This document shows positions 1-64,000 of a stretch of DNA of 64,000 bases, one piece after another. Source of the stretch: an uncultured Planctomycetales bacterium (lineage in GTDB: Bacteria > Omnitrophota > Gorgyraeia > Zapsychrales > JANLHA01). The stretch spans positions 21,348 through 85,347 of the forward strand of contig CAYYRJ010000003.1 of the NCBI GenBank assembly GCA_964474085.1, read 5' to 3'. A program made the translations under genes and the position numbers. Each line of letters opens with the position of its first letter. Positions within the stretch are counted from its first letter, which is position 1. The notes below the pieces were generated by a model. It saw nothing but the letters and a program-made list of their open reading frames with translations, was not told where the DNA came from and searched no databases.

Positions 1-335
1 AATTCCAAAGGCAACTGGTTAATTTTTGCTGCAAAGATAAAATCATTTTCACTTAAACCTTTGAGCGCGTGTGTCGTTAAAACAATCTCTAAATTCCGAT
101 ATCCCGACAAATGAATATCCGGATGATGGTTTTCATCCTCCGCGATAGAGGCAACTTTATTGATTAAACGTATCGCAGCCATAAAGTTTTTCATTCCAAA
201 TTTCCGGGAAATGCTATCGGAGTTTACACTTAATTGCCAACCGGTGATATCGTTTAGCAATTTTACCGCTGCATCGTTGGTTAAAGCTTTTGCTGTGCCT
301 TCACAGGGGACACATTTTTTTTGGTCTAAAGTCAT
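1..335 (-). CDS. pterin-4a-carbinolamine dehydratase (PCD/DCoH-like); C-terminal part runs off the window start
   Basis: Minus-strand translation from ATG at 335-333 gives MTLDQKKCVPCEG...IAEDENHHPDIHLSGYRNLEIVLTTHA; the E-x-HHPD motif is the PCD family signature. The ATG overlaps the upstream gene stop (ATGA). Confidence 0.6.
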   Translation of the reverse strand, partial: MTLDQKKCVPCEGTAKALTNDAAVKLLNDITGWQLSVNSDSISRKFGMKNFMAAIRLINKVASIAEDENHHPDIHLSGYRNLEIVLTTHALKGLSENDFIFAAKINQLPLE

Positions 336-892
336 AGAGCAAGTTCGACGGTAATTTCGGGATTATACTCATCCCGCAAAAGGTTTTCAATGGCTTTTAA
401 GGTTCCCATTGCAGAACTTGGGCAGGACCCGCAGGCCCCCTGATAATTGATGCGCAAAACGTTTCCCTCTAAAGCAAGCAATTGCAAGTCTCCCCCATCC
501 ATCTGTAAATAAGGACGGACACTTTTGTTGATGATCGAATCAATTTTGATCAATTCCGGATCGGTTAAAGGCGGCTTTGTCGTTTGAAATGACGTGTCCG
601 TTTCAAAGTTTGGGTCATGCGCGGCAATTTCTTCCAAGATGGTTATTTTGACTTTTTCTTCCAGGACATCCCAATCGGCGGCGCCGTCCTGTGTCACGGT
701 AATATAATTATCAAAAAAATAAACTTCAGCAACATGGGGAATTGAAAAGATTTTTCGGGCTAAGGGGTTCTTGTGGCATTCCTCGGCATTGCGGTAAGTG
801 ATGTTGCCGCTGGTTTTAACAGGTGTATTAACAACAAATTTAAGTGCGTTGGGATTTGGCGTGCCTTGTATCATTATTCGATAGTCCATCAT
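332..892 (-). CDS. Nfu/NifU-like Fe-S cluster scaffold (Nfu_N domain + NifU C-terminal CxxC domain)
   Basis: N-terminal IMIQGTPNPNALKF (Nfu_N), C-terminal VRPYLQMDGGD...GACGSCPSS (NifU C-term). Internal start MMDYR chosen over the longer ORF. Confidence 0.75.
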   Translation of the reverse strand: MMDYRIMIQGTPNPNALKFVVNTPVKTSGNITYRNAEECHKNPLARKIFSIPHVAEVYFFDNYITVTQDGAADWDVLEEKVKITILEEIAAHDPNFETDTSFQTTKPPLTDPELIKIDSIINKSVRPYLQMDGGDLQLLALEGNVLRINYQGACGSCPSSAMGTLKAIENLLRDEYNPEITVELAL

Positions 893-1025
893 AAGCTCCT
901 TTAGCGCAAGAAATGCATTTTGTGACGGCAATTTTAGCAAAGAACACTTAAAAGTCAAGTATTTAATAAGTTGTATTTTGCCTTATTTGCAGTATAGCGC
1001 AGAGGTGTTGAAAGACGAGAATAGT

Positions 1026-2222
1026 TTAAACCGTAATGTAGTTTTGAACAATGTAGTCTGCAAACGGGAATGCGCAGGTAAAAGCGGGTGAAACCGCATT
1101 GAGGACATGGACACTGTTTTTGTCGGCTTCGATAACGAAGTCTTGCACAAGCGAAAGGTTTGTTTTATCCAAGAGTTGGGCGCGAATGCCGGGCTTAGTC
1201 CATGTGGTAAACCCGGCCGGATCAATTTTTTGAACCATCGCCGTTGCAAGACTTATAAAATAAGTCTTGTTGTATTTGCGCATTTCTTCAAAGGCAAGCT
1301 CGCGGAATTTAAACGAGTTGGTCAAAAACAAACGGGTTTGATACGAGAGCGTTGAGGCGCATTCGCTAAAATTAAATTTGGATAGGCCTTGATAATTTTC
1401 GCGCCAAAAAGCGGGAATTGCCGTCGGGCCGATTTTGATGTCGCCTGTCACGGTTTTGGTATAGTGGACGCCTAAGAACGGATTTTTTAAATTCGGGACT
1501 GGATAAATATTGATTTTAATATCGGTTTTGTTCTTTGTGTACTTTAGATAAAGACCTTTAAACGGCATCATCGTATAACGATGCCCAAAGCCAAAATCTT
1601 GTGCTACTTTGTCCGCATAAAGTCCACTGCAGTTAATAATTTTTACAGCAGTAAAATCTCCGGCAGTTGTTCGAACTGTATTATCTTGATGCGATAAATA
1701 TCGGGTATTAAATGAAAAATCAACGTCTAGATTTTTTAAATCATTTTTAATGTTAAAACAAACTTCTTTAGGATCCACGCTGGCGGTGTCGGGCGAATAC
1801 AGGGCTTTTTGAAAAGTTTTAACATTGGGTTCAAACTCTCTGGCTTGCCCCTCGGAAATGATACGGACATTTGAGCCATTGCGCTTACCTCGTCGCTCAA
1901 GCTCATAAAGCTGGTTTAATTCGGTTTCATTTTGTGCAACGACAAGTTTTCCGCACTCATTGATGGGGATATTTTTTGACCGGCAATACGCTTTCATCTG
2001 ACGGCTGCCTTCGACGGTAAATTTTGCTTTAAGGCTGTCGGCTGTATAATAAAATCCTGCATGCAAAACACCGCTGTTGCGTCCGGAAGCGTGGACGGCG
2101 CAGTCTTCTTCTTTATCAAGAATTAAAATTCGTGCATTTGACGATTTGGCTTTCAGGGAACGGGCAACGCTTAAGCCGATGATGCCGGCACCGATGATAA
2201 GATAGTCGTATGATTTTTGCAT
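1026..2222 (-). CDS. FAD-dependent oxidoreductase, L-2-hydroxyglutarate oxidase (LhgO)-like
   Basis: N-terminal YDYLIIGAGIIGLSVA dinucleotide-binding motif and HASGRNSGVLHAGFYY typical of the LhgO/GlpD family; 398 aa. Confidence 0.65.
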   Translation of the reverse strand: MQKSYDYLIIGAGIIGLSVARSLKAKSSNARILILDKEEDCAVHASGRNSGVLHAGFYYTADSLKAKFTVEGSRQMKAYCRSKNIPINECGKLVVAQNETELNQLYELERRGKRNGSNVRIISEGQAREFEPNVKTFQKALYSPDTASVDPKEVCFNIKNDLKNLDVDFSFNTRYLSHQDNTVRTTAGDFTAVKIINCSGLYADKVAQDFGFGHRYTMMPFKGLYLKYTKNKTDIKINIYPVPNLKNPFLGVHYTKTVTGDIKIGPTAIPAFWRENYQGLSKFNFSECASTLSYQTRLFLTNSFKFRELAFEEMRKYNKTYFISLATAMVQKIDPAGFTTWTKPGIRAQLLDKTNLSLVQDFVIEADKNSVHVLNAVSPAFTCAFPFADYIVQNYITV

Positions 2223-2278
2223 TCGTAAAATATAAAGGTTTTTATTGTAAATTTCAACTTAATGTTAAAATATTCACC

Positions 2279-2518
2279 ATGTCTGAGACAAACTCTTATC
2301 ACCCATATCCTATTGACGTTGAAGCCCGACGCTATTCTTGGTGTTCGTGCGGGCATTCAAAAAAACAACCCTTTTGCGATGGCAATCACGGCGAAAGTGG
2401 TTTTTTTCCTAAGACAGTTACCTTTACCGAAAAACAAACTGTTGTCTTTTGCGGCTGTAAAGCAACCTCCACTCCCCCATTTTGTGACGGAAGTCATAAG
2501 CATTTTAAAAAAGATTAA
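2279..2518 (+). CDS. CDGSH iron-sulfur domain protein (two CDGSH-type motifs)
   Basis: Contains CDGNH and CDGSH motifs (C-x-C-x2-(S/T)-x3-P-x-CDG(S/N)H); start taken at MSETNSYHP, divergent from the LhgO-like gene. Confidence 0.75.
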   Translation: MSETNSYHPYPIDVEARRYSWCSCGHSKKQPFCDGNHGESGFFPKTVTFTEKQTVVFCGCKATSTPPFCDGSHKHFKKD

Positions 2519-2662
2519 TGTTGGGAATCTTAAAGGGTACACTATCCTTGCTCGAACAGTCCTCGCTCAAGTCGGTTCTTCTAAAATAAAAACCGTAAGT
2601 AACCGACTTGGCTGCGGAACTCGCTGGATAGTGCACCCTTTAAGATTCTAAACTAAAGCGTA

Positions 2663-3265
2663 TTATTTTTCTAAAACGTAAATCCCGATATGGGCAAAGA
2701 GATTGGGGAAAAACGGAATTTCTTTGGTCGTGTCGATGGCGCGTTCTTTGCGGATTTTGATGTGGTTGACTTTGCAAAAAGTTTTAAAATCTTTAAGCGA
2801 AAAGAAGCGCAAGTTGGGCGTATCGTACCATTGATAGGGCAACTCTTTGGTGACAGGAACGCGGCCGCGAAAAAATATTTGAAAACGCGCAAGGATATGG
2901 CAAAAATTCGGAATACCGACGACAACTTTCTTGCCGACACGCAAAGCTTCCAGGATGGCTTTTTGCGGACTTAACATCTGCTGCAAACTTTCGTTAAGAA
3001 TCACGTAATCAAAACGTTTGTCAGCGTACTCGCTTAAGCCTGAATCGATATCTCCGTGTGAAACGGTCAAGCCTTTGGCGATGCAGGCATAAATTGCTTT
3101 TTCGTCGATTTCGATGCCGGTGGCTTTGCAGGCTTTGTATTCAATAAGCAAAGACAACAGTTCCCCGTCGCCGCAACCTAAATCGAGAACTTTTGAACTG
3201 CGTTCAACAAGATCCGTGATCACGCGATAATCAAGGCGAATTTTGGGGTCGTTTAAAATAGCCAT
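2663..3265 (-). CDS. metW: methionine biosynthesis protein MetW
   Basis: 200 aa, LDLGCGDGELL SAM-MTase-like motif, immediately downstream of metX; classical metXW arrangement. Confidence 0.8.
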   Translation of the reverse strand: MAILNDPKIRLDYRVITDLVERSSKVLDLGCGDGELLSLLIEYKACKATGIEIDEKAIYACIAKGLTVSHGDIDSGLSEYADKRFDYVILNESLQQMLSPQKAILEALRVGKKVVVGIPNFCHILARFQIFFRGRVPVTKELPYQWYDTPNLRFFSLKDFKTFCKVNHIKIRKERAIDTTKEIPFFPNLFAHIGIYVLEK

Positions 3266-3266
3266 A

Positions 3267-4415
3267 TTAAATTGTGAAATCCTCTTTGGTTTCTTTTTCC
3301 ATGCGGGTCAAGAAGTGTTTCACTAAATGCGATTGCCCTTCTATCTCGACGAGAAAAGCGTCGTGCCCATAATTGGTATTAATTTCTATGTAGGAGACGT
3401 CCAGCCCGCCAAGTTTAAGCGCTTTGACAAATTCTTTAGATTGATAAGCTGGGTATAACCAGTCGGATGTAAAGGCGATCACCAAAAAATGCGACTTTGT
3501 ATTCTTAAAAACAGTGTTTAAATTGCCTTCTTCGGCTAAATCAAAATAATCTAGCGCTTTAGTCAGATACAAATAGGAATTGGCATCAAAGCGTTGGACA
3601 AAACTGTCACCTCGATACTTTAGATAATTTTCGACTTCGAAATCCGTCGAGAAATCATATCCGAGTTTTTCTTTGCCGATGAGTTTGCGGCCAAACTTTT
3701 CGTCCATGGACTTTTCGCTCATATAAGTAATGTGCCCGATCATCCGTGAGAGCGCCATGCCGCGAGCAGGCAGAGTCTTTCCATAATAGTCGCCCCCGCA
3801 CCACTCGGGATCCGACATAATGGCTTGACGGCAAACTTCGTGTAAAGCGATTTGTTGGGCAGTGTGACGGTGATTGGTGGCAACTGCGATAACCGATTTG
3901 ACCATCTCTGGATACATGATCGCCCATTTAAGCGCCTGCAAGCCGCCCATCGAGCCGCCGGCGACCGACAGCAATTTTGCAATTCCTAAATGTTCAATGA
4001 GTTTGCGTTGCGCGACGACCATGTCTTCAATCGTGACAACAGGAAAACTCAAGCCATAAGGTTTGCCGGTTGCGGGATTTATTGATGTTGGTCCCGTCGA
4101 ACCTTTGCAGCTGCCTAGGCAGTTAGACGAAATGATAAAATATTTGTCTGTATCAAATGCTTTGCCCGGGCCGATCATGCCATCCCACCAGCCGGGTTTT
4201 TTGGCATCTTTATGAAAACCGGCGGCATGCGCATCCCCTGTCAAAGCATGAAAAATAAGAATGGCATTCGATTTTGCAGCATTAAGCTCGCCGTAAGTTT
4301 CATAAGCGAGGGTTATAGGTCCAAGTTTAATACCGCTTTTGAGAACCATTTCGTTGGGCGGTTCTCCAAATGAAAAGAATTTTGTTTCGACGATACCTAA
4401 GGATTCTGCGGGCAT
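3267..4415 (-). CDS. metX: homoserine O-acetyltransferase MetX (alpha/beta hydrolase)
   Basis: [16 protein letters not shown]...[41 protein letters not shown] nucleophile elbow; internal start MPAESLG chosen so the gene abuts nadA. Confidence 0.85.
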
Positions 4416-4416
4416 A

Positions 4417-5448
4417 TTATCCTTCAACATAGCGAAACATCGCTTCAATGGTTTTATACGCGCGGTCGCGGATTGAGGCGTCAAGGACAACGCGATCGCG
4501 GTTGGTCGGGTTTTTAAAGACGCGCAAAATGTCTTCCAACGTATTGGATTTCATATATTTGCATAAGGTGCACGAACCGACAAGTTTTTTATTAGGAAAT
4601 TCAACCTCAAGCCGCGAGGATAGCCCGCATTCGGTCAACATCAAAAATTCTTTGGCCTCGGTTTTTTTCATGTACGTGAGCATTTGCGCCGTCGAGCCGA
4701 CAAAGTCCGAGTCATGAATTATCGCTGGAGAACATTCGGGATGGCTGACAACTTTGGCATTGGGATATTCGAGACGGATCTTATGGATCTGATCTGGTGT
4801 ATATTCTTCGTGCACGTAACAGGTGCCGTTAAAAAACTTGATGTCCTTTTTGACCCCGCGCTTTTTGATTTCTTCGATCAGATTTAAACCCATCAGTTTG
4901 TCGGGCAAAAAATAGATTTTGTCGTTGGGGATGCGCTCGACAATGTCATAGACATTCGCCGATGTCACGCAAACATCACTCTCTGCTTTGACTTCGGCGG
5001 TTGTGTTGATGTAACAGACAAAGGTATAGTCAGGAAATTCTTTTCTAAGTCGGCGAACCTCGTCGCCGCTAATTGCATCAGCCAGTGTGCAGCCGTCGAG
5101 CAGTCCGGGGATCAAAACTTCTTTTTCGGGATTGAGTATTTGTGCCGTTTCACCCATAAAACGGACGGCCGCAAAAATGATTTTTTTAGCCGACGTCGAC
5201 ATCGCATCTTTGCTTAGCGCATACGAATCGCCGACAAAATCTGCGACCCCGTAAATGATCTCAGGCGAAACGTAGGAATGCGCGAGGATAACGGCATTTT
5301 GCTGTTCTTTAAGGGCGTTGATTTCATTGATCAGCGGTACAAATTCTTCGCATTTTTTGAGGCTGTATTTGCACACCGTTCCCCCGACCCTGACGTTTTG
5401 CAGGATTTGATAAAGTTCCTCGGTGGTAAAGTGTTTTTTGCTTGTCAT
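4417..5448 (-). CDS. nadA: quinolinate synthase NadA
   Basis: [53 protein letters not shown] match NadA blocks; start at MTSKKHF. Confidence 0.85.
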
Positions 5449-5548
5449 AGTGGATGCAATATAGCGTATTTGAGGTGGAAAATCAATATCGTTGTAGGGA
5501 CAGGTAGGCAACAGGCATGCCTGTTCTCCACAGAAATGTGACGTGTGG

Positions 5549-6919
5549 TCACTTAGCTTTAAGCGCGTGCGGTGAAGCGGCGATGATTAAGACATCCAAA
5601 AATTGTCCGGGCTTAAAATTTCCTTTTCCCAAAAGCACAAGATGGCCGCCGTCGGTGCGGCCGACGAAATCATTTTGCAATTTATTGGTCCCCTGCTCAA
5701 CTAAAACATTGAGCGTTTTGCCGATATGAGCGGCATTCTTTTTGTGAGTGATGTCTTTCTGGATATCCTGAAGGCGAATGATGCGTTTCTTTTTGTCTTC
5801 GTCAGAAACATCATCGGGATACTTTTTCGAAGCAATTGTGTTTTTGCGCTCCGAATATTTAAAAATAAAGGCCGCATCAAACTCAACCTGTTGGATAACG
5901 TTGACAGTGTCTTCAAATTCTGCGTCCGTTTCCGTCGGAAAACCAACAATGACATCGGTTGAAAGAAAAATATCCGGACACAGCCGGCGGATTTTGGCGG
6001 CCAGATCGATAAAATCTTTTTGCGTATAGGTGCGGTTCATCAATTCCAAAATGCGATCATTGCCAGCTTGCAGGGGCAAATGAATGTGTTTGCAAACCTT
6101 TGGGTTGTTAGCCACGACGTCGATTAATTTATCAGGAAAATCTTTTGGATGCGGCGAGGTAAAGCGAATACGTTTAATGCCGTCGATTTTACTAACCGCG
6201 TTAAGCAGGTCAGCAAAGTCCCGCGGTTGACTGTCATTGCGAGGAGCCGAAGGCGACGAAGCAATCTCTAGATTTTGTTGTGAATAATCCTTATATGAAT
6301 TGACGTTCTGTCCTAGGAGAGTGACTTGCTGAAAGCCTTCGGCCACAAGGCGTGTCACTTCTTCGACCACGTTTTCAACGGATCGGCTGCGTTCTCGGCC
6401 GCGTGTGTAAGGCACGACGCAAAAGGTACAAAAATTATCGCACCCTCGCATGACAGATACCCATGCGTTGACGCCGGTTTTGTGCTGGGGATAAATGTCC
6501 GAGTAAGTTTCGAATTCCGAAAGCGTCACGTCGAAAGGCTTTTCGCCATGCAATCCCGACTGACGTATCAAATCGCCTAAACGCTTGTAGCTGTCGGGTC
6601 CAGCGATAAAATCAATAGCAAGATTTTCATTGTCCAGCAATTCTTGGCGCAAGTTCGTTGCCATACAACCTAAAATGCCAATGGTAACCGGCTTACCTTC
6701 ACGCTTGTGTCGAATCTCGTGAACGCGTCCGTAAACTTTGCGATGCGCGTTTTCGCGGATGGCACACGTGTTAAGCATCACGACGTCGGCCTGCAACTCA
6801 TCCTTGACGAATTCAAAATTTTCTTTGGCCAAAACGGCACGAATAATTTCCGTATCGGCCTCGTTCATTTGGCAGCCGTAGGTTTCGACAAATATTTTTT
6901 GTTTACCGTGATTTATCAT
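5549..6919 (-). CDS. miaB: tRNA-2-methylthio-N6-dimethylallyladenosine synthase MiaB (radical SAM methylthiotransferase)
   Basis: KIFVETYGCQMNEADTE UPF0004 domain, CDNFCTFCVVP radical-SAM CxxxCxxC, C-terminal TRAM; internal start MINHGKQ gives ~456 aa. Confidence 0.85.
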   Translation of the reverse strand: MINHGKQKIFVETYGCQMNEADTEIIRAVLAKENFEFVKDELQADVVMLNTCAIRENAHRKVYGRVHEIRHKREGKPVTIGILGCMATNLRQELLDNENLAIDFIAGPDSYKRLGDLIRQSGLHGEKPFDVTLSEFETYSDIYPQHKTGVNAWVSVMRGCDNFCTFCVVPYTRGRERSRSVENVVEEVTRLVAEGFQQVTLLGQNVNSYKDYSQQNLEIASSPSAPRNDSQPRDFADLLNAVSKIDGIKRIRFTSPHPKDFPDKLIDVVANNPKVCKHIHLPLQAGNDRILELMNRTYTQKDFIDLAAKIRRLCPDIFLSTDVIVGFPTETDAEFEDTVNVIQQVEFDAAFIFKYSERKNTIASKKYPDDVSDEDKKKRIIRLQDIQKDITHKKNAAHIGKTLNVLVEQGTNKLQNDFVGRTDGGHLVLLGKGNFKPGQFLDVLIIAASPHALKAK

Positions 6920-7028
6920 ATTCTCTGTCATCCCCGAATGTTTTTGTCGGGGATCCATTTTCTGTTTTTGAACCCGGCACTTTTGGAAATGTTCTCCTAG
7001 TTTCTCCTCTGCTGGGGCGCGCTCTCTT

Positions 7029-8348
7029 TTATTCTCTCCAGACCCCCTTAAAATATTCATACGCCTTACGTTTTTGGCGCATCAAAGGATCTGCGCCATT
7101 ACCGTAAGAAAGAATACCCCAATATTCATCATGCATCAGCGGTTGGTTTTCTACCCAATTGCGCCCTCCTGGGTTATGTTCAAATGGTTTGTAATTCATA
7201 TACCAATGATCGGTCCAATGGAAAAGACATGCTCCGATCACATTGCCGCGGCCTTGATTGTGGATCCAACGGTGATGCGCGCTGTTCTTAGAAATATCCT
7301 CCCACGCGACTTTAAAATACCGGTATTGCCGCTCTTCGTCCTCGCCCTTTTTTGAATACGCGAAAGCGCCAAACTCAGAAATAAAGATCGGCCGATCAAA
7401 GATCTCTTTTGTTTTTTCCCAAACAGGGGTGAATTCATACTGACGGTAGGAATTATAAGCAACAATATCCACCGCCGGAGCTAATTTCGCATAATGCTTG
7501 AGCATAACAAAATGCCCATCGTCCCCGTCGCAAATCGCTACGGGATGATCTGGGTCAAGTTCATGGATCATTTCCGCGATCTCCCCGACGAGACTGGCAT
7601 AAGCCTCCGGATGCTGCGGAGTGTTTTGAAATGACCAGGTGGAAATATTATTTTCATTTCCCAGAAGCCACATCAGAACATAGGGTTCATCTTTATGATC
7701 CAGCACCATGGCTTTCACGGATCGTTTAATATTCTCGCGATGTTTTTGGTTGGTATAATCCACCCCTTCTGTCCAGGGCACTCCCGCGCCGATCGTCCAG
7801 GATCCCATAAAATGTCCAACGATCACCCGGATCCCGAATCTTTGGTAGAGCTCCAGCAGGAGTTCTTTGTTAGGCGCGTGATCAAACATATTGCTTTGGT
7901 TCTTGTCGATCCTGTAAAGATCCCCAACAAAAGGATGATTCGATGCAAGATGATAGAGCCTGAGCGTGTTGACCCCCATTTCTTTAAGAAGCGCGAAATC
8001 ACCGGTAACGGGTTCTTCTGGATCACGGAGATTATTTTTGTTCTCATCGACCCATGTTTGATACGCGATGTCATTGATCTCGTCGCCGGTATGGTCAGGA
8101 TCCATCCAATCCTGCTGGGTGGCCTCATCAGGGCTTTCGCCGATATTGACCGGGCCAAAGACGACCCCCTTAATAAAATATGGCTTGCCCTCAACTAATA
8201 ATTGCCAAGTCCCGTCGTCGTATTTGACGGCTTTGACTTTGCCGCCGCGTTGTTCGACAATACTGCGCTCCTGGGCCTGGACAGGGTTAGCCCATAGCAC
8301 TGCGAAAAAGAGCCCATATCCGATAACTTTTATTCCGCACTGTCGCAT
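7029..8348 (-). CDS. secreted glycoside hydrolase, clan GH-A TIM-barrel candidate
   Basis: Signal peptide MRQCGIKVIGYGLFFAVLWANPVQA; LLGNENN (acid/base-like) and FISEFG (nucleophile-like) motifs; AGGAGA RBS 6 nt before the chosen ATG at 8348. Confidence 0.5.
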   Translation of the reverse strand: MRQCGIKVIGYGLFFAVLWANPVQAQERSIVEQRGGKVKAVKYDDGTWQLLVEGKPYFIKGVVFGPVNIGESPDEATQQDWMDPDHTGDEINDIAYQTWVDENKNNLRDPEEPVTGDFALLKEMGVNTLRLYHLASNHPFVGDLYRIDKNQSNMFDHAPNKELLLELYQRFGIRVIVGHFMGSWTIGAGVPWTEGVDYTNQKHRENIKRSVKAMVLDHKDEPYVLMWLLGNENNISTWSFQNTPQHPEAYASLVGEIAEMIHELDPDHPVAICDGDDGHFVMLKHYAKLAPAVDIVAYNSYRQYEFTPVWEKTKEIFDRPIFISEFGAFAYSKKGEDEERQYRYFKVAWEDISKNSAHHRWIHNQGRGNVIGACLFHWTDHWYMNYKPFEHNPGGRNWVENQPLMHDEYWGILSYGNGADPLMRQKRKAYEYFKGVWRE

Positions 8349-8373
8349 AAGAGATCTCCTGCTAACCGTCATT

Positions 8374-8402
8374 CGGAACATTTCCGGCAGTGCCGGGTTC
8401 AC
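8374..8402. repeat. D-family palindromic repeat (GGAACATTTCC + CCGGCNGTGCCGGGTTC), copy D1
   Basis: ggaacatttccggcagtgccgggttcac; same two-hairpin motif recurs at 10471, 11741, 13897, 15061, 16955 and 17512. Confidence 0.6.
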
Positions 8403-8551
8403 TTTATTGTTTTTGGGGAAATATACGCAATCTTTCCGTCTTTCCATACTGCCAGCGAGCGACCAGATTTTTTATGCCGCTCCACAACTTGCCGCACGGC
8501 TTTTTTTAACGCTGTTTCTGCTTTATCCTGCAAGGACAGTCTTTTTTTCAT
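8399..8551 (-). CDS. hypothetical ~50 aa protein translationally coupled to the zeta-like kinase (possible partner/antitoxin)
   Basis: ATG at 8551 overlaps the TGA of the upstream gene (ATGA); translation MKKRLSLQDKAETALKKAVRQVVERHKKSGRSLAVWKDGKIAYISPKTIK; not in the supplied track because it is <60 aa. Confidence 0.4.
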   Translation of the reverse strand: MKKRLSLQDKAETALKKAVRQVVERHKKSGRSLAVWKDGKIAYISPKTIK

Positions 8552-9126
8552 GCTTCTCCTCTGATTGTTAGGAATAAATTATTATCAAAGATCTCAGGGG
8601 AACCATTTTTCTTTTTTGCAATGAGGGCGGGTTTTATTTTTGAATTATCAAACAGCATCCATGAATCCAGTAATGGTTCGTATAATTTAAAGAAATTATT
8701 GATGCTGCGAGAAAAACGCCGTTTCACGTCCAGACTTGGCACATTGTGCCCGCCTTCTAAGACGCGATTTTTGATACGCGCAATTGCCAACCCTGTACTC
8801 GGAATCCATAAAAAGAAAAGATGGATGGCATAACCTTGTGATTTTAAATCTTTGAGTAAACCTGCATAAGATTTTCCTGACAATGTTGTCTCAAATGCAA
8901 AATCGATACGTCGCGCAGAGTAGTCGCTGATTTGCTGCAGAACAAGTTTTCCGGCTTTGATAGCGGCAGCGCGAGGTTCAAACGGTGCCAACCCTAGGGC
9001 AATGAGATCCGCATTAACAAAGTTGTTGCAATGAACATATTGCGGCAAAAACTCTCGAGCGAATGTTGTTTTGCCTGCTCCATTCGGGCCTGCAATAATA
9101 TAAACATTCGGATTATTTTTACTCAT
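8548..9126 (-). CDS. P-loop kinase, zeta-toxin / AAA_33-like family
   Basis: VYIIAGPNGAGKTTFA Walker A at the N-terminus, 192 aa, NADLIA block; resembles zeta toxin-family proteins. Confidence 0.55.
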   Translation of the reverse strand: MSKNNPNVYIIAGPNGAGKTTFAREFLPQYVHCNNFVNADLIALGLAPFEPRAAAIKAGKLVLQQISDYSARRIDFAFETTLSGKSYAGLLKDLKSQGYAIHLFFLWIPSTGLAIARIKNRVLEGGHNVPSLDVKRRFSRSINNFFKLYEPLLDSWMLFDNSKIKPALIAKKKNGSPEIFDNNLFLTIRGEA

Positions 9127-9151
9127 ATATTTTTCCTAAAAATTCTCTTAG

Positions 9152-9198
9152 AGTACTCAAATACTGCACCCTACGGGCAACCGTAGGTTTCGACGTAG
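9152..9198. repeat. U-family conserved palindromic element (short variant), copy U1
   Basis: tactcaaatactgcaccc + cctacgg-gcaa-ccgtagg hairpin + tttcgacg; conserved flanks shared with U2-U5. Confidence 0.55.
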
Positions 9199-9217
9199 AT
9201 TCTTTTATTTTTGATTA

Positions 9218-9841
9218 TCATAGTTCTTTATGCCGATTTGGAGGCAAGAGACTCTTAATGCATAAAATTAAGAGTAACAAAATTCCCAGAATAGTAAAAC
9301 CTGTTGTTATGTATAAGAAAGATACTCTGTATTCTTTAATTAATAAAAAATAAAGGGCTGTCATCAATGTGCAGAATTTTATCAATAAAATAACAGTTGT
9401 ATCTTTCTTAAAATTTGTAGTATATACCTCAAGATTCTTAATATTATTTTTTCTAGTATTGACCCGATTCTTGATTGATTCAAAATTCCGAAGATTGGTT
9501 TGATGAACTCTGAGTTCAGCTTCTAAACTAGCCATATCTTCTTGAGGGTCAGTTTTTCTTTTTTCTATTTTATGAATGATCGTCTTTATCTCGCTAGCCT
9601 TTATTTCGTGCGTATTTATAATTTTGTCCGCTTCTTGAGACAGCTCTTCGTTTGTATAAAACTCGTATCCCGAGAAATTGTTTACATGGCTTAGCAATCT
9701 TATGAAAACTCCCCATTTCTTTTCCATGTTATCGCCAATTACTTGGAGATGGTAAACGGCAAAAACTGCGGAAATGCCAATCATTGCTGCTAAAGATTGT
9801 ACAATAGTGCTGTAGGTCCAATAATAATGTTCTGGTTCCAT
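9218..9841 (-). CDS. hypothetical membrane protein (N- and C-terminal TM helices, central coiled-coil)
   Basis: Hydrophobic segments SLAAMIGISAVFAVY and ILLIKFCTLMTALYFLLI...GFTILGILLLLILCI; no recognisable family. Confidence 0.35.
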   Translation of the reverse strand: MEPEHYYWTYSTIVQSLAAMIGISAVFAVYHLQVIGDNMEKKWGVFIRLLSHVNNFSGYEFYTNEELSQEADKIINTHEIKASEIKTIIHKIEKRKTDPQEDMASLEAELRVHQTNLRNFESIKNRVNTRKNNIKNLEVYTTNFKKDTTVILLIKFCTLMTALYFLLIKEYRVSFLYITTGFTILGILLLLILCIKSLLPPNRHKEL

Positions 9842-9882
9842 ATTTTACTTAAAAGTTAAATTTTGGAATAATAGAGACGGTT

Positions 9883-10131
9883 TTAGTTAATATTTACGGC
9901 GGGTTTTCCGTCTAAATAGAGTGTGTCGGGGCAAAAATCTTGACCGTGAGGCCATTCGACACTACCTAAGAAAGGACGGACGGCATTAAAAAGTTTTAAA
10001 TCCTTCAATTCTCTAAATATTCCTTTATCTAAATAAGGCTTCACATCAAACACTTTCCTCTCCCCATTATCAAAGACAAGGGTTAAGGTGTAATCGGGAT
10101 TAGGTTTTACGTCTTTTATTCTGGGATTCAT
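9883..10131 (-). CDS. DUF2442 domain protein
   Basis: 82 aa; PNPDYTLTLVFDNGERKVFDVKPYL...WPHGQDFCPDTLY matches the DUF2442 pattern; directly downstream of the DUF4160 gene (known pair). Confidence 0.65.
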   Translation of the reverse strand: MNPRIKDVKPNPDYTLTLVFDNGERKVFDVKPYLDKGIFRELKDLKLFNAVRPFLGSVEWPHGQDFCPDTLYLDGKPAVNIN

Positions 10132-10132
10132 A

Positions 10133-10402
10133 CTATTTTAATGGGTCAATTTTAAATACTTCTTGGCCGTTAGCCGCTAATTGCCAATCGGCCATTAATT
10201 CATCTTTATGAATTTCAACCCATGCTTGAGCAAGTTTTAATTTCGCTGGGTTTAATTTCCCTGCTAAAACAGCACCGTCAGGGATCGAAAGAACCGCTTC
10301 TTCATCTTGATAACGGACATGGATGTGGGGTGCTTTATGCTCTTTGTTATCAAAGAAATAAAGCGAAACGATAATTCCGTAAAACATTGAGATGACTGGC
10401 AT
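10133..10402 (-). CDS. DUF4160 domain protein
   Basis: MPVISMFYGIIVSLYFFDNKEHKAPHIHVRYQ matches DUF4160 N-terminal consensus (MP.IS.F.GI.I.MY..DH.PPHFHA.Y). Confidence 0.65.
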   Translation of the reverse strand: MPVISMFYGIIVSLYFFDNKEHKAPHIHVRYQDEEAVLSIPDGAVLAGKLNPAKLKLAQAWVEIHKDELMADWQLAANGQEVFKIDPLK

Positions 10403-10470
10403 ATCTTTTCCTTTTTGGTCTAGTATAACATCTTGTTAAGTGATTTCAAAAAATAACCTTTCCCAATTAT

Positions 10471-10500
10471 CCGGAACATTTCCGGCGGTGCCGGGTTCGC
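10471..10500. repeat. D-family palindromic repeat, copy D2
   Basis: ccggaacatttccggcggtgccgggttcgc, followed by T-rich run on plus strand. Confidence 0.6.
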
Positions 10501-10519
10501 TTAAAATTTTTATTACTTT

Positions 10520-10809
10520 TTTACTCCGCATGCCAATTCCGAGCGGCATGAACTATACCGGTAATCCAAATTTCGTCTTTATTAATCCGATACATAAGCC
10601 GATAGGCGCCGTAAATGATTTCGCGACAGTTTTTCATTTTTTATTTCGGAGATAATGCGTCCAGATTCAGGAAATTTCTCGAGGCGGTCGGTCATTTCGA
10701 TGATGCGAGTTACAAATAATGCGGCTTGATCTACAGAATCGCGCTCAATATATTCGGCAATGGATTCAATATCGTTTAGTGCGGAGGGTGCCCAAATTAT
10801 TTTACCCAT
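10520..10809 (-). pseudogene. ParE/RelE-family toxin, copy 1, disrupted by +1 frameshift in an A6 run (coding strand)
   Basis: N-terminal 58 aa identical or near-identical to the intact copy at 11782-12069. Coding-strand A6 here vs A5 in copy 2 shifts the frame; the conserved C-terminal coding (IYGAYRLMYRIN...VHAARNWHAE) continues out of frame down to 10520. Confidence 0.6.
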
Positions 10810-10979
10810 TTACGAAGTCTCTTTTTGGCGTCCTCGTGAGGGATGCCCTTTTTTTGTTTTATTTCTTGCTCGCCATGCTGAAATTTGGCATGAACATACA
10901 AAGCATGGATAATATCATCCATCGTCGCTTTTTGCGGTAGAGAATCAACAACATTTTTGGCAATTTCTTTTACGGTCAT
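10797..10979 (-). CDS. putative antitoxin, addiction-module-component-like (copy 1)
   Basis: MTVKEIAKNVVDSLPQKATMDDIIHALYVHAKFQHGEQEIKQKKGIPHEDAKKRLRKWVK; overlaps toxin start; 100% nucleotide identity with copy 2 across 10801-11076. Confidence 0.5.
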   Translation of the reverse strand: MTVKEIAKNVVDSLPQKATMDDIIHALYVHAKFQHGEQEIKQKKGIPHEDAKKRLRKWVK

Positions 10980-11053
10980 AGTTCCCTCCATAAATTTGGT
11001 ATTAAAGAAAGTATACCATAGCATCGGTCAATTTTAAGCGTAGATTTTCCCCA

Positions 11054-11108
11054 AAAACTCCCCGAAAGTCCTCAAATAGTGACCCCAATGGCCAACCATA
11101 AGTTTCCA
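11054..11108. repeat. U-family conserved element, copy U2 (variant right flank)
   Basis: agtcctcaaatagtgacccc ... ccaaccataagtttccacaaaaatc; left flank identical to U3. Confidence 0.55.
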
Positions 11109-11205
11109 CAAAAATCTTTTTTGGTAATATGTTATTTATCATAATGTTATGAAAAGTCAGATTCTTTCAACGGTTAAAACTTTTAGATGAACGAATATGA
11201 CTTCT

Positions 11206-11649
11206 CTATTTTCTGCCAATCTCAGCAAGTTCCCTGGAAGCGATAGAATTACTCGGGTCAATGATTCTAACTTTCTCAAAATATTTTATTGCCTCGGCAA
11301 AATTACCAAGCGTCTTATTGCAAGCCCCCGCAGCAATGTTAGGAGCGATTTTATCAGGGCTCAACTGTGCCGCTGCTTCGAAATAGGCGACTGCATCCTG
11401 TGGTCTCTGGGTTTTAAAATAAAGTGTGCCGATAGCCATGTTAATAGCGTATTTATTATTGATGGTCTTAGGATCTGTGGCAACATCTTGTAAAATTAAC
11501 GTGTGTGCTTGTAAATAATTTTTTAATGCCTGTTCAACGTTTTGTTCCTTCTCAAACTTTATGCCTAACTGATAATATGAAAGATAATCCGCAGAGTTAG
11601 CTGTTAATGTACTAAAAATCATAATAACCAAAATGGCAACGAGTCGCAT
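11206..11649 (-). CDS. secreted TPR-repeat protein
   Basis: Signal peptide MRLVAILVIMIFSTLTANSA; TPR-like YLQA...AYFEAAAQLSPD...AIKYFEKVRIIDPSN. Confidence 0.45.
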   Translation of the reverse strand: MRLVAILVIMIFSTLTANSADYLSYYQLGIKFEKEQNVEQALKNYLQAHTLILQDVATDPKTINNKYAINMAIGTLYFKTQRPQDAVAYFEAAAQLSPDKIAPNIAAGACNKTLGNFAEAIKYFEKVRIIDPSNSIASRELAEIGRK

Positions 11650-11740
11650 GTCTTCTCCTTTTGTGTTAGCTTTTATCCTTAAAGCGATTCATGACTAGAA
11701 TCAACGGGATAATTAAGGCCAATTTTAAAATCGGAAAAAT

Positions 11741-11775
11741 TTGGAACATTTCCAAATGTGCCGCAAAATGTCGTT
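11741..11775. repeat. D-family repeat variant, copy D3 (GGAACATTTCC-AAATGTGCC-GCAAAATGTCG)
   Basis: ttggaacatttccaaatgtgccgcaaaatgtcgtttaatt; near-identical copy at 15061-15095. Confidence 0.55.
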
Positions 11776-11781
11776 TAATTT

Positions 11782-12069
11782 CTACTCCGCATGCCAATTT
11801 CGAGCTGCATGAACAATGCCAGTAATCCAAATTTCGTCTTTATTTATGCGATACATAAGCCGATAGGCGCCGTAGATTATTTCGCGGCAATTCTTAATTT
11901 TTATTTCAGGGATAATGCGTCCGGATTCAGGAAATTTTTCTAGGCGGTCGGTCATTTCGATGATGCGCGTCACAAACAAGGCGGCTTGGTCTACAGAATC
12001 GCGTTTAATATATTCGGCAATGGATTCGATATCGTTTAGCGCGGAGGGTGCCCAAATTATTTTACCCAT
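11782..12069 (-). CDS. type II toxin, ParE/RelE family (intact copy 2)
   Basis: 95 aa MGKIIWAPSALNDIESIAEYIKRDSVDQAALFVTRIIEMTDRLEKFPESGRII...ITGIVHAARNWHAE; downstream of and overlapping the small antitoxin gene. Confidence 0.7.
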   Translation of the reverse strand: MGKIIWAPSALNDIESIAEYIKRDSVDQAALFVTRIIEMTDRLEKFPESGRIIPEIKIKNCREIIYGAYRLMYRINKDEIWITGIVHAARNWHAE

Positions 12070-12239
12070 TTACGAAGTCTCTTTTTGGCGTCCTCGTGAG
12101 GGATGCCCTTTTTTTGTTTTATTTCTTGCTCGCCATGCTGAAATTTGGCATGAACATACAAAGCATGGATAATATCATCCATCGTCGCTTTTTGCGGTAG
12201 AGAATCAACAACATTTTTGGCAATTTCTTTTACGGTCAT
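12057..12239 (-). CDS. putative antitoxin, addiction-module-component-like (copy 2)
   Basis: Identical to copy 1; start MTVKEI preceded by GGAGGG RBS and an extended -10 (TGGTATACT). Confidence 0.55.
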   Translation of the reverse strand: MTVKEIAKNVVDSLPQKATMDDIIHALYVHAKFQHGEQEIKQKKGIPHEDAKKRLRKWVK

Positions 12240-12269
12240 AGTTCCCTCCATAAATTTGGTATTAAAGAA

Positions 12270-12278
12270 AGTATACCA
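12270..12278 (-). promoter_or_regulatory. extended -10 promoter element (TGGTATACT) for antitoxin-ParE operon copy 2; identical element upstream of copy 1 (about 11010-11018)
   Basis: Reverse complement of agtatacca = TGGTATACT about 31 nt upstream of the antitoxin ATG with GGAGGG RBS between. Confidence 0.35.
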
Positions 12279-12323
12279 TAGCATCGGTCAATTTTAAGCG
12301 TAGATTTTCCCCAAAAACTCCCC

Positions 12324-12384
12324 GAAAGTCCTCAAATAGTGACCCCCCGCCACAAAGCGTTGGCGGGCAGGTATCGGTCAATCG
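12324..12384. repeat. U-family conserved element, copy U3 (abuts Fic-family gene stop)
   Basis: agtcctcaaatagtgaccccccgccacaaagcgttggcgggcaggtatcggtcaatcg; imperfect palindrome cccgccaca/gttggcggg. Confidence 0.55.
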
Positions 12385-13377
12385 TTAATTCAATTTATTA
12401 ATCAAGTTTACCACTAAAGCCGTAATCACATCTTTTTCTTTAGGTTGGCTCTCTGCGATCATTAATGTAATCGCGACCAAGGCATTATCGGCGATTCGTT
12501 TGCTGCCATCGACTTTATAAAGGATTTTATTCCTATCCAGAAACCAAACAAATAATGTGGCAGCAATACGTTTATTCCCATCTGAAAACGCATGATTTTT
12601 GACAACTAAATAAAGTAGATTTGCGGCTTTTTCTTCAATGCTCGGGTACAAATCTTTAGTGCCAAATGTCTGGTAAATTGCTCCCAGCGCACTTTTAAAT
12701 GAAGCATCTTTTTCCTGTCCAAATAAATCACTACCACCAAATTTTTGACGCATTTGTTTGATAAGTCGAATGCCTTCATCATAACTCAATTGATACGATT
12801 CTTTCGCCGTCGCTGATTTGATTTCAATACGGCCATGGTCATAATCGTCCAAAACATCCAAACCATAGCTATAATCACGGAGAACCTCAAATAACCCAGT
12901 CGTTTCATCACTCGTCAAAGCTTTCCGTTGGCTTAAATCAACAAGCATTTTCACGGCATTTTGAAGAGTTTTTAAACTTGCCGTGTGTTCTTTAAGCCGT
13001 TTGTCGTTAAGGGTATAACCTTGAATCAAGTGTTGCTTTAGAATATTGGTTGCCCAGATACGGAACTGGGTGGCTTTAGAGGAATTGACACGATAACCAA
13101 CTGATATGATGACATCAAGATTATAAAGTTGTATCGGCTTGTCTGAATTAGCAATGTGCATTTTTTGCACATTGCTTTCTCGCTCTAACTCTTTATTTTC
13201 AAATATATTGCGTAAATGTTTAGTGATAACACTGCGTTCGGTCAAAAACAAGTTCGCCATTTGAGCTTGTGTGAGCCACACAGACTCGTTTTTAAATTGA
13301 ACTTCAACTGTAATTTGAGATCCTCTGGGACGAAAAATAACTAGATTTTGAATATTCTCTGAATTGATTTTTTTCAT
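12385..13377 (-). CDS. RhuM/Fic/DOC family protein
   Basis: N-terminal RhuM-type block (VWLTQAQMANLF...YNLDVIISVGYRVNSSKATQFRIWAT) and C-terminal Doc-type motif HAFSDGNKRIA; 330 aa. Confidence 0.7.
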   Translation of the reverse strand: MKKINSENIQNLVIFRPRGSQITVEVQFKNESVWLTQAQMANLFLTERSVITKHLRNIFENKELERESNVQKMHIANSDKPIQLYNLDVIISVGYRVNSSKATQFRIWATNILKQHLIQGYTLNDKRLKEHTASLKTLQNAVKMLVDLSQRKALTSDETTGLFEVLRDYSYGLDVLDDYDHGRIEIKSATAKESYQLSYDEGIRLIKQMRQKFGGSDLFGQEKDASFKSALGAIYQTFGTKDLYPSIEEKAANLLYLVVKNHAFSDGNKRIAATLFVWFLDRNKILYKVDGSKRIADNALVAITLMIAESQPKEKDVITALVVNLINKLN

Positions 13378-13465
13378 AAATGCACCCCTCCTTGTTTATT
13401 CACTAGGGGTGTCGTGAACATGTTTATATAATTACTCACAATGAATTTGTTTTAAAAATTCCGAT

Positions 13466-13537
13466 AAAGTCCTCAAATACTGCACCCCTGCCACAAAGCG
13501 TTGGCGGGCAGGCATCGGTCAACCGTAGGTTTCGACG
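13466..13537. repeat. U-family conserved element, copy U4 (full-length variant)
   Basis: aagtcctcaaatactgcacccctgccacaaagcgttggcgggcaggcatcggtcaaccgtaggtttcgacg. Confidence 0.55.
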
Positions 13538-13539
13538 AA

Positions 13540-13588
13540 ACACTCACACAGACGTTTTACGGTAACACTCACACAGACGTTTTACGGG
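13540..13588. repeat. direct tandem repeat, 2 x 24 bp (acactcacacagacgttttacgg) separated by 1 nt
   Basis: Read directly from sequence; lies immediately beside U4 in a gene-free 550 bp stretch. Confidence 0.7.
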
Positions 13589-13896
13589 AAATAAACAATT
13601 ACATAAACTTACAAAACAATTCCGGCAATTGTTGGCGAAGTTATTTATTAGATATCTTATAAAATTTTGAACACTTCGACGGTGCCTGGTTCACCCGCTT
13701 TTGGCGGGCTTGTCCGCCGATGGCGAGTTCACGTTTGAAGGTGACACTTTTGGAAACGTTCTCTTCTGTCTTTCTTCTGTCTCCCAATTTTCCCGATATC
13801 GGAAGAATTGGGTGAAGCTCTCCCTTTCGCTTCAGGAAAAAATCCGAAACATTTCCCCATGCTTCGCTAAAATATTTTTGTTTTAGCTTCGCAGGG

Positions 13897-13918
13897 CAAG
13901 CGCCGGTGCCGGGTTCGC
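13897..13918. repeat. D-family repeat, copy D4 (GC hairpin module; the GGAACATTTCC-like module sits about 30 bp upstream at about 13850)
   Basis: cgccggtgccgggttcgcc; preceded by ccgaaacatttcccc. Confidence 0.5.
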
Positions 13919-13924
13919 CAGCTT

Positions 13925-14098
13925 TTATTTAAGTGCAAACCGAGTGTTAACGACCAGCATTTTCTTCCATTTGGCGTAAGCTTTTTTATCAAAAGTCTCG
14001 CGCAAATTAAACTTAACGAATTCTAAATAATCATCCATCGAAAGAATCTTTGTACTCGATGCGGCTGTTTTTATAATTGGCAGGTTGAGTTTTTTCAT
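13925..14098 (-). CDS. hypothetical 57 aa protein translationally coupled to the nucleotidyltransferase-fold gene
   Basis: ATG at 14098 overlaps upstream TGA (ATGA); MKKLNLPIIKTAASSTKILSMDDYLEFVKFNLRETFDKKAYAKWKKMLVVNTRFALK. Confidence 0.4.
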   Translation of the reverse strand: MKKLNLPIIKTAASSTKILSMDDYLEFVKFNLRETFDKKAYAKWKKMLVVNTRFALK

Positions 14099-14634
14099 TT
14101 TAGAGCCTCCAGTATTTTTTGATACAGATCGGCTGTCCCGTATTTTAAACAGAGTTCTTTGAACTTTTTGTCCTTGATATCGACTTGATTTATTCTTATC
14201 AAGTTGATAATGTCTGGTAAATCTTTAGTCAGGCGAATTTTGGTATTAAACTTTATCGAATGCAGTTTTAAAGCGATTAAATGTAATAGCGATGGAACGA
14301 CAAGTTTCTGACCTGCGATGGTGATTTTTTTACCTTCGTTCTTGATCTTTGTCAGGGTTTCATCGTCGACAAACATAAAATCGACATCTAAAAGTGATAA
14401 ACGACTGCTTTGGAGTTGGGCAAAGTTTTCCTGAATCAGGGCTTTCTTGTATCCAGCTTTTTCTAAGAGTCCGGCTATTTTATCAAAGTCTGCTTTGGTG
14501 ATTAAGAAATCTACATCCGCTGTTTGTCGGGTTACGCGGTAATAATTTATCGCGAAGCCCCCGATTAAAACACATGACACTCCCTCTTCGTGTGTTAAAT
14601 CAGAAATAAGATGAAAAACCGAACGCTGCGTCAT
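14095..14634 (-). CDS. nucleotidyltransferase-fold (pol-beta superfamily) protein, possible TA/abortive-infection-type component
   Basis: LIGGFAINYYRVTRQTADVDFLI fits hG[GS]-x9-13-DhD NTase signature; 179 aa; U element upstream. Confidence 0.45.
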   Translation of the reverse strand: MTQRSVFHLISDLTHEEGVSCVLIGGFAINYYRVTRQTADVDFLITKADFDKIAGLLEKAGYKKALIQENFAQLQSSRLSLLDVDFMFVDDETLTKIKNEGKKITIAGQKLVVPSLLHLIALKLHSIKFNTKIRLTKDLPDIINLIRINQVDIKDKKFKELCLKYGTADLYQKILEALK

Positions 14635-14675
14635 GGCAATTCTTTTTCTTATAAAGTTCTCTAAAATTTCCCTAT

Positions 14676-14752
14676 AGTCCTCAAATAGTAAACCCCTGCT
14701 ACAAAGCGTTGGCGGGCAGGCATCAGCTAACCGTAAGTTTTCACAAAAATCG
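14676..14752. repeat. U-family conserved element, copy U5
   Basis: tagtcctcaaatagtaaacccctgctacaaagcgttggcgggcaggcatcagctaaccgtaagttttcacaaaaatcg. Confidence 0.55.
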
Positions 14753-14838
14753 TTTTTTTGACTTGATTTGTCATAATTTTTCAGTCATTGCGAGCGCTTT
14801 TTGCGAAGCAATCGCCTTGTATCCTAGGCGGTCAACCG

Positions 14839-15024
14839 TCATTTACAGCCTTGATAACTCCATGGTTCACCAGTTTTTTCATCTATACCATCCAAAACAA
14901 CATAGCGCTGACCTGGGGGGCATTGCATTCTCATTTCGTTTCTAGCTACGCAATAAAGAACAATCAATAACAAAATCAATAGGAATAATAACATTGCCTT
15001 TTTCTTCATAATGATTTTCCTCAA
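14839..15024 (-). CDS. small secreted protein (61 aa, signal peptide, 4 Cys)
   Basis: MRKIIMKKKAMLLFLLILLLIVLYCVA then CPPGQRYVVLDG...YQGCK; weak, no homologue recognised. Confidence 0.3.
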   Translation of the reverse strand: MRKIIMKKKAMLLFLLILLLIVLYCVARNEMRMQCPPGQRYVVLDGIDEKTGEPWSYQGCK

Positions 15025-15060
15025 TCCAGTGGACGGTTAGTCGAGAAAATGAAGACGTTT

Positions 15061-15125
15061 TGTACATTTCCAAATGTGCCTCAAAATGTCGTTTAATTTT
15101 TACTCCGCATGCCAGTTCCGAGCGG
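15061..15125 (-). pseudogene. remnant of a ParE/RelE toxin 3' end (last 12 codons, GIVHAARNWHAE*) fused to a D-family repeat
   Basis: tttactccgcatgccagttccgagcggcatgaacaat translates on minus strand to GIVHAARNWHAE-stop, identical to the C-terminus of ParE copy 2; adjacent gtacatttccaaatgtgcctcaaaatgtcg matches D3. Confidence 0.6.
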
Positions 15126-15368
15126 CATGAACAATCCCCGTTAATCAGGGACGGAGCCCAATTGTTTTTGTTAGATTATGGGAAGGATTATAGCGTTTTT
15201 GCTCTAAAAAGTAAAACGTTAGGGACACGGATTAAAAATAGTGGCTATATGAATTGTTTATATGTTATCTTTGGTCTAGAAGCTATTTTTAGACACATGG
15301 TTTTTTAAATGTGCTTTAGATATTGTGAATTTGGAGTCATAAAGAGTTATATTTTCGGAGATAAAATT

Positions 15369-16946
15369 ATGAGAAATTTATTTCGATTTCTTAAGAAAAT
15401 CGTTTGGATCGAGATAGTTGTCATTGGTATTTTTATAGCACTTCCGAAGAGTGGATTAGCTCAAAACCCTTTGAATGGAACATTTCTCGAGATAGGTTAT
15501 TTAACGACAACCAATATTTCTGCGATTTTAGATGAGCTTAAAAGCTTTGACGAATCTGTTGTTATTATCCAGGCCCTTCGTCAGCGAAACTGCTCAAGCG
15601 CTAGCTACACTTGGGCCAATGGTCTTCCACAGACAACAAGTGAGATTCAGAAAATCATAGACGCCTTACTGAGTAAGGCAAAGGAAAATGGAATTTCTGT
15701 ATATTTGGGAACGAGTTTGTTTTTAGATTACTGGAGCTGCTCCTCGTTCTTTAATGAAAGTAACACGAAATTGGCAATCAGCGATCTCGCAGCGTTGGAT
15801 CCTGTCTTGACTGTCGCGCAAAAGTATTCCTCTTTTGCTGGTTGGTATATTTCTGAAGAGCCAGCTATTGCAAGCTGGTCCGATATTGAGTTTAATAGTT
15901 CAATTCCCTATTATAGGGGCATCGCAAAAGCGCTTAAAGCCAAGGCTAACAAACCTATAATTGTTTCGCCCTATTTAAATGGTGCCGTAAAGGCGAATAT
16001 AACTCCGGACACGCTTGCAGTGCGGGCGCTAGATTTTAAGAATAGAACGGATATTGATATTGAAGCTTGGCAAGATAGTGTCGGGACTGACGCGATCAAG
16101 CTTACTTCAAAAGCGCCGGAGAGGGCAACAGAGTACAGCCTAGATCAGTATTTTATGAAATTATCAGAGAAGATTGGACGAGGCTGCTTATGGGCAGTCC
16201 CGGAAATGTTCAATTTCGGGGTTAAGCAAGGCAAGAGTTTGAGTAATGACTTCTTTGGAGGGTATTATCATTCAGCCTCACTAATGCGTTTAAATCAACA
16301 GATGTCCTTGGAGTCCAGCGCTTGGGTCTCGGCACGGGTAGCCTGGACTAATCTAAGCCACATGACCAAACAAAACTTTACTTATGGCACGATGCCTGAA
16401 GCGGTTCGAATGTTTGAAACTTATAAGGCTGTTTATGGACTTGGCAACCGAATTTTACGACCTGCATCGTATAAGTGGATAACTCCGCCAAATTCTAATT
16501 ATAATGACTTTGCTAATAATAAATTGTTCGATTCTATTACAGGAGATCCTAAATATTTAACAGACACGGCGTGGGTTGGAATTCCTGCCTGGACTTATAC
16601 TTCTAATGATCTGCCTGGTGTTCTTCCTGATGTTCAATTCGGCGGGAAGGCGGAGGTTCAAATAAACTTTTCATTGCCTCAATATGTTGATTGGGTCGGG
16701 GTGCATTCAGGAAACTTCAATAAAGCGGGCGTCTATTTTCCTATGTTAATGGATATATTCTGCCAAGCGACTACTACAAGTCCGTGGAAAACTCTCGGAA
16801 GTTGGGGTAGCATGGTAAGTCAGGATGACAGTGAATATGTTCTTTCCAACATTCGTCCCCTGGATGCGCAGTGTTCTTCTATTCGAATCAGGTTAGAGCG
16901 TAAAAGCTGGATTTTCCTTAGCGAAGTGGAAATTGTTGGGCATTAA
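15369..16946 (+). CDS. secreted GH-like (DUF4434-like TIM-barrel?) protein with C-terminal discoidin/F5-8 type C-like domain
   Basis: Signal peptide MRNLFRFLKKIVWIEIVVIGIFIALPKSGLAQ; C-terminal SIRIRLERKSWIFLSEVEIVG resembles discoidin domain ends; family call is tentative. Confidence 0.4.
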   Translation: MRNLFRFLKKIVWIEIVVIGIFIALPKSGLAQNPLNGTFLEIGYLTTTNISAILDELKSFDESVVIIQALRQRNCSSASYTWANGLPQTTSEIQKIIDALLSKAKENGISVYLGTSLFLDYWSCSSFFNESNTKLAISDLAALDPVLTVAQKYSSFAGWYISEEPAIASWSDIEFNSSIPYYRGIAKALKAKANKPIIVSPYLNGAVKANITPDTLAVRALDFKNRTDIDIEAWQDSVGTDAIKLTSKAPERATEYSLDQYFMKLSEKIGRGCLWAVPEMFNFGVKQGKSLSNDFFGGYYHSASLMRLNQQMSLESSAWVSARVAWTNLSHMTKQNFTYGTMPEAVRMFETYKAVYGLGNRILRPASYKWITPPNSNYNDFANNKLFDSITGDPKYLTDTAWVGIPAWTYTSNDLPGVLPDVQFGGKAEVQINFSLPQYVDWVGVHSGNFNKAGVYFPMLMDIFCQATTTSPWKTLGSWGSMVSQDDSEYVLSNIRPLDAQCSSIRIRLERKSWIFLSEVEIVGH

Positions 16947-16954
16947 GGGGTAAA

Positions 16955-16997
16955 TCCAGAATATTTCTGGGAGTGCCACCCGCCGGTGTCGGATTCG
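16955..16997. repeat. D-family-like repeat variant, copy D7
   Basis: ccagaatatttctgg (hairpin) + cgccggtgtcggattcgcc immediately after the stop of the plus-strand gene. Confidence 0.4.
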
Positions 16998-17209
16998 CCC
17001 GCTGATTATTTACAAATCTCTTTAAATATTTAATTCTAAAATTCAATAAGACGTTTTATGCAACCCACTCATATCTATTAACATACAAAAGTATTTCCAG
17101 GATTCCTGGAATATTTTTGTAAATTATAGCTATGCTTAATTTTGATAAAACGTCTTTTAGCTAAAAGCCCAGAACATAAAATTTTTAAATCATACATCAC
17201 TTAAATCTT

Positions 17210-17271
17210 GGATCCCTGCTTTCGCAGGGATGACACTGCCTCTTTTGTCATTGCCGCGAAAGCGGGAATCC
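17210..17271. repeat. 62 bp imperfect palindrome (two 26 bp arms each itself a hairpin) in convergent intergenic region; likely bidirectional terminator or structured RNA
   Basis: ggatccctgctttcgcagggatgaca ... tgtcattgccgcgaaagcgggaatcc; arm 2 is about 80% reverse complement of arm 1. Confidence 0.5.
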
Positions 17272-17511
17272 ACTTTTCAAATTGCTCCTTCATCTGACTC
17301 AATTTGCACGAAAGGAGGCTTGCCTAAATAATTGGGACCACTTGTAGCAGAAGTCAAGAAATCCTAAAGGTTTATTTCAGAAGCGGTCTCTGTTGCTCCT
17401 TTTGTTTCTTCACCGTTAAAACCGATAGGCATTTTTAGTGCTTCAATTTCATATCGTTTTGAAGGACTGCGTCACGGAATATATAAAAGTTCTTTCTCGT
17501 CAATGTGTTAT

Positions 17512-17540
17512 TGGAACGTTTCCGGCGGTGCCGGGTTCAG
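17512..17540. repeat. D-family repeat, copy D6
   Basis: ttggaacgtttccggcggtgccgggttcag, followed by inverted ggaaatgttcc. Confidence 0.55.
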
Positions 17541-17633
17541 CTTGAATATGGCACGTTTGGAAATGTTCCGATTTATTCTCAGAAACATTGTTTAGGCGTA
17601 AGTTTTAAAGGGTGCTCGTCAGGAAATCTTTCA

Positions 17634-18053
17634 TTACCCTTGTATGCGGGAGATCAAATTATTGACTCGTTGTGCGACTTCTTTGGCTAACTCGTCTTCT
17701 GGACGGACGACAATTTCTCTTTTGGCTCCGGTGATAAGGATTTCGTCAATTTCTAAAATCAATCGGCCAAACGGATTGACTAAATCATAGGCAATTTTGA
17801 AAGCTAACACCATAAAAATAAACAAGGAAATAAAAATAAAACAAACCGTCGCATAAAACCATTGGGCAATGCAAGGGCCAACCAGTAAATAAGATTTGTT
17901 TAAAATCAGAGAACTGACTTGAGTATTCATTAAATAAACAACAATCAGCAGAGCTGCGCTAATCGCAAACAGTGGTGCTGTGATTAAAAAAATGATCTGC
18001 ATTTGGTACTTGTTATTGAGTGCGAAAATATTGCGTTTGATTTGTGAAGTCAT
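17634..18053 (-). CDS. hypothetical membrane protein (2-3 TM helices)
   Basis: IIFLITAPLFAISAALLIVVYL and WFYATVCFIFISLFIFMVLAF hydrophobic segments. Confidence 0.35.
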   Translation of the reverse strand: MTSQIKRNIFALNNKYQMQIIFLITAPLFAISAALLIVVYLMNTQVSSLILNKSYLLVGPCIAQWFYATVCFIFISLFIFMVLAFKIAYDLVNPFGRLILEIDEILITGAKREIVVRPEDELAKEVAQRVNNLISRIQG

Positions 18054-18170
18054 TGACGCTCCTTTGGCAAGATTGAAAATTTTGTAACCTGATTATTGGC
18101 TACTCATAATTTTGAATTATAGTAGCTTTTGAGGTTAAAAGCAACGCCAAGGCTGCGAATTCCAGAAAGT

Positions 18171-19907
18171 TTAATTCTTATTTATGTGCATGTTTTTTAA
18201 TAGCATTTCTAAGGCGGAACGAATCTCTTGAGATTGGGGGTCTAAACGTTGCGCTTCTTTAAGCAGATTGACGGCTTCTTGCAGTCGCCCTGTATTCGCA
18301 AAAGCGATCGCGAGGTTTTTTAAGACAGCAGGTTTTACAAATCCTAATAGGAGGGCTTTTTGGTAACAGTCAATAGCGCGCTGATATTGCCCCATCTGTG
18401 AGTAGACCACGCCCCAATTATGATAACCGACGGCAAATTCCGGAGATAGTTCGACAGCCTTTTGGGCATAAAAAAGCGCGTCATTAAATTTTTTTTGACC
18501 CGCTAAAGCCATGGCGAGATTTGAAGCAACTTCCGCTGAGTTTGGATTTAAAGTCAGCGATTTTAAAAAGCACTCGGCAGCTTCTTTGTCTCTGCCTTTT
18601 GCGAATAAATCACTGCCTAGATCATTCCAAATCCGAACATTGTCAGGCTGTTTTGAAAGGACATCTTTCCAAAGTTTTTCTTCGCTTTGATAAATTTTAT
18701 TTCGCTGATACGTGACCCCGCCGAACATGAGTGCCAAAATCCCTACGAGGATTACAAAGAATACATTGCGACTTTTAGGATTCACATACCGGTTGATCAT
18801 CGCTTTGATTGCGCCGCTAAAAATAATCGTCAGGCATGAAAGCGGGAGATACATCCGGTATTCATAAATCAAGTCTTTAAGCGGAATAAAGCTCGATGTG
18901 GGCGCTAAGATTACAAAAAAACTTAAACCCAAAAAACTTATCGCAGGATAGAGGCGATATAAACAGGCCAAAAGAATAAGCCAAGTGACGATGATAACCC
19001 ACGAGGGGAAAAGAATAGATATTTCTTTAACGACAGGCCAGTGATAATCAAAGATCAGCGGGTTAGGCCAGAGGGCCAATTGTAAATAACGCAAAACGAC
19101 CCGCGGCTGATTGATCAGATATTCCAGCGGGGTTATCCCTTTCATGCCAAACCCGGCGGTCAGCGTTTGCTCCGGTCGGGTCGTCGCGTAGAGAAAAATC
19201 ATGATAGCCCAAGTGAAGCTCAAGCTTAGATACAGCCACCGATGATCTTTAAAAGCTTTGCCAAACGAAGCCGAAATAAAAGTGCGGTCGTAGAGCAAAA
19301 CCACGACAGGCAAAGCCAGCGCAACTTCCTTGGTTAACCCGCAGAACAAAGCGCTAATCCCTGCGCTGACTAACCATCGGATTTTTCGGGTCGTAAAATA
19401 TTGCGTCGAAAAATACAACGTGATTATAAAAAAAAGAGCCATGAGCGATTCGGCCCGCTGAATGATATAGGTTACCGCTTGCGTTTGCAGCGGATGACAG
19501 ACCCAAAGCAAAGAAGTGCCAAAGGCTAAAAGGACTGCATCTCGACGGACACTCTCTCCTATTGATGGCAAACGGCAGGTTTTTACGGTCAAAAGAAACA
19601 AAGACAACGCCGTTAAAATATGGACACAAAGGTTAAAAACATGAAACCCAAACGTATTTAAGCCGCCTTGATGAACGTTAAACGCTAAACTTGCATAGAG
19701 AATAGGCCGGCGATTATTGAACAAAAATTGCCATGGCCAATGCAAGGATTGGATTTTGGGATTCAACACAATTTGTGTCATGTCATCAAATAGAAATGGA
19801 ACGTGAAATGTATCTCGGTAGACGAGCAGTGCGGCCAAACAAACCACAATCACGCCCAAAATCAATGAAATATTTTTTTGCAGGTAAGCTTTAGCCCGGG
19901 GAGTCAT
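18171..19907 (-). CDS. TPR-repeat membrane protein with N-terminal multi-pass GT-C/PMT-like (TMTC-type) domain, paralogue 1
   Basis: About 400 aa polytopic N-terminal domain with acidic loop motif (LFDDMTQ) followed by C-terminal TPR repeats (AMALAGQKKFNDALFYAQKAVELSPE...). Confidence 0.5.
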   Translation of the reverse strand: MTPRAKAYLQKNISLILGVIVVCLAALLVYRDTFHVPFLFDDMTQIVLNPKIQSLHWPWQFLFNNRRPILYASLAFNVHQGGLNTFGFHVFNLCVHILTALSLFLLTVKTCRLPSIGESVRRDAVLLAFGTSLLWVCHPLQTQAVTYIIQRAESLMALFFIITLYFSTQYFTTRKIRWLVSAGISALFCGLTKEVALALPVVVLLYDRTFISASFGKAFKDHRWLYLSLSFTWAIMIFLYATTRPEQTLTAGFGMKGITPLEYLINQPRVVLRYLQLALWPNPLIFDYHWPVVKEISILFPSWVIIVTWLILLACLYRLYPAISFLGLSFFVILAPTSSFIPLKDLIYEYRMYLPLSCLTIIFSGAIKAMINRYVNPKSRNVFFVILVGILALMFGGVTYQRNKIYQSEEKLWKDVLSKQPDNVRIWNDLGSDLFAKGRDKEAAECFLKSLTLNPNSAEVASNLAMALAGQKKFNDALFYAQKAVELSPEFAVGYHNWGVVYSQMGQYQRAIDCYQKALLLGFVKPAVLKNLAIAFANTGRLQEAVNLLKEAQRLDPQSQEIRSALEMLLKNMHINKN

Positions 19908-21888
19908 GTTTTAGCTTTTTGTTTAAGGCCTGCAGATTTTTTTGAGCGCCCTCATGTTGGGGATTGATTGCAAGTGTTTTGCTAAAATCTTTAGCGGCCT
20001 GATCAAAAAGTCCCATCGTCGCATAAACATTCCCTCGGCCGTAATACGCATCGGCGTATTTGGGATTTAATTTGATGGCGGCATTATAATTTTGCAGCGC
20101 TTCTTTAAGCATTTTTTTTTGTTCAAAAACAATTCCTCGATGAGCATAAACCTCGCCGTTTCGCGGATCAATTGACAGCGAGCGATTAAAGTCTGCCAAA
20201 GCCAAATCATATTGTTGCTTTATTCCAAGAATCAAACCCCGCTTATTGTAACCCATCGCCGAATTGGGATTAAGCTTTAAGACTTTTTGAAAATGTTCAA
20301 ACGCTTTGTTAAAGTTGCCTTGTGCATAATAAAAATCACCGAGATTAAAATGTGCTTCAATGTTGGAAGGATCGATATCCACGGCTTTTTGAAAATTTAA
20401 AAGCGCGTTGTTTTTATCCATTTTTATCGCATAAATAATCCCGAGATTATTGTAGGCTTCATCAAAGCGCGGACTAAGTTCTGTAACTTTTAAAAAGTCT
20501 GCCAGGGCAGCGTCGGTTTGTTCGCCGGCTCCGTACATTTGTCCGCGGCTATTGTAACCTTCCGGATAAACCGGATCGACGGCAACAGCCTTATTAAAAT
20601 CGGCAAAAGCCAAAGCATATTTTCCCTCGTCCTTGTAAGCTTCGCCCCGATTAACAAGGGCCATCGAATTATCCGGATAATACTTTAGTTCATGGCTCCA
20701 GAAGGCAATACTTGATTTCCAGACAGATGTTTGGACAAAGGATTTTGCGCTTAAAAGTATCGCGATGAAAACAAGACACGTTGTGGCAAACCACCGAAGG
20801 TTCGGTGTCGGTATTCGTTTGAGAAGTCGATCCACACCATAGCCGATCAAAAAGCAAAACCCAAGGCTTGGCAGATACAAAAAGCGGTTTGAAACCGGTG
20901 GTAGATATTTGATGTCATCAAAACGCAAAAGAAAGAATATCGATAGAAAGTAGAACAGAATTGCAAAAATAAAAAGCCGCTGGCGTCTAAAACGCCATAT
21001 CGCATAAATAAGAAGCCCTAAGCCTAAAAACGATAGGGCAAATTCCGGCGTGCTTAACGAAAATGGCTTGGGAAAACGGTAAAAAAGGACGAGGTCGACA
21101 GGAAAAAGGAATTTGTAAAAATAAAACATCAAGCACCAAACCCACAAAACAATTGCCTCCCCTGCCTGCTGGATCGGATTACGAGCGTTTAAAAGATAGG
21201 TCACAAGCGAAATCGGCACAATATAGAGAAAATGCGGGATTTTATCGAGCAGCATCCATTTGTCAAAACAACGTTTTTTGTACCAATCACAAAGTAAAAA
21301 AATCAACGGCAGGCTTAAGGCCATGGACTTGGCGAGAATACTAAGTATGCCCAAGATGATTGTGGCCACGTAATAGGTAAATTGGCGCTTCTCTAAATAT
21401 TTCCAATAAAAGCACAGAGCCAGCATATAAAAAAATGAATAGAGAACGTCCTTGCGCTCGGTGACCCATGCGACCGACTCGACATGCATCGGGTGTATTC
21501 CAAATAATAGCCCGCCGACAAATGCCGCCAAAAGCGGTAACCCCAACTGCAGGGCAAAATAAAAAACTAAAGCAGTTACGGCAAGGTGCAAAAGTAAATT
21601 ATCAAAATGGTAAATAAACGGCTGGTATTTAAAGAAGTGATACTCAACAGCAAAGGACAATGCCGTCAGCGGGACATAAGTCGGGTTAAAGGGTTTTGTA
21701 AAAATGGATTTGATGTGAGCACGATCGAGCGCCCGGACCGAGGCATTATCGTAAAGATGCAAATTGTCGTCGTTATTGACAAAACCGCTTTTGAGAGTTG
21801 GCAAATAACAGACAAAGGTGACAAGGAGAATGATTCCCAAATAAATCCTCCCTGCTTTTCCAAAAAAACTTTGTGTATTATTCAGCAT
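19891..21888 (-). CDS. TPR-repeat membrane protein with GT-C/PMT-like (TMTC-type) N-terminal domain, paralogue 2
   Basis: DDNLHL loop motif after TM1, multi-TM region, at least 7 TPRs; about 80% identical over long stretches to paralogue 3 (e.g. HFFKYQPFIYHFDNLLLHLAVTALVFYFALQLGLP). Confidence 0.55.
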   Translation of the reverse strand: MLNNTQSFFGKAGRIYLGIILLVTFVCYLPTLKSGFVNNDDNLHLYDNASVRALDRAHIKSIFTKPFNPTYVPLTALSFAVEYHFFKYQPFIYHFDNLLLHLAVTALVFYFALQLGLPLLAAFVGGLLFGIHPMHVESVAWVTERKDVLYSFFYMLALCFYWKYLEKRQFTYYVATIILGILSILAKSMALSLPLIFLLCDWYKKRCFDKWMLLDKIPHFLYIVPISLVTYLLNARNPIQQAGEAIVLWVWCLMFYFYKFLFPVDLVLFYRFPKPFSLSTPEFALSFLGLGLLIYAIWRFRRQRLFIFAILFYFLSIFFLLRFDDIKYLPPVSNRFLYLPSLGFCFLIGYGVDRLLKRIPTPNLRWFATTCLVFIAILLSAKSFVQTSVWKSSIAFWSHELKYYPDNSMALVNRGEAYKDEGKYALAFADFNKAVAVDPVYPEGYNSRGQMYGAGEQTDAALADFLKVTELSPRFDEAYNNLGIIYAIKMDKNNALLNFQKAVDIDPSNIEAHFNLGDFYYAQGNFNKAFEHFQKVLKLNPNSAMGYNKRGLILGIKQQYDLALADFNRSLSIDPRNGEVYAHRGIVFEQKKMLKEALQNYNAAIKLNPKYADAYYGRGNVYATMGLFDQAAKDFSKTLAINPQHEGAQKNLQALNKKLKHDSPG

Positions 21889-23629
21889 TTTGCCCGGCTT
21901 GAAGTTTGTTTAATAGCTGTTGGCTTCGCTCTGCCCCTAAATGGTGGGGATTGATTTTAAGCGCTTTTTCAAAATCTTTTGCCGCTTGATCAAAAATTCC
22001 CATTGTTGCATAAACATTCCCGCGGCCATAATAAGCATCAGCGCTATGGGGATTTAATTGGATGGCTTTATTGTAATTTGCAAGAGCTTGTTTGGGCATT
22101 CTCTTTTGTTCAAAAATAATACCGAGATTATAATGCGCTTGACCATTAGCCGGATCGATTTCAATCGCTTTTTTAAAATAAATAAGCGCTTTTTCATTGT
22201 CTTTTTTCATCGTATAAATAATGCCAATATTATTATACGCTTCGTCAAAATGAGGATTAAGTTCAATAACTTTTAAGAAATCCTCTAAAGCCTCGTCGAT
22301 GTTTCCCCGCATCGCTAATATTTGCCCGCGGCTGTTGTAGCCTTCGGCGTATTTGGGGTCAACGCGGATGGCGTTGTTAAAATCTTCGAGCGCCTTGTCG
22401 TATTGGCCAATATCTTTATAGGCTTCCCCTCGATTGCCATAAGCTGTGGCATTGTCAGGGTAATATTTTAGTTCGTGATTCCAAAACGGAATGCTGTCCT
22501 TCCAAATCTGCGTTTGGGCAAATGTTTTTGCGCCTAAAAGAATCGCTATAGGAATGGCGATCACAAATACAATTTTGCGAAGGTGCTCTTTTTTTAGAAG
22601 TTGATCAAACGAATAACCGATCAAAAAACAAATGCCAAGACACGGCAGGTACATAAACCGGTCGGCAACGATGTTTTTATCAACGGCATTGTCATATCGA
22701 AAAAGGAAAAACATGGAGAAAAAATAATACAGGCCTGCAAAGACAACCCAACGCTGACGCCGGAAAATAAATAATATAGTCGTCAAAATCCCTAGTAATC
22801 CCATGGCGCCTAAATAATGCGGATTGGTCCATGAAATCGGCTGCGGCAGCGCATACATCGGGACCAGAGTTAACGGAAAAAAGAATTTGTGGATGTAAAA
22901 AACGGCCGTCCAAATCCAGATGATAATCCCACTAGAAATATTTTCTCCGGGAATACGTGCATTTAAAGAGTAGGTTATCCACGCTATCGAGACGATATAA
23001 AGAAAATGCGGGACTTTATCGAGAATCATCCATTTGTCAAAAGAGCGTTTTTTAAGCCAATCACAAACAAAAAATATCAACGGCAGGCTTAAGGCCATTG
23101 GTTTGGAGAGAATGCTTAAAATACCAAAAACAATCGTTAGCACATAGGGTTTAATCTCTCGTCGGGAAAGATATTTCCAGTAAAAAAACAACGATAACAT
23201 ATAAAAAAACGCATAGAGCACATCTTTTCTTTCCGTCACCCACGCAACTGATTCAACATGCATCGGGTGAATGCCGAACAATAATCCCGCTGCAAAAGCC
23301 GCTCGAAGCGGCAAGCCAACCTGCAGAGCAAAATAAAACACCAAGGCTGTCACGCCAAGATGCAGGAGTAAATTGTCTAAATGGTAAATAAAAGGATTGT
23401 ATTTAAAGAAATGATATTCAACGGCAAAGGAAAGAAATGTCAGCGGAGCATAGACTTTGTCGACGCTGGTCGTAAATATTTGCCGGATGTGGTCTGCATC
23501 CAAGGCCCGGATAGACGAATTTTCTAAAAGATGCGTGTCATCGTCTAAGTAGACAAAATGATTTCCAAGGGTTGGCGCGTAAGATACTACGGCAGCCAAA
23601 AGAACAATAAACAGAGCTCTTTTAATCAT
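21878..23629 (-). CDS. TPR-repeat membrane protein with GT-C/PMT-like (TMTC-type) N-terminal domain, paralogue 3
   Basis: YLDDDTHLL loop motif, multi-TM, C-terminal TPRs; tandem duplicate of paralogue 2. Confidence 0.55.
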   Translation of the reverse strand: MIKRALFIVLLAAVVSYAPTLGNHFVYLDDDTHLLENSSIRALDADHIRQIFTTSVDKVYAPLTFLSFAVEYHFFKYNPFIYHLDNLLLHLGVTALVFYFALQVGLPLRAAFAAGLLFGIHPMHVESVAWVTERKDVLYAFFYMLSLFFYWKYLSRREIKPYVLTIVFGILSILSKPMALSLPLIFFVCDWLKKRSFDKWMILDKVPHFLYIVSIAWITYSLNARIPGENISSGIIIWIWTAVFYIHKFFFPLTLVPMYALPQPISWTNPHYLGAMGLLGILTTILFIFRRQRWVVFAGLYYFFSMFFLFRYDNAVDKNIVADRFMYLPCLGICFLIGYSFDQLLKKEHLRKIVFVIAIPIAILLGAKTFAQTQIWKDSIPFWNHELKYYPDNATAYGNRGEAYKDIGQYDKALEDFNNAIRVDPKYAEGYNSRGQILAMRGNIDEALEDFLKVIELNPHFDEAYNNIGIIYTMKKDNEKALIYFKKAIEIDPANGQAHYNLGIIFEQKRMPKQALANYNKAIQLNPHSADAYYGRGNVYATMGIFDQAAKDFEKALKINPHHLGAERSQQLLNKLQAGQNAE

Positions 23630-23664
23630 TAATTTTTATTTGCTTGTTGCCACGCCTTTTTCTG

Positions 23665-26600
23665 TTAAAAAACTTCCTTTTCTTGGTTAACATGCCACGT
23701 TGAAGAATTGGTCGTAATTTTCCAATAGGGACGATATGGCGTTAAGCTATAGGGATTATGCGGTTCCCAAATTAAAGTTGCTTTTGGATTCTTTAAATCA
23801 TTCATTATCTGTGTGTACTCTCGCAAAAGATTGAGCCGTTTTTCGTTGTCGCTTTGCTTTAATGTGCGCATAAGTGTTGATAAATTCTTTAACATGTTCT
23901 TAATGACCTGAGTTTTGACTAATTCGACAGCTGTTGTTTTATTGACATCAAAGAAACGTTCAGGCGTTTTTGTCCAGCTAACTTCTTTAAATGATCCATC
24001 TAAGGCGCTAATGATAATTACCGCGCTGGTAAGATTGTTTTTGTTGTTTGTTATTTTTTTATACGAAACCAGATAATAGTCGCCTTTTTCGATATCTGGA
24101 CGGGTGACACGGATGACTTGGCCCATTTCACAATTTTCAAAGGCCGAAATAGCTTGCGTGTCGGTTAAAAAATTTTTGTCCACGAGATCTTGCCAAGCCC
24201 GTTTTTTAATTTTTTTGGCTTTCAATTTTGCTGTTGTTGTAGTGTTTAGCAAAGGATTGTTTGCGTTAATAAAATCAAGATTTTCGTTATTTGTCAGGGG
24301 TTTCATTACTTTGATTGTCGCTGTGCTTATTTTATTCGGAGGTTCTGCGACTTGAACATATCGCCCATTATAGGCATCCCCGGGGGCGTCCAACGGCAAA
24401 AAATAAGTTGAACGACATTCTGCAGCTGTTTTATAAGTATCCTGCCCAATTCCTGTAATGAGTGGGTCGCTCATCCAAAAACCAAACAAAGCAAAATCCG
24501 GTGTATAAAACGGATTTGTTGTCGGTAGTGGACAGGGATTATTGCTGGCTGCAAAACCTTTGATTGCGACCCAATGCGAGTAATTACCATATAATGGTAC
24601 GGCCGCCGGCGTATTAGGACGTGCTACGAAGGGACCATCTTTCCACCACTGCTCTTGCTTAACGGTAAACGCTATCCAATGGCTTATATTGCGCATATAG
24701 GCATTGATCGCATCCGGGGAAGCAACATGGCTGTCAACGCTGAAATTGTAACCTTGGTATGGATTGCCATTGGGACGTGCATCATAGACGTCATAGCTAT
24801 TGCTAACTAATGTGTCGTAAGGGTCAAAATGTCCCAGCGCTTTTGCGATTTGATCGGCGTTTAATTCACCGCTTAGTGTTGCTGGGGACTTGGCGTATTC
24901 ATAAATTTCATTTTGTGTCTTAGTCGGTAGGCCGGCTCCTTCACGCATATAATCTATGATCATTTGACTGGTTGCTGCACCTGTTGAGGAATAAGGCGCA
25001 ATATTTTGTCGCCAAGGCATTTGACTTAAGTTTAAAATATAGTCGTGAATATCTCCCAGAGGACCACCATGAATGCCCATATCATTGCGTGTGGCATTTA
25101 AGTCATTAAACCGGCTGTCTGGGTCGCCTCCATTGACAGCGGGTGAAGAAAGATTTAATTGAAAATCCCTTGTATCAATAAACCTTGGATCTGTGTAAAT
25201 GTTATTTGTCGCTAAACTGATGCCGGTTGCTAGTTGGCCGGTTGTGTTATTCCAAAAATCGTTATAGGAGTACTCTTGTATCCCGCTGCCCGCAGCGTAA
25301 ATCGTTTGAGCGCCAAGTGTGTTTTGCATGAAAATATTATTTTTTGCTGTAATATTCGAATTGATCGCGTAGGTTACAACCCCCTGTGTTGTTGCGCCGG
25401 CGTTCCCGCGGGTATTATAAAAAACATTATTATAAAGGCTTACGGTACTGTTGTTCGCATTAAGAGCACCGCCCTTGCCCAAATTTGAAATTCTTCCGCT
25501 TATAAAAACATTATTTTGCAGTGTTGCTGTTGAGTTTGTGATTGTAACGCCAGCTCCCTGATCCCAAGAACCACAAGAGGAAAATCGGTTTCGGATGATT
25601 TCCAGATTTGAGCCGTCGCTGATTTTAAGGGCCCCTTCCCAGCGTTCCTTAAAAAGATTGTCTTGAATTAATCCTGTCGATGAAGTCAACGAGATACCCG
25701 GCGGAAGCGGCCCTAAAGTATTGCCAAAAGTATTTCCGATGATTTGAATGCTGTTGTGACCAAGTCCGCGGATTGGTTCAGAGTCGTTGATGGTGTTATT
25801 TCTTATAATCGCTGCGGCGTTATCGTCAAGAGATATTCCTTTTCGCGATAAAATGTTATTGTCAATTTGCAACGAACTGACCGTCGGTAAACATCGGATG
25901 GCTACCGAGCCGCCGGTTATTGTAAAACCGGTAATCCGTGCTTTGATATCGCCAAAAAGATTTGAGGCAGTAATGTTTGCTGTTGTTGTTAAGCCGTTTA
26001 GTATTGATTTTTGATTTTCACCCGTTAGCGTTACCCCGCTTTTATTAAAATTTAAATTTTCGGTATATGTCCCGGGAGCGACTAAGACTGTGTCGCCGCT
26101 TGTCGAAGCATCAATCGCTGCTTGGATCGTTGGATAATCTGCAGGTACACGGCGGATTTGGCCTGTCGACGAGTAAAGGTAACTTAAGGCATTTTGAACT
26201 TTTGTGAAATAACCGGTATTTTTAGCGGCATAGTGTAGAAATGTGGGTTTGCCGTCATGAATGTTAAGTCCCTGATCGATGGATAACACAGTATAGGCGG
26301 CACTTAAAGTTTCAAAAATAAAACGGGCGACAGGTGGTGTATAGGCGGCATTATTTTTAATGATGCTCGTGGTCACTTCAAAACCAAAAGGTTTATGTCC
26401 GTCGCTGCCATTGTGATAATAATGGGCCGTGTCATTTTTTAAGTCCCCGATTTTTGTGATCAACGTATTGATATCTAAAGGGTCTAAGTCCGGCCCAATA
26501 TTAAAAGGAATAAAAAAAGCATGGGGCGTTGCGTTCGCTGAAACACTTGCCGGCACTTCATTGGGAAGATTAGGCGGGGTATAAAATCCGACTCCGCTTG

Positions 26601-27627
26601 GCTGGGTCATTGCATCTGAAAACGCTGGATAATCAACCCCGCGCAGGTTACCAAAAGCCAAATGGGCTTTGACGGCATTAGCAAAAGATGAGTTACTGTA
26701 TTGATTTTCGATTCCTGTTTCCCATTTTGCGACGGGAAATCCGGATAATGAGCGCACTCCCCAAGTGAACATCGCATTAAACCATGCCGCTTCTTTAACA
26801 ATAATGTTATTCCACTGGCGAGGTGATTTTTTCATGACATCGACGATATTTTTATATTCATCGAAGGTAATCGAGTCTGACGCATAAGCGATCCACGCCA
26901 TCATGCCGCCTTCATCAGCGTAGACATCCCATTGGCTGCTTCCCTGCTTTCCATTAGACGCATCGACAACATGTTTTAAATATTCTTTATGTGCATCAAG
27001 AAAAATTCTGAAATTCATTTTTTTGCTAATCGATAAAGCTTTGGTTTCAATTGTGCCAAGGCCATTAACATTCGCCCAGCCTTGCGCGATTAAAAGCGAT
27101 GTGTATAAAAAACCATTGTCAACCGAGGGAATAAAAACATTGGCATCATGATACGGTGTTGTTAGGTCAACCCCAGAAGGGGTCGTTACATAATAATAAG
27201 GGTAAAACAAAGAACGATAACTTTGCGAAGGGTCATTTTGGAGGCGGATCATTGTATCAAGAGATTTTTCAATTCGACTTGAAGCATTTGATACGGTGAT
27301 GATTCCTCGGTCTGCGGCGACGATCCATGCGAGTATGGCATAACCCCATTCGGTTGGATTTGAATAATTGTATTGACCGCGATTGCCTTCCCGATAAGCG
27401 CCCAACGGAAATCCGGATGATGTAATAGCGTCGGATGACAAAAAATAATTGAGGTGTGTTTTTAACATTTCATCGAGCAGAGCATACTGCGTGCTCGTTA
27501 AAAATGGGCGTGGACTGGCCGCAGGAAGTTCATCTAAAGCGTAAGATTTCTGGGAATCAAAGGGTAGACTTAAGAGCAGGCATAAAAAAAATACAACAGT
27601 CACTCTTGTCTTGAAAAAAAAATTCAT
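23665..27627 (-). CDS. large secreted multidomain protein (1320 aa) with central right-handed parallel beta-helix (PbH1) repeats
   Basis: Signal peptide MNFFFKTRVTVVFFLCLLLSLPF; beta-helix repeats NNILSRKGISL...RNNTINDSEPIRG...IGNTFGNT, NNVFISG...NNSTVSLYNNVFYNT...AKNNIFMQN; N- and C-terminal domains unassigned. Confidence 0.55.
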   Translation of the reverse strand: MNFFFKTRVTVVFFLCLLLSLPFDSQKSYALDELPAASPRPFLTSTQYALLDEMLKTHLNYFLSSDAITSSGFPLGAYREGNRGQYNYSNPTEWGYAILAWIVAADRGIITVSNASSRIEKSLDTMIRLQNDPSQSYRSLFYPYYYVTTPSGVDLTTPYHDANVFIPSVDNGFLYTSLLIAQGWANVNGLGTIETKALSISKKMNFRIFLDAHKEYLKHVVDASNGKQGSSQWDVYADEGGMMAWIAYASDSITFDEYKNIVDVMKKSPRQWNNIIVKEAAWFNAMFTWGVRSLSGFPVAKWETGIENQYSNSSFANAVKAHLAFGNLRGVDYPAFSDAMTQPSGVGFYTPPNLPNEVPASVSANATPHAFFIPFNIGPDLDPLDINTLITKIGDLKNDTAHYYHNGSDGHKPFGFEVTTSIIKNNAAYTPPVARFIFETLSAAYTVLSIDQGLNIHDGKPTFLHYAAKNTGYFTKVQNALSYLYSSTGQIRRVPADYPTIQAAIDASTSGDTVLVAPGTYTENLNFNKSGVTLTGENQKSILNGLTTTANITASNLFGDIKARITGFTITGGSVAIRCLPTVSSLQIDNNILSRKGISLDDNAAAIIRNNTINDSEPIRGLGHNSIQIIGNTFGNTLGPLPPGISLTSSTGLIQDNLFKERWEGALKISDGSNLEIIRNRFSSCGSWDQGAGVTITNSTATLQNNVFISGRISNLGKGGALNANNSTVSLYNNVFYNTRGNAGATTQGVVTYAINSNITAKNNIFMQNTLGAQTIYAAGSGIQEYSYNDFWNNTTGQLATGISLATNNIYTDPRFIDTRDFQLNLSSPAVNGGDPDSRFNDLNATRNDMGIHGGPLGDIHDYILNLSQMPWRQNIAPYSSTGAATSQMIIDYMREGAGLPTKTQNEIYEYAKSPATLSGELNADQIAKALGHFDPYDTLVSNSYDVYDARPNGNPYQGYNFSVDSHVASPDAINAYMRNISHWIAFTVKQEQWWKDGPFVARPNTPAAVPLYGNYSHWVAIKGFAASNNPCPLPTTNPFYTPDFALFGFWMSDPLITGIGQDTYKTAAECRSTYFLPLDAPGDAYNGRYVQVAEPPNKISTATIKVMKPLTNNENLDFINANNPLLNTTTTAKLKAKKIKKRAWQDLVDKNFLTDTQAISAFENCEMGQVIRVTRPDIEKGDYYLVSYKKITNNKNNLTSAVIIISALDGSFKEVSWTKTPERFFDVNKTTAVELVKTQVIKNMLKNLSTLMRTLKQSDNEKRLNLLREYTQIMNDLKNPKATLIWEPHNPYSLTPYRPYWKITTNSSTWHVNQEKEVF

Positions 27628-27817
27628 AATTCTCCCCTTTCGATAATGCAGTTAATCAGAAAATTTAGTCTAGAGCGATTTGTTTAACTAAAAGAGCAGC
27701 AGGTCTGATGCAAATTTCGGGTTAAAAATGAGGCCACATATTTTAAAACAAAACAGCAAACTAATTTTAGTTTTAACAAGTTGGATTATAACATCAACTT
27801 AAATAGAGTTTTGAATT

Positions 27818-29263
27818 TTATTTTATTTCAAATGTGTTGCCGAATTTCTCGGCGCTGGCTAATTGTTTTAAGAATAATTCGGGAACAGCATAACCTAAAT
27901 TTTGCGCTTTTTGGGAGTATTCCTTGGCTTTTGCAAAATTTTGTTTATTAAAATAGGCGACGGCAAGGTTATAGTGGCTGTCAGCATCCTGAGGATTAAG
28001 TTCAACCGCTTTTGTATACGATATGATTGCTTGTGCAAGGTTTCCTGTTTGTCCATACGCAAACCCCAGGTCGCGATAAATTTCTGGTGTTTGTACGGCC
28101 AAATCAACAGCTTTTTGTAAATGCGATATCGCTTCGTTGAGTGAATTGCGATCAAGATAAATTTTTCCTAAGTAAGTTAACGCAGAAATATTAGACGGTT
28201 CGCGTTTTAAAACGTCCTGCCAGGCGCTTAAAGCTTCGGTATTCATGCGCATTGCACTGTAGGATTTTGCGATACCGACGAGAGCTTTTAAATAATTCTG
28301 GTCAAGGGCTAGCGCTTCTTTAAAATTTTTGAGGGCTTCACCGTATTTTCCCTCGAGCAATAGTCCTTCTGCGTGATAAGTCAATGCATTCGCTGGGCTG
28401 ATTTGACGATTAAAATCAGCAACCGTTAGCGGTTGATTATAAGTGAAGTATTTTTTGGCTGCATTAACCGGTATGCCAAAATTATGTCCGCTTTGAGGAC
28501 TGAAAGCTTTTGAGATTCCGACGAGATTGCCTTGGGCGTCTAAAATCGGTCCTCCGCTGTTTCCGTGCCCGGTGACTATTTTAGACTGTAAATTTTCATG
28601 TTCGTCGATGACAGTTTTGCTGACAAACGGCCCGCTGGAAGTTTGATAGAACGATCCTTCTCGATGACCGATTGTAAAAAGAATGTCTCCGGGGTTTAAT
28701 TGATCCGAGTCGCCTAAGGGCAGCAGCGGCGCATTGGCGGTGTTGATTTTTAATAAACAAATATCAAGGTCATCATTATAATTTGCGATAAATTCAACCG
28801 GAAAAGTTTCTCCTGTTTTTGTGCGAACACTGATCGATGCGGCGTTAAAAACAACATGAAGATTTGTTGCAATAAGACCATCTGCCGAAACAAAAAATCC
28901 AGTTCCGTTGATGGTGCTGGTCGCCTTTTTTGCCTCGATGACCAACACAGACCGTGAAACACTGTCGATGAGATTGCTGATTTTTTCTGACGGGGATTGC
29001 TCTTGTGCCGGTTTAGGTTCGACAGATTCTAAGGAGTCGGCAGTTATGCTTTCGATTTCATTTCGATAGTAGGTGACCGTAACGCCGGATAAATCAACCT
29101 TAATATAATCCTTATCAGAGGCGATGATTCGCGCAGTCACCGTCGAACCGGATTTGAGTTTAATTTCTTCTGCCCGGGCAAAGCAACAGAAACTCGCGCT
29201 GAAGATAAAAACCAAAAGCAAAAAACGCTGCTGGTTTGTGTTTAGAATTTTCGATCTTTGCAT
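27818..29263 (-). CDS. secreted trypsin-like (S1) serine protease fused to TPR repeats
   Basis: Signal peptide; His block GFFVSADGLIATNLHVV; Ser block GHGNSGGPILD; C-terminal TPRs (YLGKIYLDRNSLNEAISHLQKAVDL...). Confidence 0.7.
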   Translation of the reverse strand: MQRSKILNTNQQRFLLLVFIFSASFCCFARAEEIKLKSGSTVTARIIASDKDYIKVDLSGVTVTYYRNEIESITADSLESVEPKPAQEQSPSEKISNLIDSVSRSVLVIEAKKATSTINGTGFFVSADGLIATNLHVVFNAASISVRTKTGETFPVEFIANYNDDLDICLLKINTANAPLLPLGDSDQLNPGDILFTIGHREGSFYQTSSGPFVSKTVIDEHENLQSKIVTGHGNSGGPILDAQGNLVGISKAFSPQSGHNFGIPVNAAKKYFTYNQPLTVADFNRQISPANALTYHAEGLLLEGKYGEALKNFKEALALDQNYLKALVGIAKSYSAMRMNTEALSAWQDVLKREPSNISALTYLGKIYLDRNSLNEAISHLQKAVDLAVQTPEIYRDLGFAYGQTGNLAQAIISYTKAVELNPQDADSHYNLAVAYFNKQNFAKAKEYSQKAQNLGYAVPELFLKQLASAEKFGNTFEIK

Positions 29264-31086
29264 TCGCTAATATTTAAATAATGGGCATCGGCCAATCGTT
29301 TTTTAGCCTGATAGAGTTCTTTGACTTGCCTTCTCCACTGATGAAGATCTGCACATGTGACACAGCCGTCTTTGTTGAGATCGAACGATAAAATTAAAAT
29401 ATTCTGTCGATCTGTTGTCAGACAGCGGTTGATTAAGGGTTTGAATTGTTCGATGTTTTCCTTGTCACAAAGATACTGCTCATTTCTTGGCGCTGGCGGT
29501 TCGATCCAAGTGCCAAAACCTTTGGTACAACCGCGAAATGATGTCGGTTCAGATTCAGACACGGTATTTTCAACGTAAGTTTTTTTTGATTTTAGGCGTG
29601 ATTCTTTAGCCTTCATGATTTTATCAGCTTTTTCTTTCTCTTGGGCTTCTCGTTTTTCTTTAGCTGCTTGAAGTTTGGCTGCCTTATCGTTTCTAATTTT
29701 AACTGCTTTTGCGTCTCTTTCTTCTTTTGCTTTTTGAATTTTGCCAGTTTTCGTTTTTGCTTTCGCTTCGTTTTCTTCTTTAATCTTTTGAAGTCTTGCA
29801 GATTGTTCTTGGGCTTTTGCTGCTTTTTCTTTTCTTATTTTTTCAGCTTTTTCGTCGGCCTTTGAAGTCTTTGTATTTTTAACTGCAGGAATATCAGCAA
29901 TTTCGGTAGGTGCAGGAGGTACTGCACTTTCAACAATTTCTAAAGGGACTTGTGAATACGTTTGAGCTGGGCTCATTGTCTGGGGATATTGATTATCATC
30001 ATTTTCAAGCAAAGCATTTTTAATATCCGCAGGCTGTTCAACAAATTCAGCGTCTTGTGCCACCTTACGTTCAGCTTTTTCGCGAATTTTAGCGGCTTTG
30101 TCGTCGCGAGCTTGTTGAAGTTTAGCTTCTCTTTGTTCTTTAGCTTCTTGGAGCTTGGCCTGTTTAGCTTCGAGTTGGGCGGCTTTGTCGTCGCGGGATT
30201 GTTGAAACTTGGCTGCTTTTTGTTCTTTGGCTTCTTGGACCTTGGCCCGTTTAGCTTCGAGCTGGGCGGCTTTGTCGTCGCGGGCTTGTTGAAACTTGGC
30301 TTCTTTTTGTTCTTTAGCTTCTTGAAGCTTGGCCCGTTTAGCTTCGAGTTGGGCGGCTTTGTCGTCGCGAGCTTGTTGAAGTTTAGCTTCTTTTTGTTCT
30401 TTATCAGCTTGGAGTTTAGCTGCCTTTTCTTTGGCTTTAGCTTCTTTGTCTTGAATTAATTTTTTATGTTTTTCTTTTTTGATGCTCGATTTACTATTTT
30501 TCAGTTCTTCTATTTGCGCGATGGCAAATTGTTTGCAGAGTTTGAAATCTAAAAGATTTTGAGGTTGTTCGCATCCTGCGACTGTTGACTTCGCATTTAA
30601 CCCGACAAGGCAGGATGTTTTAGCCGCGCTGGTATCAATTAACTCGCAAATGGTTTTGTCATTGAGCTGTTTTGCGCGAAATTCTAAACAAATGGAAAGA
30701 TCCTTTGCATTTGAGGAGCAGCTGTAACATTCTTTTTTTATATCTAGGTCGGAAATCATTTTGCAAAAGGAAAGATCTCCTGTTGTTTGCTTAAGTTGGG
30801 AGAGACAAGCGTTGATATCTTTTGGGTTTTGATTAAGCTGACAATCAGCTAAGCTTTGGGGTGGATGAGAAACGAAACACATCGCCCGACGTTCTTTGTT
30901 GGTGATTTTTAAGCACAGGGAATAATTTTGTGCTGTGAGTCCAAGAGTTTCAAAACAATCGTCGCGCCATTCCGGATAACCAATCCTTTCACAGCTGAGG
31001 ATCTGTTGTTGCAACAATGATTCTTTTGCATGAAGCATTGGCGTCCATGCTAGTAAAAGTCCCAGAAATAAAAGTAGTTTTTTCAT
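29242..31086 (-). CDS. secreted Cys-rich protein with central 29-aa (87 bp) tandem E/A/K-rich repeats and C-terminal EF-hand-like loop
   Basis: Signal peptide MKKLLLFLGLLLAWTPMLHA; >=4.5 repeats of AKLQEAKEQKEAKFQQARDDKAAQLEAKR (87 bp period in DNA at about 30060-30460); C-terminal DLNKDGCVTCAD fits the EF-hand loop pattern. Confidence 0.55.
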   Translation of the reverse strand: MKKLLLFLGLLLAWTPMLHAKESLLQQQILSCERIGYPEWRDDCFETLGLTAQNYSLCLKITNKERRAMCFVSHPPQSLADCQLNQNPKDINACLSQLKQTTGDLSFCKMISDLDIKKECYSCSSNAKDLSICLEFRAKQLNDKTICELIDTSAAKTSCLVGLNAKSTVAGCEQPQNLLDFKLCKQFAIAQIEELKNSKSSIKKEKHKKLIQDKEAKAKEKAAKLQADKEQKEAKLQQARDDKAAQLEAKRAKLQEAKEQKEAKFQQARDDKAAQLEAKRAKVQEAKEQKAAKFQQSRDDKAAQLEAKQAKLQEAKEQREAKLQQARDDKAAKIREKAERKVAQDAEFVEQPADIKNALLENDDNQYPQTMSPAQTYSQVPLEIVESAVPPAPTEIADIPAVKNTKTSKADEKAEKIRKEKAAKAQEQSARLQKIKEENEAKAKTKTGKIQKAKEERDAKAVKIRNDKAAKLQAAKEKREAQEKEKADKIMKAKESRLKSKKTYVENTVSESEPTSFRGCTKGFGTWIEPPAPRNEQYLCDKENIEQFKPLINRCLTTDRQNILILSFDLNKDGCVTCADLHQWRRQVKELYQAKKRLADAHYLNISECKDRKF

Positions 31087-32024
31087 AAAGATCCCTTTGT
31101 TGGAAGGTTAATTGTTTGTGCCAATTCTACCGAGACATTTCCTAGTGGGGTTTTGAGAATTGCATGCAGAGGTCTTTTGGAGCCTGATGCTGAGAAAAAA
31201 ACCTCTGCGGAGACTTTCTTCAGTTGTTTGCCGTTGCTAAAAACATAGGGTTTAAGAAGATAAGATTCATGAACTGTATTATCCGCAAGAATAATTTGTT
31301 TGCTGGCTGAAAGCAAACCGATAAAGTTATAAATGGTATCGTCCGCGTAGAGATCAAATTCAGAAGTATCGCCCAAACTCCAAGGCATCATTCGCAAATA
31401 AAAACCGCCGCTTAACACATCGAGCAAGCGTTTTGGGATCGCAAGCTCTTTGACTTGTCCATTGAGATGATTTTTATAATGGGCTTTGCAGTTTGCATAG
31501 TCGAAATCAACGGTTGACTCAAGAATCACGCCCCCTTTAACGTACTCTTCATGGCGCAGGACAACAAATTTTTTGGCGTCCATATAGGAAACATAGCGGT
31601 CCTTGGCGCCAAAAAGCGCTGTAAAAAACGGCATCGTTTTTGAAATCATTTCAAAGCAATAGACATCTTGTCCGTTGAGAATGGTTTTCCCATTATTGAT
31701 CGTAATAAACTCGCCGATCGTCAGGCCCAAATATTTGGCTTTAAAAATAAGTTTTTCTTGTTCTGGCATCTTTTCTGCAGCCAAAGCCAATGCCGATGAT
31801 TCAATTGATGCGGCAGGCGGCTCTAATAACGCGGTAGCGTTGTGTTCGACTACAGGAATTTGCGGTTCTTGCTTGGGTAAGGTGGCTTTGATTTTTTGGG
31901 CTTCCAAGAGGATGTCCTCTTTTTTCAAAACAGACGCACATCCTATTATCAAAAGAAAAGACAAGAATCCGATCAAAAACTTTAATTTAGGCATGATCGT
32001 TTTTAGAAAGAAATGATTAAGCAA
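31083..32024 (-). CDS. lipoprotein of unknown function
   Basis: Lipobox LSFLLIIGC-A after positively charged N-terminus; 313 aa. Confidence 0.4.
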   Translation of the reverse strand: MLNHFFLKTIMPKLKFLIGFLSFLLIIGCASVLKKEDILLEAQKIKATLPKQEPQIPVVEHNATALLEPPAASIESSALALAAEKMPEQEKLIFKAKYLGLTIGEFITINNGKTILNGQDVYCFEMISKTMPFFTALFGAKDRYVSYMDAKKFVVLRHEEYVKGGVILESTVDFDYANCKAHYKNHLNGQVKELAIPKRLLDVLSGGFYLRMMPWSLGDTSEFDLYADDTIYNFIGLLSASKQIILADNTVHESYLLKPYVFSNGKQLKKVSAEVFFSASGSKRPLHAILKTPLGNVSVELAQTINLPTKGSL

Positions 32025-32550
32025 CTTTATTGTCTTGTTTTAATTTTGGCCAATGTTCCTCGGCTAAAATATAGCCAACGCAACGGCTGGCGCGGCAATA
32101 GCAACGGTGTTCATCATACCCGTCATACCCGTAGCTGTAATTGTAGGTAATCTCTTCTCCCTTTTTGATGTCGCGCAGCGCAATCGTCCAAATTTTCCCG
32201 CGGATGATTTCTGTTTCGGCATTCGGGTCGCAGGAGTGATTGACATGTCGCGCTGTATTATAGGGAACATTGCCATCGATATCATAGCGTTTGTTAAGGT
32301 CAAAAAGATATACTGCCCCGAGAGTTTGATCTTCTTTATGGCGATGCAATGGAATAAGGGCCCGTTTTTCAGCTTCTGCTTTTGTGATTTTTTCGCCGAC
32401 GTATTCAATGATCCGTGTTCCTTCAGGGATATCTTTTTTTGCGAAAACCCCGCGGCCGTGGATCGCTGAATTTCGGACCGTAATAAAAGGACTGGTTGTT
32501 TTTTGTGGTTTCATATTGGGTAGAATAGCACGCTCGTCAGAGAAATTCAT
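32017..32550 (-). CDS. SET-domain protein (putative protein-lysine N-methyltransferase)
   Basis: HGRGVFA (GxG block), NHSCDPN (SET motif III), ITYNY, and post-SET Cys cluster CYCRASRC; 177 aa. Confidence 0.7.
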   Translation of the reverse strand: MNFSDERAILPNMKPQKTTSPFITVRNSAIHGRGVFAKKDIPEGTRIIEYVGEKITKAEAEKRALIPLHRHKEDQTLGAVYLFDLNKRYDIDGNVPYNTARHVNHSCDPNAETEIIRGKIWTIALRDIKKGEEITYNYSYGYDGYDEHRCYCRASRCVGYILAEEHWPKLKQDNKVA

Positions 32551-32572
32551 TATTTACCTGGAATTTTTAACA

Positions 32573-33580
32573 TCACTTTGCGGATCTATAAGTTTTTTTC
32601 CAATACGCCTCCAAAAAACGACGTTTCTTGACGAGCCACGCCTGATGATCATGGTACCAACGGATAGTTTCGTCAAGGCCTCTTTTAAATTCGACCTTCG
32701 GCGTCCACCCGAGTTTTTCAAGTTTGCTGCAGTCAACGCTATAGCGAAAATCATGGCCAAGCCGATCCTGGACAAATTCAATCAGCGAATGGGGTTTACC
32801 TAAATGATCCAAAATCATTTTGACGGTATTAATATTCTGTTGTTCAAAATAACTTCCGATATTATAAACTTCACCGATTTTTCCCTTGCGCAAGATCGTA
32901 TCGATACCGTTGGCACAGTCACTGACGTGCAGCCATTCGCGGATTTGTGCGCCTTTCCCATAAACGGGGACTTTTGTATTATTCAAAGCTTTCAAAATAA
33001 TGACCGGAATTAACTTTTCCGGATATTGCCAGGGCCCGTAATTATTGGCCGGCCGGACAATGATCGCTGGAAATTTATAAGTATGCAAGGCCGCCTGGAC
33101 TAAAAGTTCTCCAGCAGCTTTTGTTGACGAATAAGGATTTTTGGCTTTGAGCGGATCGGTTTCTTTGAAATAACCGTTTTTGCTCTCGCCATAAATTTCG
33201 TCGGTTGAAATATGGATAAATTTTTTTATTTTAAATTCACGCGAAAGATCAATAAGATTTTGCGTCCCCTGCACATTGGTCTTAATAAATGCTGATGCAT
33301 TTTGTATGCTGCGGTCGACGTGGGTTTCGGCGGCAAAATGAATGACGATTTGCGGCGCTTCTTTTTTAAAAATTGCGTGGAGTTTTTTGTGGTCGCAGAT
33401 ATCAACTTTATAAAACTTGATTTCTTTGCCGACATCTTTAAGCCGCTCTAAATCTCCGGCATATGTCAATTTGTCGACGCCTACCAGAGAATAATTCTTT
33501 TTAACGGACTGACGGACAAACTGGCTGCCGATAAAACCTGCAGCGCCTGTGACTAATATTTTATCGATGGATTTTTGCAT
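32573..33580 (-). CDS. rmlB: dTDP-glucose 4,6-dehydratase
   Basis: ILVTGAAGFIGS Rossmann motif, YSSTKAAGE catalytic YxxxK, 335 aa; adjacent to rmlA. Confidence 0.85.
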   Translation of the reverse strand: MQKSIDKILVTGAAGFIGSQFVRQSVKKNYSLVGVDKLTYAGDLERLKDVGKEIKFYKVDICDHKKLHAIFKKEAPQIVIHFAAETHVDRSIQNASAFIKTNVQGTQNLIDLSREFKIKKFIHISTDEIYGESKNGYFKETDPLKAKNPYSSTKAAGELLVQAALHTYKFPAIIVRPANNYGPWQYPEKLIPVIILKALNNTKVPVYGKGAQIREWLHVSDCANGIDTILRKGKIGEVYNIGSYFEQQNINTVKMILDHLGKPHSLIEFVQDRLGHDFRYSVDCSKLEKLGWTPKVEFKRGLDETIRWYHDHQAWLVKKRRFLEAYWKKTYRSAK

Positions 33581-33598
33581 TATTGAAATGTCCTTTTT

Positions 33599-34465
33599 CT
33601 ATTCACGGGTAGCTATTTTTTTTAGATATGTGCCGTAACTCGTCGGGATTGCATCGGCTAAAACGAGTAATTGTTTTTTGGTAATCCAGCCTTGATTAAA
33701 AGCAACTTCCTCGATGCAGCCGATTTTAAGGCCTTGCCGGTCTTCGATCGTTTTAATAAAAATGGACGCATCCGTCAATGATGTATAGGTCCCGGTGTCA
33801 AGCCAGGCATACCCGCGGTTTAAAACTTTGACGTTGAGCTTTTTATTTTTTAAATAAAGACGGTTGATGTCGGTAATCTCAAGTTCTCCGCGAGCGGACG
33901 GTTTTATTTTTTTGGCGTAGGCGACGACATTGGCATCATAGAAATAAAGGCCTGTCACAGCAAAATTGGATTTTGGTTTTTGGGGTTTTTCTTCGATGGA
34001 TGTCGCCTGAAGATTTTTATTAAACGCGACAACCCCGTATCGCTCTGGGTCCGAAACATTGTACGCAAAAACGCTGGCACCCGTTTTGGTTTTAGCTGCC
34101 TGTTTAAGCAGAACAGTCAACCGGTCACCATAAAAAATATTGTCGCCCAGAATTAAACAAACTGGATCTTGGCCGATAAATTTTTCGCCCACAAGAAAGG
34201 CTTGGGCGATCCCTTGGGGCTTGGGTTGTTCTTTATAGCTAATCTTAAGCCCCAGTTCTTTGCCATCGCCAAAAAGTTTTTCAAATAAAGGCAAATCAGT
34301 TGGCGTTGAAATGATTAGGATCTCCCGAATGCCGGCAAGCATAAGCACGGAAAGAGGATAATAAATCATCGGCTTATCGTAAATTGGTAACAGTTGTTTG
34401 CAAACGCTCTTGGTAATCGGATAAAGCCGTGTCGCTTTTCCACCGGCGAGGATAATGCCTTTCAT
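33599..34465 (-). CDS. rmlA: glucose-1-phosphate thymidylyltransferase
   Basis: [39 protein letters not shown] is the canonical RmlA N-terminus; 288 aa. Confidence 0.85.
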
Positions 34466-34480
34466 AAGGAGTAAACCTTT

Positions 34481-35695
34481 CTAACTGTTGACTAAAACAT
34501 CATTAAGAAAATTTTTGAATATTTCCCCGGGATCAAATTGAACAATCTGTTGCGACAAGTTTTGTGCGGATTGTCGGTACTTATTTTCTGCCAAAAGTTC
34601 ATGAATAGCGGCACTAACAGTATTTTTTGTTGCCAAAGACGGACGGATCAATTTTCCGGCGCCCAATTCTACAATTTGTTCCATGACAAAAAACTGGTCC
34701 ATGTTCGTCGGGAAACCTAAAACAGGAACACCATCTGATAACCCCTGGTAAACTGAGCCACTGCCGCCGTTTGTAATGAATAATTGGGCGACTTTAGCCA
34801 CTTCTAATCCTGAAACATAATCGGTCACAAAAAAGTTTTCAGGCATATTCGCACTACTGGCTCGGCCGGAAGTCGTAAAAATGACCGTGACCTCCATTTT
34901 TTTTAAGACATCCTTAATAAGGGTTAGTATCGAGATGTTCCCGGAAGACCCTAAGGATAAATAAATAAGCGGTTTGTTCTCGGGCCATTTGCCCCACCAC
35001 TCTGGATGTACCATATTTGGTAATTCACAAATTGGTCCCAAGTATTTGTGTGTGTTGGGTAAATTTTCGCTTGGAGCAATTTGCGGTACGTCGGGGTAAA
35101 GTGTCCATGTTCCCTGTGAATACATCTCTTGAATCGTTTTAACAGTTTCTAAGCCGTATTGGCGGCAAATTTTGTTGAAATCTCGATAATGAAGAGAAAA
35201 TCCGATTGGTGAAAAAATGCGGAACAATATCTCGCCGAGTTGAGGTCCGAGTGCTTTTGCGATTGGTAACTCGGGAAACGGACTTTCATTGCGTTTTGAA
35301 AATGGGCTCCAATAGGCGTTAATCAGACACACATAAGGAATTTTCGCAAGACGGCTGGAAATACCCAATGAGATGCGAAAATCTCCAACAATCAGATTAG
35401 GCTTTGTTTTTTCAAAGAGTTCTCGTTCATCGAGAAGATACTGTTCAAGCCGATCATGCGTATAGACAGGTTCGCCGGTGGATAATCTTTTATTAAACTC
35501 TTCCGTTGACATCGACGGCAATTCCACCCAGGGAAATCCTGCATTTTCAATCAGTGCCCGATAACGTTTATCGCATGCAAAGACAATTTCATAATTCTCT
35601 TTATCAAGGCTTTGGGCCAAAAACACAGGCCTAATGATATGCGATAAAGTAACTCCCTCTCCAATAAAAAGAATACGTTTTTTGGGCGAAGTCAT
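34481..35695 (-). CDS. GT1-family glycosyltransferase (UDP/dTDP-sugar glycosyltransferase, MGT/OleD-like)
   Basis: C-terminal nucleotide-sugar binding region ITNGGSGSVYQGLSDGVPVLGFPTNMDQF; 404 aa; start overlaps the stop of the upstream E1-nitroreductase gene. Confidence 0.65.
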   Translation of the reverse strand: MTSPKKRILFIGEGVTLSHIIRPVFLAQSLDKENYEIVFACDKRYRALIENAGFPWVELPSMSTEEFNKRLSTGEPVYTHDRLEQYLLDERELFEKTKPNLIVGDFRISLGISSRLAKIPYVCLINAYWSPFSKRNESPFPELPIAKALGPQLGEILFRIFSPIGFSLHYRDFNKICRQYGLETVKTIQEMYSQGTWTLYPDVPQIAPSENLPNTHKYLGPICELPNMVHPEWWGKWPENKPLIYLSLGSSGNISILTLIKDVLKKMEVTVIFTTSGRASSANMPENFFVTDYVSGLEVAKVAQLFITNGGSGSVYQGLSDGVPVLGFPTNMDQFFVMEQIVELGAGKLIRPSLATKNTVSAAIHELLAENKYRQSAQNLSQQIVQFDPGEIFKNFLNDVLVNS

Positions 35696-37659
35696 GTCGT
35701 CATTAATTCCGATAGTTCTTTTCTTACTGACCGAGGGACAGGTAATGTTGTTGGAGGAATCCCGACTCGTCCCATAAAGGCAATATTGTTAATGGGAACT
35801 ATTTCCCCGAGCTTTAAAGCGAGTGTATCGGCACGTTTTTGCATATTCGAATTTGTCGTAAATGAAATTTTATTTTTGCCGTAATAGGCAAAAGCCACTG
35901 TGGCAACGGCCGGCTGCATCACAAGCCCCAGTTGAGTTAATTGCAGCCAAAATCTTTGCAAAGCTTCGCCCGTCGCTAATAATGTTTGTGTATTGGTAGC
36001 ATCGTTAGGATTTTTCCATTCAATAATGTAATGCGCTGCACAAAAAACTCTGGGCAAGAAATCCATCTCGAGTTGTGGAACAATGGCTCCACCTAAAAAT
36101 TTATTCATAACGTTGACCCGTTGCCAACTTTGAATGCTAAATTCCAGCAATTTCTGTGTCGGCAGCGAAATCCCGGCTGCCTTAATGGGAACTTTATCCG
36201 GACTAAAATCATTTTTAAAATCCATCATGTGCTTGTGGGTTTTGTAGGTTTCTTTGATGCTCAGACGAATCTGCGTTGATAAAGCATTTAAACGGCTTAT
36301 GGCCAGCCGTTGGGAAAAATTTTCAAACCAATGAATTTTAAATTGATTGCCCAAAGAGTTTTCTAATATTGATTTTTGTTTTTGGGTCAAAGGCCGCATC
36401 TTGTAAGGAAAACGGTTGACGGAACGGATTTTTATAAATGGAGCCAACAGGCTTTCTTTGATTAAAGCATCTTTTGTGATTTTAAAATGAACTTTATGCG
36501 TTTTAGGGCCAACCGATTCATACGTGTACTCTGTTCGATAACCCAAAGTTGATGCGGCGATACGAAAAGTTTCGATAAAAAATCCAATGGTCATAATGGA
36601 GGGTTTTCCTGCAAAGTCATAGGTGCTGTCTTCATTGTGAAAATGAAGAATAAATTCAGAGTCGCTGGTGACTTGAAATTGCCACGGTTGCGAGTTGTCT
36701 CCTGACGGTGACCATTTGGCCAGATCGAGGATAATTTCAAGAGTATTTTTAAATATGTGTAAGGAAGTTTTTTCAAAAGAATTAGTTGATGCTAATTTTT
36801 GTAAAAGTCGAGTTGCAAAAGCGATACGAAGTCGCTGGGCTAGATTACGCTTGCCGCCACGAAGGTACCCTTTTTTTAAAATGTTGCGATAGGAGTCAAA
36901 ATTTTGGAACCAGGGTGCAGCAAGAACTTGGCCACGGTTTAAAAGGATTTTTAGCGCTTCGGCTCCGACAACAGCTGCGCAGAGATTACAAGCAATGACT
37001 GTGGAAGGCCCCCGGTTTTCTTCCATATTAACAGCGGCAGGATAAGCCAGATAAAAGCGTTGTCCTGCCGACGGGTTAAGCCCCAAAAGAAATTTGATTT
37101 GATTTTTAAAAGGTGTTTTTGGGTCAAATCCGTAGTATTCGTCAAAACTCATTTTCCCTGGCATAAAAATTTGATAGGAAACACCCATGCCCAGCGGTGC
37201 AGCTGTAATGGCAGGAATATTTAACTGGTGGCAACGCTTAAAAACTTTTTGACGAATATCTAAAACAAAAAAATCAAGTCCATCGACGTAAAGATCGGTA
37301 TCTTTAAGAAAATCGTCAATGTTGGCTTCTGTCACGCCGTTTGTAAATGGGGTGATTTTGATATTAGGGTTAATGTCACACGCTATTTTTGAAAGAGTTT
37401 CAACCTTGGATTTATTTAGTGTACTGACAAAAGCGCCAGCTTGACGGTTAATATTGGCTAATTCAAAATTATCCAGATCGGCAATATGAAAATTTTCAAT
37501 TCCTAGCCGCGCCAAAGTCAAAAGATGGCTCCCCCCTACACCACCTAAGCCGGCAATCGCTATTTTTTTATTACGCAAAATTTGCTGTTCCCAAGCCGTG
37601 ACCCAACCGATATTTCGGCTAAAAGCTTTATCAAAATCAAAAATTTCGTTAGTATTCAT
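35692..37659 (-). CDS. fusion protein: N-terminal E1-like adenylyltransferase (ThiF/MoeB superfamily, TcdA-like) + C-terminal tandem nitroreductase-fold (SagB/McbC-like) domain
   Basis: KIAIAGLGGVGGSHLLTLARLGIENFHIADLDNFELANINRQ (E1 nucleotide-binding), no CxxC zinc motif (TcdA-like); C-terminal SPSGDNSQPWQF and RFPYKMRPLT nitroreductase signatures; 655 aa. Confidence 0.65.
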   Translation of the reverse strand: MNTNEIFDFDKAFSRNIGWVTAWEQQILRNKKIAIAGLGGVGGSHLLTLARLGIENFHIADLDNFELANINRQAGAFVSTLNKSKVETLSKIACDINPNIKITPFTNGVTEANIDDFLKDTDLYVDGLDFFVLDIRQKVFKRCHQLNIPAITAAPLGMGVSYQIFMPGKMSFDEYYGFDPKTPFKNQIKFLLGLNPSAGQRFYLAYPAAVNMEENRGPSTVIACNLCAAVVGAEALKILLNRGQVLAAPWFQNFDSYRNILKKGYLRGGKRNLAQRLRIAFATRLLQKLASTNSFEKTSLHIFKNTLEIILDLAKWSPSGDNSQPWQFQVTSDSEFILHFHNEDSTYDFAGKPSIMTIGFFIETFRIAASTLGYRTEYTYESVGPKTHKVHFKITKDALIKESLLAPFIKIRSVNRFPYKMRPLTQKQKSILENSLGNQFKIHWFENFSQRLAISRLNALSTQIRLSIKETYKTHKHMMDFKNDFSPDKVPIKAAGISLPTQKLLEFSIQSWQRVNVMNKFLGGAIVPQLEMDFLPRVFCAAHYIIEWKNPNDATNTQTLLATGEALQRFWLQLTQLGLVMQPAVATVAFAYYGKNKISFTTNSNMQKRADTLALKLGEIVPINNIAFMGRVGIPPTTLPVPRSVRKELSELMTT

Positions 37660-37665
37660 ATTTTC

Positions 37666-37902
37666 TTATTCGCTGGTTTGTTGTGATCGGGTGGTTATAG
37701 CTGTATCGAGGATTTTTTTTGTGCTGTCCAAAGTGCTTTTGTAGCTCGACGAATCTAGGCTGGTTTGCTTGAAATAGTTATTTGTATTTGCAGTCTTCTT
37801 ATCCTTTGAGATAAAAAAGTAAATTAGACCAATAATAGCCAATGCGAACAGAATTGAAAGTAAACCCATACCCTTGTTGTTTGATAATCGATGGATGTGC
37901 AT
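37666..37902 (-). CDS. small membrane protein with Ser/Thr-rich C-terminal tail
   Basis: GMGLLSILFALAIIGLIYFFI TM helix then TSLDSSSYKSTLDSTKKILDTAITTRSQQTSE; lies between the prepilin gene and the E1-nitroreductase fusion. Confidence 0.35.
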   Translation of the reverse strand: MHIHRLSNNKGMGLLSILFALAIIGLIYFFISKDKKTANTNNYFKQTSLDSSSYKSTLDSTKKILDTAITTRSQQTSE

Positions 37903-37916
37903 TTTTATAAAAATTT

Positions 37917-38306
37917 TTAAAATTCCTCGAGCACGGCACCTGTTGAAATTGTATAGCTGTGTTTTCCAGTTGAACTGCTCATCGGCACGGCAGATATAAA
38001 ATAGGAATACGGATCTAAAACGTCCGCCACATAAGTAAACCCGTTTCGCCCTGTTGTAAAATAATCTGAATTCAAATACGGTGGGGTTGCCCCAACGAGT
38101 GATGTTGTATCCTCAGGATATTCATTATTTAATGCGTAGTAATTTTCAAGTGAACTTGATATGGTCCGCAGTGTTGCTTGCGCGGACGATTCGTTGGCTT
38201 GAATTTTAGCTCGGATGAGATTTGGCATAGCAATTGTTGCCAAAAGCGCAATGATGACAACGATAATCAAAATCTCAATGAGGGTAAATCCGTTTTTATT
38301 TTTCAT
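37917..38306 (-). CDS. prepilin-type N-terminal cleavage/methylation domain protein (type IV pilin / pseudopilin)
   Basis: MKNKNGFTLIEILIIVVIIALLATIA: canonical G-FTLIE class III signal peptide. Confidence 0.8.
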   Translation of the reverse strand: MKNKNGFTLIEILIIVVIIALLATIAMPNLIRAKIQANESSAQATLRTISSSLENYYALNNEYPEDTTSLVGATPPYLNSDYFTTGRNGFTYVADVLDPYSYFISAVPMSSSTGKHSYTISTGAVLEEF

Positions 38307-38953
38307 TTTTTATTTCCAAGCAAAGGTTTAATTTTGAAATATTCGCCGGGAGTATATCCGCCATAATTTTTTGTTGGTGTCGGTGGTGGTGTATTTTGTT
38401 CAATCGGGGTATTTGCCGTAGGCGTTGGTGTAACGACTGGGACAGTAACTTGTGGATTTAAAGCGTTTCGGATAGCGTTGATATCGTTGCCAAAAATAAT
38501 TTTTCCTCCAACGCGGGTCATTGGAAGTTGTGCGTTTTGCAAAGTTTTGTAAAAGTCTATTGCGGCTGGTGAACTTTCAACATCATATACCGAAAACTTA
38601 ATTTTATGGACGTCAAGAAGCGTTAGCAGACGCGTACAGTCTTGACAGTCAGATTTAACAAAAACTTCAACAGGAGTATTTAAGTTTTGCGGTGTCGGAA
38701 TCGTACTTAAGTTTTGTGGTTGGGTAGTTTGTTCTGCGTTTTCCGGCACGACAGAGACTGGCTTGTTATTTTCAATTTTTTTGAGTTGTTCTTCAACTTG
38801 GCTTAAATATTGGTCCGGAACTTTATTATAATCGGTGTTTACGATGTGTTTTTTACCATGGATATCTGTGTAGTTGACAAAGGCCGCTTCGCCGGAGGTG
38901 ATAAACGAAACGGACAAGAGAAGAAGTAGCAAAAGCTTATAGCAGGTTTTCAT
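38303..38953 (-). CDS. secreted thioredoxin-fold (glutaredoxin-like CxxC) protein with Pro/Thr-rich C-terminus
   Basis: Signal peptide MKTCYKLLLLLLLSVSFITSGEA; VFVKSDCQDCTRLL CxxC in Grx-like context. Confidence 0.35.
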   Translation of the reverse strand: MKTCYKLLLLLLLSVSFITSGEAAFVNYTDIHGKKHIVNTDYNKVPDQYLSQVEEQLKKIENNKPVSVVPENAEQTTQPQNLSTIPTPQNLNTPVEVFVKSDCQDCTRLLTLLDVHKIKFSVYDVESSPAAIDFYKTLQNAQLPMTRVGGKIIFGNDINAIRNALNPQVTVPVVTPTPTANTPIEQNTPPPTPTKNYGGYTPGEYFKIKPLLGNKK

Positions 38954-39092
38954 AGATGTTTAATTTATATCATAATCCGTGATAAAAAACTAAAAAAATC
39001 AAATTTTTAACCCTTTAGCGCGCCGGTTGCAATATTAAGGAAATAGGCTATAATTTACGGAATTTCTATCACATATATTAGAGTAAACACTT

Positions 39093-40073
39093 ATGAAAAT
39101 CGGCTCTATCACTATTGATCATCCTCTCTGTCTTGCTCCGATGGAAGACGTGACCGACTTGTCTTTTCGCCGAATTTCGAGAGAATTAGGCGCAGATATT
39201 GTCTTTACTGAATTTACAAGTAGCGAAGCGCTCATTCGCGATATTCCCAAGGCTTTGCGAAAAATCAAAATTTGTGATGAAGAGCGTCCCGTGGGGATTC
39301 AAATTTATGGCGGCGTTGAAGCGTCGATGGATGGCGCGGCCAAAGTTGCGGAAAGTTTTCATCCGGATTTTATTGATATCAATTGCGGCTGTTGGGTCAA
39401 AAATCATGTTCAGCGCTGTGAGTGTGCCGGGTTGCTGCGGGATTTGGCCAAATTTGAACGGATTGTCAAGGCTGTGGTTCGTGGGACAAAGTTGCCGGTT
39501 ACAGTTAAAACACGCTTAGGTTGGGATGAGAATTCCATTGTTATTCTCGACGTCGCTCGTATGCTTGAGAACATCGGTGTCGCGGCGTTGACGATTCATT
39601 GTCGCACGCGCATGCAAGGTTATAAAGGTTTGGCTGATTGGCGTTGGCTCGAAAAAATCCGCAAGGTGATTTCTATCCCTCTTATTGGTAACGGTGATGT
39701 GATTACCCCATATGATGTTCGCGCGATGTTTCAAACCGGCTGTGATGGCGTTATGATCGGGCGCGGGGCTATCAGCAATCCTTTTCTGTTTCGTGAGGCG
39801 AAATATTATTTAAAATCCGGAACACTTATGCCGCCGGCGTCACTGGAAGAACGTGTCCAACTGTGTTTGCGCCATCTGCATTTAAGCATTGAGTATAAAG
39901 GCCTAAACCGCGGGATCATTGAGTTTCGCAAATATTATGTCGGGTATTTTCATGGCCAGCCGAATATTGCCAAATTGCGTGCGGATTTGATGCAAATGAC
40001 CGATTTGGATGTTATTACCCGTCGGCTCTATGAGTATCTAGAAGAAACTTTCCCGTTAGTCCTTAGCGCTTAA
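39093..40073 (+). CDS. tRNA-dihydrouridine synthase
   Basis: LCLAPMEDVTDLSFRRI, IDINCGC, TIHCRTR blocks of the Dus family; 326 aa. Confidence 0.85.
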   Translation: MKIGSITIDHPLCLAPMEDVTDLSFRRISRELGADIVFTEFTSSEALIRDIPKALRKIKICDEERPVGIQIYGGVEASMDGAAKVAESFHPDFIDINCGCWVKNHVQRCECAGLLRDLAKFERIVKAVVRGTKLPVTVKTRLGWDENSIVILDVARMLENIGVAALTIHCRTRMQGYKGLADWRWLEKIRKVISIPLIGNGDVITPYDVRAMFQTGCDGVMIGRGAISNPFLFREAKYYLKSGTLMPPASLEERVQLCLRHLHLSIEYKGLNRGIIEFRKYYVGYFHGQPNIAKLRADLMQMTDLDVITRRLYEYLEETFPLVLSA

Positions 40074-40086
40074 GAAAGAGGTATTT

Positions 40087-41478
40087 ATGAAGAAATTCGA
40101 TGTGATTGTGATCGGGTCCGGCGGCGGCAGCAAAATCGCCTCCCCTGCCTCAAAACTCGGGTTAAAAGTTGCAATGATCGAAAAAGGCCCTTTAGGCGGA
40201 ACATGTCTAAACCGCGGCTGTATCCCTTCAAAGATGCTCATTTATCCTGCCGAGGTTGCCGTGGCCGTCCGTGATGCCCATCAATTTAATATTAAAAATG
40301 ACCCTGCGTTTTCGGTGGATTTTGCAAAACTTGTTGAGCGAATTTCCAAAACGGTTGATACTGATTCAGCGAGCATCTCGGCGGGGTATGCCCGCAATTC
40401 CAATATCACCTATTACCCTGGCGAAGGAAAATTTATCGCTGACAAAGTTTTGCAGGTTTTGGGTGAAGAAATTACGGCGGACAAGATTTTCATTACCGTT
40501 GGCGCCAGGCCGCAAATTCCGGATATCCCGGGCCTTGCGGGAACGCCGTTTATGACGTCGACGGAAGCTTTGCGTAACAAAATTTTACCGAAATCGATGA
40601 TTGTTTTAGGCGGCGGGTATATTGCAACCGAACTGGGGTTTGCGTATGGGGCATTTGGCAGTGAGGTTCACTTTTTGGTGCGAACGACTCTCTTGCGGCA
40701 TGAAGACCGCCAGACCGCCGATGAATTCCAAAAGGTTTTTTCGCAAAATCATCATGTGAACTTGCACACAACGATTAAGAGTGTCGACTACGCTAATGGA
40801 GAATTCACGGTTTTTTATTCGCAGGATGGCGTTGCTAAACACATTTCTGCCGAAAGTTTGCTTGTTGCCACCGGGGTTGTCCCCAATACAGATACTTTGA
40901 ATTTGGAAAGGACAGGGATTCTACTTGATAAAAATGGTTTTGTGCAAGTTGATGATCGTTTGCAAACAACCGTTGATGGTGTGTATGCTTTTGGCGATTG
41001 CATTGGCCGGTATCTTTATCGGCACAGCGCTAACTTTGAAGGGGAATATCTTTTTGAAAATGTTTTTGTCCATCCTTCGAGCGTGCCGATTGATTATCCG
41101 CCCGTGCCGCATGCGGTTTTTTCACATCCGCAAATTGCCGGGGTTGGTTTGACCGAAGAAGAAACGAAAGCCGCCGGCATTGACTATGTCGTCGGGGTTA
41201 ATCATTATCAAAACAGCGCTATGGGCATGGCGATGCTTTCGAATTACGGCTTTGTCAAAATTATCATTGAACGCAACACTCGCGAGATCTTAGGGGCGCA
41301 TATCGTCGGAGCAGAGGCAGCCAATATGATCCACATGTTGATTGCTTTTATGAGCAAAAATTCAACACTTGATGATCTTTTGAACATGATTTATATTCAT
41401 CCGGCCTTACCGGAAATTGTCCGCAACGCCGCCCGCAAAGCCAAAGCAGCGCTAGAAATGCAAATGGCTAAAAGATAA
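40087..41478 (+). CDS. class I pyridine nucleotide-disulfide oxidoreductase, dihydrolipoyl dehydrogenase family
   Basis: FDVIVIGSGGGS FAD motif and GGTCLNRGCIPSK redox-active disulfide; C-terminal dimerisation domain; 463 aa. Confidence 0.65.
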   Translation: MKKFDVIVIGSGGGSKIASPASKLGLKVAMIEKGPLGGTCLNRGCIPSKMLIYPAEVAVAVRDAHQFNIKNDPAFSVDFAKLVERISKTVDTDSASISAGYARNSNITYYPGEGKFIADKVLQVLGEEITADKIFITVGARPQIPDIPGLAGTPFMTSTEALRNKILPKSMIVLGGGYIATELGFAYGAFGSEVHFLVRTTLLRHEDRQTADEFQKVFSQNHHVNLHTTIKSVDYANGEFTVFYSQDGVAKHISAESLLVATGVVPNTDTLNLERTGILLDKNGFVQVDDRLQTTVDGVYAFGDCIGRYLYRHSANFEGEYLFENVFVHPSSVPIDYPPVPHAVFSHPQIAGVGLTEEETKAAGIDYVVGVNHYQNSAMGMAMLSNYGFVKIIIERNTREILGAHIVGAEAANMIHMLIAFMSKNSTLDDLLNMIYIHPALPEIVRNAARKAKAALEMQMAKR

Positions 41479-41522
41479 ACACTCGACAATGTTTAGAATT
41501 TGAGCAATAATGTTCCAAAATT

Positions 41523-42812
41523 ATGCCAAACGAAAATTTAAACAGTATCGCCATTGTCAATCCCTTGATCTTAGAGCGGATACGCGCCAAACAATCGGCG
41601 ATTCACGCTTGGTTAAATAGCCTCGAAGGCAGCAATGAACTTCCTCTTTACTCGTCGGTAGATATCCGCGATGCCGGTTTTAAAATTGCCGTTGTTGATA
41701 CCAATATTTTTCCTGCCGGTTTTAATAATCTTTGCGAACACGGGTTGGACGATGCCGTCGCGTTAATGAAAGCGGCGATTTTAAAACGTGTCCCTGCCTG
41801 CCAGGATATTTTGCTGATCACCGAAGAGCACACGCGCAATGTTTGGTATTTGGAAAATATCCGCATTTTGCAGGAAATTATTATCAAAGCCGGATTTAAT
41901 GCCAAGATTGCAACATTTATGAGCGTTCAGCCGGACTTTTGCAATACAGCCAATTATGTCGAACTAGAAACGGCGACCGGTAAGCCGGTGAGGATATTTT
42001 GTTTGAAAAAATTGCTCGCCAAGTTTGAGGCCGGCGCCGGTAATTATGATTTGATCATTCTTAACAACGACCTGACAACTGGCATTCCAGAAATTTTGAA
42101 GAATTCTAAAATCCCGATTTACCCGTCGATACAAGCCGGATGGCATTCGCGTCTTAAGTCACAACATTTTCGCCTCACCCATGAGCTTATGGAAGAATTT
42201 GCGCGGATTGTGGATTTTGATCCGTGGCTTTTTTCAGCCTATTTTGATATTGTCGATAATGTCAATATTAATGATCAGGTCGACCGCATGCGTTTGTATG
42301 CGGCGGCTATGCAATTGTTTTCTAAGATTGCTGAAAAATACCGCAAGGAAAATATTTCCGAAAAGCCGTATATTGTCGTCAAGTCTGACTCTGGCACCTA
42401 TGGGATGGGTGTTATGGCCATTGAAAACCCGCAGGAAATTCTTGATCTTAACCGGAAAGAAAAAAACAAATTACACGTCGGAAAAGGCGCTCAAGTGATC
42501 GATCGTTATCTTTTGCAGGAAGGTGTGCCGACGATACACAATATCGATAATCAGGTCAGTGAAGTTTGCCTTTATCAGATTGATAATCATTTTGTCGGCG
42601 GATTTTATCGCTCGCATGCCCAAAAAAGCGAACGGGATAATCTTAATTCGCAAGGCGCAGAATTTAAACGGATGTGCCCACATTTGAAGAAATATGGAGA
42701 TAGTTGTGTGCATGATAATTTAACGTTGTTTGATATTTATCGTATTTTAGCTCGTATTGCCGGCATTGCGGCGCATCGGGAAATCATGGCTTTGGAGGCA
42801 AGAACGAAATGA
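41523..42812 (+). CDS. putative glutamate--cysteine ligase (assigned mainly from context immediately upstream of gshB)
   Basis: 429 aa; no motif I can verify by eye; position directly upstream of glutathione synthetase and glutaredoxins suggests gshA-like role. Confidence 0.4.
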   Translation: MPNENLNSIAIVNPLILERIRAKQSAIHAWLNSLEGSNELPLYSSVDIRDAGFKIAVVDTNIFPAGFNNLCEHGLDDAVALMKAAILKRVPACQDILLITEEHTRNVWYLENIRILQEIIIKAGFNAKIATFMSVQPDFCNTANYVELETATGKPVRIFCLKKLLAKFEAGAGNYDLIILNNDLTTGIPEILKNSKIPIYPSIQAGWHSRLKSQHFRLTHELMEEFARIVDFDPWLFSAYFDIVDNVNINDQVDRMRLYAAAMQLFSKIAEKYRKENISEKPYIVVKSDSGTYGMGVMAIENPQEILDLNRKEKNKLHVGKGAQVIDRYLLQEGVPTIHNIDNQVSEVCLYQIDNHFVGGFYRSHAQKSERDNLNSQGAEFKRMCPHLKKYGDSCVHDNLTLFDIYRILARIAGIAAHREIMALEARTK

Positions 42813-42851
42813 CCGGCGTTAATTTTCTATACGGAGGGAATACTTTTTAGT

Positions 42852-43802
42852 ATGAAATTTGTATTTCTTATGGATCCGCTGGAAAGTGTCATTTTTGAAA
42901 AAGACACGACCTTTGTTCTTATGCTCGGCGCCAAAGAGCGAGGGCATCAGATTTATTTTTTGCCATCCGACGGGATAACGTTGAAAAACGGTCAAATTGT
43001 TTTTGATGTGACGCAGGTGGTCCCCCAGCGGATTAAATCGCAGCCGTTTATTATTAAGCAAAAACTTAAATTGTCCGCCAAAGATGTCGACGTTGTTTTT
43101 ATTCGCACGGATCCTCCCTTTGGCGAAAAGTATCTGATGCATACGTGGCTTTTGGACCAGTTGCCGGACAACGTTGTGGTTATGAATCGTCCTTCCGGTA
43201 TACGGACAGTGAATGAAAAGATATGGGCGATGCAGTTTACCGCTCTTCTGCCGCCAACGATGGTTAGTTGCCATCGTCAGGAGCTTTTAGATTTTATAGC
43301 TAAAGAAAAAGATGTTATCGCCAAACCGACCAATGGTCACGGCGGGAAATCAGTTTTTCGTATCAAAAAAGGCGACACCAATACGCATGTGATTTTAGAA
43401 ACGTTAAGTGAACGCTTTCAGACAGAAATTATTTTACAAAAATATGTACCTGCTGCCGCCAAAGGCGACAAGCGGATTTTGCTTTTGAATGGCGAACCTT
43501 TAGGTGCTGTTTTGCGTGTCCATGCCAAAGATGATCATCGCAATAATTTTTTCTCCGGCGGCAAAGCATATCCGGCAAAGCTGACAGCTCGCGATAAAGA
43601 AGTGATGGGCGTTTTAAAACCGCATTTGCGGCGTTTGGGCTTGTATTTTGTAGGAATTGATATGTTAGGGGATTATTTGACGGAAGTCAATGTGACTTCC
43701 CCGACGTGCTTGCAGGAAATGAATCGTTTTTTGGGTCAAAAGTTAGAAAAAAATGTGATCGCCTTTGCTGAAGGCTTGGTCCGCGAAAGGACATCCGCAT
43801 GA
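42852..43802 (+). CDS. gshB: glutathione synthetase (prokaryotic ATP-grasp type)
   Basis: MKFVFLMDPLESVIFEKDTTFVLMLGAKERGHQIYF matches the GshB N-terminal domain; ATP-grasp C-terminus; 316 aa. Confidence 0.8.
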   Translation: MKFVFLMDPLESVIFEKDTTFVLMLGAKERGHQIYFLPSDGITLKNGQIVFDVTQVVPQRIKSQPFIIKQKLKLSAKDVDVVFIRTDPPFGEKYLMHTWLLDQLPDNVVVMNRPSGIRTVNEKIWAMQFTALLPPTMVSCHRQELLDFIAKEKDVIAKPTNGHGGKSVFRIKKGDTNTHVILETLSERFQTEIILQKYVPAAAKGDKRILLLNGEPLGAVLRVHAKDDHRNNFFSGGKAYPAKLTARDKEVMGVLKPHLRRLGLYFVGIDMLGDYLTEVNVTSPTCLQEMNRFLGQKLEKNVIAFAEGLVRERTSA

Positions 43803-44053
43803 CCGATTTAGTGCTGTACTATATGCCGACCTGTCCTTTTTGTCAGAAGGTCATCGGTTTTATGAAAAAAAACGACATCGAAGTAGCGATGAAAGATACT
43901 TTGATCAATCAGGAGTTTCGTCAGGAACTTTTAGGAATTGGCGGAAAAACACAGGTCCCTTGTCTTGTGATCGACGGCAAAGCCCTTTATGAATCGGATG
44001 ATATCATAATGTGGTTTAAAGAAAATTGGAAAAAAGTAAAGCAGGAGTGGTAA
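43799..44053 (+). CDS. glutaredoxin
   Basis: LYYMPTCPFCQKV CPFC active site; 84 aa. Confidence 0.8.
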   Translation: MTDLVLYYMPTCPFCQKVIGFMKKNDIEVAMKDTLINQEFRQELLGIGGKTQVPCLVIDGKALYESDDIIMWFKENWKKVKQEW

Positions 44054-44317
44054 ATGTCCCTTTTAAAAGAACTTCAAGAAAAAATTGAAAAACTTGTTCC
44101 CCATTCAACCGTTTATGTTCTTGATCCTCGGCGAGATGGACAGCATTTGCAGGCGCTGGTCATCAGTCCGGTTTTTGAGGGCATGCCGCTTGTCAAACAG
44201 CATCAAATGGTGATGACGCCGCTAAAACAAGATTTTAGCTCGTCTTTGCACGCTTTGGGTTTAAAGACTTTTACGCCGGAAAAATGGCAAGAGGTTAAAG
44301 GTCAATATCACTTATAA
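44054..44317 (+). CDS. BolA family protein
   Basis: 87 aa; PRRDGQHLQALVISPVFEGMPLVKQHQMV resembles BolA core; sits between two glutaredoxins (BolA-Grx partnership). Confidence 0.6.
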   Translation: MSLLKELQEKIEKLVPHSTVYVLDPRRDGQHLQALVISPVFEGMPLVKQHQMVMTPLKQDFSSSLHALGLKTFTPEKWQEVKGQYHL

Positions 44318-44326
44318 GGAGGAAAA

Positions 44327-44638
44327 ATGGACGCACAATTACAAAAGCGTATCGAGGATCAACTTAAAAGCAACAAGGTTATTTTGTTTATGAAAGGCAC
44401 TCCGCAAATGCCGCAATGCGGATTTTCGGCCAAAGCGTTAGACATGCTACGAACCTATCAAGTTCCTTTTGTGACATTTAATATTCTCAACGACGAGGAT
44501 ATTCGGCAAGGCCTTAAAGAATACTCTGATTGGCCGACCTATCCGCAGCTTTATGTTAATGCACAACTTGTCGGCGGCTGTGACATCATAGCCCAACTGC
44601 ATGAGAACGGCGAGCTTAAGGAGATTTTACAAAAATAA
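44327..44638 (+). CDS. monothiol glutaredoxin (Grx4 family, CGFS)
   Basis: VILFMKGTPQMPQCGFSAKALDML with CGFS active site; 103 aa. Confidence 0.85.
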   Translation: MDAQLQKRIEDQLKSNKVILFMKGTPQMPQCGFSAKALDMLRTYQVPFVTFNILNDEDIRQGLKEYSDWPTYPQLYVNAQLVGGCDIIAQLHENGELKEILQK

Positions 44639-44643
44639 CGTAT

Positions 44644-45954
44644 TTATTTATCTGCTAGTTTGCGAATTGTCGGATAAGGGTAAATTCCAGACGAATGACC
44701 GTCATTCCAATTGATCCCGATAGCATAATTGCCCAAGGCCAGGCAGGCATTGGGTGCAATATTTTCCGCGACGTTCTCTTCTTTTAGAATCAACTCCCCT
44801 GTCATTTCATTGACGCATAAAGCACAACGACAGCTTAAACGCAGGTCACGGTTTTTGACTTTTATTTCTTCCCCGTCGGGCCATTTGAGAAAAGTATGTG
44901 TAGCATCAAAGCGGATGATGGGGACCTGTTTTTGCAAAATGCTCATTTTGCCCAGAGCGCGCATCGTGTTGTCAACGGCGGTCATAATAAACTCATTGGC
45001 TAGCGGCCCAAATATCTTTTTTGTAAATTGAGCTAAAAGTGGAACTTCTGCAAGTATTTCAAGCCCAAAACGATCTTTGAGCGATTGTTCGGCGCTGCCG
45101 CCGAAAATATAGTGTTTTTTAGAACAATTATCACAGACAAAATAAGACATGTTCTCGATAATACCCAAAATTGGCACATTGACTTTTTCAAACATGAGAA
45201 TTCCGCGCGCCACATCAACGAGCGAAAGGGTTTGGCGGGTCGTGACAATGACCGCTCCACTTAAGGCAATGGTTTGTGTAATCGTCAGCTGAATATCTCC
45301 TGTTCCCGGCGGCATGTCGATAAAAAGATAATCCAGTTCTCCCCAGGCGGTGGCGTGCAAAATTTGCTGGACGTATTGGGTGACCATCGGCCCGCGCATG
45401 ACAGCAGGTTGCTCGCCGAGTAAAAAACCAAAAGACATGATTTTTAAATTATGAAATTCTACTGGGATAAATTGACGTTTTTCATTTGTAAAAATTTCAA
45501 CATGATGCAGATCAAACAAGGCCGGTAGGGATGGCCCGTGAATGTCCGTATCCACAAGGCCGACTTTGTATCCTCGTTGGGAAAGCTCCAGGGCCATGTA
45601 AGCGGCCATGGTGGACTTCCCAACGCCCCCTTTGCACGAAGAAACAGCAATAATAGATTTGACATCTTTGAGAGTAGATTCATTAGCTTGGACGCTGGAG
45701 GCAGTTTTTCGTGCGAGCGTCGTCATTTTGACGGTCACGGTTTTAACACCATCCAAATTTTTTATAAGTGTTTCTGCCTGCTTTTGAAACTCATCCTTGA
45801 CCGGACATGCGGGTGTCGTCAGAGCAATATCAAAAGAAACATCGCCGCCACTTATTTTGATATTTTGAATAAATCCTAAACTGACAATGTCGCGATTAAA
45901 ATCAGGGTCGATGATTTTGGATAAGGCTTTGAGTATTTCGCTTTCGGAAAGCAT
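44644..45954 (-). CDS. Mrp/NBP35 (ApbC) family Fe-S cluster carrier ATPase with N-terminal DUF59 and C-terminal DUF971-like domain
   Basis: IAVSSCKGGVGKSTMAAYMALEL deviant Walker A, CxxC (CDNC), N-terminal MIP18/DUF59 block. Confidence 0.8.
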   Translation of the reverse strand: MLSESEILKALSKIIDPDFNRDIVSLGFIQNIKISGGDVSFDIALTTPACPVKDEFQKQAETLIKNLDGVKTVTVKMTTLARKTASSVQANESTLKDVKSIIAVSSCKGGVGKSTMAAYMALELSQRGYKVGLVDTDIHGPSLPALFDLHHVEIFTNEKRQFIPVEFHNLKIMSFGFLLGEQPAVMRGPMVTQYVQQILHATAWGELDYLFIDMPPGTGDIQLTITQTIALSGAVIVTTRQTLSLVDVARGILMFEKVNVPILGIIENMSYFVCDNCSKKHYIFGGSAEQSLKDRFGLEILAEVPLLAQFTKKIFGPLANEFIMTAVDNTMRALGKMSILQKQVPIIRFDATHTFLKWPDGEEIKVKNRDLRLSCRCALCVNEMTGELILKEENVAENIAPNACLALGNYAIGINWNDGHSSGIYPYPTIRKLADK

Positions 45955-46128
45955 AAGAATTTTTGTCCTTTGGTAAAAGTTTGCCTAAGCTTAAATGATT
46001 TATAGGATATATTCAAGTACTTTGTATAGGCTTGTTTCTCGAAGAGAAAGTCGCGAAAAATCGCTTGCATTTTAAAGTCAGTTTAGTTAATATTAAGCTC
46101 ATATTTTTACCGGACGCGCTTACATTTT

Positions 46129-47859
46129 ATGAAAACAAAACCTAAACAATCCAAACCACTTACCGGCGGCGAAGCATTGATCAAATGCTTGGAGTCCTAC
46201 GGTGTGGAGTATATTTTTGGCCTTTCGGGCGGCGCTGCCATCCCTATTTTTGACGCTTTGGTTGGATCAAAAATTAAGTTGATTTTGACCCGCCATGAAC
46301 AAGGGGCGACGCATATGGCCGACGGTTATGCGCGGGCGACGGGCAAGCCGGGTGTTGTGCTTGTGACCAGCGGGCCGGGAGCAACCAATACTGTGACCGG
46401 AATTTTGACCGCGATGATGGACTCGGTGCCGATGATTGTTTTGACTGGGCAGACGATTCGCTCGATGCTTGGAAAAGATGCCTTTCAGGAAGCGGATATC
46501 GCCGGGATTACAATGCCTATTGTCAAACACAGCTATCTTGTGAAAGATACCAATGACATCCCCCGCGTGATCAAGGAAGCGTTTCATATTACCAATACCG
46601 GCCGGCCGGGACCTGTGCTCATTGATCTGCCCAAAGATGTCACTTCAGGACCTTTTACGGGTGACTCGTTGGATCCGGCAATGGATATTCCGGGATACAA
46701 AATTCCGTCTAGGCCAAACGCTGCGGATATTAAAAAATTTGCAAAGTTGTTTAAAGGTTCCAAAAAACCTTTACTTTTAATTGGTCATGGGGCCGTGATT
46801 TCACATGCCAGCAAAGCCGTGCGCGCTTTAGCCGAAAAATTAAACGCGCCGGTGACCAATACGCTTTTAGGCAAAGGCGCTTTTCCCGAGACCCATCCCT
46901 TATCTCTTGGCATGATCGGAATGCACGGGACGGCGTATTCGAACAAAGCTTTGGTCAGTTGCGATTTGATTTGTTCGATCGGTTCGCGCTGGGATGATCG
47001 GATTAACGGGAATAATGATGAATTTTGTATTGGCGCCAAGAAGTTGCACATTGACATTGATCCGGCAGAAATTGGAAAGATCGTTAAGCCGGATGCAAGT
47101 TTGATTGGCGATGCTCGCCAGATCGTCGAGGAATTATTAAAACATGTCGAAGCGCTTGATACCGCTGACTGGCTTAAGGAGCTTGACTACTACAAAAAAG
47201 AATTTCCCCTTAAATATAAGACCGACAATGGTCTGACTGCTCAGCATGTTTTGGATGAACTTTATAAAGTGACAAAAGGCAATGCGATTGTGACCACCGA
47301 CGTCGGCCAGCATCAGATGTGGGCGGCACAGTTTTATTTGACGAATGACGGCGATAAATGGATCTCTTCCGGTGGAGCGGGAACGATGGGTTATGGTTTT
47401 CCGGCGGCTATTGGTGCGCAATTTGGCAAACCGAATGATGTGGTTGTTGCTGTTGTCGGCGACGGTGGTTTTCAGATGACGCTTTGTGAACTGGCAACCA
47501 TTTTTATCCATAAGTTGCCGGTCAAAATTTTAGTTATCGATAATAAGTATCTTGGCATGGTGCGCCAATGGCAGGAACTTTTCTTTGATAACCGTTATTC
47601 GGGCGTGGATTTGGAAGGCAACCCAGATTTTGTGAAATTAGCAGAAGCTTATGGCGTTAAGGGTTTTCATATTGATAAAGCAGAGAATGTGACCGATGTT
47701 TTGATTCAAGCGTTTGCATATAATGGTCCTGCGCTTATTCATGCAGAAGTCATCAAAGAAGGCAATGTGTTTCCGATGGTTCCGGCGGGCAAAAGCGCCT
47801 ATCACATGATCATCGAAGCTCCGACGACAAAATTGGAAAAACCAACCGGAAGCACTTAA
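46129..47859 (+). CDS. ilvB: acetolactate synthase large subunit
   Basis: TGGEALIKCLESYGVEYIFGLSGGAAIPIFDAL TPP-enzyme N-terminus, GDGGFQM TPP motif; 576 aa. Confidence 0.85.
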   Translation: MKTKPKQSKPLTGGEALIKCLESYGVEYIFGLSGGAAIPIFDALVGSKIKLILTRHEQGATHMADGYARATGKPGVVLVTSGPGATNTVTGILTAMMDSVPMIVLTGQTIRSMLGKDAFQEADIAGITMPIVKHSYLVKDTNDIPRVIKEAFHITNTGRPGPVLIDLPKDVTSGPFTGDSLDPAMDIPGYKIPSRPNAADIKKFAKLFKGSKKPLLLIGHGAVISHASKAVRALAEKLNAPVTNTLLGKGAFPETHPLSLGMIGMHGTAYSNKALVSCDLICSIGSRWDDRINGNNDEFCIGAKKLHIDIDPAEIGKIVKPDASLIGDARQIVEELLKHVEALDTADWLKELDYYKKEFPLKYKTDNGLTAQHVLDELYKVTKGNAIVTTDVGQHQMWAAQFYLTNDGDKWISSGGAGTMGYGFPAAIGAQFGKPNDVVVAVVGDGGFQMTLCELATIFIHKLPVKILVIDNKYLGMVRQWQELFFDNRYSGVDLEGNPDFVKLAEAYGVKGFHIDKAENVTDVLIQAFAYNGPALIHAEVIKEGNVFPMVPAGKSAYHMIIEAPTTKLEKPTGST

Positions 47860-47872
47860 TGAAATTTCAACG

Positions 47873-47952
47873 CCCGGGTGGCGCGCAGGGGAGTCCTCTA
47901 CTCGCCCGCAGCAGTAGCGAGGACGAGTAGAGTCCCGCAGCGACAGGACCCG
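47873..47952. repeat. GC-rich nested inverted repeats in ilvB-ilvN spacer (structured element)
   Basis: cccgggtg...cctctactcg cccgcagcagtagcgagg acgagtagag...acccgg; about 65% GC in an AT-rich context. Confidence 0.45.
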
Positions 47953-47992
47953 GAAAGCCAGATAATTAAATATCACCGCTTTAAGGTAAAAC

Positions 47993-48505
47993 ATGACAAA
48001 TATAATAAATCCTAAAAAAAATATTCACACCATCAGTTTGCTCGTGGCCAACAAGCCGGGCGTCTTGGTGCGCATTGCCCTGGTGTTTGCACGGCGCAAT
48101 TATAATATTGATTCCTTGGTCGTCTCCCCTTCTTTTAACGCGAAGTTTTCGCGCATGACTATTACCGCTCAAGGCGATCCGCAGACACTCGAACAGATTA
48201 TCAAGCAGGCCAATAAGCTCATTGATGTTATTCACGCCAGTGAACACAATGACACGGATGCTGTGCATAATGAATTGGCTCTGATGAAGATCAAAGTGAC
48301 ACCGGCCAATAAGCCCGTTATCTTAAAACTTCTCAAGAAATTTAACACTTCCGTTATAGATACGACGGGAAATATCCTTATTATTTCTCAGGCTGGCACA
48401 ACCACAGAGCTTGATGAGCTCGAAGCTTCCCTCAAAAAATACCACCTTATCGAAATTGTTCGCACTGGCAAAGTTGCCATGGCTCGCGGCCATGATGAGA
48501 CCTAA
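47993..48505 (+). CDS. ilvN: acetolactate synthase small (regulatory) subunit
   Basis: HTISLLVANKPGVLVRIALVFARRNYNIDSLVV ACT-domain N-terminus typical of IlvN/IlvH; 170 aa. Confidence 0.8.
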   Translation: MTNIINPKKNIHTISLLVANKPGVLVRIALVFARRNYNIDSLVVSPSFNAKFSRMTITAQGDPQTLEQIIKQANKLIDVIHASEHNDTDAVHNELALMKIKVTPANKPVILKLLKKFNTSVIDTTGNILIISQAGTTTELDELEASLKKYHLIEIVRTGKVAMARGHDET

Positions 48506-48509
48506 AGAC

Positions 48510-48660
48510 TTCCTCGTTTGGCGATCTGCTTTGTTGCAGACTTCGGTGCTCGCTTAACATTAAAATTTGTTATGTCAGACGATTTAGGAAGTCCTTTTTA
48601 AGGCGAATAGCGTCATAGAGACGCCAAACAGTTGAGCCGAAAAAGGACTTCCTAAATTGT
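48510..48660. repeat. about 150 bp structured intergenic element between convergent ilvN and the 136 aa gene; contains a perfect 15 bp inverted repeat (taggaagtccttttt / aaaaaggacttccta) with nested hairpins
   Basis: Arms at 48585-48599 and 48641-48655; inner hairpin ggcg-aatagcgtcatagaga-cgcc; alternative pairing cgtttggcg (48516) with cgccaaacag (48620). Confidence 0.5.
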
Positions 48661-48691
48661 CTAAACTTCATACTGCGTTTTTTATTATTTT

Positions 48692-49102
48692 TTATCGCTT
48701 AAGATTGCAGGGCAGGATTTGTGGCATTTCCTTAGGGGGCAGGACAATTTCGGCGATTTCAATACCGGCTTCATTCTCAGTAATGGAAGTAATTTGACAG
48801 CGCTCAAAATCAATCCCTTCCCTTGCCTGTCCTAAATACTGGACAATCGCCGCGCGCAGCGCATCGAATTCCAAATACAGAATAAATTTTGACTCTTCAT
48901 CGGTAAGTTTAAGATCCGCAAGCAGACTAAGGTAGGAAATTTCGAGGATTTGATCCAGGGTTTTGCCTTTTAAATATTTGCAAAATTCTGTTTCGGCTGC
49001 AATCTCACGCCCGCAGGTGATTTTTGCAAACTCAAAAGAGACAAACCTCTCCTGATGGTCAAGTTTTATAAAAATACTAGAAGAGGAATCATTGCAAGGC
49101 AT
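48692..49102 (-). CDS. hypothetical 136 aa cytoplasmic protein, last gene of the OMT-E1-nitroreductase operon
   Basis: No signal peptide or recognisable motif; 8 nt downstream of the nitroreductase-like gene. Confidence 0.35.
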   Translation of the reverse strand: MPCNDSSSSIFIKLDHQERFVSFEFAKITCGREIAAETEFCKYLKGKTLDQILEISYLSLLADLKLTDEESKFILYLEFDALRAAIVQYLGQAREGIDFERCQITSITENEAGIEIAEIVLPPKEMPQILPCNLKR

Positions 49103-49109
49103 GGGTATT

Positions 49110-50177
49110 CTAAAAAGTATTTTGGCTTTTGGATAAAAGCAGTTGCGAAACAGAATGACGTTTGGATCGGCATGAAAGTGGGTGGATCGGATAACCCAAA
49201 CGCAAAAATATTCCTGGTTTATAGATGTCAGTTTGTAATTTTAGGAACTTTTGATAAACATCGTTAACAAGATTTTGATGCGGTAGGCTATACACATCAG
49301 GCGTTAAATGACAATCAAATGAAATCAACGAGTGCCCAAATGGTTGGCAGGATAAGCCTCTTTGTGTAATCTCAAGCCATATTTCTTGTAGGCATCTTCC
49401 AAGATCAAACCAAGACCAGTTATTGTATGTGCTCGTCGATATATAGATAAGTCCGCTTGAATTTTCAAGAAGCCGCTTACATCCTAAATATGTAAAAATA
49501 CGTTCAACGCCAATCCAGAAAATAAATCGCAAAAACGGAAATATCGTCAGCGCCCGGAGTGTGACTTCTCCAACCCAGGGTATCTCAAGACTATTGGCAG
49601 CGACCCCGGCATTATTACCGTCTTTGTTAAAGTGTAAGGCGCGCATAAAATGTTGATAATGATATTCATTTTGGTAACGAATCACATCGAGTCTTGAAAT
49701 AAGAGTGGCGATATCAGAAAAATCAGATGTGAATAAATTTAGATTTAAGTCTTTATATTTTTGCACAATTTTCTTTATGGGGTCTAAATCACTTTCCGTT
49801 AACGATTTTTTTTGAAAAATTCCCCGTCGGGTCTGTCGCTTGCATATCAATGATGCCCAAGGTGTTTTGTCGACGAACGACGACTTTGTCAGTACTACTG
49901 AAAAGCCGTTGTCTTCTATGGGGAGAATCGTGTCAAGATCGTATCCATCGCTGCGAGCAATAGAAGTAAGGTTTTGGCAAAAGCAGCCCAAGGCGAAGGT
50001 GTTTAGAGCAATGTCCAGTTTTCGTGCGCTATGGAATTTGGGATTGATTGCTAAACGGAACGTGATTTTTGAATGGGTCTGGATTTCCCAGTCGATGGTC
50101 CAAGGCTGAAGATTATCAGCAGACGGTGCCCAGCGTGCGATTTCTAACCAGTTTATAATGAGCTTGCTAGACGGCAA
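49110..50177 (-). CDS. double nitroreductase-fold (SagB/McbC-like dehydrogenase-like) protein
   Basis: N-terminal WAPSADNLQPW and CKRQTRRGIF nitroreductase signatures; 355 aa (about 2x a single nitroreductase domain); paralogous to the C-terminal half of the 35692-37659 fusion. Confidence 0.55.
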   Translation of the reverse strand: MPSSKLIINWLEIARWAPSADNLQPWTIDWEIQTHSKITFRLAINPKFHSARKLDIALNTFALGCFCQNLTSIARSDGYDLDTILPIEDNGFSVVLTKSSFVDKTPWASLICKRQTRRGIFQKKSLTESDLDPIKKIVQKYKDLNLNLFTSDFSDIATLISRLDVIRYQNEYHYQHFMRALHFNKDGNNAGVAANSLEIPWVGEVTLRALTIFPFLRFIFWIGVERIFTYLGCKRLLENSSGLIYISTSTYNNWSWFDLGRCLQEIWLEITQRGLSCQPFGHSLISFDCHLTPDVYSLPHQNLVNDVYQKFLKLQTDIYKPGIFLRLGYPIHPLSCRSKRHSVSQLLLSKSQNTF

Positions 50178-50185
50178 CGAACACC

Positions 50186-51073
50186 TTATTTCGTTTTATT
50201 GTACGCAGTTAAAGCCAGTTGACGTTTTAGCTGTTGAAGTGGATTGCGATTGCCCCAAAGGAGAAATTTTCGCGCTATTCTTCTTTGTGCAGCGTCAAAT
50301 TGAAAATACCGAGGGGCGAGGAATGGTTTTCCTCTCTTTGTCAGAATTTGCATTGCTTCAATGCACGCTACTCCCGCGCAAAGCTCAATGGCAGGCGCTA
50401 ATGAGGGCCCTTGTTTTTTTTCAAAATCAACATACTTCATATCAATTTGTCCGATGTGCAAAAGCGCCGGACAGGTTCCAATTATAAAAGCAACAATTTC
50501 CTCTTGGGAAGTTTTGCAATTTTTAAAATCAAAATAGTCTTCATAGCTCATAGAACCTGGTCCAAAAACATGAAGTGTGGTTGTTAAACCAATTGGGCCT
50601 GATGCAACAGCATAAATTCTTTTAGCGTGGCAGGCGTTGTGCAATGCTCTGCGTGGCGAAATTGCAAAAGCGTCGATCCCATCCATTGCCAGATCGACAG
50701 AATCAAGAAATTCATCTAAGTTTTTTTCATTGATTCCTTCATCAAATGTTTTTATTTGAGCAAAAGGATTAATGTCGCGGATCATTTCAGCAATAACATC
50801 CGTCTTGGGTCGATTCAAATTTGAAATGCTGGCTCCTCTTTGCCGATTAAAGTTTACGGGTTCAAAACGATCAAGATCTGCCAAGTGAAAGTGGCCTACA
50901 CCCATTCGTGCTAAAGTTAACGCATGGGCTCCTCCGACTCCGCCGAGACCAGCGATAGCCACACGTGATCGGCCAAGAATTTCCTGTTCGTGCTCAGAAA
51001 GAATCCCTAAATTTCTGGAGAATAGGTTCTGATAAGTTGCTTGAACCTTGGAATTAGAAAAGTTATCGGTCAT
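50186..51073 (-). CDS. E1-like adenylyltransferase, ThiF/MoeB superfamily (TcdA/CsdL-like, no CxxC zinc motif)
   Basis: RVAIAGLGGVGGAHALTLARMGVGHFHLADLDRFEPVNFNRQ; DGIDAF...ASGPIG pattern resembles TcdA-type E1; paralogous to the N-terminus of the fusion protein. Confidence 0.6.
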   Translation of the reverse strand: MTDNFSNSKVQATYQNLFSRNLGILSEHEQEILGRSRVAIAGLGGVGGAHALTLARMGVGHFHLADLDRFEPVNFNRQRGASISNLNRPKTDVIAEMIRDINPFAQIKTFDEGINEKNLDEFLDSVDLAMDGIDAFAISPRRALHNACHAKRIYAVASGPIGLTTTLHVFGPGSMSYEDYFDFKNCKTSQEEIVAFIIGTCPALLHIGQIDMKYVDFEKKQGPSLAPAIELCAGVACIEAMQILTKRGKPFLAPRYFQFDAAQRRIARKFLLWGNRNPLQQLKRQLALTAYNKTK

Positions 51074-52137
51074 TACTTGATTCCAACAATGATGCCGTGA
51101 TCAAAGCCAAGTTCATATTTTTTAACACTGCTAAAGCCAGCTTCAAGGATCCACTCTTGGTATTCGTTCCATGTATAGAGCATACCAAGTCCTGTTGCAA
51201 TGCTTAAGAAATACGGGGAGCCTATGGCTGCGCTCAAAGGTCCTGTTTCATCGTTATTTTGCATCATATTGAAAATAATCACTTGTCCGCCGCGCGGAAG
51301 GGCTGAAAAACATTTTTTGAGCAGCTCACTATCTTTTTCTTTGCCCCAAATCGTAAAAAAGTGGCAAAACATGATTGCGGAAGCATCTTGCGGAAATGGA
51401 TCATTAAAACAATTTCCCGCTACGGCAAAGACCCGGTCGGACATGCCATTTTGCCGAATGTTTTCTTTTGCGATTTCACAGACAGACGGAGAATCAAAAA
51501 CTGTTGCATGCAAGTGCGGCCATTTCTTTGCAATTGCCATGGCATTTGTCCCATTGCCTCCTCCAACATCAACCAAATGCTTTACTTTGGATAGATCTAG
51601 CCGATCTTTTAATTGGGAATTTGCATAAACGGAAATTTCTTCCATCGCCTCTTGAAAAATCTTTTCGGTTTCAGGATCGTAAGCCAGTCTTTGATAAAGC
51701 GTTGGCTCAGTGCCTTTAAACTCACGAAGACCGACATTCGTATTTTGTTGAACAGACTCGAGTAACCAATAAACTCCCTTGTACATCACCCGATGCTGAA
51801 GCTCAACATAGGCAGTGATTTTATAAGGACTCGATTTAAGCAAGAATAAACTGGCAAAATAAGTAATCGAATAGCGATTAGCAGATTTTTTAAGAAAACC
51901 ACAAGAACAAAGGCCTAATAAAATTATCCGAATAGGCTGTTCCTGAAGTTTTAACTTTTCAGCAATCTCTTTTAGAGTTAAGGGGCCTTCTGTGTGCAGG
52001 AGATTAAAAATATTTAACTGGATTGCCGTGCGAAGAGTTTGAAACAAAATATGGCCGCCAAAAACAAGAGCTCCGCGTTCAAAATCTTTTCGTAAAACAA
52101 TTTTTGTGATCACATATTTCAATAATTTTTTTAACAT
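51073..52137 (-). CDS. class I SAM-dependent O-methyltransferase (Methyltransf_2 / COMT-like with N-terminal dimerisation domain)
   Basis: VDVGGGNGTNAMAIAKKWPHLHATVFDSP SAM-binding motif I and downstream blocks typical of plant/bacterial small-molecule O-MTases; 354 aa; stop overlaps E1 gene start. Confidence 0.65.
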   Translation of the reverse strand: MLKKLLKYVITKIVLRKDFERGALVFGGHILFQTLRTAIQLNIFNLLHTEGPLTLKEIAEKLKLQEQPIRIILLGLCSCGFLKKSANRYSITYFASLFLLKSSPYKITAYVELQHRVMYKGVYWLLESVQQNTNVGLREFKGTEPTLYQRLAYDPETEKIFQEAMEEISVYANSQLKDRLDLSKVKHLVDVGGGNGTNAMAIAKKWPHLHATVFDSPSVCEIAKENIRQNGMSDRVFAVAGNCFNDPFPQDASAIMFCHFFTIWGKEKDSELLKKCFSALPRGGQVIIFNMMQNNDETGPLSAAIGSPYFLSIATGLGMLYTWNEYQEWILEAGFSSVKKYELGFDHGIIVGIK

Positions 52138-52281
52138 AATCTTCTTCCTTTATTTGGTTGTAGAATTTAAATATTAAGCCACTTTATATTGATTATTTAA
52201 GAATCAATATACAAAGCAAGCATAACATTAAATTTAAAGAAGACCTTTAGAATTATTAAAAATATTTAAAACTTGGAAGTT

Positions 52282-53343
52282 TTACCATTCCAGCGCGCCG
52301 CCGGTTTGATACTCGGTTACGCGGGTTTCAAAAAAGTTCTTCTCTTTTTTAAGGTCAATGACTTCGCTCATCCACGGAAATGGATTTTCGCTGCCATATT
52401 GTTCCGGCAGACCAAGGCGGCTAAAACGCCGGTCGGCGATATATTGAACATATTCCTTAAGAAGAGCAGGATTTAAACCTAAAATGCCGTCTTTAACGCA
52501 GTCTTCACAGTAGCGGTGTTCGAGTTCGACGGCATTTTTAATAAACGTAATGATCTCACCTTCAAATGCCTTGTCCCAGACATTGGGATTTTCTTCGCGG
52601 ATGGTGTTGATCAGGTCAATTCCAAAATTCATGTGAATGCTTTCGTCTCGCAAAATATACTGGATTTGTTCGCAGGTCCCCGGAATGCGGTTCTGCCGTC
52701 CAAAGGAAAGCATCGTCACAAACCCGCCATAAAAGAAAATGCCTTCGGTGATAACGTAAAGGCCCACCATGTTTTTAAGCAGGGTTTGTAAACCTTCTTT
52801 TGTGTGCGTGTCAAGGTTGGGATCAAGAACACTGTTTGTGCAACTCATCGCATATTGGTCCTTATCAAAGATTGTTTCGACTTCGCGGTACATATTAAAC
52901 ATTTCACCCTCGTCGAGAGAAAGCGACTGCACGATATACTGAAAAGCGTGAATGTGAATGGCCTCTTCAAAGGCTTGCCGCAGCAAATATTGGCGGCATT
53001 CGGGATTATCGACACAGCGATAAACCGCCAAAACCAGATTGTTTCCGACGAGTGACTCGGCAGTTGCAAAAAATCCAAGCACGCGCTTAATGACTCGCCG
53101 TTCGCTGTCAGTAAACCCTTTGGGGTCTTTCCATTGTTCAATATCGCGCTGCATCGAGACTTCGGTTGGCATCCAGTGATTGGCACAGCCGTCGAGATAA
53201 TAGTTCCAGGCAAAACGGTATTTTATTGGGACAAGTTGGTTGCAATCGACGGTGCGGTCATTGTTAATAACTCTTTTTCTTTCAACAGTCATTCTTTCTT
53301 TGCTCATTGAAATGCTTAAATCGGACATAATCTTTTTCCTCAA
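52282..53343 (-). CDS. nrdB: ribonucleotide reductase class I beta (R2) subunit
   Basis: Ferritin-like diiron ligands in AESLVGNNL...EEAIHIHAF...[11 protein letters not shown]...RDESIHMNF. Confidence 0.85.
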
Positions 53344-53349
53344 AAAATT

Positions 53350-53550
53350 TTAAAGTTTGGATTTGTTTTTAGCCTTGGGTGCGGTGACGCCAAAAAGATT
53401 ATCTTGACAGCGACGGTTGATTTCCCGTTCGATGCCGCGGACAGAATAACGAAAAACACCTAACATCGCCCGCAACTGTTCGATATCAAGTTTTTGGAGT
53501 TCTTCGTCTTTGATATTTAATAATTTTTTTAAAGATTTTAGTTCAATCAT
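53350..53550 (-). CDS. small hypothetical protein between nrdA and nrdB
   Basis: 66 aa ORF, charged/helical, no family recognised. Confidence 0.25.
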   Translation of the reverse strand: MIELKSLKKLLNIKDEELQKLDIEQLRAMLGVFRYSVRGIEREINRRCQDNLFGVTAPKAKNKSKL

Positions 53551-53693
53551 AGATGTTCTCCGAGATTTTCGTCCCTGCTGATTCCCTTAGCTAAACGATT
53601 TATGTTGACCGCCTCGTCTGACGATAGCTTCCTCCCTGCTAATTCTCTCGCAGGATGCTCGAGAATTAATGCGCAGGGACTTCGGCTTGCCTT

Positions 53694-56600
53694 CTATTGG
53701 CAAGCCTCGCAATCTTCTTTGGGTTCAACGCTCAACGAAGGCGTTGCGGCTTTGAGTGTTTGGGTTGCTTCTACCGCGGGGGTATTTGCAACAGGGATTT
53801 CACCGATTTTTCCTTGTTCATCGCGCTGCCGTTTTCCGACGATGTTTCCGCTGTATTTAGCGTTAGTGATATCAAGCGTGCTTTTTTCAATTCGCGTTGC
53901 GCCCATGGACCGCAGATAATAGGTTGTTTTTAATCCCTTTTCCCAAGCAAACATATACATATCGCTGACCTTTTGTCCATTAGGTTTGGCTTGATAGAGA
54001 TTAAGTGATTGACCCATGTCGATCCATTTTTGCCGGCGGCTGGCGGCTTCAATGACCCATTCATATTCGACTTCAAAAGCGGTTGCATATTTTTGTTTTA
54101 ATTCGACCGGGATGCGTTCAATCTCTTGAATGCTGCCGTCAAAGTATTTAAGGTCGTCGATCATTTCTTTGTCCCAAAGTTTGAGTTTTTTAAGATCGTT
54201 GACTAAAAACTCGTTAACGACCGTAAACTCGCCGGAGAGATTGCTTTTAACAAAGATGTTTTTGTAGAGCGGTTCAACCGAGGATGTTACGCCAATGATA
54301 TTGGCAATCGTTGCCGTCGGCGCAATGGCCATGGTATTGCTGTTTCGCATGCCAAATTTTTTGACAGACTCGCGAAGGGTTTTCCAATCCATGCGGCTCG
54401 TGCGGTCCACTTTTAAGAAACCACCACGTTCTTTTTCTAAAAGATCGAGTGTGTCTAACGGCAACAAACCGCGATCCCACTTAGAACCTTTATACGTAGA
54501 ATATTGTCCACGTTCTTTTGCTAACTCCATGGAACCGAGAATGGCATAGTAAGAAATCGCTTCCATACTATAATCGCTAAACTCAACAGCCGCTGTGGAA
54601 GCGTAGCTTAAGTTTTGTATCCAAAGCGCATCTTGAAAACCCATAATCCCCATCCCGATTGGACGATGGCGCTGATTGGCGGCTTTTGCCTCGACGGTTG
54701 GATAATAATTAATGTCAATCACATTGTCGAGCATGCGAACAGCGGTTGCAATGGTCTCTTTGAGCTTAGGTAAATCTAACCCTTGCGCTGTGGTGTGTGC
54801 CGCAAGATTAATCGATCCTAAGTTGCAGACGGCCGTTTCTTCTTTAGAAGTATTCAAAAGAATTTCTGTGCAAAGGTTTGAGCTGTGCACAACACCGACG
54901 TGATCCTGCGGAGAACGGATATTTGACGGATCTTTCCATGTCATCCAGGGATGGCCGGTTTCAAAAAGCATGTTAAGCATTTTGCGCCATAGCGCGATCG
55001 CGGGCATTTCTTTATAAAGTTTTAACTGGCCGCTTCGCCCTAACCGTTCATATTCCTGATAACGTTTTTCGAATGCACTGCCGCAAAGATGATGCAAATC
55101 CGGCGTTTCACTTGGGCTAAACAAAGACCAATTGGCATTGGCTTTGACTCGTTTCATAAAAAGATCTGGAATCCAGTTGGCGGTATGCATATCGTGCGTC
55201 CGACGACGATCATCGCCGGTGTTTTTGCGCAATTCGAGAAATTCTTCGATATCATGGTGCCAAACTTCTAGATAGGCGCACATAGCCCCTTGTCGTTTTC
55301 CACCCTGATTGACGGCAATCGCTGTATCGTTGGCAACTTTTAAGAAAGGAATAACCCCCTGACTTTTGCCATTGGTCCCTTTAATGCGGGCGCCCATGGA
55401 ACGGACATTTGTCCAGTCATTGCCCAGTCCCCCGCTCCATTTGGAAAGCATCGCATCGTCCTGAATGCATTTAAAGATATGGTGAAGATCATCCTCTACG
55501 GTCGTCAAAAAGCAGGATGATAATTGCGCATGCAAAGTCCCGGAGTTAAACAAAGTCGGCGTTGAAGAAACAAACCGGAAAGAAGAAAGGATGTTATAAA
55601 ATTCAATGGCGCGTTCATTTTTTTGGCTGCCTTCTAATTGAGCCAGTCCCATGGCAACACGCATCCAAAAGATTTGCGGTAATTCTAAACGTTGTCCGTC
55701 GCTGTGAATAAAGTAACGGTCATAAAGCGTTTGCAATCCCATATAGCGAAACAGAAAATCCCGCTTAGGTTGAATGGCATTTCCCAAAACGGTCAGGTCA
55801 AATTCTAAAAGCGCAGGACTTAACAGCTCCAGCTCAACGGCTTTTTGAATAAATTTCTTAAAATAAACCGGATATTCGGTCTTGATTTTTTCGAAGCTCA
55901 AATCTTTTTCTAAAGTTTCGCGGTAAATTTTAAGCAGCAGAAGCCGTGCTGCCGCATAGGCATAATTCGGTTCGACTTCCAAAAAAGACTTTGCCGCCAT
56001 AATATTGGCGATTGTCATTTTTTCGTCGGTGATCCCGTTATAATAATTTTTGACAGCTTCAAAAAGGATTTTGTTTGTCGAAACGTTTTCCAATCCCTGG
56101 CAGCAGGTATCGATGGTAAAATGGCATTCATCGATATTAAAGGGGCGTTCTTTACCGTCGGCGCTTTTGACATTGATTTTTTTGACCCATTCGAAAGTTA
56201 CGCCCAAGTCGCCTAATTTATCCTGTCGGGCTTTAGCGCGTTCTTCACGATAGAGAATATAGCGTTTGGCCACGTCGTGAAGGTTAAATTTCATCAGTGA
56301 TTTTTCAACCAAGTCTTGGATTTCTTCAATATGCAAGGCTTTGCCGTTGGGCCATTGGCGGTGAATTTCACTGAGGACTTCGGCGGCAATTTCACGGGAT
56401 TGTTTTAAAAGCGCACCGGTCAAATGGGTATTGTGATGCGCCGCCAAAGCTTTTGAAACTGCGGCAGCGATTTTTTCGGGTTTAAAGGAAACGCTGCGGC
56501 CGTCGCGCTTGATCGTCGAGTAAATATCTAAACTGGCGCGTTTGGCAGCGCGTTCTTTGCGGTAATTGGTGTAGATTTCGGCGACTTCTTTGTAGCCGTT

Positions 56601-56876
56601 TTCGTAAAGCTGGCGAATCGCATCATCCTGAATTTCTTCAACGTTGACCGATTCCTGGGTATTAAATTTTTCGTGCAAAACCGAAAAAACGCTTGCGCTC
56701 ACCTTTTCGACATCTTCTAAAACAAGCTCAGGAAGCTGGGCTTCGCGTGGAAGATGATGATACTGCTTAAATGCGTTGGCGATGGCATTCGTAATCCGGT
56801 CCGGATTGAAAGCAACGAGTTGGCCGGTACGTTTTTGAACTTTTCGGTCTAAGTTGATGAGTTTGTCTTTGGACAT
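53694..56876 (-). CDS. nrdA: ribonucleoside-diphosphate reductase class I alpha subunit with three N-terminal ATP-cone domains
   Basis: 1060 aa. Three ATP-cone-like blocks (VQKRTGQLVAFNPDRITNAIANAF; IKRDGRSVSFKPEKIAAAVSKAL; VKSADGKERPFNIDECHFTIDTC). Catalytic core with NLCTEI, and a C-terminal CEAC tail. Confidence 0.85.
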   Translation of the reverse strand: MSKDKLINLDRKVQKRTGQLVAFNPDRITNAIANAFKQYHHLPREAQLPELVLEDVEKVSASVFSVLHEKFNTQESVNVEEIQDDAIRQLYENGYKEVAEIYTNYRKERAAKRASLDIYSTIKRDGRSVSFKPEKIAAAVSKALAAHHNTHLTGALLKQSREIAAEVLSEIHRQWPNGKALHIEEIQDLVEKSLMKFNLHDVAKRYILYREERAKARQDKLGDLGVTFEWVKKINVKSADGKERPFNIDECHFTIDTCCQGLENVSTNKILFEAVKNYYNGITDEKMTIANIMAAKSFLEVEPNYAYAAARLLLLKIYRETLEKDLSFEKIKTEYPVYFKKFIQKAVELELLSPALLEFDLTVLGNAIQPKRDFLFRYMGLQTLYDRYFIHSDGQRLELPQIFWMRVAMGLAQLEGSQKNERAIEFYNILSSFRFVSSTPTLFNSGTLHAQLSSCFLTTVEDDLHHIFKCIQDDAMLSKWSGGLGNDWTNVRSMGARIKGTNGKSQGVIPFLKVANDTAIAVNQGGKRQGAMCAYLEVWHHDIEEFLELRKNTGDDRRRTHDMHTANWIPDLFMKRVKANANWSLFSPSETPDLHHLCGSAFEKRYQEYERLGRSGQLKLYKEMPAIALWRKMLNMLFETGHPWMTWKDPSNIRSPQDHVGVVHSSNLCTEILLNTSKEETAVCNLGSINLAAHTTAQGLDLPKLKETIATAVRMLDNVIDINYYPTVEAKAANQRHRPIGMGIMGFQDALWIQNLSYASTAAVEFSDYSMEAISYYAILGSMELAKERGQYSTYKGSKWDRGLLPLDTLDLLEKERGGFLKVDRTSRMDWKTLRESVKKFGMRNSNTMAIAPTATIANIIGVTSSVEPLYKNIFVKSNLSGEFTVVNEFLVNDLKKLKLWDKEMIDDLKYFDGSIQEIERIPVELKQKYATAFEVEYEWVIEAASRRQKWIDMGQSLNLYQAKPNGQKVSDMYMFAWEKGLKTTYYLRSMGATRIEKSTLDITNAKYSGNIVGKRQRDEQGKIGEIPVANTPAVEATQTLKAATPSLSVEPKEDCEACQ

Positions 56877-57027
56877 TTTGCGCGTCCTCCTTAATTAAAG
56901 CTACAGAGCGATGATTATAAAATATTTTACCGTTTTAGAGACAAAGAATCCTTATAGATTTAAAGCAAAAACATTAGTTTTAGGGTTGATCGAGACCAGA
57001 TGTGTTGCAAACGTTTTCATGAGGAGA

Positions 57028-57080
57028 ACAGCACTATATATGGAAATATTATCAATGACAACCGCTAGATATAGTATATT
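57028..57080. promoter_or_regulatory. two NrdR-box-like palindromes upstream of nrdA
   Basis: acaGCACTATATATgg (57028-57043) resembles the NrdR box consensus acaCTATATATAGtgt; second weaker AT-palindrome ctagatatagtatatt (57065-57080). Confidence 0.3.
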
Positions 57081-57135
57081 AAGCAAGCGCTTTGTCAACG
57101 TAATTTTTAAAAAATACGTCTAAATTTTTGATCAA

Positions 57136-57756
57136 TCACTTTACGGCGATGTAATTTTTGTTAACGGCATCCCAGTCGATGATGTTCCAGAATGCGGCAA
57201 TGTAATCCGGCCGGCGATTTTGATAATTAAGATAATAGGCATGTTCCCAGACATCGAGTCCAAAAACCGGTTTGCCTTTTAATTCAGAAACATCCATAAG
57301 CGGATTATCCTGATTTGGTGTTGAGCCGATGACAAGTTTGCCGCCGCTGACAACTAACCACGCCCAGCCGCTGCCAAAACGGGTCGTTGCGGCTTGGCCG
57401 AATTTTTCTTTAAAGGCGTCAAAGCTCCCAAAGTCACGGTCAATGGCTAAAGCTAATTCGCCGGTCGGTTTTCCGCCGCCTTTGGCGCTTAAAATTTTCC
57501 AAAACATCGCATGGTTCCAATGCCCGCCGCCATTATTGCGGACTGCACTGCGAATCGCCTCGGGAATGTCAGCGATTTTGCTAATCAACTGTTCGACCGT
57601 TTTGCTTTCAAGCTCGCTCTTGCCTTCTAAAGCTTTGTTGAGATTATTGACATATGCCGCGTGGTGTTTGCCGTGATGAATTTCCATTGTTTTGGCGTCT
57701 ATGTGCGGTTCGAGCGCATTGGTTGCATACGCTAAAGCGGGTAATGAAAAAGACAT
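57136..57756 (-). CDS. Fe/Mn superoxide dismutase
   Basis: [36 protein letters not shown] and DVWEHAYYL metal-ligand blocks; 206 aa. Confidence 0.9.
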
Positions 57757-57781
57757 GGGGGACTCCTTAAGTTAGAAAAAA

Positions 57782-58300
57782 TTAAATATTTTTTAAAGCA
57801 TTTAATGCAGCGTTGTAGTCCGGTTCTTGGGCTACTTCGCTCACAATTTGCTTGTATTGTACTTTTCCACTTTGGTCAATCACAAAAATGGCGCGAGCCA
57901 AAAGACGCAAATTTTTAATTAAAACGCCATAGGCTTCCCCAAAAGCGGCAAAACGATAATCCGAAAGCGTTTGGACTTTGTCGCTGGCAGTAGCCCCGCA
58001 CCAGCGCTTTTGCGCAAAAGGTAAATCCATGCTGATCGTCAAAATCTTGACGCTTTCGCCTAACTTTGCGGCTTCGGCATTAAAACGTTTGGTTTGTAAA
58101 TCGCAAATCGGTGTGTCTAAGGATGGGACGACGGAAATAATCAGTTTTTTACCGAAGAATGAGGAAATTTTTACTTCGGAAAGGTCGTTAGCAACTACGG
58201 TTGCATCCGGTGCTTTTTGTCCGACACTAATATCAGGGCCCAGCAATGTCAGCGGATTGCCTTTCATCGTGATGACATTATTGCGTTCAAGAACGTTCAT
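57782..58300 (-). CDS. tpx: thiol peroxidase (atypical 2-Cys peroxiredoxin)
   Basis: GQKAPDATVVANDLSEV...VVPSLDTPICDLQTKRFN with Tpx peroxidatic Cys context; 172 aa. Confidence 0.85.
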   Translation of the reverse strand: MNVLERNNVITMKGNPLTLLGPDISVGQKAPDATVVANDLSEVKISSFFGKKLIISVVPSLDTPICDLQTKRFNAEAAKLGESVKILTISMDLPFAQKRWCGATASDKVQTLSDYRFAAFGEAYGVLIKNLRLLARAIFVIDQSGKVQYKQIVSEVAQEPDYNAALNALKNI

Positions 58301-58487
58301 TTTTCACTCCTTTTTCGGTTCAAGCCGAAATCTAAAATTGATGTTTAGAGTGCTTCTTTTTTAAGAAGCTTACGTATATTACAATTTTTGAAAGTTTTGT
58401 CAACACAAGAAATCAGATGATTTATAGCGACGAGAAAATATGAATTAAAAACGAAAAAAAGCATCGATTGTGCTATAATCCGTCAAT

Positions 58488-58886
58488 ATGTTTATTTACC
58501 AAACAACAATTAAACTTCACGAAACCGATGCCGCCGGGCGTTTGTTTTTTAGTGAGCAGTTTAAAATCGTTCATGACGCTTATCAAGAACTGTTAGACAG
58601 CCTCGGTCTTGGGTTGCCTGTTGTGCTTAAGAAAAAAAATTATTTCCTCCCCATTGTCCACGCACAAAGCGATTACAAAAAGCCGCTTTTTGTCGGGGAT
58701 CATTTAAAAGTTGAACTGCAGGTCAAACATTTGGGAAAGACTTCGCTTTCTTTATCCTATCGACTTTTTAATCAAAAAAATGTTTTAGTCGGCAGTGCTC
58801 AAACTGTCCATGTGGCGGTTGCGAAAAAAACAGGCAAAAAAATTTCTTTGCCCGCAGAAATACGCAAAGCTTTAGCGAAGGTTTAA
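58488..58886 (+). CDS. hotdog-fold acyl-CoA thioesterase (4HBT/YbgC-like); candidate DHNA-CoA thioesterase by context
   Basis: 132 aa; IKLHETDAAGRLFFSEQFKIVHDAY 4HBT-type N-terminus; divergent from men genes. Confidence 0.5.
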   Translation: MFIYQTTIKLHETDAAGRLFFSEQFKIVHDAYQELLDSLGLGLPVVLKKKNYFLPIVHAQSDYKKPLFVGDHLKVELQVKHLGKTSLSLSYRLFNQKNVLVGSAQTVHVAVAKKTGKKISLPAEIRKALAKV

Positions 58887-60221
58887 GGCAGATTTCAAGG
58901 CTTGTCGATTGGGTTTGATGCCTTTCTGACAATATTCGTCAGGAAAATCGTAAAACGAATCAGGGATTTTAAAGGCGGGTAAGGTTTTAGTCAGGTGATC
59001 TTTCAGTTGCCGAAGCGAACCATTGATTTTGACAAAAGCGACAGGCCGATACCCAAACAGAGCATTTTTAACCGGCACAACCACAGCTTGTTCAACAACT
59101 CCCGAACCCAACAAAGCTTTTTCAATTTCTTCAGGATAAATATTCTCTCCGCCGGAAATAAACATATTGTCCTTGCGCCCAAGAACTTGTAACCCTTGCG
59201 TTCGATCGATTCGCCCTAAGTCGCCGGTATGAAAACAGCCGTTGGCATCAAGGGGTCGGACAATTTTTCCGTTTTTTAAATACCCTTTAAATAATGTCGC
59301 GCCACCGACGAGAATTTCGCCATCGGAGGCGGTTTTTAATTGCCGGTATTTTAATGTTCGGATTTTTCCGTTGATGGATTGACTGGTTGCTACCTGCGAT
59401 GCCATTTCGGTCAATCCATAGGTTAAAAAAACAGGCAGTTTTAATCGGTGTGCGGATTCGATCAGTTCCTGCGCAATCGGACCTCCACCCAGGAGAATGG
59501 CTTTGAGTTTTTGAAGTGTCTTGATGTGCGCAGTATTATTTAAAGCGCGGATCAACTGGGTTGGCACCATCGAAACATGCGTCACGTTAAATTTCTTTAT
59601 CGACTCAATAATATTCTCCGTCGGATCATGGATAACAATTGAGGCGCCGGCTAAGGCGCATCGCCAGAGAATACTTAAACCGCTGACGTGATAAAGCGCT
59701 AAAGACAAAAGCCAGCGGTCGGTCGTTGCGACCGGGATATTTTGATTTGAGCCCAAGGCGCTGAAATAATGATTCCCGATGGTGTGGACGACCGCTTTGG
59801 GGTCCCCGCAACTGCCGGATGTGAGCATAATTGTCGCGGGAGAATTAAGCTGAAATATCATTTGTGCCTTATTATTTTTGAACTTCCCCAGCCCCCTCTT
59901 TAACAAAAGAGGGGGTAAAGATTTTAATTCTATAATTTGTTTTTTTATCTGCGCTTGCGGAGTGCGTGGACTTAAAAGGCAGGCGACAGCGCCAATGCGC
60001 CAAAGCGCAAAAAGGCAAACAATATCGTCTAGCGAGTTGTTAGTTTGCAAGGCGATTTTTGTTGTGCGACGAATGCCGCGCTTGTGATAATCGAGTTGTT
60101 TTTTTTCAATCTGTTCGTGGAGCTGGCGATATGTGAGCGTTGTCTGATTATTTATAATAGCCAGAGATTGTGGACGACGTGAATTTAAAATTTCGATGGG
60201 ACAACGGATTGTCGTGATCAT
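58872..60221 (-). CDS. menE: o-succinylbenzoate--CoA ligase (AMP-binding enzyme)
   Basis: LTSGSCGDPKAVV AMP-binding motif, YGLTE, GDLGRID; internal start (MITTIR...) chosen so the gene abuts menC; context with menC/menA/menB. Confidence 0.7.
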   Translation of the reverse strand: MITTIRCPIEILNSRRPQSLAIINNQTTLTYRQLHEQIEKKQLDYHKRGIRRTTKIALQTNNSLDDIVCLFALWRIGAVACLLSPRTPQAQIKKQIIELKSLPPLLLKRGLGKFKNNKAQMIFQLNSPATIMLTSGSCGDPKAVVHTIGNHYFSALGSNQNIPVATTDRWLLSLALYHVSGLSILWRCALAGASIVIHDPTENIIESIKKFNVTHVSMVPTQLIRALNNTAHIKTLQKLKAILLGGGPIAQELIESAHRLKLPVFLTYGLTEMASQVATSQSINGKIRTLKYRQLKTASDGEILVGGATLFKGYLKNGKIVRPLDANGCFHTGDLGRIDRTQGLQVLGRKDNMFISGGENIYPEEIEKALLGSGVVEQAVVVPVKNALFGYRPVAFVKINGSLRQLKDHLTKTLPAFKIPDSFYDFPDEYCQKGIKPNRQALKSALNLR

Positions 60222-61321
60222 TTTACTTCTTGGAGCTGTTGTCCATTTAAATGCAGATTTTGTAACTGACATTCTTCGATCAACAAACGTCCTTTGGGCA
60301 GAGCCAAAGGTGGTGAAACAGTATCTGTTTTTAGCCATTTCCCAGTATCTAGCCCGACGGCGGTGTGTTTGGAAAAACAGGCTGCCATGTGGGCCAAAGC
60401 ACGCAAGCCGATTCCTGATTCAAAGGTCGACGAAATAACGCTGCGAAGTCCATAGCTGTGCGCTTCTTCTGTCATGCGCGTGATTTTTTCAAATCCGCCG
60501 AGGATTGTCGGTTTTAAAATAACGACCTCAACCCCATCTAAAGATTTGATTTCCCGCAAGCTGTGTTCTTTAAGCGATTCATCGATGGCCACCGGGATCA
60601 AAGTTTCTTCATAAAATTCAGCGACCCGGGAAAAATCTTTCAGAGGCTCTTCAATATATTCGATGGCGGCAAAATCAATGGCTCTGCAAAATTCAAAAGC
60701 GCTTTTGATATCCCATGCTTTATTTGCATCCAATCGCACGATGGCTCGCCCGTTGATCAGTTTGGTCAGCGCATTACAGGTTGCAATATCGTCGGCGAGG
60801 CTGGCGCTTCCGACTTTTAACTTTAAAGTCGTAAATCCAAGGTCAAGCAAATTTTCGGCTTCTTTAAGGATTGCTTCGCGCGTTCCCTGCAACAGGCCGT
60901 TAACAGCCAGTGTGGTTTGGGGATTTTCGGTCAGAAGATCCGTTAAAGATTTTTTAAGATGCGCAGCTTTAAGCGATAAAACAGCTGTTTCAATTCCAAA
61001 ATGCACCGATGGAGCAAGAGGCATATTTTCAAGCCAAGACGAAAAGTTTTTCCCCTTTTGGCCGATATTTTGCGCAATCACCTGCCCGTTTATGCGCTGG
61101 CGTAAAGTTTTCAATTGATCAACAACGACATTTGGCATTTCAAGGCTTGCCCCCGGCAGCGGCGATGTCTCGCCAAATCCGCTGTTGCCAGCTTCGTCGG
61201 AAAGTTGAATAATAAAGCCTTCGCGTTGTTTTAAAGTTTTGCCAAAAACGGCAAGTTCGCGCGATAAAGGCAGTTGATAGTGAAAAATTTTAAAATCGCA
61301 AATCTGCATAAAGCCATCCAA
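60218..61321 (-). CDS. menC: o-succinylbenzoate synthase (enolase superfamily)
   Basis: LKLKVG...VRLDANKAWD...IEYIEEP metal-ligand pattern of the MR/OSBS subgroup; 367 aa; between menA and menE. Confidence 0.7.
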   Translation of the reverse strand: MDGFMQICDFKIFHYQLPLSRELAVFGKTLKQREGFIIQLSDEAGNSGFGETSPLPGASLEMPNVVVDQLKTLRQRINGQVIAQNIGQKGKNFSSWLENMPLAPSVHFGIETAVLSLKAAHLKKSLTDLLTENPQTTLAVNGLLQGTREAILKEAENLLDLGFTTLKLKVGSASLADDIATCNALTKLINGRAIVRLDANKAWDIKSAFEFCRAIDFAAIEYIEEPLKDFSRVAEFYEETLIPVAIDESLKEHSLREIKSLDGVEVVILKPTILGGFEKITRMTEEAHSYGLRSVISSTFESGIGLRALAHMAACFSKHTAVGLDTGKWLKTDTVSPPLALPKGRLLIEECQLQNLHLNGQQLQEVK

Positions 61322-62189
61322 ATGAAAAGATTAAACCATAGAGAAGTAAAAGCATTCCTGTATCTGCCAACACGCGATTTAAAGCCGGTCCGTCAGTCGT
61401 TGTAAACACCGTGCGTATTGAAGGAGTGGCAAACAAAACAATGGCAGCGCTTAAAAATATCGGTATTCTTTCCTGAATGAGCGCATAAATGATCATCGGC
61501 ATAAGTGAAGCGACAGCAATCAACACAAAATATTGATTTTGTGCAAACCCCCGGCCAAAACGCACAGCCAGAGTTTTTTTGTTTGCTTTTGCGTCGGTTT
61601 GGATATCCCGCAAATTATTGACGACCAAAATTGCCGCGGACAAAAGCCCCGGCGCAATGCCACAGAGAATGATCGCAGGATTCATTTCTTTGGCTTGAAT
61701 ATAATAGGTTCCTGCAACGGCAACCGGTCCAAAAAAAATAAACGCAAAAATTTCTCCCAATCCGTTGTAGCCCAGCGGCCGTGGTCCGGCCGTGTACAGC
61801 AGTCCTGACAGGACGGCTGCAACTCCGATGGCTAAGAGTGGCCAGCCGCCGCGCAAAGCCAGTTGAAATGCAATGGCAAGGGCGACACCAAAAAAAAGTT
61901 TATACGCTAACTTCACTTTTTGCGGGGCAATCAATCCTGCTTGTGTCACACGGATTGGCCCTAAGCGTTCTTTCGTGTCGGTTCCTTTTTTAAAATCATA
62001 ATAATCGTTGGCCAAGTTTGTCCCGATTTGAATGACCAGAGCCCCTATAAAGCAAAGGATAGCGCTTGGGAAATGAAATCCTCCGTCGCCAATGGCCAGC
62101 GCTGTTCCAATAATAACAGGGGCCACCGCCGCGGGTAACGTTTTGGGGCGGCAGGCTAAGAGCCAATTTTTATAAGAATTACTGGACAT
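61290..62189 (-). CDS. menA: 1,4-dihydroxy-2-naphthoate polyprenyltransferase (UbiA family)
   Basis: NLANDYYDFKKGTD Asp-rich motif, multi-TM, 299 aa, start WLLACRPKTLP typical of MenA. Confidence 0.8.
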   Translation of the reverse strand: MSSNSYKNWLLACRPKTLPAAVAPVIIGTALAIGDGGFHFPSAILCFIGALVIQIGTNLANDYYDFKKGTDTKERLGPIRVTQAGLIAPQKVKLAYKLFFGVALAIAFQLALRGGWPLLAIGVAAVLSGLLYTAGPRPLGYNGLGEIFAFIFFGPVAVAGTYYIQAKEMNPAIILCGIAPGLLSAAILVVNNLRDIQTDAKANKKTLAVRFGRGFAQNQYFVLIAVASLMPMIIYALIQERIPIFLSAAIVLFATPSIRTVFTTTDGPALNRVLADTGMLLLLYGLIFSFGWLYADLRF

Positions 62190-62192
62190 TTC

Positions 62193-63017
62193 TTATGGTC
62201 TTTTGGGAAATTTTGAAAAGTCGGGCTTGCGCTTTTCCAAAAACGCATTGCGGCCTTCCTGGCCTTCTTCGCTCATATAAAAAAGCATCGTCGCGTTCCC
62301 AGCCAATTCCTGCAAGCCGGCCTGACCGTCGCAATCGGCGTTGAGACTCGCTTTTAGACAGCGAATGGCCATCGGTGAGTTGGCTAAAATTTCGCGGCAC
62401 CATTTAACAGTCTCGGTTTCCAATTTTTTATACGGTACGACGGTGTTGACCAGTCCCATCGTGAGGGCTTGTTGGGCGCTGTATTGGCGGCAAAGAAACC
62501 AGATTTCACGCGCTTTCTTTTGACCGACGATGCGGGCCATGTAGCTTGCGCCATAGCCGCCGTCGAAAGATCCGACCTTTGGTCCCGTTTGGCCAAAGAC
62601 CGCATTGTCTGCGGCAATAGTCAAGTCGCAGATCATTTGCAAAATTTGTCCGCCGCCTATTGCGTAACCGGCGACCATGGCGATGACAGGTTTGGGGCAC
62701 GTGCGAATTTGCCGCTGCAGGTCAAGGACGTTGAGCCGATGCACACCTTTCGTATCTTTATACCCGGCATCCCCGCGGATTTTTTGGTCGCCGCCCGAAC
62801 AAAACGCGTCTTTTCCCTCTCCAGTCAAAATGATAACACCGATTTTTTCATCGTCGCGTGCTTCGTTTAAAGCGGTAGAAATTTCGATGATCGTCAGAGG
62901 CCGAAACGCATTGCGCACCTGCGGGCGATTGATCGTGATTTTTGCGATTCCATCGAATTTATGATATTTGATGTCGGTAAATTTATCTGATTCTTGCCAT
63001 TTGAAAGCTGTGACCAT
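62193..63017 (-). CDS. menB: 1,4-dihydroxy-2-naphthoyl-CoA synthase (crotonase fold)
   Basis: [17 protein letters not shown]...[18 protein letters not shown]...GGGQ; internal start MVTAFKWQ gives about 274 aa. Confidence 0.85.
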
Positions 63018-63084
63018 AAACAATCCTTTTGTAAAATTGTTTCTCAATATATCAACAATTACCAAGATTGCCAAGGCTGTTTTT

Positions 63085-64000
63085 TTAGATTTCCTGCCAA
63101 TAGATGGTATTGACAATAAACGGGGTAAACGGAATCGTGCGGTTAAGACTTAAGTCCGGGTTAAAACTATAGTCGCGTTTCTTGTAGACATTCAGGTCAA
63201 CTGCGGTTGATCCGATGACGCCTTTGGCGGAAATAGACCCTTTAAATTTCAATTCTCCCTTAGAGTACTTAGGTCCTTGCGCGATAAATTGCCCTTCGGT
63301 CAAAACAAAAGCTTCGATCTTAAGATCCTTTGGGGCTGAGCTTGGAATACGAACATTGCCTTTGGCAAATAACCCAATTTGCGGTGCGGGTGACGTATCT
63401 TTAGCCACAATATTACCATCAATATAAAGATTGCCTGCGGCAACAATTAAAATGGAATTATCAAATTCTCCACTGATGTGAATGTCTTTTTCTGAATAAA
63501 TTATTTGTGGTAAAAATACTCGACCCGGCTCTGGATTCAAGGTTTCTAAATTGCCTAAATCAATATGCAAATCTTCAGTACTATATTTCCCTTCATTGCG
63601 ATCTTCAAGATTTATTGCAAGTGTCTCATAGCGAGACTGATCAACGCCGGCAAACGTGATAGCGGTTGCGCTCTCGGTTTTTCCATCGGGCCCGTAAACG
63701 ACAGCAGGGTTTTTCTCTCCTGTTATCGTGCCCATATAAAGAACTTTGTTGTTAATGTGGATTTGATTTTCCGGCGGCGGTAGAGATGCATTGACATCAA
63801 AAAAAACATTTTTTGCTAACGTCAAATCATTAAGTTGTGAACCGCTATTGATGTGTAAATCTTCCATCGTTGAAATGAGGAATTTGGCAGGGCTTTCGAC
63901 AATGACACGGGCCTTGATCTTGCGTGTTATAATTTTACCCGAGTCTTTGCCGGAAGCGGTAATCCATTGTGTTTTCCAGTTATCGTAATCTGGAGCATCT
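63085..64000 (-). CDS. hypothetical protein, 5' end may extend past window end
   Basis: Open frame from 63085 to beyond 63867; repetitive beta-rich sequence ([29 protein letters not shown]) suggestive of beta-helix/bactofilin-like fold; no family assigned. Confidence 0.3.

Follow-up and report, generated by a model that had tools for sequence, protein, structure and literature searches.

The dusA 5'-end islands and prophages insert into a tRNA-modification gene within its 5' end and replace that end, such that an element-supplied new 5' end keeps the gene intact and the displaced 5' remnant lies at the far junction (Farrugia et al. 2015, PMC4482086). They are sizeable, and each encodes a DusA-type tyrosine integrase of its own beside the site. 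The tycheposons of Prochlorococcus use tyrosine recombinases and have tRNA or tmRNA genes as targets; successive integrations drive the older elements further in, and partial tRNAs stay behind (Hackl et al., 10.1101/2020.12.28.424599). Att-flanked non-autonomous elements also stack in tandem through CIME and ICE-IME accretion (PMC5704250) and in the tandem ssrA islands of Dehalococcoides (PMC3146451), where an integrase encoded elsewhere uses the site and a cognate integrase-bearing element is known.

Sedentary chromosomal integrons and integrase-less integron cassette arrays (CALINs) are unidirectional arrays of short, mostly orphan ORFs in which toxin-antitoxin cassettes are frequent, with a conserved recombination module at the cassette 3' end, shuffling between genomes and a recombinase encoded outside the cassettes. 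REP and REPIN elements are short extragenic palindromes 3' of genes, found as singlets and as inverted doublets that form long hairpins.

Here, we describe an island next to miaB in Omnitrophota bacteria that probably consists of small, mobile gene cassettes, mainly toxin-antitoxin and defence modules, inserted in succession at a single precise position within the first miaB codons. It resembles the dusA elements in its position within the 5'-terminal part of a tRNA-modification gene, in the new 5' end that keeps this gene intact and in the displaced remnant at the far junction, but its units measure only 0.1-2.3 kb, lack integrases, are stacked at least five deep and target miaB. With tycheposon-seeded islands it shares the reuse of one attachment site, which moves older elements into the island, scattered partial target copies, and cargo turnover among close relatives with small genomes, whereas here a protein-coding start is targeted and all arrays but one lack a recombinase. 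Compared with the CIME and ssrA systems, the units are much smaller, and no integrase-bearing partner could be assigned to the site among the fetched loci. The array shares all the integron and CALIN features listed above, yet lacks IntI, attI and folded attC sites, and its repeated module provides double-strand-type homology to a host gene start, bringing a promoter and an N-terminus. Its logic is integron-like, yet it is neither an integron nor a CALIN, but rather a probable product of site-specific accretion.

Results

The window is the whole 64,000-nt stretch analysed; positions refer to it, and features lie on the minus strand unless stated otherwise. Synteny with relatives places the variable region at 6,919-17,633. 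It is bounded by the miaB start and by the stop codon of a conserved 139-aa gene, within a conserved frame in which this gene, the array and miaB-nadA-hydrolase follow one another. The right border is an intact miaB (5549-6919; Pfam UPF0004, Radical_SAM and TRAM) that scores 456 bits with the NCBIfam TIGR01574 MiaB equivalog model (cutoff, 355), and the left flank common to relatives is the 139-aa gene (17634-18053), with 94% amino acid identity in locus L010 and 77% in L016. The first-pass annotation had drawn the island at 8349-15308, flanked by a secreted glycoside hydrolase (GH) gene and a secreted GH-like gene. These borders proved too narrow, since the relatives set them at 6919 and 17634 and thereby place both genes, the GH2-like (7029-8348) and the DUF4434 gene (15309-16946), inside the variable region. 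The same arrangement recurs at 99-100% identity on independent contigs of other assemblies, so it is not an assembly artefact.

The GH2-like gene encodes a secreted glycosidase (Pfam Glyco_hydro_2_C; 439 aa as called on independent contigs) and is flanked by a forward copy of a repeat termed D (8371-8402) and an inverted one (6969-6994). The DUF4434 gene, identified by Pfam, is the sole inverted unit (plus strand), and the fetched relative loci contain no homologue of either gene. The island's left third (15142-17572), which includes this inverted gene, contains no miaB fragment, so part of the island was built by other rearrangements.

The cargo between these genes agrees with the families and minus-strand small ORFs listed previously. 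A zeta-like kinase (8548-9126; Pfam Zeta_toxin, 1.1e-10) and a 50-aa downstream ORF (8399-8551) form one cassette (genes at 8399-9126) together with D and an arm of a second repeat, U, termed U-right; from 9171 to 8371 this segment matches L018 at 94.7% identity, starting with U-right and ending exactly at D. The cargo at 9218-10402 comprises a 207-aa membrane orphan, DUF2442 (9883-10131) and DUF4160 (10133-10402), the last two assigned by Pfam. Two ParE-antitoxin pairs had been reported, and both are present. The intact ParD-ParE cassette (11782-12284; ParE at 11782-12069 with an upstream antitoxin ORF; Pfam ParE_toxin, 2.2e-19) shows 87-88% nucleotide identity to ParDE cassettes in L010 and L013, while the second (10518-11024; repeat families D1 and D5) is its 94%-identical duplicate with a frameshifted ParE (10518-10809). 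Further units encode a 147-aa TPR protein (11206-11649; Pfam) and a RhuM-Fic/DOC protein (12385-13377; Pfam; PADLOC PDC-S23, 8.7e-133), a candidate defence gene with homologues in five relative loci and U-right directly after it in all three that cover the gene end. An NTase-fold protein (14095-14634; Pfam NTP_transf_5) and its 57-aa partner likewise constitute one cassette (genes at 13925-14634), with a joint match to L007 (14695 to 13905, 84.6% identity). Upstream lies a 61-aa orphan with a hydrophobic N-terminus (14839-15024) and no Pfam family.

Both repeat families reported by the first-pass annotation are real: within the window, U has 5 copies, all within 9153-14695 (0.00 expected by chance), and D has 10 matches (0.18 expected). 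A segment that makes up 16.5% of the window contains all 15, the remaining 53 kb are free of them, and D has no match at 18-64 kb. The 8349-15308 interval contains every U copy but only part of D, which also occurs at 6969-6994, 16959-16995 and 17508-17572 (matched positions 6976-6994, 16959-16977 and 17514-17568).

The 5' half of U is a copy of the miaB start, namely the ATG and about 17 codons (MIxKxKxIFVETYG), in many cases with 50-110 nt of the DNA 5' of miaB ahead of it, a relationship missed in the first-pass annotation. A 20-nt miaB core, TTTGTCGAAACCTACGGYTG, finds 4 window matches at up to 3 mismatches (0.01 expected), one in miaB and three in U copies; a fourth fragment was seen separately. 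The start codon and the open frame to the junction are kept in 20 of 23 fragments outside real miaB genes, with translations of MIxKPKQTIFVETYG or MINNILPKKIFVETYG. The miaB copy stops at TAYGGY/TG (slash, junction), the first conserved Cys codon of MiaB. Right after TAYGGY, the sequence splits into at least five junction types, TGRCCGATGGGG... (U-right), ACTGATTTC..., TGCTCCCAG..., TAGCTAT... and TGGCCATTGGCCAC..., while TGCCAAATGAAC follows in miaB itself.

U-right, the 50-nt arm after the miaB copy, is nearly invariant over 29 copies in 12 contigs (consensus GATGGGGTCACTATTTGAGGACTTTGGGGGAATTTTTGGAAAAAATTTAT), with about 20 positions at least 90% conserved versus cargo proteins that are 70-90% identical. 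The arm is under strong constraint, and its far better conservation than that of neighbouring sequence across genomes points to recognition by a protein. Most units open with U-right; several cassette left ends lack it, which indicates that one conserved arm is not strictly required and leaves room for homology-driven exchange.

The five copies differ in form. The short copy at 9122-9221 consists of a miaB fragment (9178-9221; MIIKNKRIYVETYGC), a 6-nt spacer and U-right (9122-9171). The copy at 11037-11203 combines an upstream part (11143-11203), a miaB fragment (11093-11142; MINNILPKKIFVETYGW) and U-right (11037-11086); from 11203 to 11093 it aligns with the upstream region and start of the true miaB gene, at 86% in L008 and 77% in L012. 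An old miaB promoter and start are stranded within the array. The upstream region of the current miaB is unlike that of relatives, whose version sits displaced at 11143-11203. Three long forms carry a hairpin: the copy at 12297-12383, with a GC-hairpin insert, adjoins the Fic stop codon and has no miaB fragment, that at 13438-13540 has a partial one (13517-13540) and U-right at 13438-13487, and that at 14646-14774 has a miaB fragment (14727-14774; MTNQVKKTIFVKTYG*) and U-right at 14646-14695. At the miaB end, an attR-like junction (6869-7028) joins miaB codons 1-17 (6869-6919) to an upstream region with a hairpin (about 6928-6955) and the inverted D copy at 6969-6994, located between miaB and the GH gene.

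Repeat D is palindromic and resembles a terminator or REPIN; in the 64-kb window it occurs only in the island. Copies occur at 8371-8402 (GTGAACCCGGCACTGCCGGAAATGTTCCGAAT), 10469-10500 (GCGAACCCGGCACCGCCGGAAATGTTCCGGAT), 11740-11768 (variant GCGGCACATTTGGAAATGTTCCAAAT), 15058-15141 (repeat family D3) and, as a long variant directly past the DUF4434 stop codon, 16959-16995. The copy at 15058-15141 follows the remnant of a third ParE C-terminus, itself located at 15100-15141. An inverted pair at 17508-17572 (no strand assigned), forming a hairpin of about 60 nt (-15.6 kcal/mol, z = -4.4), delimits the variable region on the left, and L010 homology ends beside it at 17576. Covariation in the D hairpin was no higher than in shuffled controls. 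Non-coding debris at 13541-13918 includes one D copy that an insert interrupts (13842-13918) and two degenerate D copies in inverted orientation (13677-13761); a tandem duplication of 25 nt was observed at 13539-13588.

Among relatives, read as 8-kb pieces, U lies directly 5' of miaB in five fetched Omnitrophota MAG contigs (L005, L007, L008, L009 and L012) and in the metagenome contig L065, and a functional miaB always adjoins the array. The cargo upstream of miaB varies among close relatives, so the same genes do not recur in conserved synteny: the zeta, ParDE, NTase and RhuM-Fic cassettes recur in other genomes in changed order, and metagenome contigs, from assemblies that also hold identical window pieces, carry ParDE followed by a different cassette. 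In CAYNSM010000048.1, from a close relative, the gap between the 139-aa gene and miaB is only 3.9 kb and lacks the GH and DUF4434 genes; a displaced miaB start sits about 240 nt past the 139-aa gene at the array's far left, as an accretion model predicts. In JACKFI010000013.1, three cassettes lie between two copies of a 100-nt direct repeat that differ by one mismatch and end exactly at GGCTG.

No recombinase or remnant was detected by Pfam among 40 window ORFs and 30 relative-array ORFs, and tblastn with 16 tyrosine recombinases against the window and 20 Omnitrophota loci returned nothing below E = 0.05. The L019 array alone holds an integrase, in an Xis-integrase element whose start is separated from a preceding miaB fragment by about 110 nt. 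The closest homologues of this integrase (84-89% identity) lie near tRNA-Met with no miaB fragment nearby, so this position may be coincidental. Across the window and fetched arrays, no recombinase was tied to the U/miaB junction, and neither a circular intermediate nor an empty site was observed. The previously described modular, unidirectional, addiction-module-rich accessory array with recombination-related repeats and no integrase is thus upheld, as is its cassette-array behaviour.

Discussion

U brings along the miaB 5' end, and the array can therefore be understood as accretion at a fixed attachment site inside this gene, and we consider it likely that its integrase-less cassettes were added by repeated Campbell-type site-specific integration at that position. 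Each unit ends in a portable module of miaB upstream region, ATG and about 17 codons. A circular cassette bearing a joined site (this module plus U-right) would recombine with the start of miaB on the chromosome; the 5' end already present there would be shifted leftward and become a U repeat (attL), while the cassette's own copy would become the new miaB promoter and N-terminus (attR). In this way, the cassette would leave miaB intact. The recombinase would act in trans and would most likely be a tyrosine recombinase. Toxin-antitoxin modules right after U-right may guard the array against deletion between direct repeats, and D palindromes could have a terminator or insulator role and also provide secondary breakpoints in module shuffling.

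A different view is that ordinary homologous recombination by RecA, for instance following DNA uptake, swaps cassettes with no dedicated site-specific recombinase, the 100-200-nt miaB-start/U repeats and miaB being portable homology and the first duplications arising by rare illegitimate events. The length (100-160 nt) and near-identity of repeated units inside a genome are compatible with this, as are the left ends lacking U-right, the absence of a recombinase in or beside all arrays but one and the module boundaries that also fall at D repeats. We nevertheless regard it as unlikely, because homologous recombination does not explain a junction at the same nucleotide across at least five unrelated types and across genomes whose miaB is only 79% identical, and the conservation of U-right beyond its surroundings points to recognition by a protein. 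The cassettes might instead never have been mobile in their own right, being decayed remains of formerly autonomous prophages, ICEs or IMEs that lost their own miaB-specific integrases by deletion. There is ample precedent for accretion in tandem with subsequent decay (10.1101/2020.12.28.424599; PMC3146451; PMC5704250), the L019 array does hold an integrase-bearing element, and gene remnants such as the ParE C-terminus and the frameshifted ParE are present. The small unit size argues against this origin, as do the lack of any integrase pseudogene or fragment in the window, the 20 Omnitrophota loci or the 30 relative-array ORFs, the recurrence of the same cassettes with intact U-right arms in different genomes, and a cargo-free unit of about 95 nt found twice within one contig; we judge it improbable.

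Known attC sites have a lower size limit of roughly 57 nt. A CALIN, with U or D as divergent attC and IntI encoded elsewhere, would fit the unidirectional short ORFs, mainly orphan or toxin-antitoxin, with repeats in between, and the inverted D pair of about 64 nt with GGAAC...GTTCC ends. Single D copies are only about 30 nt and lie within cassettes, where they part a toxin-antitoxin module from additional cargo, and do not separate every cassette from the next. U includes a gene fragment, unlike attC sites, lacks the R''/R' boxes (RYYYAAC/GTTRRRY) and folds weakly (consensus of 7 base pairs at -4.75 kcal/mol; in most copies no better than shuffles, with z of +0.3 to -2.5), in agreement with the earlier remark that the repeats are not canonical attC. 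No intI occurs in the window, and the only integrase seen, that of L019, scores 67 bits against the integron-integrase cutoff of 265. The integron or CALIN likeness therefore does not hold as an identity, and we consider this reading extremely improbable. Hardly more plausible is a generic defence or toxin-antitoxin island whose repeats are genome-wide REP/REPIN elements unrelated to its formation. D is indeed palindromic, extragenic and arranged in REPIN-like inverted pairs, and one related contig contains a Y1 transposase gene. The repeats flanking that gene are unrelated to D, and, unlike REP/REPIN elements, D is island-confined within the window with no RAYT nearby. The rest of the window is free of both repeats, and every fetched relative locus holding miaB ties U to this gene.

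Extent and cargo of the variable region

Every gene from 8399 to 15024 is carried on the minus strand. The first-pass annotation had placed here, at 8349-15308, an island of small minus-strand ORFs framed by two glycosidase-type genes and punctuated by two repeat families, U and D. In our analysis U joins a fragment of the start of miaB to a 50-nt arm (U-right), and D is a short palindromic repeat. ORF calls and Pfam searches agree with the small ORFs and the families listed for them, and both repeat families are real (U, five copies versus 0.00 expected; D, 10 matches versus 0.18 expected); the finding holds and is more structured than that description. Its borders do not stand. Synteny with relatives shows that the intervening cargo varies, and in the close relative CAYNSM010000048.1 (NadA 94% identical) the interval between p139, a conserved 139-aa gene at 17634-18053 (minus strand), and miaB measures 3.9 kb versus 10.7 kb in the window, and the GH2-like and DUF4434 genes taken as flanks are missing. 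The variable region therefore corresponds to 6919-17633 and both glycosidase-like genes are cargo, an illustration of how annotated "flanking" genes can mislead.

The minus-strand cargo comprises a zeta-like kinase (Zeta_toxin, 1.1e-10) with a 50-aa ORF downstream, an atypical order; a DUF4160/DUF2442 pair; an intact ParD-ParE pair (ParE_toxin, 2.2e-19; 75-aa ORF upstream) and its 94%-identical duplicate, in which ParE is frameshifted; a Fic/DOC domain fused to RhuM, for which a PADLOC run, a check of the kind proposed earlier, returned a strong match to the candidate defence family PDC-S23; an NTase-fold protein with a 57-aa partner; and a TPR protein with several orphans. Toxin-family domains stand beside small partner ORFs, the arrangement of type II toxin-antitoxin modules, and the putative antitoxin ORFs have no family match.

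The duplicated unit consists of U-right, ParD and ParE (10518-11086 and 11782-12346; offset 1260 bp, identity 94%), the frameshift of the lower copy (10518-11086) falling near codon 57 of ParE, and a third ParE persists as a C-terminal remnant only, at 15100-15141. G+C is 34-40% across 9001-16000 versus 45-47% in the adjacent 4-9 kb, with other parts of the window also below 40%. Hairpins of the form GGATCCC(N)...(N)GGGAT, which may constitute a third small repeat family, occur at 6928-6955, just upstream of the miaB start, and twice within 17205-17262, a non-coding stretch near the left border. The longest miaB ORF extends 141 nt upstream of the real start (6919-7060), into the end of the GH gene; this extension is an ORF-calling artefact produced by reading through an inverted D copy.

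Repeat U carries the start of miaB

In the direction of the gene, each U opens with a duplicate of the first miaB codons, and miaB itself (5549-6919, minus strand) lies 2.3 kb further on, intact and above the MiaB equivalog cutoff. The 20-nt core TTTGTCGAAACCTACGGYTG has four matches in the window versus 0.01 expected, one being miaB and three being U copies, and a fourth, more diverged miaB fragment is found at 14727-14774. The fragments include the ATG, translate as MIxKxKxIFVETYG and end in TAYGGY, at the first conserved Cys codon of MiaB, followed by a short spacer, TGRCCGAT, and then by the 50-nt arm, whose consensus from 29 copies is GATGGGGTCACTATTTGAGGACTTTGGGGGAATTTTTGGAAAAAATTTAT, with about 20 positions at least 90% conserved. 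The break falls after TAYGGY in 23/23 fragments outside real miaB genes; one degenerate copy in L061 (L numbers denote related loci on Omnitrophota MAG or metagenome contigs) breaks after TACGAC. The junction forms a weak, imperfect inverted repeat, CCTACGG-CTGA-CCGATGG, which would be compatible with a recombinase core site and proves nothing by itself.

In three of the five window copies, an extra GC-rich hairpin is inserted exactly between spacer and arm (12347-12383, 13488-13516 and 14696-14724), as also seen in relatives (L008:50-84; L010, on CAYNSM010000048.1, 5378-5400 and 6595-6620; also L016, L018 and L019). Examples such as GCCTGCCCGCCAACGCTTTGTGGCGGGG and GCTTGCCCGCCTCTGGCGGGGG keep the stem and vary in the loop; the insert could inactivate the junction, locking cassettes in place, or could be a separate small insertion element. 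A 237-aa ORF at L007:5426-6139 has its ATG inside the spacer and arm (CCGATGGGGTCACTATTTGAGGAC), so in some cassettes the arm may also serve as the beginning of the cargo gene. U-right as a sigma-70 promoter went unflagged in a promoter scan; the ParDE cassettes have a promoter-like site of their own downstream of it. At 13539-13588, directly before a truncated miaB fragment, a 25-nt unit, AACACTCACACAGACGTTTTACGG, is tandemly duplicated in perfect register.

Probable build-up of cassettes at a fixed site in miaB

Just downstream of the TPR gene, the segment 11203-11093 contains one U fragment and is homologous to the upstream region and start of the working miaB of L008 (86%) and L012 (77%), which identifies it as a stranded miaB promoter and N-terminus. 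The upstream region of the present window miaB differs from this displaced copy (11143-11203). Integration at the miaB start predicts that the earliest junction is the leftmost one, and in CAYNSM010000048.1 a displaced miaB start is found exactly there, about 240 nt past p139 and farthest left in the array. JACKFI010000013.1 contains a direct repeat of 100 nt (one mismatch), made up of 48 nt of upstream sequence, the ATG and 17 codons and ending in GGCTG, which is present once before a U-right arm and once before the working miaB, with three cassettes between the copies.

To the right of TAYGGY the sequence varies by junction type (U-right, a 64-nt hairpin unit and three others), and the break stays at the same nucleotides even in L061, whose miaB is 79% identical. 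One contig has two copies of the 64-nt hairpin unit, each forming an "empty" cassette of about 95 nt. In different genomes, the module formed by the upstream region and start of miaB is joined to unrelated cargo a few nucleotides after stop codons, and it behaves as a portable 3' recombination module of the cassette. Units flanked by att sites and devoid of recombination genes stand in tandem at one site: the window has five U junctions, and L004 and L007 together have as many as six. This anatomy agrees with Campbell-type integration at the miaB start. The array is made of cassettes built up at a fixed site in the start of miaB, a trait common to an Omnitrophota clade and subject to fast turnover; this class of mechanism, site-specific cassette accretion, is well supported, a grading that excludes the enzyme and the role of D.

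In the mechanism we propose, a circular cassette would carry the miaB module joined to the U-right arm as one site of about 150-200 nt. Its integration at the chromosomal miaB start would leave, on the left, the old miaB 5' end followed by U-right, that is, a U repeat (attL), and, on the right, the 5' end brought by the cassette fused to the rest of miaB (attR). With the insertion site inside a conserved housekeeping gene, every incoming cassette would have to bring a working miaB promoter and N-terminus, and therefore selection on miaB may police the integrity of the site.

Distribution among relatives

When the arm was sought in the GTDB species representatives, 15 loci were returned, 13 of them from nine Candidatus Omnitrophota MAG contigs, some labelled Planctomycetales; the remaining two are chance matches. 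Arm copies are clustered, and a miaB start fragment precedes almost every one. A metagenome scan for U added two further loci only. In all fetched U loci that include miaB (L005, L007, L008, L009, L012 and L065), U lies directly upstream of it and in the same orientation, and the conserved frame runs from a TPR gene and p139 through the array to miaB, nadA and a hydrolase gene. CAZWOH010000028.1 (L018), the closest relative by its flanking proteins (97%), shares the zeta cassette at 94.7% nucleotide identity and otherwise differs in content and order; cassette order also differs among contigs from co-assembled metagenomes. U-right is absent from L061-L063, the miaB loci of more distant relatives (79% identity), and despite this L061 retains one displaced miaB start with the same junction. 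In three genomes, two of them without U repeats, the small genes that lie upstream of miaB include one for a SET-domain protein (L010:5619-6104, L061:8202-8714 and L062:3236-3718).

Comparison with known systems

Integrons carry IntI at the head of the array, CALINs lack a local IntI but have one elsewhere in the genome, and attC sites span about 57-141 nt from R'' (RYYYAAC) to R' (GTTRRRY), folding into an imperfect hairpin with extrahelical bases. The resemblance to an integron or CALIN seen in the first-pass annotation survives in the logic of the array, which is alike and has no integrase, and fails for both IntI and attC: none of the 40 window ORFs has a Phage_integrase domain, and U has no R''/R' boxes. 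U was also rejected as a structured single-stranded site, its DNA folds being mostly no better than shuffles (z = +0.3 to -2.5; five copies, both strands), and the RNAalifold consensus of 15 copies is a 7-pair hairpin at the junction (-4.75 kcal/mol, covariation term -0.06). Single D copies measure about 30 nt. In integrons every cassette is set off by a recombination site downstream of its ORF; here U divides units yet is a host-gene fragment plus arm, and D lies inside units. XerCD/dif modules (IMEX, pdif) are flanked by 28-bp sites of 11-6-11 layout (ATAA-N6-TTAT), and inspection found no dif-like motif in the U and D consensus. An Rfam scan of 6500-18200 gave one chance match only, and a phage origin was discarded, as IMG/VR matches to the U/D pattern arise at about the chance rate, without surrounding repeat context.

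Other parallels come from islands that use a host gene as target. The dusA islands enter a tRNA-modification gene at its 5' end, which they replace (PMC4482086), and the miaB array does likewise, with a fixed junction in the 5' coding region, a displaced distal 5' remnant and miaB kept intact; unlike in dusA islands, a cognate integrase next to the att site is missing from the window and from the arrays of relatives, L019 being the sole, candidate case. The accretion logic also matches that of tycheposon islands, ssrA islands and CIMEs (10.1101/2020.12.28.424599; PMC3146451; PMC5704250), from which the miaB array departs in its target, the first Cys codon of miaB, in its tiny integrase-less units, its conserved arm and its stacking depth. 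Tycheposons have their att site inside tRNA or tmRNA genes and carry a tyrosine recombinase of the tycheposon type, whereas miaB is targeted here; an ARAGORN scan of six array-bearing loci (L019, L004, L007, L011, L016 and L015) detected no tRNA. Full-text searches returned a MiaB-like gene (rimO) named once as an integration target, in Polaromonas, and no account of such arrays in Omnitrophota. There is a substantial chance that the array is an independent, integron-like capture system; if so, it would be a second, independent route to integron-like cassette arrays, in an uncultured phylum.

Search for the recombinase

That the island lacks an integrase, as noted earlier, agrees with our searches: Pfam identified no recombinase domain in the 40 window ORFs or in 30 array ORFs of relatives, and tblastn with 16 tyrosine recombinases found no remnant below E = 0.05. 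A recurrent uncharacterised array protein acting as a hidden recombinase was also discarded, given that recurrence in an all-against-all BLAST of array ORFs is limited to Fic, ParDE and TPR proteins and one further pair of small genes. On the metagenome contig L019, an element encoding Xis, an integrase, LexA and restriction/modification lies inside the array about 110 nt after a miaB fragment. This integrase fails the integron-integrase model and, with homologues of 84-89% identity residing near tRNA-Met and no miaB fragments there, it was rejected as the miaB-specific enzyme and is kept as a lead only. With no recombinase in the arrays and the L019 integrase unlinked, we therefore infer a recombinase acting in trans.

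As a more far-reaching reading, we propose tentatively that Omnitrophota own a self-contained gene-capture platform, analogous to integrons yet unrelated to them, with a dedicated recombinase whose gene would lie outside the array in the same genome. Insertion would then be fixed at the start codons of miaB, the counterpart of attI, the attC equivalent would be a site of about 200 bp borne by each cassette (miaB promoter, N-terminus and 50-nt arm), and the predicted recombinase would insert, excise and reshuffle single-gene cassettes. Similar arrays and the recombinase can be sought by a precise sequence signature, a gene-start fragment ending in TAYGGY followed by GGGGTCACTATTTGAGGACTTTGGGG.

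The L019-integrase homologues of L021 (7308-11179) and L050 (2842-6518) are situated downstream of a tRNA-Met gene beside divIC, at a distance of about 2 kb. The small ORFs that separate the tRNA from the Xis-integrase pair differ, and the integrase is followed by defence cargo (AbiE, type I restriction-modification, reverse transcriptase). Accretion may have a second hotspot at this tRNA-Met/divIC site.

Repeat D

D is built on the core GYGAACCCGGCACNNNNGGAAATGTTCCGRAT and follows the zeta, ParDE and NTase modules at 0-25 nt from their stop codons; it is also found inverted after the GH gene, after the DUF4434 gene, and in inverted doublets at 17508-17572, 13677-13761 and L018 1680-1740, the first of which delimits the island on the left and forms a strong hairpin (z = -4.4). 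The first-pass annotation had regarded a uniform genome-wide spread of the repeats as the mark of generic elements; in the window scan the spread is far from uniform, as all 10 D matches fall within 16.5% of the window, where most of its non-coding DNA also lies, and the 53 kb beyond the island have none. The zeta cassette is homologous to L018 up to the end of D and no further, and thus D is also a breakpoint for module exchange.

A derivation of D from the miaB core, or mimicry of it, was rejected, its alignments to miaB and U being no better than shuffles (p = 0.08-0.96). In the D hairpin 70% of cells pair, with register 0 best, and all covariation measures lie within the shuffled range. 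REP/REPIN elements are short extragenic palindromes in inverted doublets, as is D, and are dispersed through genomes in many copies together with a RAYT. The most economical reading of D is probably a terminator- or REPIN-like palindrome that moves with the cassettes. The window has no Y1 transposase. An IS200-like Y1 transposase gene inserted between the hydrolase gene and metW at L061:14314-14997, which has no counterpart in the window, was dismissed as a RAYT for D, its flanking 24-nt inverted repeats being unrelated to D. A D-like match, GGCAGTCCCGGAAATGTTC, occurs within the DUF4434 coding sequence at 16193-16211 (plus strand), where it encodes AVPEMF, and may reflect chance or a trace of the origin of D.

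Follow-up and report, generated by a model that had tools for sequence, protein, structure and literature searches.

The window analysed here is a stretch of 64,000 nt (64 kb) in which housekeeping genes flank an accessory region at 8.5-15.1 kb. All genes of this region, which we refer to as cargo, lie on the same strand as the neighboring tRNA methylthiotransferase gene miaB, and they are typical accessory genes, toxin-antitoxin genes being common among them (Table 1). The miaB ORF as read spans 5549-7060; however, the true start of the gene is probably the ATG at 6919 (MINHGKQKIFVETYGCQMNEADTE). No exact protein match to the MiaB of the window is on record.

Table 1. Genes and junction elements of the accessory region and its miaB-proximal flank. 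Positions are those of the window; miaB′ denotes a displaced 5′ fragment of miaB.
Feature	Position	Strand	Remarks
miaB, functional, tRNA methylthiotransferase	5549..6919	-	Pfam UPF0004/Radical_SAM/TRAM; translation; source names 'MiaB'; profile match
GH2-like secreted protein gene	7029..8346	-	between the last junction (U1) and miaB; part of the miaB-proximal unit
Cargo region	8548..15141	-	all genes on the miaB strand
Zeta toxin	8548-9126	-	
U1	9129..9221	-	block 9129-9171; junction 9172-9177; miaB′ fragment 9178-9221 (MIIKNKRIYVETYG + TG)
207-aa ORF	9218-9841	-	
DUF2442	9883-10131	-	
DUF4160	10133-10402	-	
ParD-like/ParE pair, frameshifted	10582-11024	-	
U2	11044..11142	-	block 11044-11086; junction 11087-11092; miaB′ fragment 11093-11142 (MINNILPKKIFVETYG + TG)
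TPR lipoprotein	11206-11649	-	
ParD-like/ParE pair, second	11782-12284	-	
U3	12304..12384	-	block 12304-12346; hairpin insert 12347-12371; junction remnant 12372-12384 (..TTGACCGATA)
Fic/RhuM	12385-13377	-	
U4, conserved block	13445..13487	-	GGGTGCAGTATTTGAGGACTTTATCGGAATTTTTAAAACAAAT on the gene strand; upstream of Fic/RhuM; repeat family D4; alignment; nhmmer profile match
U4, hairpin insert	13488..13512	-	25 nt, GC-rich; CTGCCACAAAGCGTTGGCGGGCAGG on the + strand
U4, junction (CCGATG) and truncated miaB′ 5′ fragment	13513..13539	-	TTCGTCGAAACCTACGGTTG = ..FVETYG + TG; miaB 5′ profile match
57-aa ORF	13925-14098	-	
Nucleotidyltransferase	14095-14634	-	
U5	14653..14774	-	block 14653-14695; hairpin insert 14696-14720; junction 14721-14727; miaB′ fragment 14728-14774 (MTNQVKKTIFVKTYG, then TAG)
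61-aa ORF	14839-15024	-	
ParE 3′ remnant	15100-15141	-	

The cargo is divided by a repeated element, U, which the first-pass annotation of this DNA had described as five copies of an attC-like imperfect palindrome with conserved inverted ends and a variable center. The count of five is correct: the left-end motif TCCTCAAATASTGMACCC occurs at 9154, 11069, 12329, 13470 and 14678, always on the + strand, against 0.10 copies expected by chance, and 0 of 100 shuffles reach five. All copies in the window fall within 5.6 kb (9.1-14.8 kb) with none elsewhere in the 64 kb, and orientation is uniform across the whole set of copies. The right end, which had been assigned to all five, is present at four; it is absent at U3 (12324), since the Fic stop codon (12385-12387) abuts that junction. 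A sixth right-end match, with one mismatch, lies at 6873-6890, inside miaB itself. When the copies are aligned, U resolves into a block of ~45 nt, which reaches further left than first annotated, and a right block. The center does not vary as a continuum as had been supposed: U3, U4 and U5 share an identical 25-nt GC-rich hairpin insert that is missing from U1 and U2, and variants of this insert are found at the matching point in the U copies of other genomes.

The origin of the right block is apparent on the gene strand. We compared the flanks of ~30 U copies and found that conservation runs right into ..GATNGTTTGTTTGGGTT..GATCAT; the right flank on the gene strand consists of an ATG followed by ~15 codons, for example MITKPKQTIFVETYG, that encode the N-terminus of the radical-SAM methylthiotransferase MiaB. 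The sequence copied by these fragments corresponds to bases 6873-6919 of the miaB gene in the window, which on the gene strand reads ATGATAAATCACGGTAAACAAAAAATATTTGTCGAAACCTACGGCTG followed by CCAAATGAAC (peptide MINHGKQKIFVETYGCQMN). On the gene strand, U is composed, in order, of a displaced duplicate of the miaB start (14-16 codons), a 6-10 nt junction with the consensus NCCRWTG, the optional 25-nt hairpin, and the ~45-nt cassette end. Since the right end is a coding piece from the 5′ end of miaB, its conservation requires no palindrome. Using a profile built from 13 real miaB 5′ ends, we found matches to a fragment before every U block and at further sites. U3 itself has no miaB′ fragment, and the Fic stop codon is directly next to it.

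These pseudo-fragments have a fixed 3′ limit and a variable 5′ limit. In 31 of 31 cases the last bases of the fragment are the TG of the conserved codon for Cys16, within TA(C/T)GGNTG. The NCCRWTG that follows the fragment end still resembles the CCAAATG of miaB, and beyond it the sequences are unrelated to miaB. Over the last eight codons of the 31 pseudo-fragments, the minor-allele fraction is 0.10 at first and at second codon positions and 0.50 at third positions, and the peptide (K/T)IFVETYG is kept. The concentration of variation at third positions, together with the kept peptide, argues that the fragments evolved as functional coding ends before they were displaced. The miaB gene itself is intact in 6 of 6 array-bearing contigs. 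The N-termini of functional MiaB proteins vary among close relatives (MINHGKQKIF.., MNKIYVE.., MITKSKQTIF.., MINNTLQKKIF..), and these types match pseudo-fragments in other genomes; some of the fragments within arrays belong to the type that a 65%-identical outgroup uses. We infer that the incoming element is the donor of the miaB 5′ end.

The best-conserved part of U is the ~45-nt block, which on the gene strand is GGGGTCACTATTTGAGGACTTTGGGGGAGTTTTTGGAGAAAATTTATG and which keeps ~90% identity between genomes with MiaB identities of 72-88%. A Shine-Dalgarno sequence closes the block, joined in three cassette types by the start codon of the cargo gene that follows. In these three independent types (a 246-aa membrane protein, an MFS fragment, and the zeta toxin of the window and of a relative), the terminal ATG serves as the start codon; it follows GAGGAC by 26 nt and has GGAG/AGGA before it; at U1, for example, the block ends AGGA-N9-ATG, and this ATG is the start of the zeta-toxin gene. 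In other cassettes the cargo start lies 34-125 nt further on. U had been placed 90-160 bp upstream of the gene modules; measured from the block, the distance to the start is instead 26-91 nt, with the zeta start at the block end. TG-extended -10 promoter-like sites (TG + TATACT) do occur downstream of the element, as had been noted, between U2/U3 and the ParD starts. A scan with promoter and terminator consensus sequences found none within U, and we discarded the idea of a promoter or terminator inside the element, the -10 sites being situated between U and ParD. A leader peptide encoded by the block was likewise discarded: the block keeps no reading frame, being broken by indels and by the 25-nt insert, and its variation has no 3-periodicity.

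U was searched for in one genome per species, and a motif match was counted as a genuine copy if it also carried the flanks. Genuine copies were found in Candidatus Omnitrophota MAGs and in MAGs labelled 'Planctomycetales', whose MiaB proteins are at most 88% identical to that of the window. In other genomes, too, the copies cluster at miaB. In at least six related Omnitrophota contigs, a junction array is found immediately upstream of the gene for the MiaB orthologue, and the profile search finds up to nine copies in 7 kb (JANPFV010000023.1), where junctions alternate with co-oriented genes. The cargo is co-oriented with miaB in all arrays; what it consists of differs from array to array, examples being toxin-antitoxin pairs, Fic, TPR, MORN, ankyrin and SET proteins, a treble-clef zinc protein and lipoproteins. 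In a metagenome scan with the U motif, just four contigs matched, two of them with genuine copies. Three motif matches in viral_contigs are chance matches without flanks, and no MiaB relative is present there; on these grounds we rejected an association with phages.

The cargo between junctions is exchanged. Related genomes show U between different co-oriented genes, and the Fic, ParDE, RelE, zeta and nucleotidyltransferase cassettes recur with changed neighbors and in changed order. Some of this cargo is more similar than the MiaB of the genomes that carry it: ParE is 92-95% identical between genomes with 76% identical MiaB, and the nucleotidyltransferase reaches 90% identity for a MiaB identity of 77%. 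Two short contigs from related samples (L133 and L134) are 98-99% identical to the window across Fic-U3-ParDE and then diverge, and past ParDE, L134 carries another complete U junction as well as a small ORF and new cargo. The polymorphic strains occur in ERZ4216102, SRR12487035/46, GCA_020049755.1 and GCA_020054605.1. Content thus varies between close relatives, and the part of the first-pass reading in which U marks the boundaries of exchangeable cargo stands, whereas its palindromic structure does not. Within the window, the ParDE module is duplicated, and homology between the two copies is lost exactly at the junction, after GTGACCCC. A second repeat, D, is also found at rearrangement breakpoints, which indicates that homologous or other recombination contributes. 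Not all cassettes carry the whole junction: the Fic and RelE cassettes end in ..YTGACCRWTG only, without the miaB mimic.

The miaB breakpoint is also occupied by inserts that do not have the conserved block. In one contig (L118), a 296-bp insert with a zinc-ribbon ORF lies between 49-nt direct repeats of the miaB 5′ end; Pl_co1_54 and L131 have an 85-nt mini-insert at the breakpoint; and an outgroup (L125) has a three-gene insert of 2.3 kb. The contigs L118-L121, whose MiaB proteins are 78-79% identical, contain a variable block of small co-oriented genes at miaB with no U block, and therefore more than one cassette or junction family exists. Among these four, only L118 has the miaB′ repeat.

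We favor an explanation, at a probability of about 0.6, in which small cassettes without an integrase of their own were inserted one after another, site-specifically, at the 5′ end of miaB, and each supplied the gene with a new 5′ end. The fixed 3′ limit and variable 5′ limit of the fragments, the intact target, the stacking of fragments and the presence of an element-side motif together argue for site-specific integration by elements that mimic the end of their target. What we observe directly is how the junctions are built, that the fragments derive from coding sequence, that the locus is conserved and its cargo variable, and that the breakpoint is fixed; we infer the recombination chemistry, the circular intermediates and a trans-acting enzyme. 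In this model, a small and presumably circular cassette would consist of the conserved end, the cargo and a mimic of the miaB 5′ end. It would integrate by site-specific recombination at ..ACCTACGGYTG^ within the miaB 5′ end, with the crossover expected within ACGGYTGNCCRWTG. The cassette mimic would then become the new functional 5′ end of miaB, and the old 5′ end would be moved upstream, where it would decay; repeated insertion, together with exchange between U copies, could build and reshuffle the arrays, with the recombinase putatively supplied in trans. The joint of the circle is expected to read cargo 3′ end, miaB mimic ..TACGGYTG, NCCRWTG, GGGGTCACTATTTGAGGAC, cargo 5′ end. Beyond the TG, attB and the element side are only slightly similar, so the crossover point is bracketed rather than fixed to a nucleotide. 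U itself would probably be a composite insertion junction of the attL type, equivalent to attP where two cassettes abut.

Several features of the data count against serial insertion. The Fic and RelE cassettes, which have no mimic, would leave miaB unrestored if they were the last to be inserted; their continued movement would be explained by exchange between U copies. Neither a circular form nor an empty site was seen, and a recombinase is linked to no array. No recombinase or transposase domain was found among 43 ORFs scanned across the 64 kb, which include all but five of the ORFs of at least 150 aa, and no Phage_integrase or IntI-type domain was found in these ORFs. The search for a cognate recombinase that had been proposed for this element also found none among the cargo of the other arrays scanned. 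In one metagenome contig (L112), 350-600 nt past a miaB′ junction and downstream of two cassette units, there are genes for a tyrosine integrase and an AlpA-like excisionase; the junction-proximal sequence of L112, GCCATTGGCCACAATATAGA, has partial likeness to the U block. Homologues of this integrase (84-87%) in L127-L130 stand at the head of defence islands, with no miaB fragment upstream, and their homology to L112 begins only ~130 nt past the junction. Since the homologues occur outside the miaB context, the L112 integrase cannot be called cognate, and we do not claim it and its AlpA-like partner as the enzyme of this system.

If no dedicated recombinase exists, the miaB′ fragments and the block could simply be portable homology arms, moved by RecA, for example after DNA uptake. 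Repeats of 45-110 nt that are ~90% identical would suit such shuffling, as would the coincidence of D repeats with breakpoints, the internal ParDE duplication and the lack of a recombinase linked to the window or the scanned arrays, and for the rearrangements it is plausible. As the sole explanation we consider it unlikely, as it does not account for the origin of the first junctions, for the 296-bp insert between 49-nt repeats, or for all 31 fragments ending at one nucleotide of Cys16, including those of the 65%-identity outgroup and those without a block. A regulatory role could instead be the primary one, with U a shared 5′ UTR or translation-initiation region, containing a miaB-derived leader mini-ORF, that was duplicated before the island genes. 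This would fit the fixed 26-nt offset of GGAG/AGGA and ATG in three independent cassette types, the co-orientation of all cargo with miaB, and the arrangement at U1, where the stop codon of the upstream 207-aa ORF overlaps the ATG of the miaB′ fragment (ATGA). However, many cassettes start 42-125 nt further along, those with ParD bring their own promoter-like sites, no ORF is conserved in the block, U matches no Rfam family, and neither the fixed miaB breakpoint nor the turnover of cargo would be explained, so that we hold this account to be rather improbable. A role in expression is compatible with serial insertion and may be a second function of U.

The structural readings of U fare worse. 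An integron attC site, recombined as a single-stranded imperfect palindrome by an IntI-type integrase within a CALIN-type array, would be consistent with small, co-oriented, toxin-antitoxin-rich cassettes that are split by a conserved element of 45-110 nt and vary between genomes. We searched for R″ (RYYYAAC) and R′ (GTTRRRY) cores 50-150 nt apart and found one such pair in the whole island against 0.72 in shuffles; no U copy has a core of either kind within 30 nt, on one strand or the other, in agreement with the first-pass annotation, which had noted their absence. The ends, which had been taken for inverted repeats, match at only 7 of 12 positions and never pair in single-stranded DNA folds of either strand. 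Folding of the copies gives z-scores of -2.1 to +1.0 on either strand, no more stable than shuffles. The proposed end helix of 12 bp was examined in 15 ungapped copies drawn from several genomes: 47.8% of cells are paired, there is no covariation, and half of the 12 pairs fail to form in almost every copy (three in 15 of 15, three in 13-14 of 15). Given also that half of U is a miaB coding fragment and that the ORFs scanned in the window encode no IntI, an attC site is very improbable. Still less credible is a REP- or MITE-type dispersed repeat moved by a Y1 (RAYT/IS200-like) transposase. The hairpin inserts and D repeats are REP-like in appearance and one relative (L118) has a Y1_Tnp gene near miaB, but U is confined to the island (five of five copies within 5.6 kb) and clusters at miaB in other genomes, its orientation is invariant, it is fused to a miaB fragment in each case, and it forms no stable hairpin of its own. 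A structured RNA, tRNA or tmRNA target was rejected as well: nothing in the window reached the Rfam gathering score, with two chance-level snoRNA matches at E<=1 in 8300-15300, and an ARAGORN scan for tRNA and tmRNA found nothing. The first-pass annotation had not recognized the right end as a coding 5′ fragment of the neighboring miaB.

Serial insertion with end replacement has precedents among larger elements. SXT/R391 elements, for example, use the 5′ end of prfC as their site. For genomic islands and prophages, the 5′ end of dusA is a target (Farrugia et al. 2015, PMC4482086), and the only MiaB-related target cited in that study is a MiaB-like rimO in Polaromonas (PMC4482086). The miaB arrays share with the dusA-type islands a target at the 5′ end of a conserved housekeeping gene, a tRNA-modification enzyme in both cases, and a replacement 5′ end supplied by the element with the old 5′ remnant at the far boundary, the donor role being one that we propose for the miaB cassettes. 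Here, as in dusA/prfC-type elements, a truncated copy of the target 5′ end lies at a fixed crossover and the target remains intact. However, the dusA/prfC-type elements are tens of kb in size and carry their own tyrosine integrase beside the att site, whereas the miaB cassettes are 0.1-2.5 kb, have no integrase adjacent to the junction in the window or the scanned arrays, and are stacked up to nine deep.

Tandem accretion is also known. In Dehalococcoides, tandem ssrA islands are bounded by target repeats, and the adjacent element-side motif is not alignable to ssrA (McMurdie et al. 2011, PMC3146451); some units lack an integrase, are described as 'cis-mobilizable' and formed by accretion (PMC3146451). 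The two systems have in common tandem units beside one conserved gene, direct repeats of the target end, an element-side motif and some units without integration genes, and tandem accretion is seen here in the five junctions of the window and the nine of JANPFV010000023.1. The ssrA islands differ in that they target the 3′ end of tmRNA, have a 20 bp repeat, are kb-scale and in many cases have a serine integrase module; the miaB arrays use a protein-coding 5′ end, have a coding repeat of 45-66 nt and are built of cassette-sized units in which no integration module was seen. Similarly, IMEX and pdif modules are integrase-less and stack at one site with the recombinase in trans, as would be the case here, the enzymes used by those modules being the host Xer recombinases; however, pdif modules are flanked by inverted sites whereas all U copies are in direct orientation, and we see no likeness of U or the miaB core by eye to the dif/XerCD consensus.

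The resemblance to integrons and CALINs is one of organization. Both have small, mostly single-gene, co-oriented and often promoterless cassettes with toxin-antitoxin cargo, a boundary element, a fixed chromosomal platform and strain-variable content. In the miaB arrays, however, there are no attC cores or fold, half of the boundary element derives from the platform gene itself, the place of attI beside intI is taken by the coding 5′ end of miaB, and no IntI was found. The system works like an integron and is not a member of the integron family. We think it likely that it belongs with the known integrative elements that accumulate in tandem at the end of a conserved gene and rebuild that end. 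It is distinct among them in its miaB 5′ target, its cassette-sized integrase-less units, a block that doubles as a translation-initiation region, and its occurrence in the phylum Omnitrophota. In the full-text matches retrieved for miaB, attB and integrase, miaB was not described as an integration target, and those for Omnitrophota with integron or attC contained no description of this system.

A further possibility, which we put forward only tentatively, is that the arrays constitute a gene-capture platform of the Omnitrophota that parallels the integron and is evolutionarily separate from it, with the miaB 5′ end corresponding to attI, the 60-110 nt composite of a miaB 5′ mimic and the 45-nt block with its ribosome-binding site to attC, and an unlinked recombinase inserting, excising and shuffling promoterless mini-cassettes while miaB stays functional throughout. 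If the insertion model is correct, cassette-style capture with trans-acting recombination would extend beyond integrons, the 5′ end of a housekeeping gene would serve as a docking site that each cassette rebuilds as it enters, and the stacked dead 5′ ends would be a record of past insertions and their donors. The Omnitrophota are an uncultured phylum whose mobile elements are hardly known, and the 17-nt core, the 45-nt conserved arm and the natural strain polymorphism offer handles on horizontal gene transfer. The miaB′ pseudo-fragments upstream of miaB can be used to delimit such arrays in metagenomes.

Three of the five proposed cassette-insertion junctions upstream of miaB (U3, U4 and U5) contain a 25-nt GC hairpin, which lies at the same position in each, with the junction on one side and the conserved block on the other, and which has no further copy in the 64-kb window. 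In other genomes, shorter variants of it are found at the identical point of U. In U4, the 5′ part of the displaced miaB fragment (miaB′) is replaced by a 25-nt tandem repeat consisting of two copies of AACACTCACACAGACGTTTTACGGT (13539-13588). Past the 61-aa ORF, a stump at 14826-14842 (ACGGTTGACCGCC) is similar to the U junction (..ACGGTTGACCGATG), lacks the conserved block, and is probably a decayed junction.

The miaB breakpoint carries other types of inserts and junctions in relatives. One is an 85-nt mini-insert that contains a hairpin together with an inverted copy of the miaB core, perfect over 13 bp (CATACGTCTCTAC ... GTAGAGACGTATG), which spans the new start codon. A second junction family comes after ..TACGGCTG and has the sequence YYCCCNSGCTKA.., with the versions CCCCTCGCTGA, TTCCCCGCTTA, and CTCCCAGCTGA. 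It suggests a separate cassette lineage using the same miaB site. Additionally, we find three kinds of mobile-DNA enzymes in the vicinity of miaB, each in a different contig from the relatives.

Within the window, the variable region bounded by the conserved 139-aa gene and miaB is marked by a repeat, D (GGAACATTTCC-N4-GTGCC, frequently with GGGTTC next), that is present in 10 copies versus 0.6 expected. All of the D copies (6976-17569) are confined to this region, and those at 17513 and 17550 form an inverted pair. The repeat resembles REP/BIME elements and is linked to breakpoints; the two strain variants of this locus (L133 and L134) part from the window sequence within the D copy 3′ of ParE. 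The ParD-like/ParE cassette is itself present twice, at 10518-11086 and 11779-12346, with 89-100% identity between the copies, and in the first copy ParE has a frameshift (75 aa versus 95 aa).

Coordinates of repeats, junctions, and genes in the window and, where a contig handle (L) is given, in contigs from other genomes or metagenomes
Feature	Location	Context
25-nt GC hairpin CYGCYACAAAGCGTTGGCGGGCAGG	12347-12371 (U3), 13488-13512 (U4), 14696-14720 (U5)	identical in all three
D repeat copies	6976, 8375, 10473, 11743, 13743, 15061, 16193, 16958, 17513, 17550	both orientations
ParE 3′ remnant	15100-15141	with D repeat, together 15058-15141
85-nt mini-insert at miaB breakpoint	L055 6450-6593; L032 919-1068 (contig CAYNSM010000048.1, 8919-9068); L131 1061-1205	
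Second junction family	L124 750-830; L079 (Omni313) about 918-948; L073 (OmniHK) about 2269-2313	
AlpA-like Xis and tyrosine integrase alongside LexA-like and R-M genes	L112 2917-4365	3′ of miaB′ junction
Y1_Tnp (PF01797) gene	L118 14314-14997	metX on one side, metW on the other
HNH endonuclease gene	L123 566-1240	immediately upstream of miaB
1320-aa ORF	23665-27627	neighbours TPR/PMT-like and trypsin-TPR genes
614-aa ORF	29242-31086	neighbours TPR/PMT-like and trypsin-TPR genes

Elsewhere in the window, a Pfam search with the 1320-aa and 614-aa ORFs returned zero matches at E<=1e-5.

In U1, the ATG of the miaB′ fragment shares bases with the 207-aa ORF's stop codon (ATGA, 9218-9221). In a unit that adjoins miaB, this overlap would give translational coupling between the last cargo gene and miaB. 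The mechanically called miaB ORF extends 47 codons 5′ of the likely start (6919-7060), running into the end of the GH2-like gene (7029). In this long ORF, the UPF0004 domain starts at residue 55.

Follow-up and report, generated by a model that had tools for sequence, protein, structure and literature searches.

A tandem array of predicted GT-C/TPR membrane transferases in Omnitrophota and its variable secreted neighbours

The eukaryotic protein O-mannosyltransferases TMTC1-4 (CAZy family GT105) consist of a polytopic N-terminal GT-C domain followed by C-terminal TPRs, and seven sequence motifs (M1-M7), with metal ligands proposed from modelling, have been described for them (PMC7801869). The GT-C pilin O-arabinosyltransferase TfpW of Pseudomonas aeruginosa, which modifies Ser/Thr of a secreted protein, also carries a periplasmic TPR domain; it is single-copy, and its gene directly follows that of its substrate, pilA. 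The fold of the membrane domain and an acidic motif in the first external loop are common to the solved GT-C_A enzymes, including PMT (GT39), ArnT (GT83) and STT3/PglB/AglB (GT66).

The 64-kb window analysed here (the whole stretch of DNA, 64,000 nucleotides) encodes three proteins, A, B and C, which we group with eukaryotic TMTC and PMT, bacterial ArnT and TfpW in one clan; the likeness to TfpW is drawn from its description. Their genes belong to a tightly packed co-directional string at 17634-31086, as had been claimed. Given that every gene is on the minus strand, the genes for the secreted proteins D, E and F lie upstream (5') of those for the transferases and not, as originally described, downstream. 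The gene order in the window is H-F-E-D-C-B-A-G, preceded by a set of sugar-nucleotide and other genes assigned by Pfam:

32017..37659, minus strand: SET-domain protein, RmlB-like dehydratase, RmlA-like nucleotidyltransferase, GT1 (EryCIII/UDPGT-like) and ThiF-nitroreductase fusion genes
31083..32024, minus strand: H, DUF3108 protein (PF11306, E = 3.6e-16), directly upstream of F
29242..31086, minus strand: F, secreted protein with a Cys-rich N-domain, a K/E/A/Q-rich middle of 29-aa tandem repeats and a conserved C-terminal domain
27818..29263, minus strand: E, secreted serine protease of the S1 (HtrA-like) type in which TPRs replace PDZ
23665..27627, minus strand: D, secreted three-part protein of 1320 aa with a signal-peptide-like N-terminus, of variable occupancy in this slot
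21878..23629, minus strand: C, 583 aa, GT-C-type polytopic N-domain (aa 1-~378) and ~5 TPRs, B/C subtype
19891..21888, minus strand: B, 665 aa, paralogue of C with two additional TPR units (~7 TPRs)
18171..19907, minus strand: A, 578 aa, divergent third paralogue of a PVC-wide PMT_2-like subtype, KE motif, 4-5 TPRs
17634..18053, minus strand: G, 139 aa, two hydrophobic helices (hydropathy) and a weak HAMP-like tail
17095..17111, no strand assigned: palindromic terminator-like hairpin, detected on both strands in a terminator scan, a consensus match only

The hairpin sits between the convergent G and DUF4434 genes, and G has a weak NCBIfam match to the MCP region. The SET/RmlB/RmlA/GT1/ThiF-nitroreductase genes, co-directional with the cluster in the window, occur in identical order in the related locus L002.

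The three tandem TPR paralogues are confirmed: the C-terminal part of each protein has strong Pfam TPR matches, and the BLASTP similarity of C to B (E = 0) and to A (E = 7e-35) is far beyond chance. The NCBIfam TPR matches to PgaA, BcsC and PilW are generic. In all three proteins, the N-terminal domain is hydrophobic, and the polytopic domain with a DD loop motif is borne out by a DD pair right after the first helix (YLDDD in C, NNDDN in B, LFDDM in A). The estimate that two of the paralogues are about 80% identical proved too high, with 60% identity between the N-domains of B and C and 64% between their TPR parts, where the alignment also reveals a 68-71 aa TPR insertion in B; A is ~23% identical to both. 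Furthermore, B orthologues from other genomes (69-95% identical) are closer to B than C is, so that the B/C duplication is old rather than recent as had been proposed.

Lack of a GT-C fold in the N-domains had been named beforehand as one result that would refute the original prediction. The AF2 model of full-length C (pLDDT 93.6) shows a TPR superhelix, and in a Foldseek search of the PDB with the model of its N-domain (pLDDT 88.9), the best 27 matches are all solved GT-C enzymes (probability 1.0, TMq 0.5-0.58), among them STT3 (8b6l_I, 4.5e-5), Pmt4 (9i5k_A, TMq 0.58), AglB, PglB, ArnT (5f15), DPY19, Pmt1/2 and Emb. The solved GT-C_A chains show no sequence-level match to A, B or C, even when the N-domain profile is compared with the PDB, so that the assignment of the fold depends on a structure prediction whose TM-scores are moderate (0.5-0.58). 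No Pfam glycosyltransferase model exceeds its threshold on any of the three proteins: PMT_2 matches A alone and below threshold (18.8 bits vs a cut-off of 26.1, E = 0.002), whereas B and C yield no glycosyltransferase HMM match even at E = 10. Unlike PMT and OST, these proteins possess neither a MIR domain (PMT) nor a soluble C-terminal domain (OST), the TPRs taking that position. The modelled fold supports the assignment of A, B and C as probable GT-C/TPR transferases of the TMTC/PMT/ArnT type.

Of the seven TMTC motifs (PMC7801869), A, B and C have four to five: M1, M3 and M7, together with partial forms of M2 and M4. The DD pair of loop 1 is equivalent to M1, R134-x-D136 to M3, K176 to the Lys of M4 and D323-R324-x-x-Y327 to M7, whereas M2 is represented by Y-x-P-L after a basic residue in loop 1. 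In addition, the segment LLFGIHPMHVE resembles LLFAVHPIHT of TMTC3 (LLFxxHPxH). Across 24-56 diverse homologues, residues D29, D30, H83, N86, H90, H121, P122, R134, K176, D190 and Y327 of C are invariant, and the DD, R-x-D, K176, D190 and D-R-x-x-Y positions are all invariant or nearly so. The TMTC architecture that had been proposed therefore holds for the DD loop, the 11-TM-like domain and the C-terminal TPRs but not for DUF1736 (PF08409), which has no HMM match on A, B or C. Further differences from TMTC include a shorter N-domain (~385 aa vs ~450-470 aa), followed here by 5-7 TPRs, and a shorter M4-to-M7 spacing (148 aa vs 188 aa in TMTC3).

The M5 Asp-Trp of TMTC was not found. In B and C, no equivalent of the M5 Asp was found and the Glu of M4 is missing, with K-P or K-S in place of the K-E that A keeps. 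Hence metal binding by B and C may differ, or their chemistry may. Combined with the lack of glycosyltransferase HMM matches on these two proteins, the same substitutions could also mean that catalysis is altered or lost in B and C, which would act as scaffold or chaperone-like TPR membrane proteins, leaving A as the only active transferase. We regard this as highly improbable because the near-invariance of the putative active-site residues across the homologues implies purifying selection on that site, and because the proposed metal ligands of TMTC were modelled rather than determined experimentally.

Based on secondary structure and on how charges are distributed, we propose a topology of eleven membrane helices with a cytoplasmic N-terminus. 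The DD motif would then lie in periplasmic loop 1, K176 (loop 3) and D/E-R-x-x-Y (loop 5) would form a lipid-phosphate site, loop 4 would be shorter than the DUF1736 loop of TMTC, and the TPR domains would be periplasmic, on the non-cytoplasmic side as in TMTC. A polyprenyl-phosphate-monosaccharide would be taken on the periplasmic face and the monosaccharide transferred to acceptor proteins recruited by the TPR domain, so that paralogues with ~5 (C), 7 (B) and 4-5 (A) TPRs might differ in acceptor range. Given that the reaction would occur in a bacterial periplasm and not in the ER, the donor would be an undecaprenyl-phosphate or other polyprenyl-phosphate sugar rather than the Dol-P-Man of TMTC; no gene for a polyprenyl-phosphate sugar synthase (GT2) was found within the 64-kb window. 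We consider it fairly probable that A, B and C are inner-membrane glycosyltransferases of the GT-C_A class with periplasmic TPRs and putative protein acceptors, for which the neighbouring genes do not encode obligatory partners.

By analogy with ArnT and the Emb/Aft arabinosyltransferases, the acceptors could instead be non-protein, such as lipid A/LPS core, peptidoglycan or a periplasmic or surface glycan, in which case the TPRs would scaffold envelope machinery instead of selecting protein substrates. Besides ArnT, the structural matches of the C N-domain include EmbC and AftD, sugar-nucleotide genes (RmlA, RmlB, GT1) and the predicted glycan-active protein D are encoded nearby, and bacterial TPR domains often scaffold polysaccharide export. 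Nevertheless, the enzymes identified here in which a GT-C domain is combined with C-terminal TPRs and the acceptor is proposed or demonstrated, TMTC and TfpW, act on proteins; the motif set is closer to that of TMTC than to that of ArnT; and the extreme multiplicity of paralogues would better fit many protein acceptors than a single lipid one. Thus, we view non-protein acceptors as rather unlikely and favour proteins.

The family to which A, B and C belong, as ordinary members, is very large; it is expanded in Omnitrophota and other PVC bacteria, and its genes commonly form tandem arrays. C has more than 4,250 relatives, mostly in Omnitrophota and related PVC bacteria, and A more than 3,001, in Planctomycetota, Verrucomicrobiota and Omnitrophota, many of these relatives of A with a precomputed PF13231 match; some family members bear the JGI name 'protein O-mannosyl-transferase'. 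GTDB genomes contain 470 relatives, and two to three tandem GT-C copies are present in 18 of the 75 loci with a detected GT-C gene.

The original prediction went further, suggesting that A, B and C glycosylate the adjacent D, E and F as a dedicated O-glycosylation and processing system that builds or processes a cell-surface structure. Such a system would agree with the tight co-directional packing, with overlaps (stop/start) of 22 nt for F/E, 11 nt for C/B and 17 nt for B/A, with the signal-peptide-like N-termini of D, E and F, with the F-E-C-B-A-G or F-D-C-B-A-G synteny in four related genomes, and with the precedent of tfpW adjoining its substrate gene. Here, there are three paralogues, in contrast to the single tfpW, and the one pilin-like gene present (37917-38306) lies 14 kb off.

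Comparison of the related loci shows that the secreted neighbours are not an obligatory partner set. The order is H-F-D-C-B-A-G, without E, in L002+L008 taken together, H-F-E-C in L009 and F-E-C-B-A-x-x-G in L010, the last two without D between E and C. The F...C-B-A...G arrangement is constant in four close relatives, and D and E are each absent from at least one. Specifically, D is missing from its slot in two of them (L009, L010/L005), and its homologues at 76% and 41% identity are found in unrelated contexts (L003, L004); the closest relative does without E, whose orthologues lie immediately 5' of C in L009 and L010. Linkage to C-B-A is kept only by F (5' of the array in L002, L009 and L010) and G (3' of it in L008, L010 and L013, and kept in near relatives), and only in one narrow clade; H orthologues occur in L002 and L009. 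L006/L011 carries three GT-C genes between unrelated flanks, and those of the B and C orthologues in L006 are likewise unrelated. Among 78 further GT-C loci, there is no D-like gene and, outside the close relatives L009 and L010, no E-like (TPR-fused) protease; the protease in L024 is an ordinary HtrA-PDZ protein. In a census of neighbours, family members are mostly surrounded by housekeeping genes. Leaving out the close relatives, 51 loci have a co-directional gene next to them on the upstream side, which is adenine-phosphoribosyltransferase-like in 23. Moreover, D, E and F lack Ser/Thr/Pro-rich tracts. Given that co-conservation, whose absence had likewise been named as refuting, largely fails, a dedicated system is not supported and appears distinctly improbable. 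Because F stays linked to C-B-A, it is the only plausible local substrate.

The repeats of F are real (an 87-bp tandem repeat, 3.7 copies with 89% matches, at 30092-30414), and among the F orthologues the cysteines are conserved whereas the repeat number varies. Its description as an EF-hand protein is not supported: the C-terminal domain has a single conserved EF-hand-like loop (D-x-N-K-D-G-C-V-T-C-A-D), and F has neither an EF-hand HMM match nor a Pfam family. By contrast, the S1 protease-TPR fusion predicted for E is upheld by Pfam matches to Trypsin_2 (E = 2e-26) and TPR families and by the triad motifs TNLH (133), DLDIC (165) and GNSGGP (234). The Trypsin_2 domain, the His/Asp/Ser motifs and the signal peptide liken E to HtrA/DegP; unlike these, it has no PDZ match in Pfam and ~5 TPRs instead, and the NCBIfam HtrA models all score far below their cut-offs.

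D had been predicted to be a secreted beta-helix protein. The length of 1320 aa, the signal-peptide-like N-terminus and the beta-helix are all there, but the helix covers only the middle of three parts:

26143..27540, minus strand: N-domain (aa 30-495), divergent (alpha/alpha)6 barrel of the beta-1,2-glucan enzyme clan (PF10091/GH144, DUF3131, Cgs-like)
25078..26130, minus strand: middle (~aa 500-850), right-handed parallel beta-helix
23668..25020, minus strand: C-terminal domain (~aa 870-1320), no family assigned

The beta-helix matches PF13229 (E = 2.7e-17), NosD (E = 3.2e-8) and the NosD-family model TIGR04247 (E = 2e-10). The N-domain has no direct Pfam match, and its direct profile comparison with the PDB reaches only E = 0.18-0.5. 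Its family comprises only 132 cluster representatives in 1.84 billion, but 19 of 46 distant members match PF10091, a profile of these distant members matches PDB 8wy1 (8e-68), 8rf9 (2e-58) and 5gzh (3e-10), and hhalign joins the D family to the distant-member set (probability 100%, E = 2e-58). At the profile level, the N-domain is thus homologous to GH144 (5gzh), the Cgs cyclisation domain (8rf9/8wy1) and XCC2207 (8xul), with which it shares the motifs NPxE(I/W)G, PSxDN and (Y/F)GF in a common order. Unlike these enzymes, D is very divergent and is fused to a beta-helix and a 450-aa domain without a known family, which has no Pfam or PDB sequence match. Judging from sequence comparison, D is a predicted secreted glycan-active enzyme that combines a beta-1,2-glucanase-type (alpha/alpha)6 domain with these two parts. 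A word search retrieves only 40 D homologues, the C-terminal domain is common only to the closest D orthologues, and this lineage appears to have acquired D.

The region at 17634-31086 contains seven long ORFs, every one of which is located on the minus strand.

Features of the cluster, in transcription order
31086..29242, minus strand: F, tandem-repeat protein, 614 aa, first of the seven
29263..27818, minus strand: E, S1 protease-TPR protein, 481 aa, second
27627..23665, minus strand: D, beta-helix protein, 1320 aa, third
23629..21878, minus strand: C, membrane-domain and TPR paralogue, 583 aa, fourth
21888..19891, minus strand: B, membrane-domain and TPR paralogue, 665 aa, fifth
19907..18171, minus strand: A, membrane-domain and TPR paralogue, 578 aa, sixth
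18053..17634, minus strand: G, small protein, 139 aa, last

Given this shared strand, the genes for the secreted proteins lie upstream of the putative transferase genes, not downstream of them as the original prediction had it. Further upstream on the same strand are the genes for H (a DUF3108 protein), a SET-domain protein, RmlB-like and RmlA-like proteins, a GT1 and a ThiF-nitroreductase fusion. Several ORFs overlap (H/F by 4 nt, F/E by 22 nt, C/B by 11 nt and B/A by 17 nt), and there are only two sizeable intergenic gaps, 190 bp 5' of D and 117 bp 5' of G. Promoter-like sites are no more common in the window than in shuffled sequence (44 vs 43.8) and therefore cannot be used to set operon boundaries; terminator-like sites are somewhat enriched, with only the hairpin at 17095-17111 being intergenic. 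Rfam and tRNA scans of the window gave zero matches. A tblastn search of the window with A-H yielded no extra GT-C copies, and a 147-aa TPR ORF at 11206-11649 is a weak TPR match only. 

As originally predicted, A, B and C each combine a polytopic N-terminal domain carrying a DD motif with C-terminal TPRs (TPR_1/TPR_2, E = 1e-28 to 1e-54), and the TPR superhelix is visible after the membrane domain in the predicted model of C. The three are paralogs (C vs B, E = 0; C vs A, E = 7e-35), with A being only ~23% identical to B or C. B and C share 60% of their membrane-domain residues and 64% of their TPR residues, rather than the ~80% claimed previously, and the main difference between them consists of two additional TPR units in B. 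The orthologs of B in other genomes are 95%, 92%, 77% and 69% identical to it, i.e., nearer to B than C is, so that the B/C split is old and not the recent duplication that had been proposed.

The N-terminal ~385-420 residues of A, B and C score below threshold with every curated glycosyltransferase model: A reaches 18.8 bits with PMT_2 (cut-off 26.1), and B and C are unmatched. A PDB search with a single N-domain sequence gave chance matches only, and nothing was matched by the N-domain profile. Because sequence searches of the PDB were thus uninformative, assignment of this domain is based on the predicted fold and on motifs. The AlphaFold2 model of full-length C (pLDDT 93.6, from an alignment with 56 homologs) retrieved only TPR proteins in Foldseek, and the membrane domain was therefore modeled alone (pLDDT 88.9, pTM 0.90). 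The best 27 Foldseek matches of this model in the PDB are all GT-C enzymes or their relatives (probability 0.97-1.0, best E = 4.5e-5, query-normalized TM-score up to 0.58), among them human and yeast OST STT3, AglB, PglB, Pmt4, Pmt1/Pmt2, ArnT, DPY19, EmbC and a GPI-transamidase subunit; matches outside GT-C begin only at E ~0.1 and probability <0.25. Structure prediction, which could have contradicted the GT-C assignment, instead supports a GT-C fold of the GT-C_A class for the N-terminal domain of A, B and C.

The pattern of conserved residues is consistent with this assignment. GT-C_A enzymes have a conserved acidic motif (DD, DxD or ExD) in their first extracytoplasmic loop; here, the residues D29-D30 directly follow helix 1 (TM1), and the DD pair is common to A, B and C. 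D29 is invariant in both alignments (24 N-domains and 56 full-length homologs), and D30 is invariant among the 24 N-domains and conserved in ≥90% of the 56 full-length sequences. Also invariant or nearly so across these 24-56 homologs are Y60/P62, H83/N86/H90, H121-P122, R134/D136, K176, D190, R324 and Y327, with the basic residues K176 and R324 at positions expected for putative phosphate binding. When compared with M1-M5 and M7 of the seven TMTC motifs (Eisenhaber et al., PMC7801869, Table 4), the family has M1 (DD), M3 (RxD) and M7 ((D/E)RxxY), and a partial M2, K-x-Y-x-P-L (Y60-x-P62-L). In M4, the Lys is invariant, with the next Glu found only in A (TKEVA) and replaced by K-S or K-P in B and C. 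No counterpart of M5, the Asp-Trp of the DUF1736 loop, was found. The spacing between M4 and M7 is 148 residues here vs 188 in TMTC3. The positively charged loops SRREIK, KKRSFDK, RRQR and KKEHLRK all fall on one side of the membrane domain, and in the model, residues 259-260 pair with 319-321 in a beta-bridge. Combining the model helices, the loop charges and this bridge, we infer a topology of 11 membrane helices with periplasmic TPRs, in which a shortened loop 4 would contain a hydrophobic, non-spanning helix; this predicted topology is that of TMTC and TfpW.

The relationship to known families was assessed by domain content. Human TMTCs match DUF1736 (PF08409, the TM7-TM8 loop) with E < 1e-30, the canonical TMTC1 entry Q8IUR5 with 3e-19. 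DUF1736 was detected neither in the three proteins (E up to 10) nor in 24 N-domains of the family (E up to 1), and precomputed PF08409 matches are absent among the 240 homologs listed. Thus, A, B and C share with TMTC (GT105) the C-terminal TPRs that follow the membrane domain but lack DUF1736, which is present in all human members; the HMM comparison suggested along with the original prediction accordingly fails for DUF1736 and yields PMT_2 only below threshold and in A alone. Members of the PMT family (GT39) match PMT/PMT_2 above the gathering score and carry a MIR domain in loop 5, whereas no MIR domain was found by Pfam in A, B or C and only one of 24 relatives has a PMT match (9e-5). Without DUF1736 and the PMT features, A, B and C are not filed in either family.

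A characterized bacterial enzyme with a GT-C plus TPR architecture is TfpW, which O-arabinosylates pilin and, similar to the architecture predicted for A, B and C, has an 11-TM GT-C domain with DDx in loop 1 and periplasmic TPRs. By this analogy, A, B and C are putative TMTC/TfpW-type enzymes within the GT-C_A clan. The tfpW gene adjoins that of its substrate; in the A/B/C cluster, a neighboring substrate is uncertain, as only F is constantly linked. Given that TfpW-type enzymes glycosylate pilins, it is worth mentioning that the window contains a type IV pilin-like gene at 37917-38306 (minus strand; N_methyl motif, ComP_DUS-like), which is not adjacent to the GT-C genes but ~14 kb upstream of them.

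Proteins of this kind number in the thousands in databases, and prokaryotic homologs of TMTC have already been remarked on in one paper. Apart from the work on TfpW, our literature search retrieved no publication dealing with TMTC-like GT-C/TPR proteins of bacteria or of Omnitrophota; the B/C subtype with its short loop 4 and its expansion in Omnitrophota are undescribed in the literature that could be searched. A word-indexed search returned >4,250 relatives of the N-terminal domain of C, nearly all of the organism-named ones from Omnitrophota and a few bearing the JGI name 'protein O-mannosyl-transferase'. For A, there are >3,001 relatives, in Planctomycetota, Verrucomicrobiota and Omnitrophota, many with a precomputed match to PMT_2 (PF13231). 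All three proteins thus belong to a very large PVC/Omnitrophota family. Two peptide patterns matched 470 relatives in GTDB species genomes, the best 80 of which are spread over ~50 MAGs, a single MAG having as many as four separate loci. Of the 75 loci in which a GT-C gene was detected, 11 carry tandem pairs and 7 carry tandem triplets within ±10 kb, so that tandem GT-C/TPR arrays are a regular feature of Omnitrophota. One GT-C/TPR gene, 47% identical to C, comes from a 2.6 kb contig binned as Candidatus Micrarchaeota (L074, JAHFEC010000141.1), probably mis-binned Omnitrophota DNA.

Comparison of gene orders reveals which neighbors accompany the GT-C/TPR genes.

Gene order around the GT-C/TPR genes in the window and homologous loci
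Window (and L001): H-F-E-D-C-B-A-G
GCA_964635405.1 (L002 joined with L008, contigs that overlap inside the start of the C ortholog): …SET-H-F-D-C-B-A-G, without E
JAYRHV010000333 (L009): SET-H-F-E-C, without D
GCA_964574575.1 (L005, the same as L010): F-E-C-B-A-x-x-G, without D
L013: …C-B-A-G, the 5' part lost at the contig end
L006/L011 (67-69% identity): B-like, third type, C-like, with unrelated genes on both flanks

The co-conservation of the GT-C genes with the secreted proteins that had been anticipated largely fails, as E is missing in one close relative (L002 with L008) and D in two (L009 and L010). D and E are variably present in the slot between F and C, and linkage to C-B-A is kept only by F and G, within a single narrow clade. 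Homologs of D with 76% and 41% identity are found in unrelated neighborhoods, and an HMM of the D N-terminal domain had no match in 78 further GT-C loci. Outside the close relatives, no protease is encoded beside a member of the GT-C family except that of L024, which was rejected as a counterpart of E because it is an ordinary HtrA-PDZ protein and not a TPR fusion. In a Pfam census of the immediate co-directional neighbors with close relatives left out, a ~178-aa adenine-phosphoribosyltransferase-like (Apt-like) gene lies directly upstream of the GT-C/TPR gene in 23 of 51 loci (L014-L085, Omnitrophota), and Trypsin_2 in one of 51; the remaining upstream and all 31 scanned downstream neighbors are heterogeneous. 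This recurring neighbor had been considered as a SET protein, an identification that was rejected; its linkage is a conserved synteny of one paralog with a housekeeping gene. With D unmatched in the further loci and the neighbors heterogeneous, the originally predicted dedicated O-glycosylation and processing system is unsupported.

The secreted beta-helix protein D has a signal-peptide-like N-terminus and a clear beta-helix (PF13229 Beta_helix, E = 2.7e-17, 63.3 bits vs cut-off 25.9), in agreement with the original description, but the helix is confined to ~aa 500-850. Two other regions flank it.

26143-27540, minus strand: D N-terminal domain, aa 30-495, ~460 aa, a rare domain
23668-25020, minus strand: D C-terminal region, aa ~870-1320, ~450 aa

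The N-terminal domain has no direct match in Pfam, and its family comprises 132 cluster representatives among 1.84 billion. The distant members include 19 of 46 with PF10091 'Glycoamylase' and 3 of 46 with DUF3131, and their profile matches several beta-1,2-glucan enzymes of known structure: PDB 8wy1 (8e-68), 8rf9/8rf0 (cyclic glucan synthase, 2e-58), 8xuj, 8xul and the GH144 enzyme 5gzh (3e-10). In hhalign, the D family aligns with the set of distant members with a probability of 100% (E = 2e-58), a strong transitive homology which suggests that the domain is a very divergent relative of beta-1,2-glucan (alpha/alpha)6 enzymes (GH144, Cgs, XCC2207). D is therefore most likely a secreted glycan-active enzyme, and the adhesin option entertained for it previously is less likely. 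Elsewhere, D-type N-terminal domains are fused to beta-helix, CBM, Ig-like, dockerin or peptidase modules, and the sources named in annotations include Aenigmatarchaeota, Woesearchaeota, Nanoarchaeota, Elusimicrobiota and Verrucomicrobiota. The C-terminal region has no match among Pfam and PDB sequences and is common only to the closest D orthologs; in L003, its equivalent is a separate ORF. The ~95 bp 5' of D (window 27628-27722; L002 ~7625-7718), which include GAAAGGGGAG, a ribosome-binding-like site, are conserved despite the difference in the preceding gene (E vs F), suggesting that D moves or persists as a separate cassette with its own leader in the variable F-C slot. On a Logan contig (L004, 55-9984), a 3309-aa fusion of PIG-L, glucosamine isomerase, ribulose-phosphate epimerase, transketolase and PfkB is encoded directly upstream of a D homolog and recalls the very large multi-enzyme proteins that have been described from Omnitrophota.

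The description of E as an S1 protease-TPR fusion is borne out by matches to Trypsin_2 (E = 2e-26) and TPR families, with the His/Asp/Ser motif set intact. HtrA/DegP proteins contain a trypsin-like domain and at least one PDZ, and E shares only the former: Pfam detected no PDZ, with TPRs in its place, and scores with the HtrA equivalog models are 72-92 bits (cut-offs 416-470). Judging from its domains, E is an HtrA-like S1 protease in which TPRs appear to replace PDZ; a metagenome scan with E returned two weak TPR matches only and gave no gene context.

F consists of a conserved Cys-rich N-terminal domain, a K/E/A/Q-rich 29-residue repeat and a conserved C-terminal domain. The repeat copy number varies among orthologs (window, L002, L009 and L010; lengths 614, 646, 589 aa), and Xs in the translation mark an assembly gap that splits the L010 copy into two called genes. 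The tandem repeats noted originally are thus real, but the EF-hand assignment is not sustained: no Pfam family matches F at E up to 10 and no EF-hand model does. EF-hand proteins carry paired, HMM-recognized helix-loop-helix motifs, whereas F has a single, HMM-unmatched loop, DLNKDGCVTCAD, which as read from the sequence fits the canonical positions 1, 3, 5, 6, 8 and 12 and is conserved in 4 orthologs.

A, B and C are, then, paralogs in which a domain predicted to adopt the GT-C fold, with conserved residues at the putative active site, is joined to TPRs; the original architectural assignment is sound but ordinary, the system-level hypothesis is not supported, and adjacency of the genes here is no evidence of a functional system. 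By analogy with TMTC and TfpW, these proteins would glycosylate proteins in the periplasm, with acceptors chosen by the TPRs, and the sugar donor would be polyprenyl-phosphate-linked; no gene for donor synthesis was found in the 64-kb window. F is a possible, if speculative, local substrate; D, E and F all lack mucin-like, Ser/Thr/Pro-rich acceptor tracts. A broader reading, which we consider rather unlikely, is that the expansion of TMTC-like GT-C/TPR proteins with a short loop 4 in Omnitrophota is a multi-paralog machinery for O-glycosylation of periplasmic or surface proteins, with F-(E/D)-C-B-A-G as a substrate-plus-enzyme module. Under such a scheme, each paralog's TPR would pick its own set of acceptors, the module would be a counterpart of pilA-tfpW limited to a narrow clade, F, with its Cys-rich domain and repeats, would be the surface protein that is glycosylated, and the F-C slot would take accessory secreted enzymes, e.g., D (glucanase-like) and E (a protease).

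In animals, TMTC enzymes mannosylate cadherins. Should A, B and C prove to O-glycosylate proteins, they would represent bacterial equivalents of these animal enzymes, and their heavy expansion in Omnitrophota would imply extensive, paralog-specific glycosylation of surface proteins. Omnitrophota are known only from metagenomes and are thought to be ultrasmall and host-dependent or predatory; the glucanase-type domain of D, which also occurs in proteins annotated as coming from DPANN-type archaeal phyla (Aenigmatarchaeota, Woesearchaeota, Nanoarchaeota), may bear on the attack of small cells on host envelopes. The main gain is that database entries labeled only 'tetratricopeptide repeat protein' can be annotated from structure as having a GT-C fold and TMTC-like motifs but no DUF1736.

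Two other features of the window deserve mention. ThiF and nitroreductase-like modules occur twice, as a single 655-aa fusion heading the co-directional cluster (35692-37659, minus strand) and as separate genes of 295 aa and 355 aa beside an O-methyltransferase (49110-52137, minus strand), and may take part in RiPP-type or sulfur-carrier chemistry. The segment 8548-14634, with lower GC (0.38-0.40) and few further ORFs, contains a Zeta-toxin-like gene, a RhuM/Fic protein, an NTP_transf_5 nucleotidyltransferase and the isolated 147-aa TPR ORF, and possibly represents an islet of toxin or defence genes.
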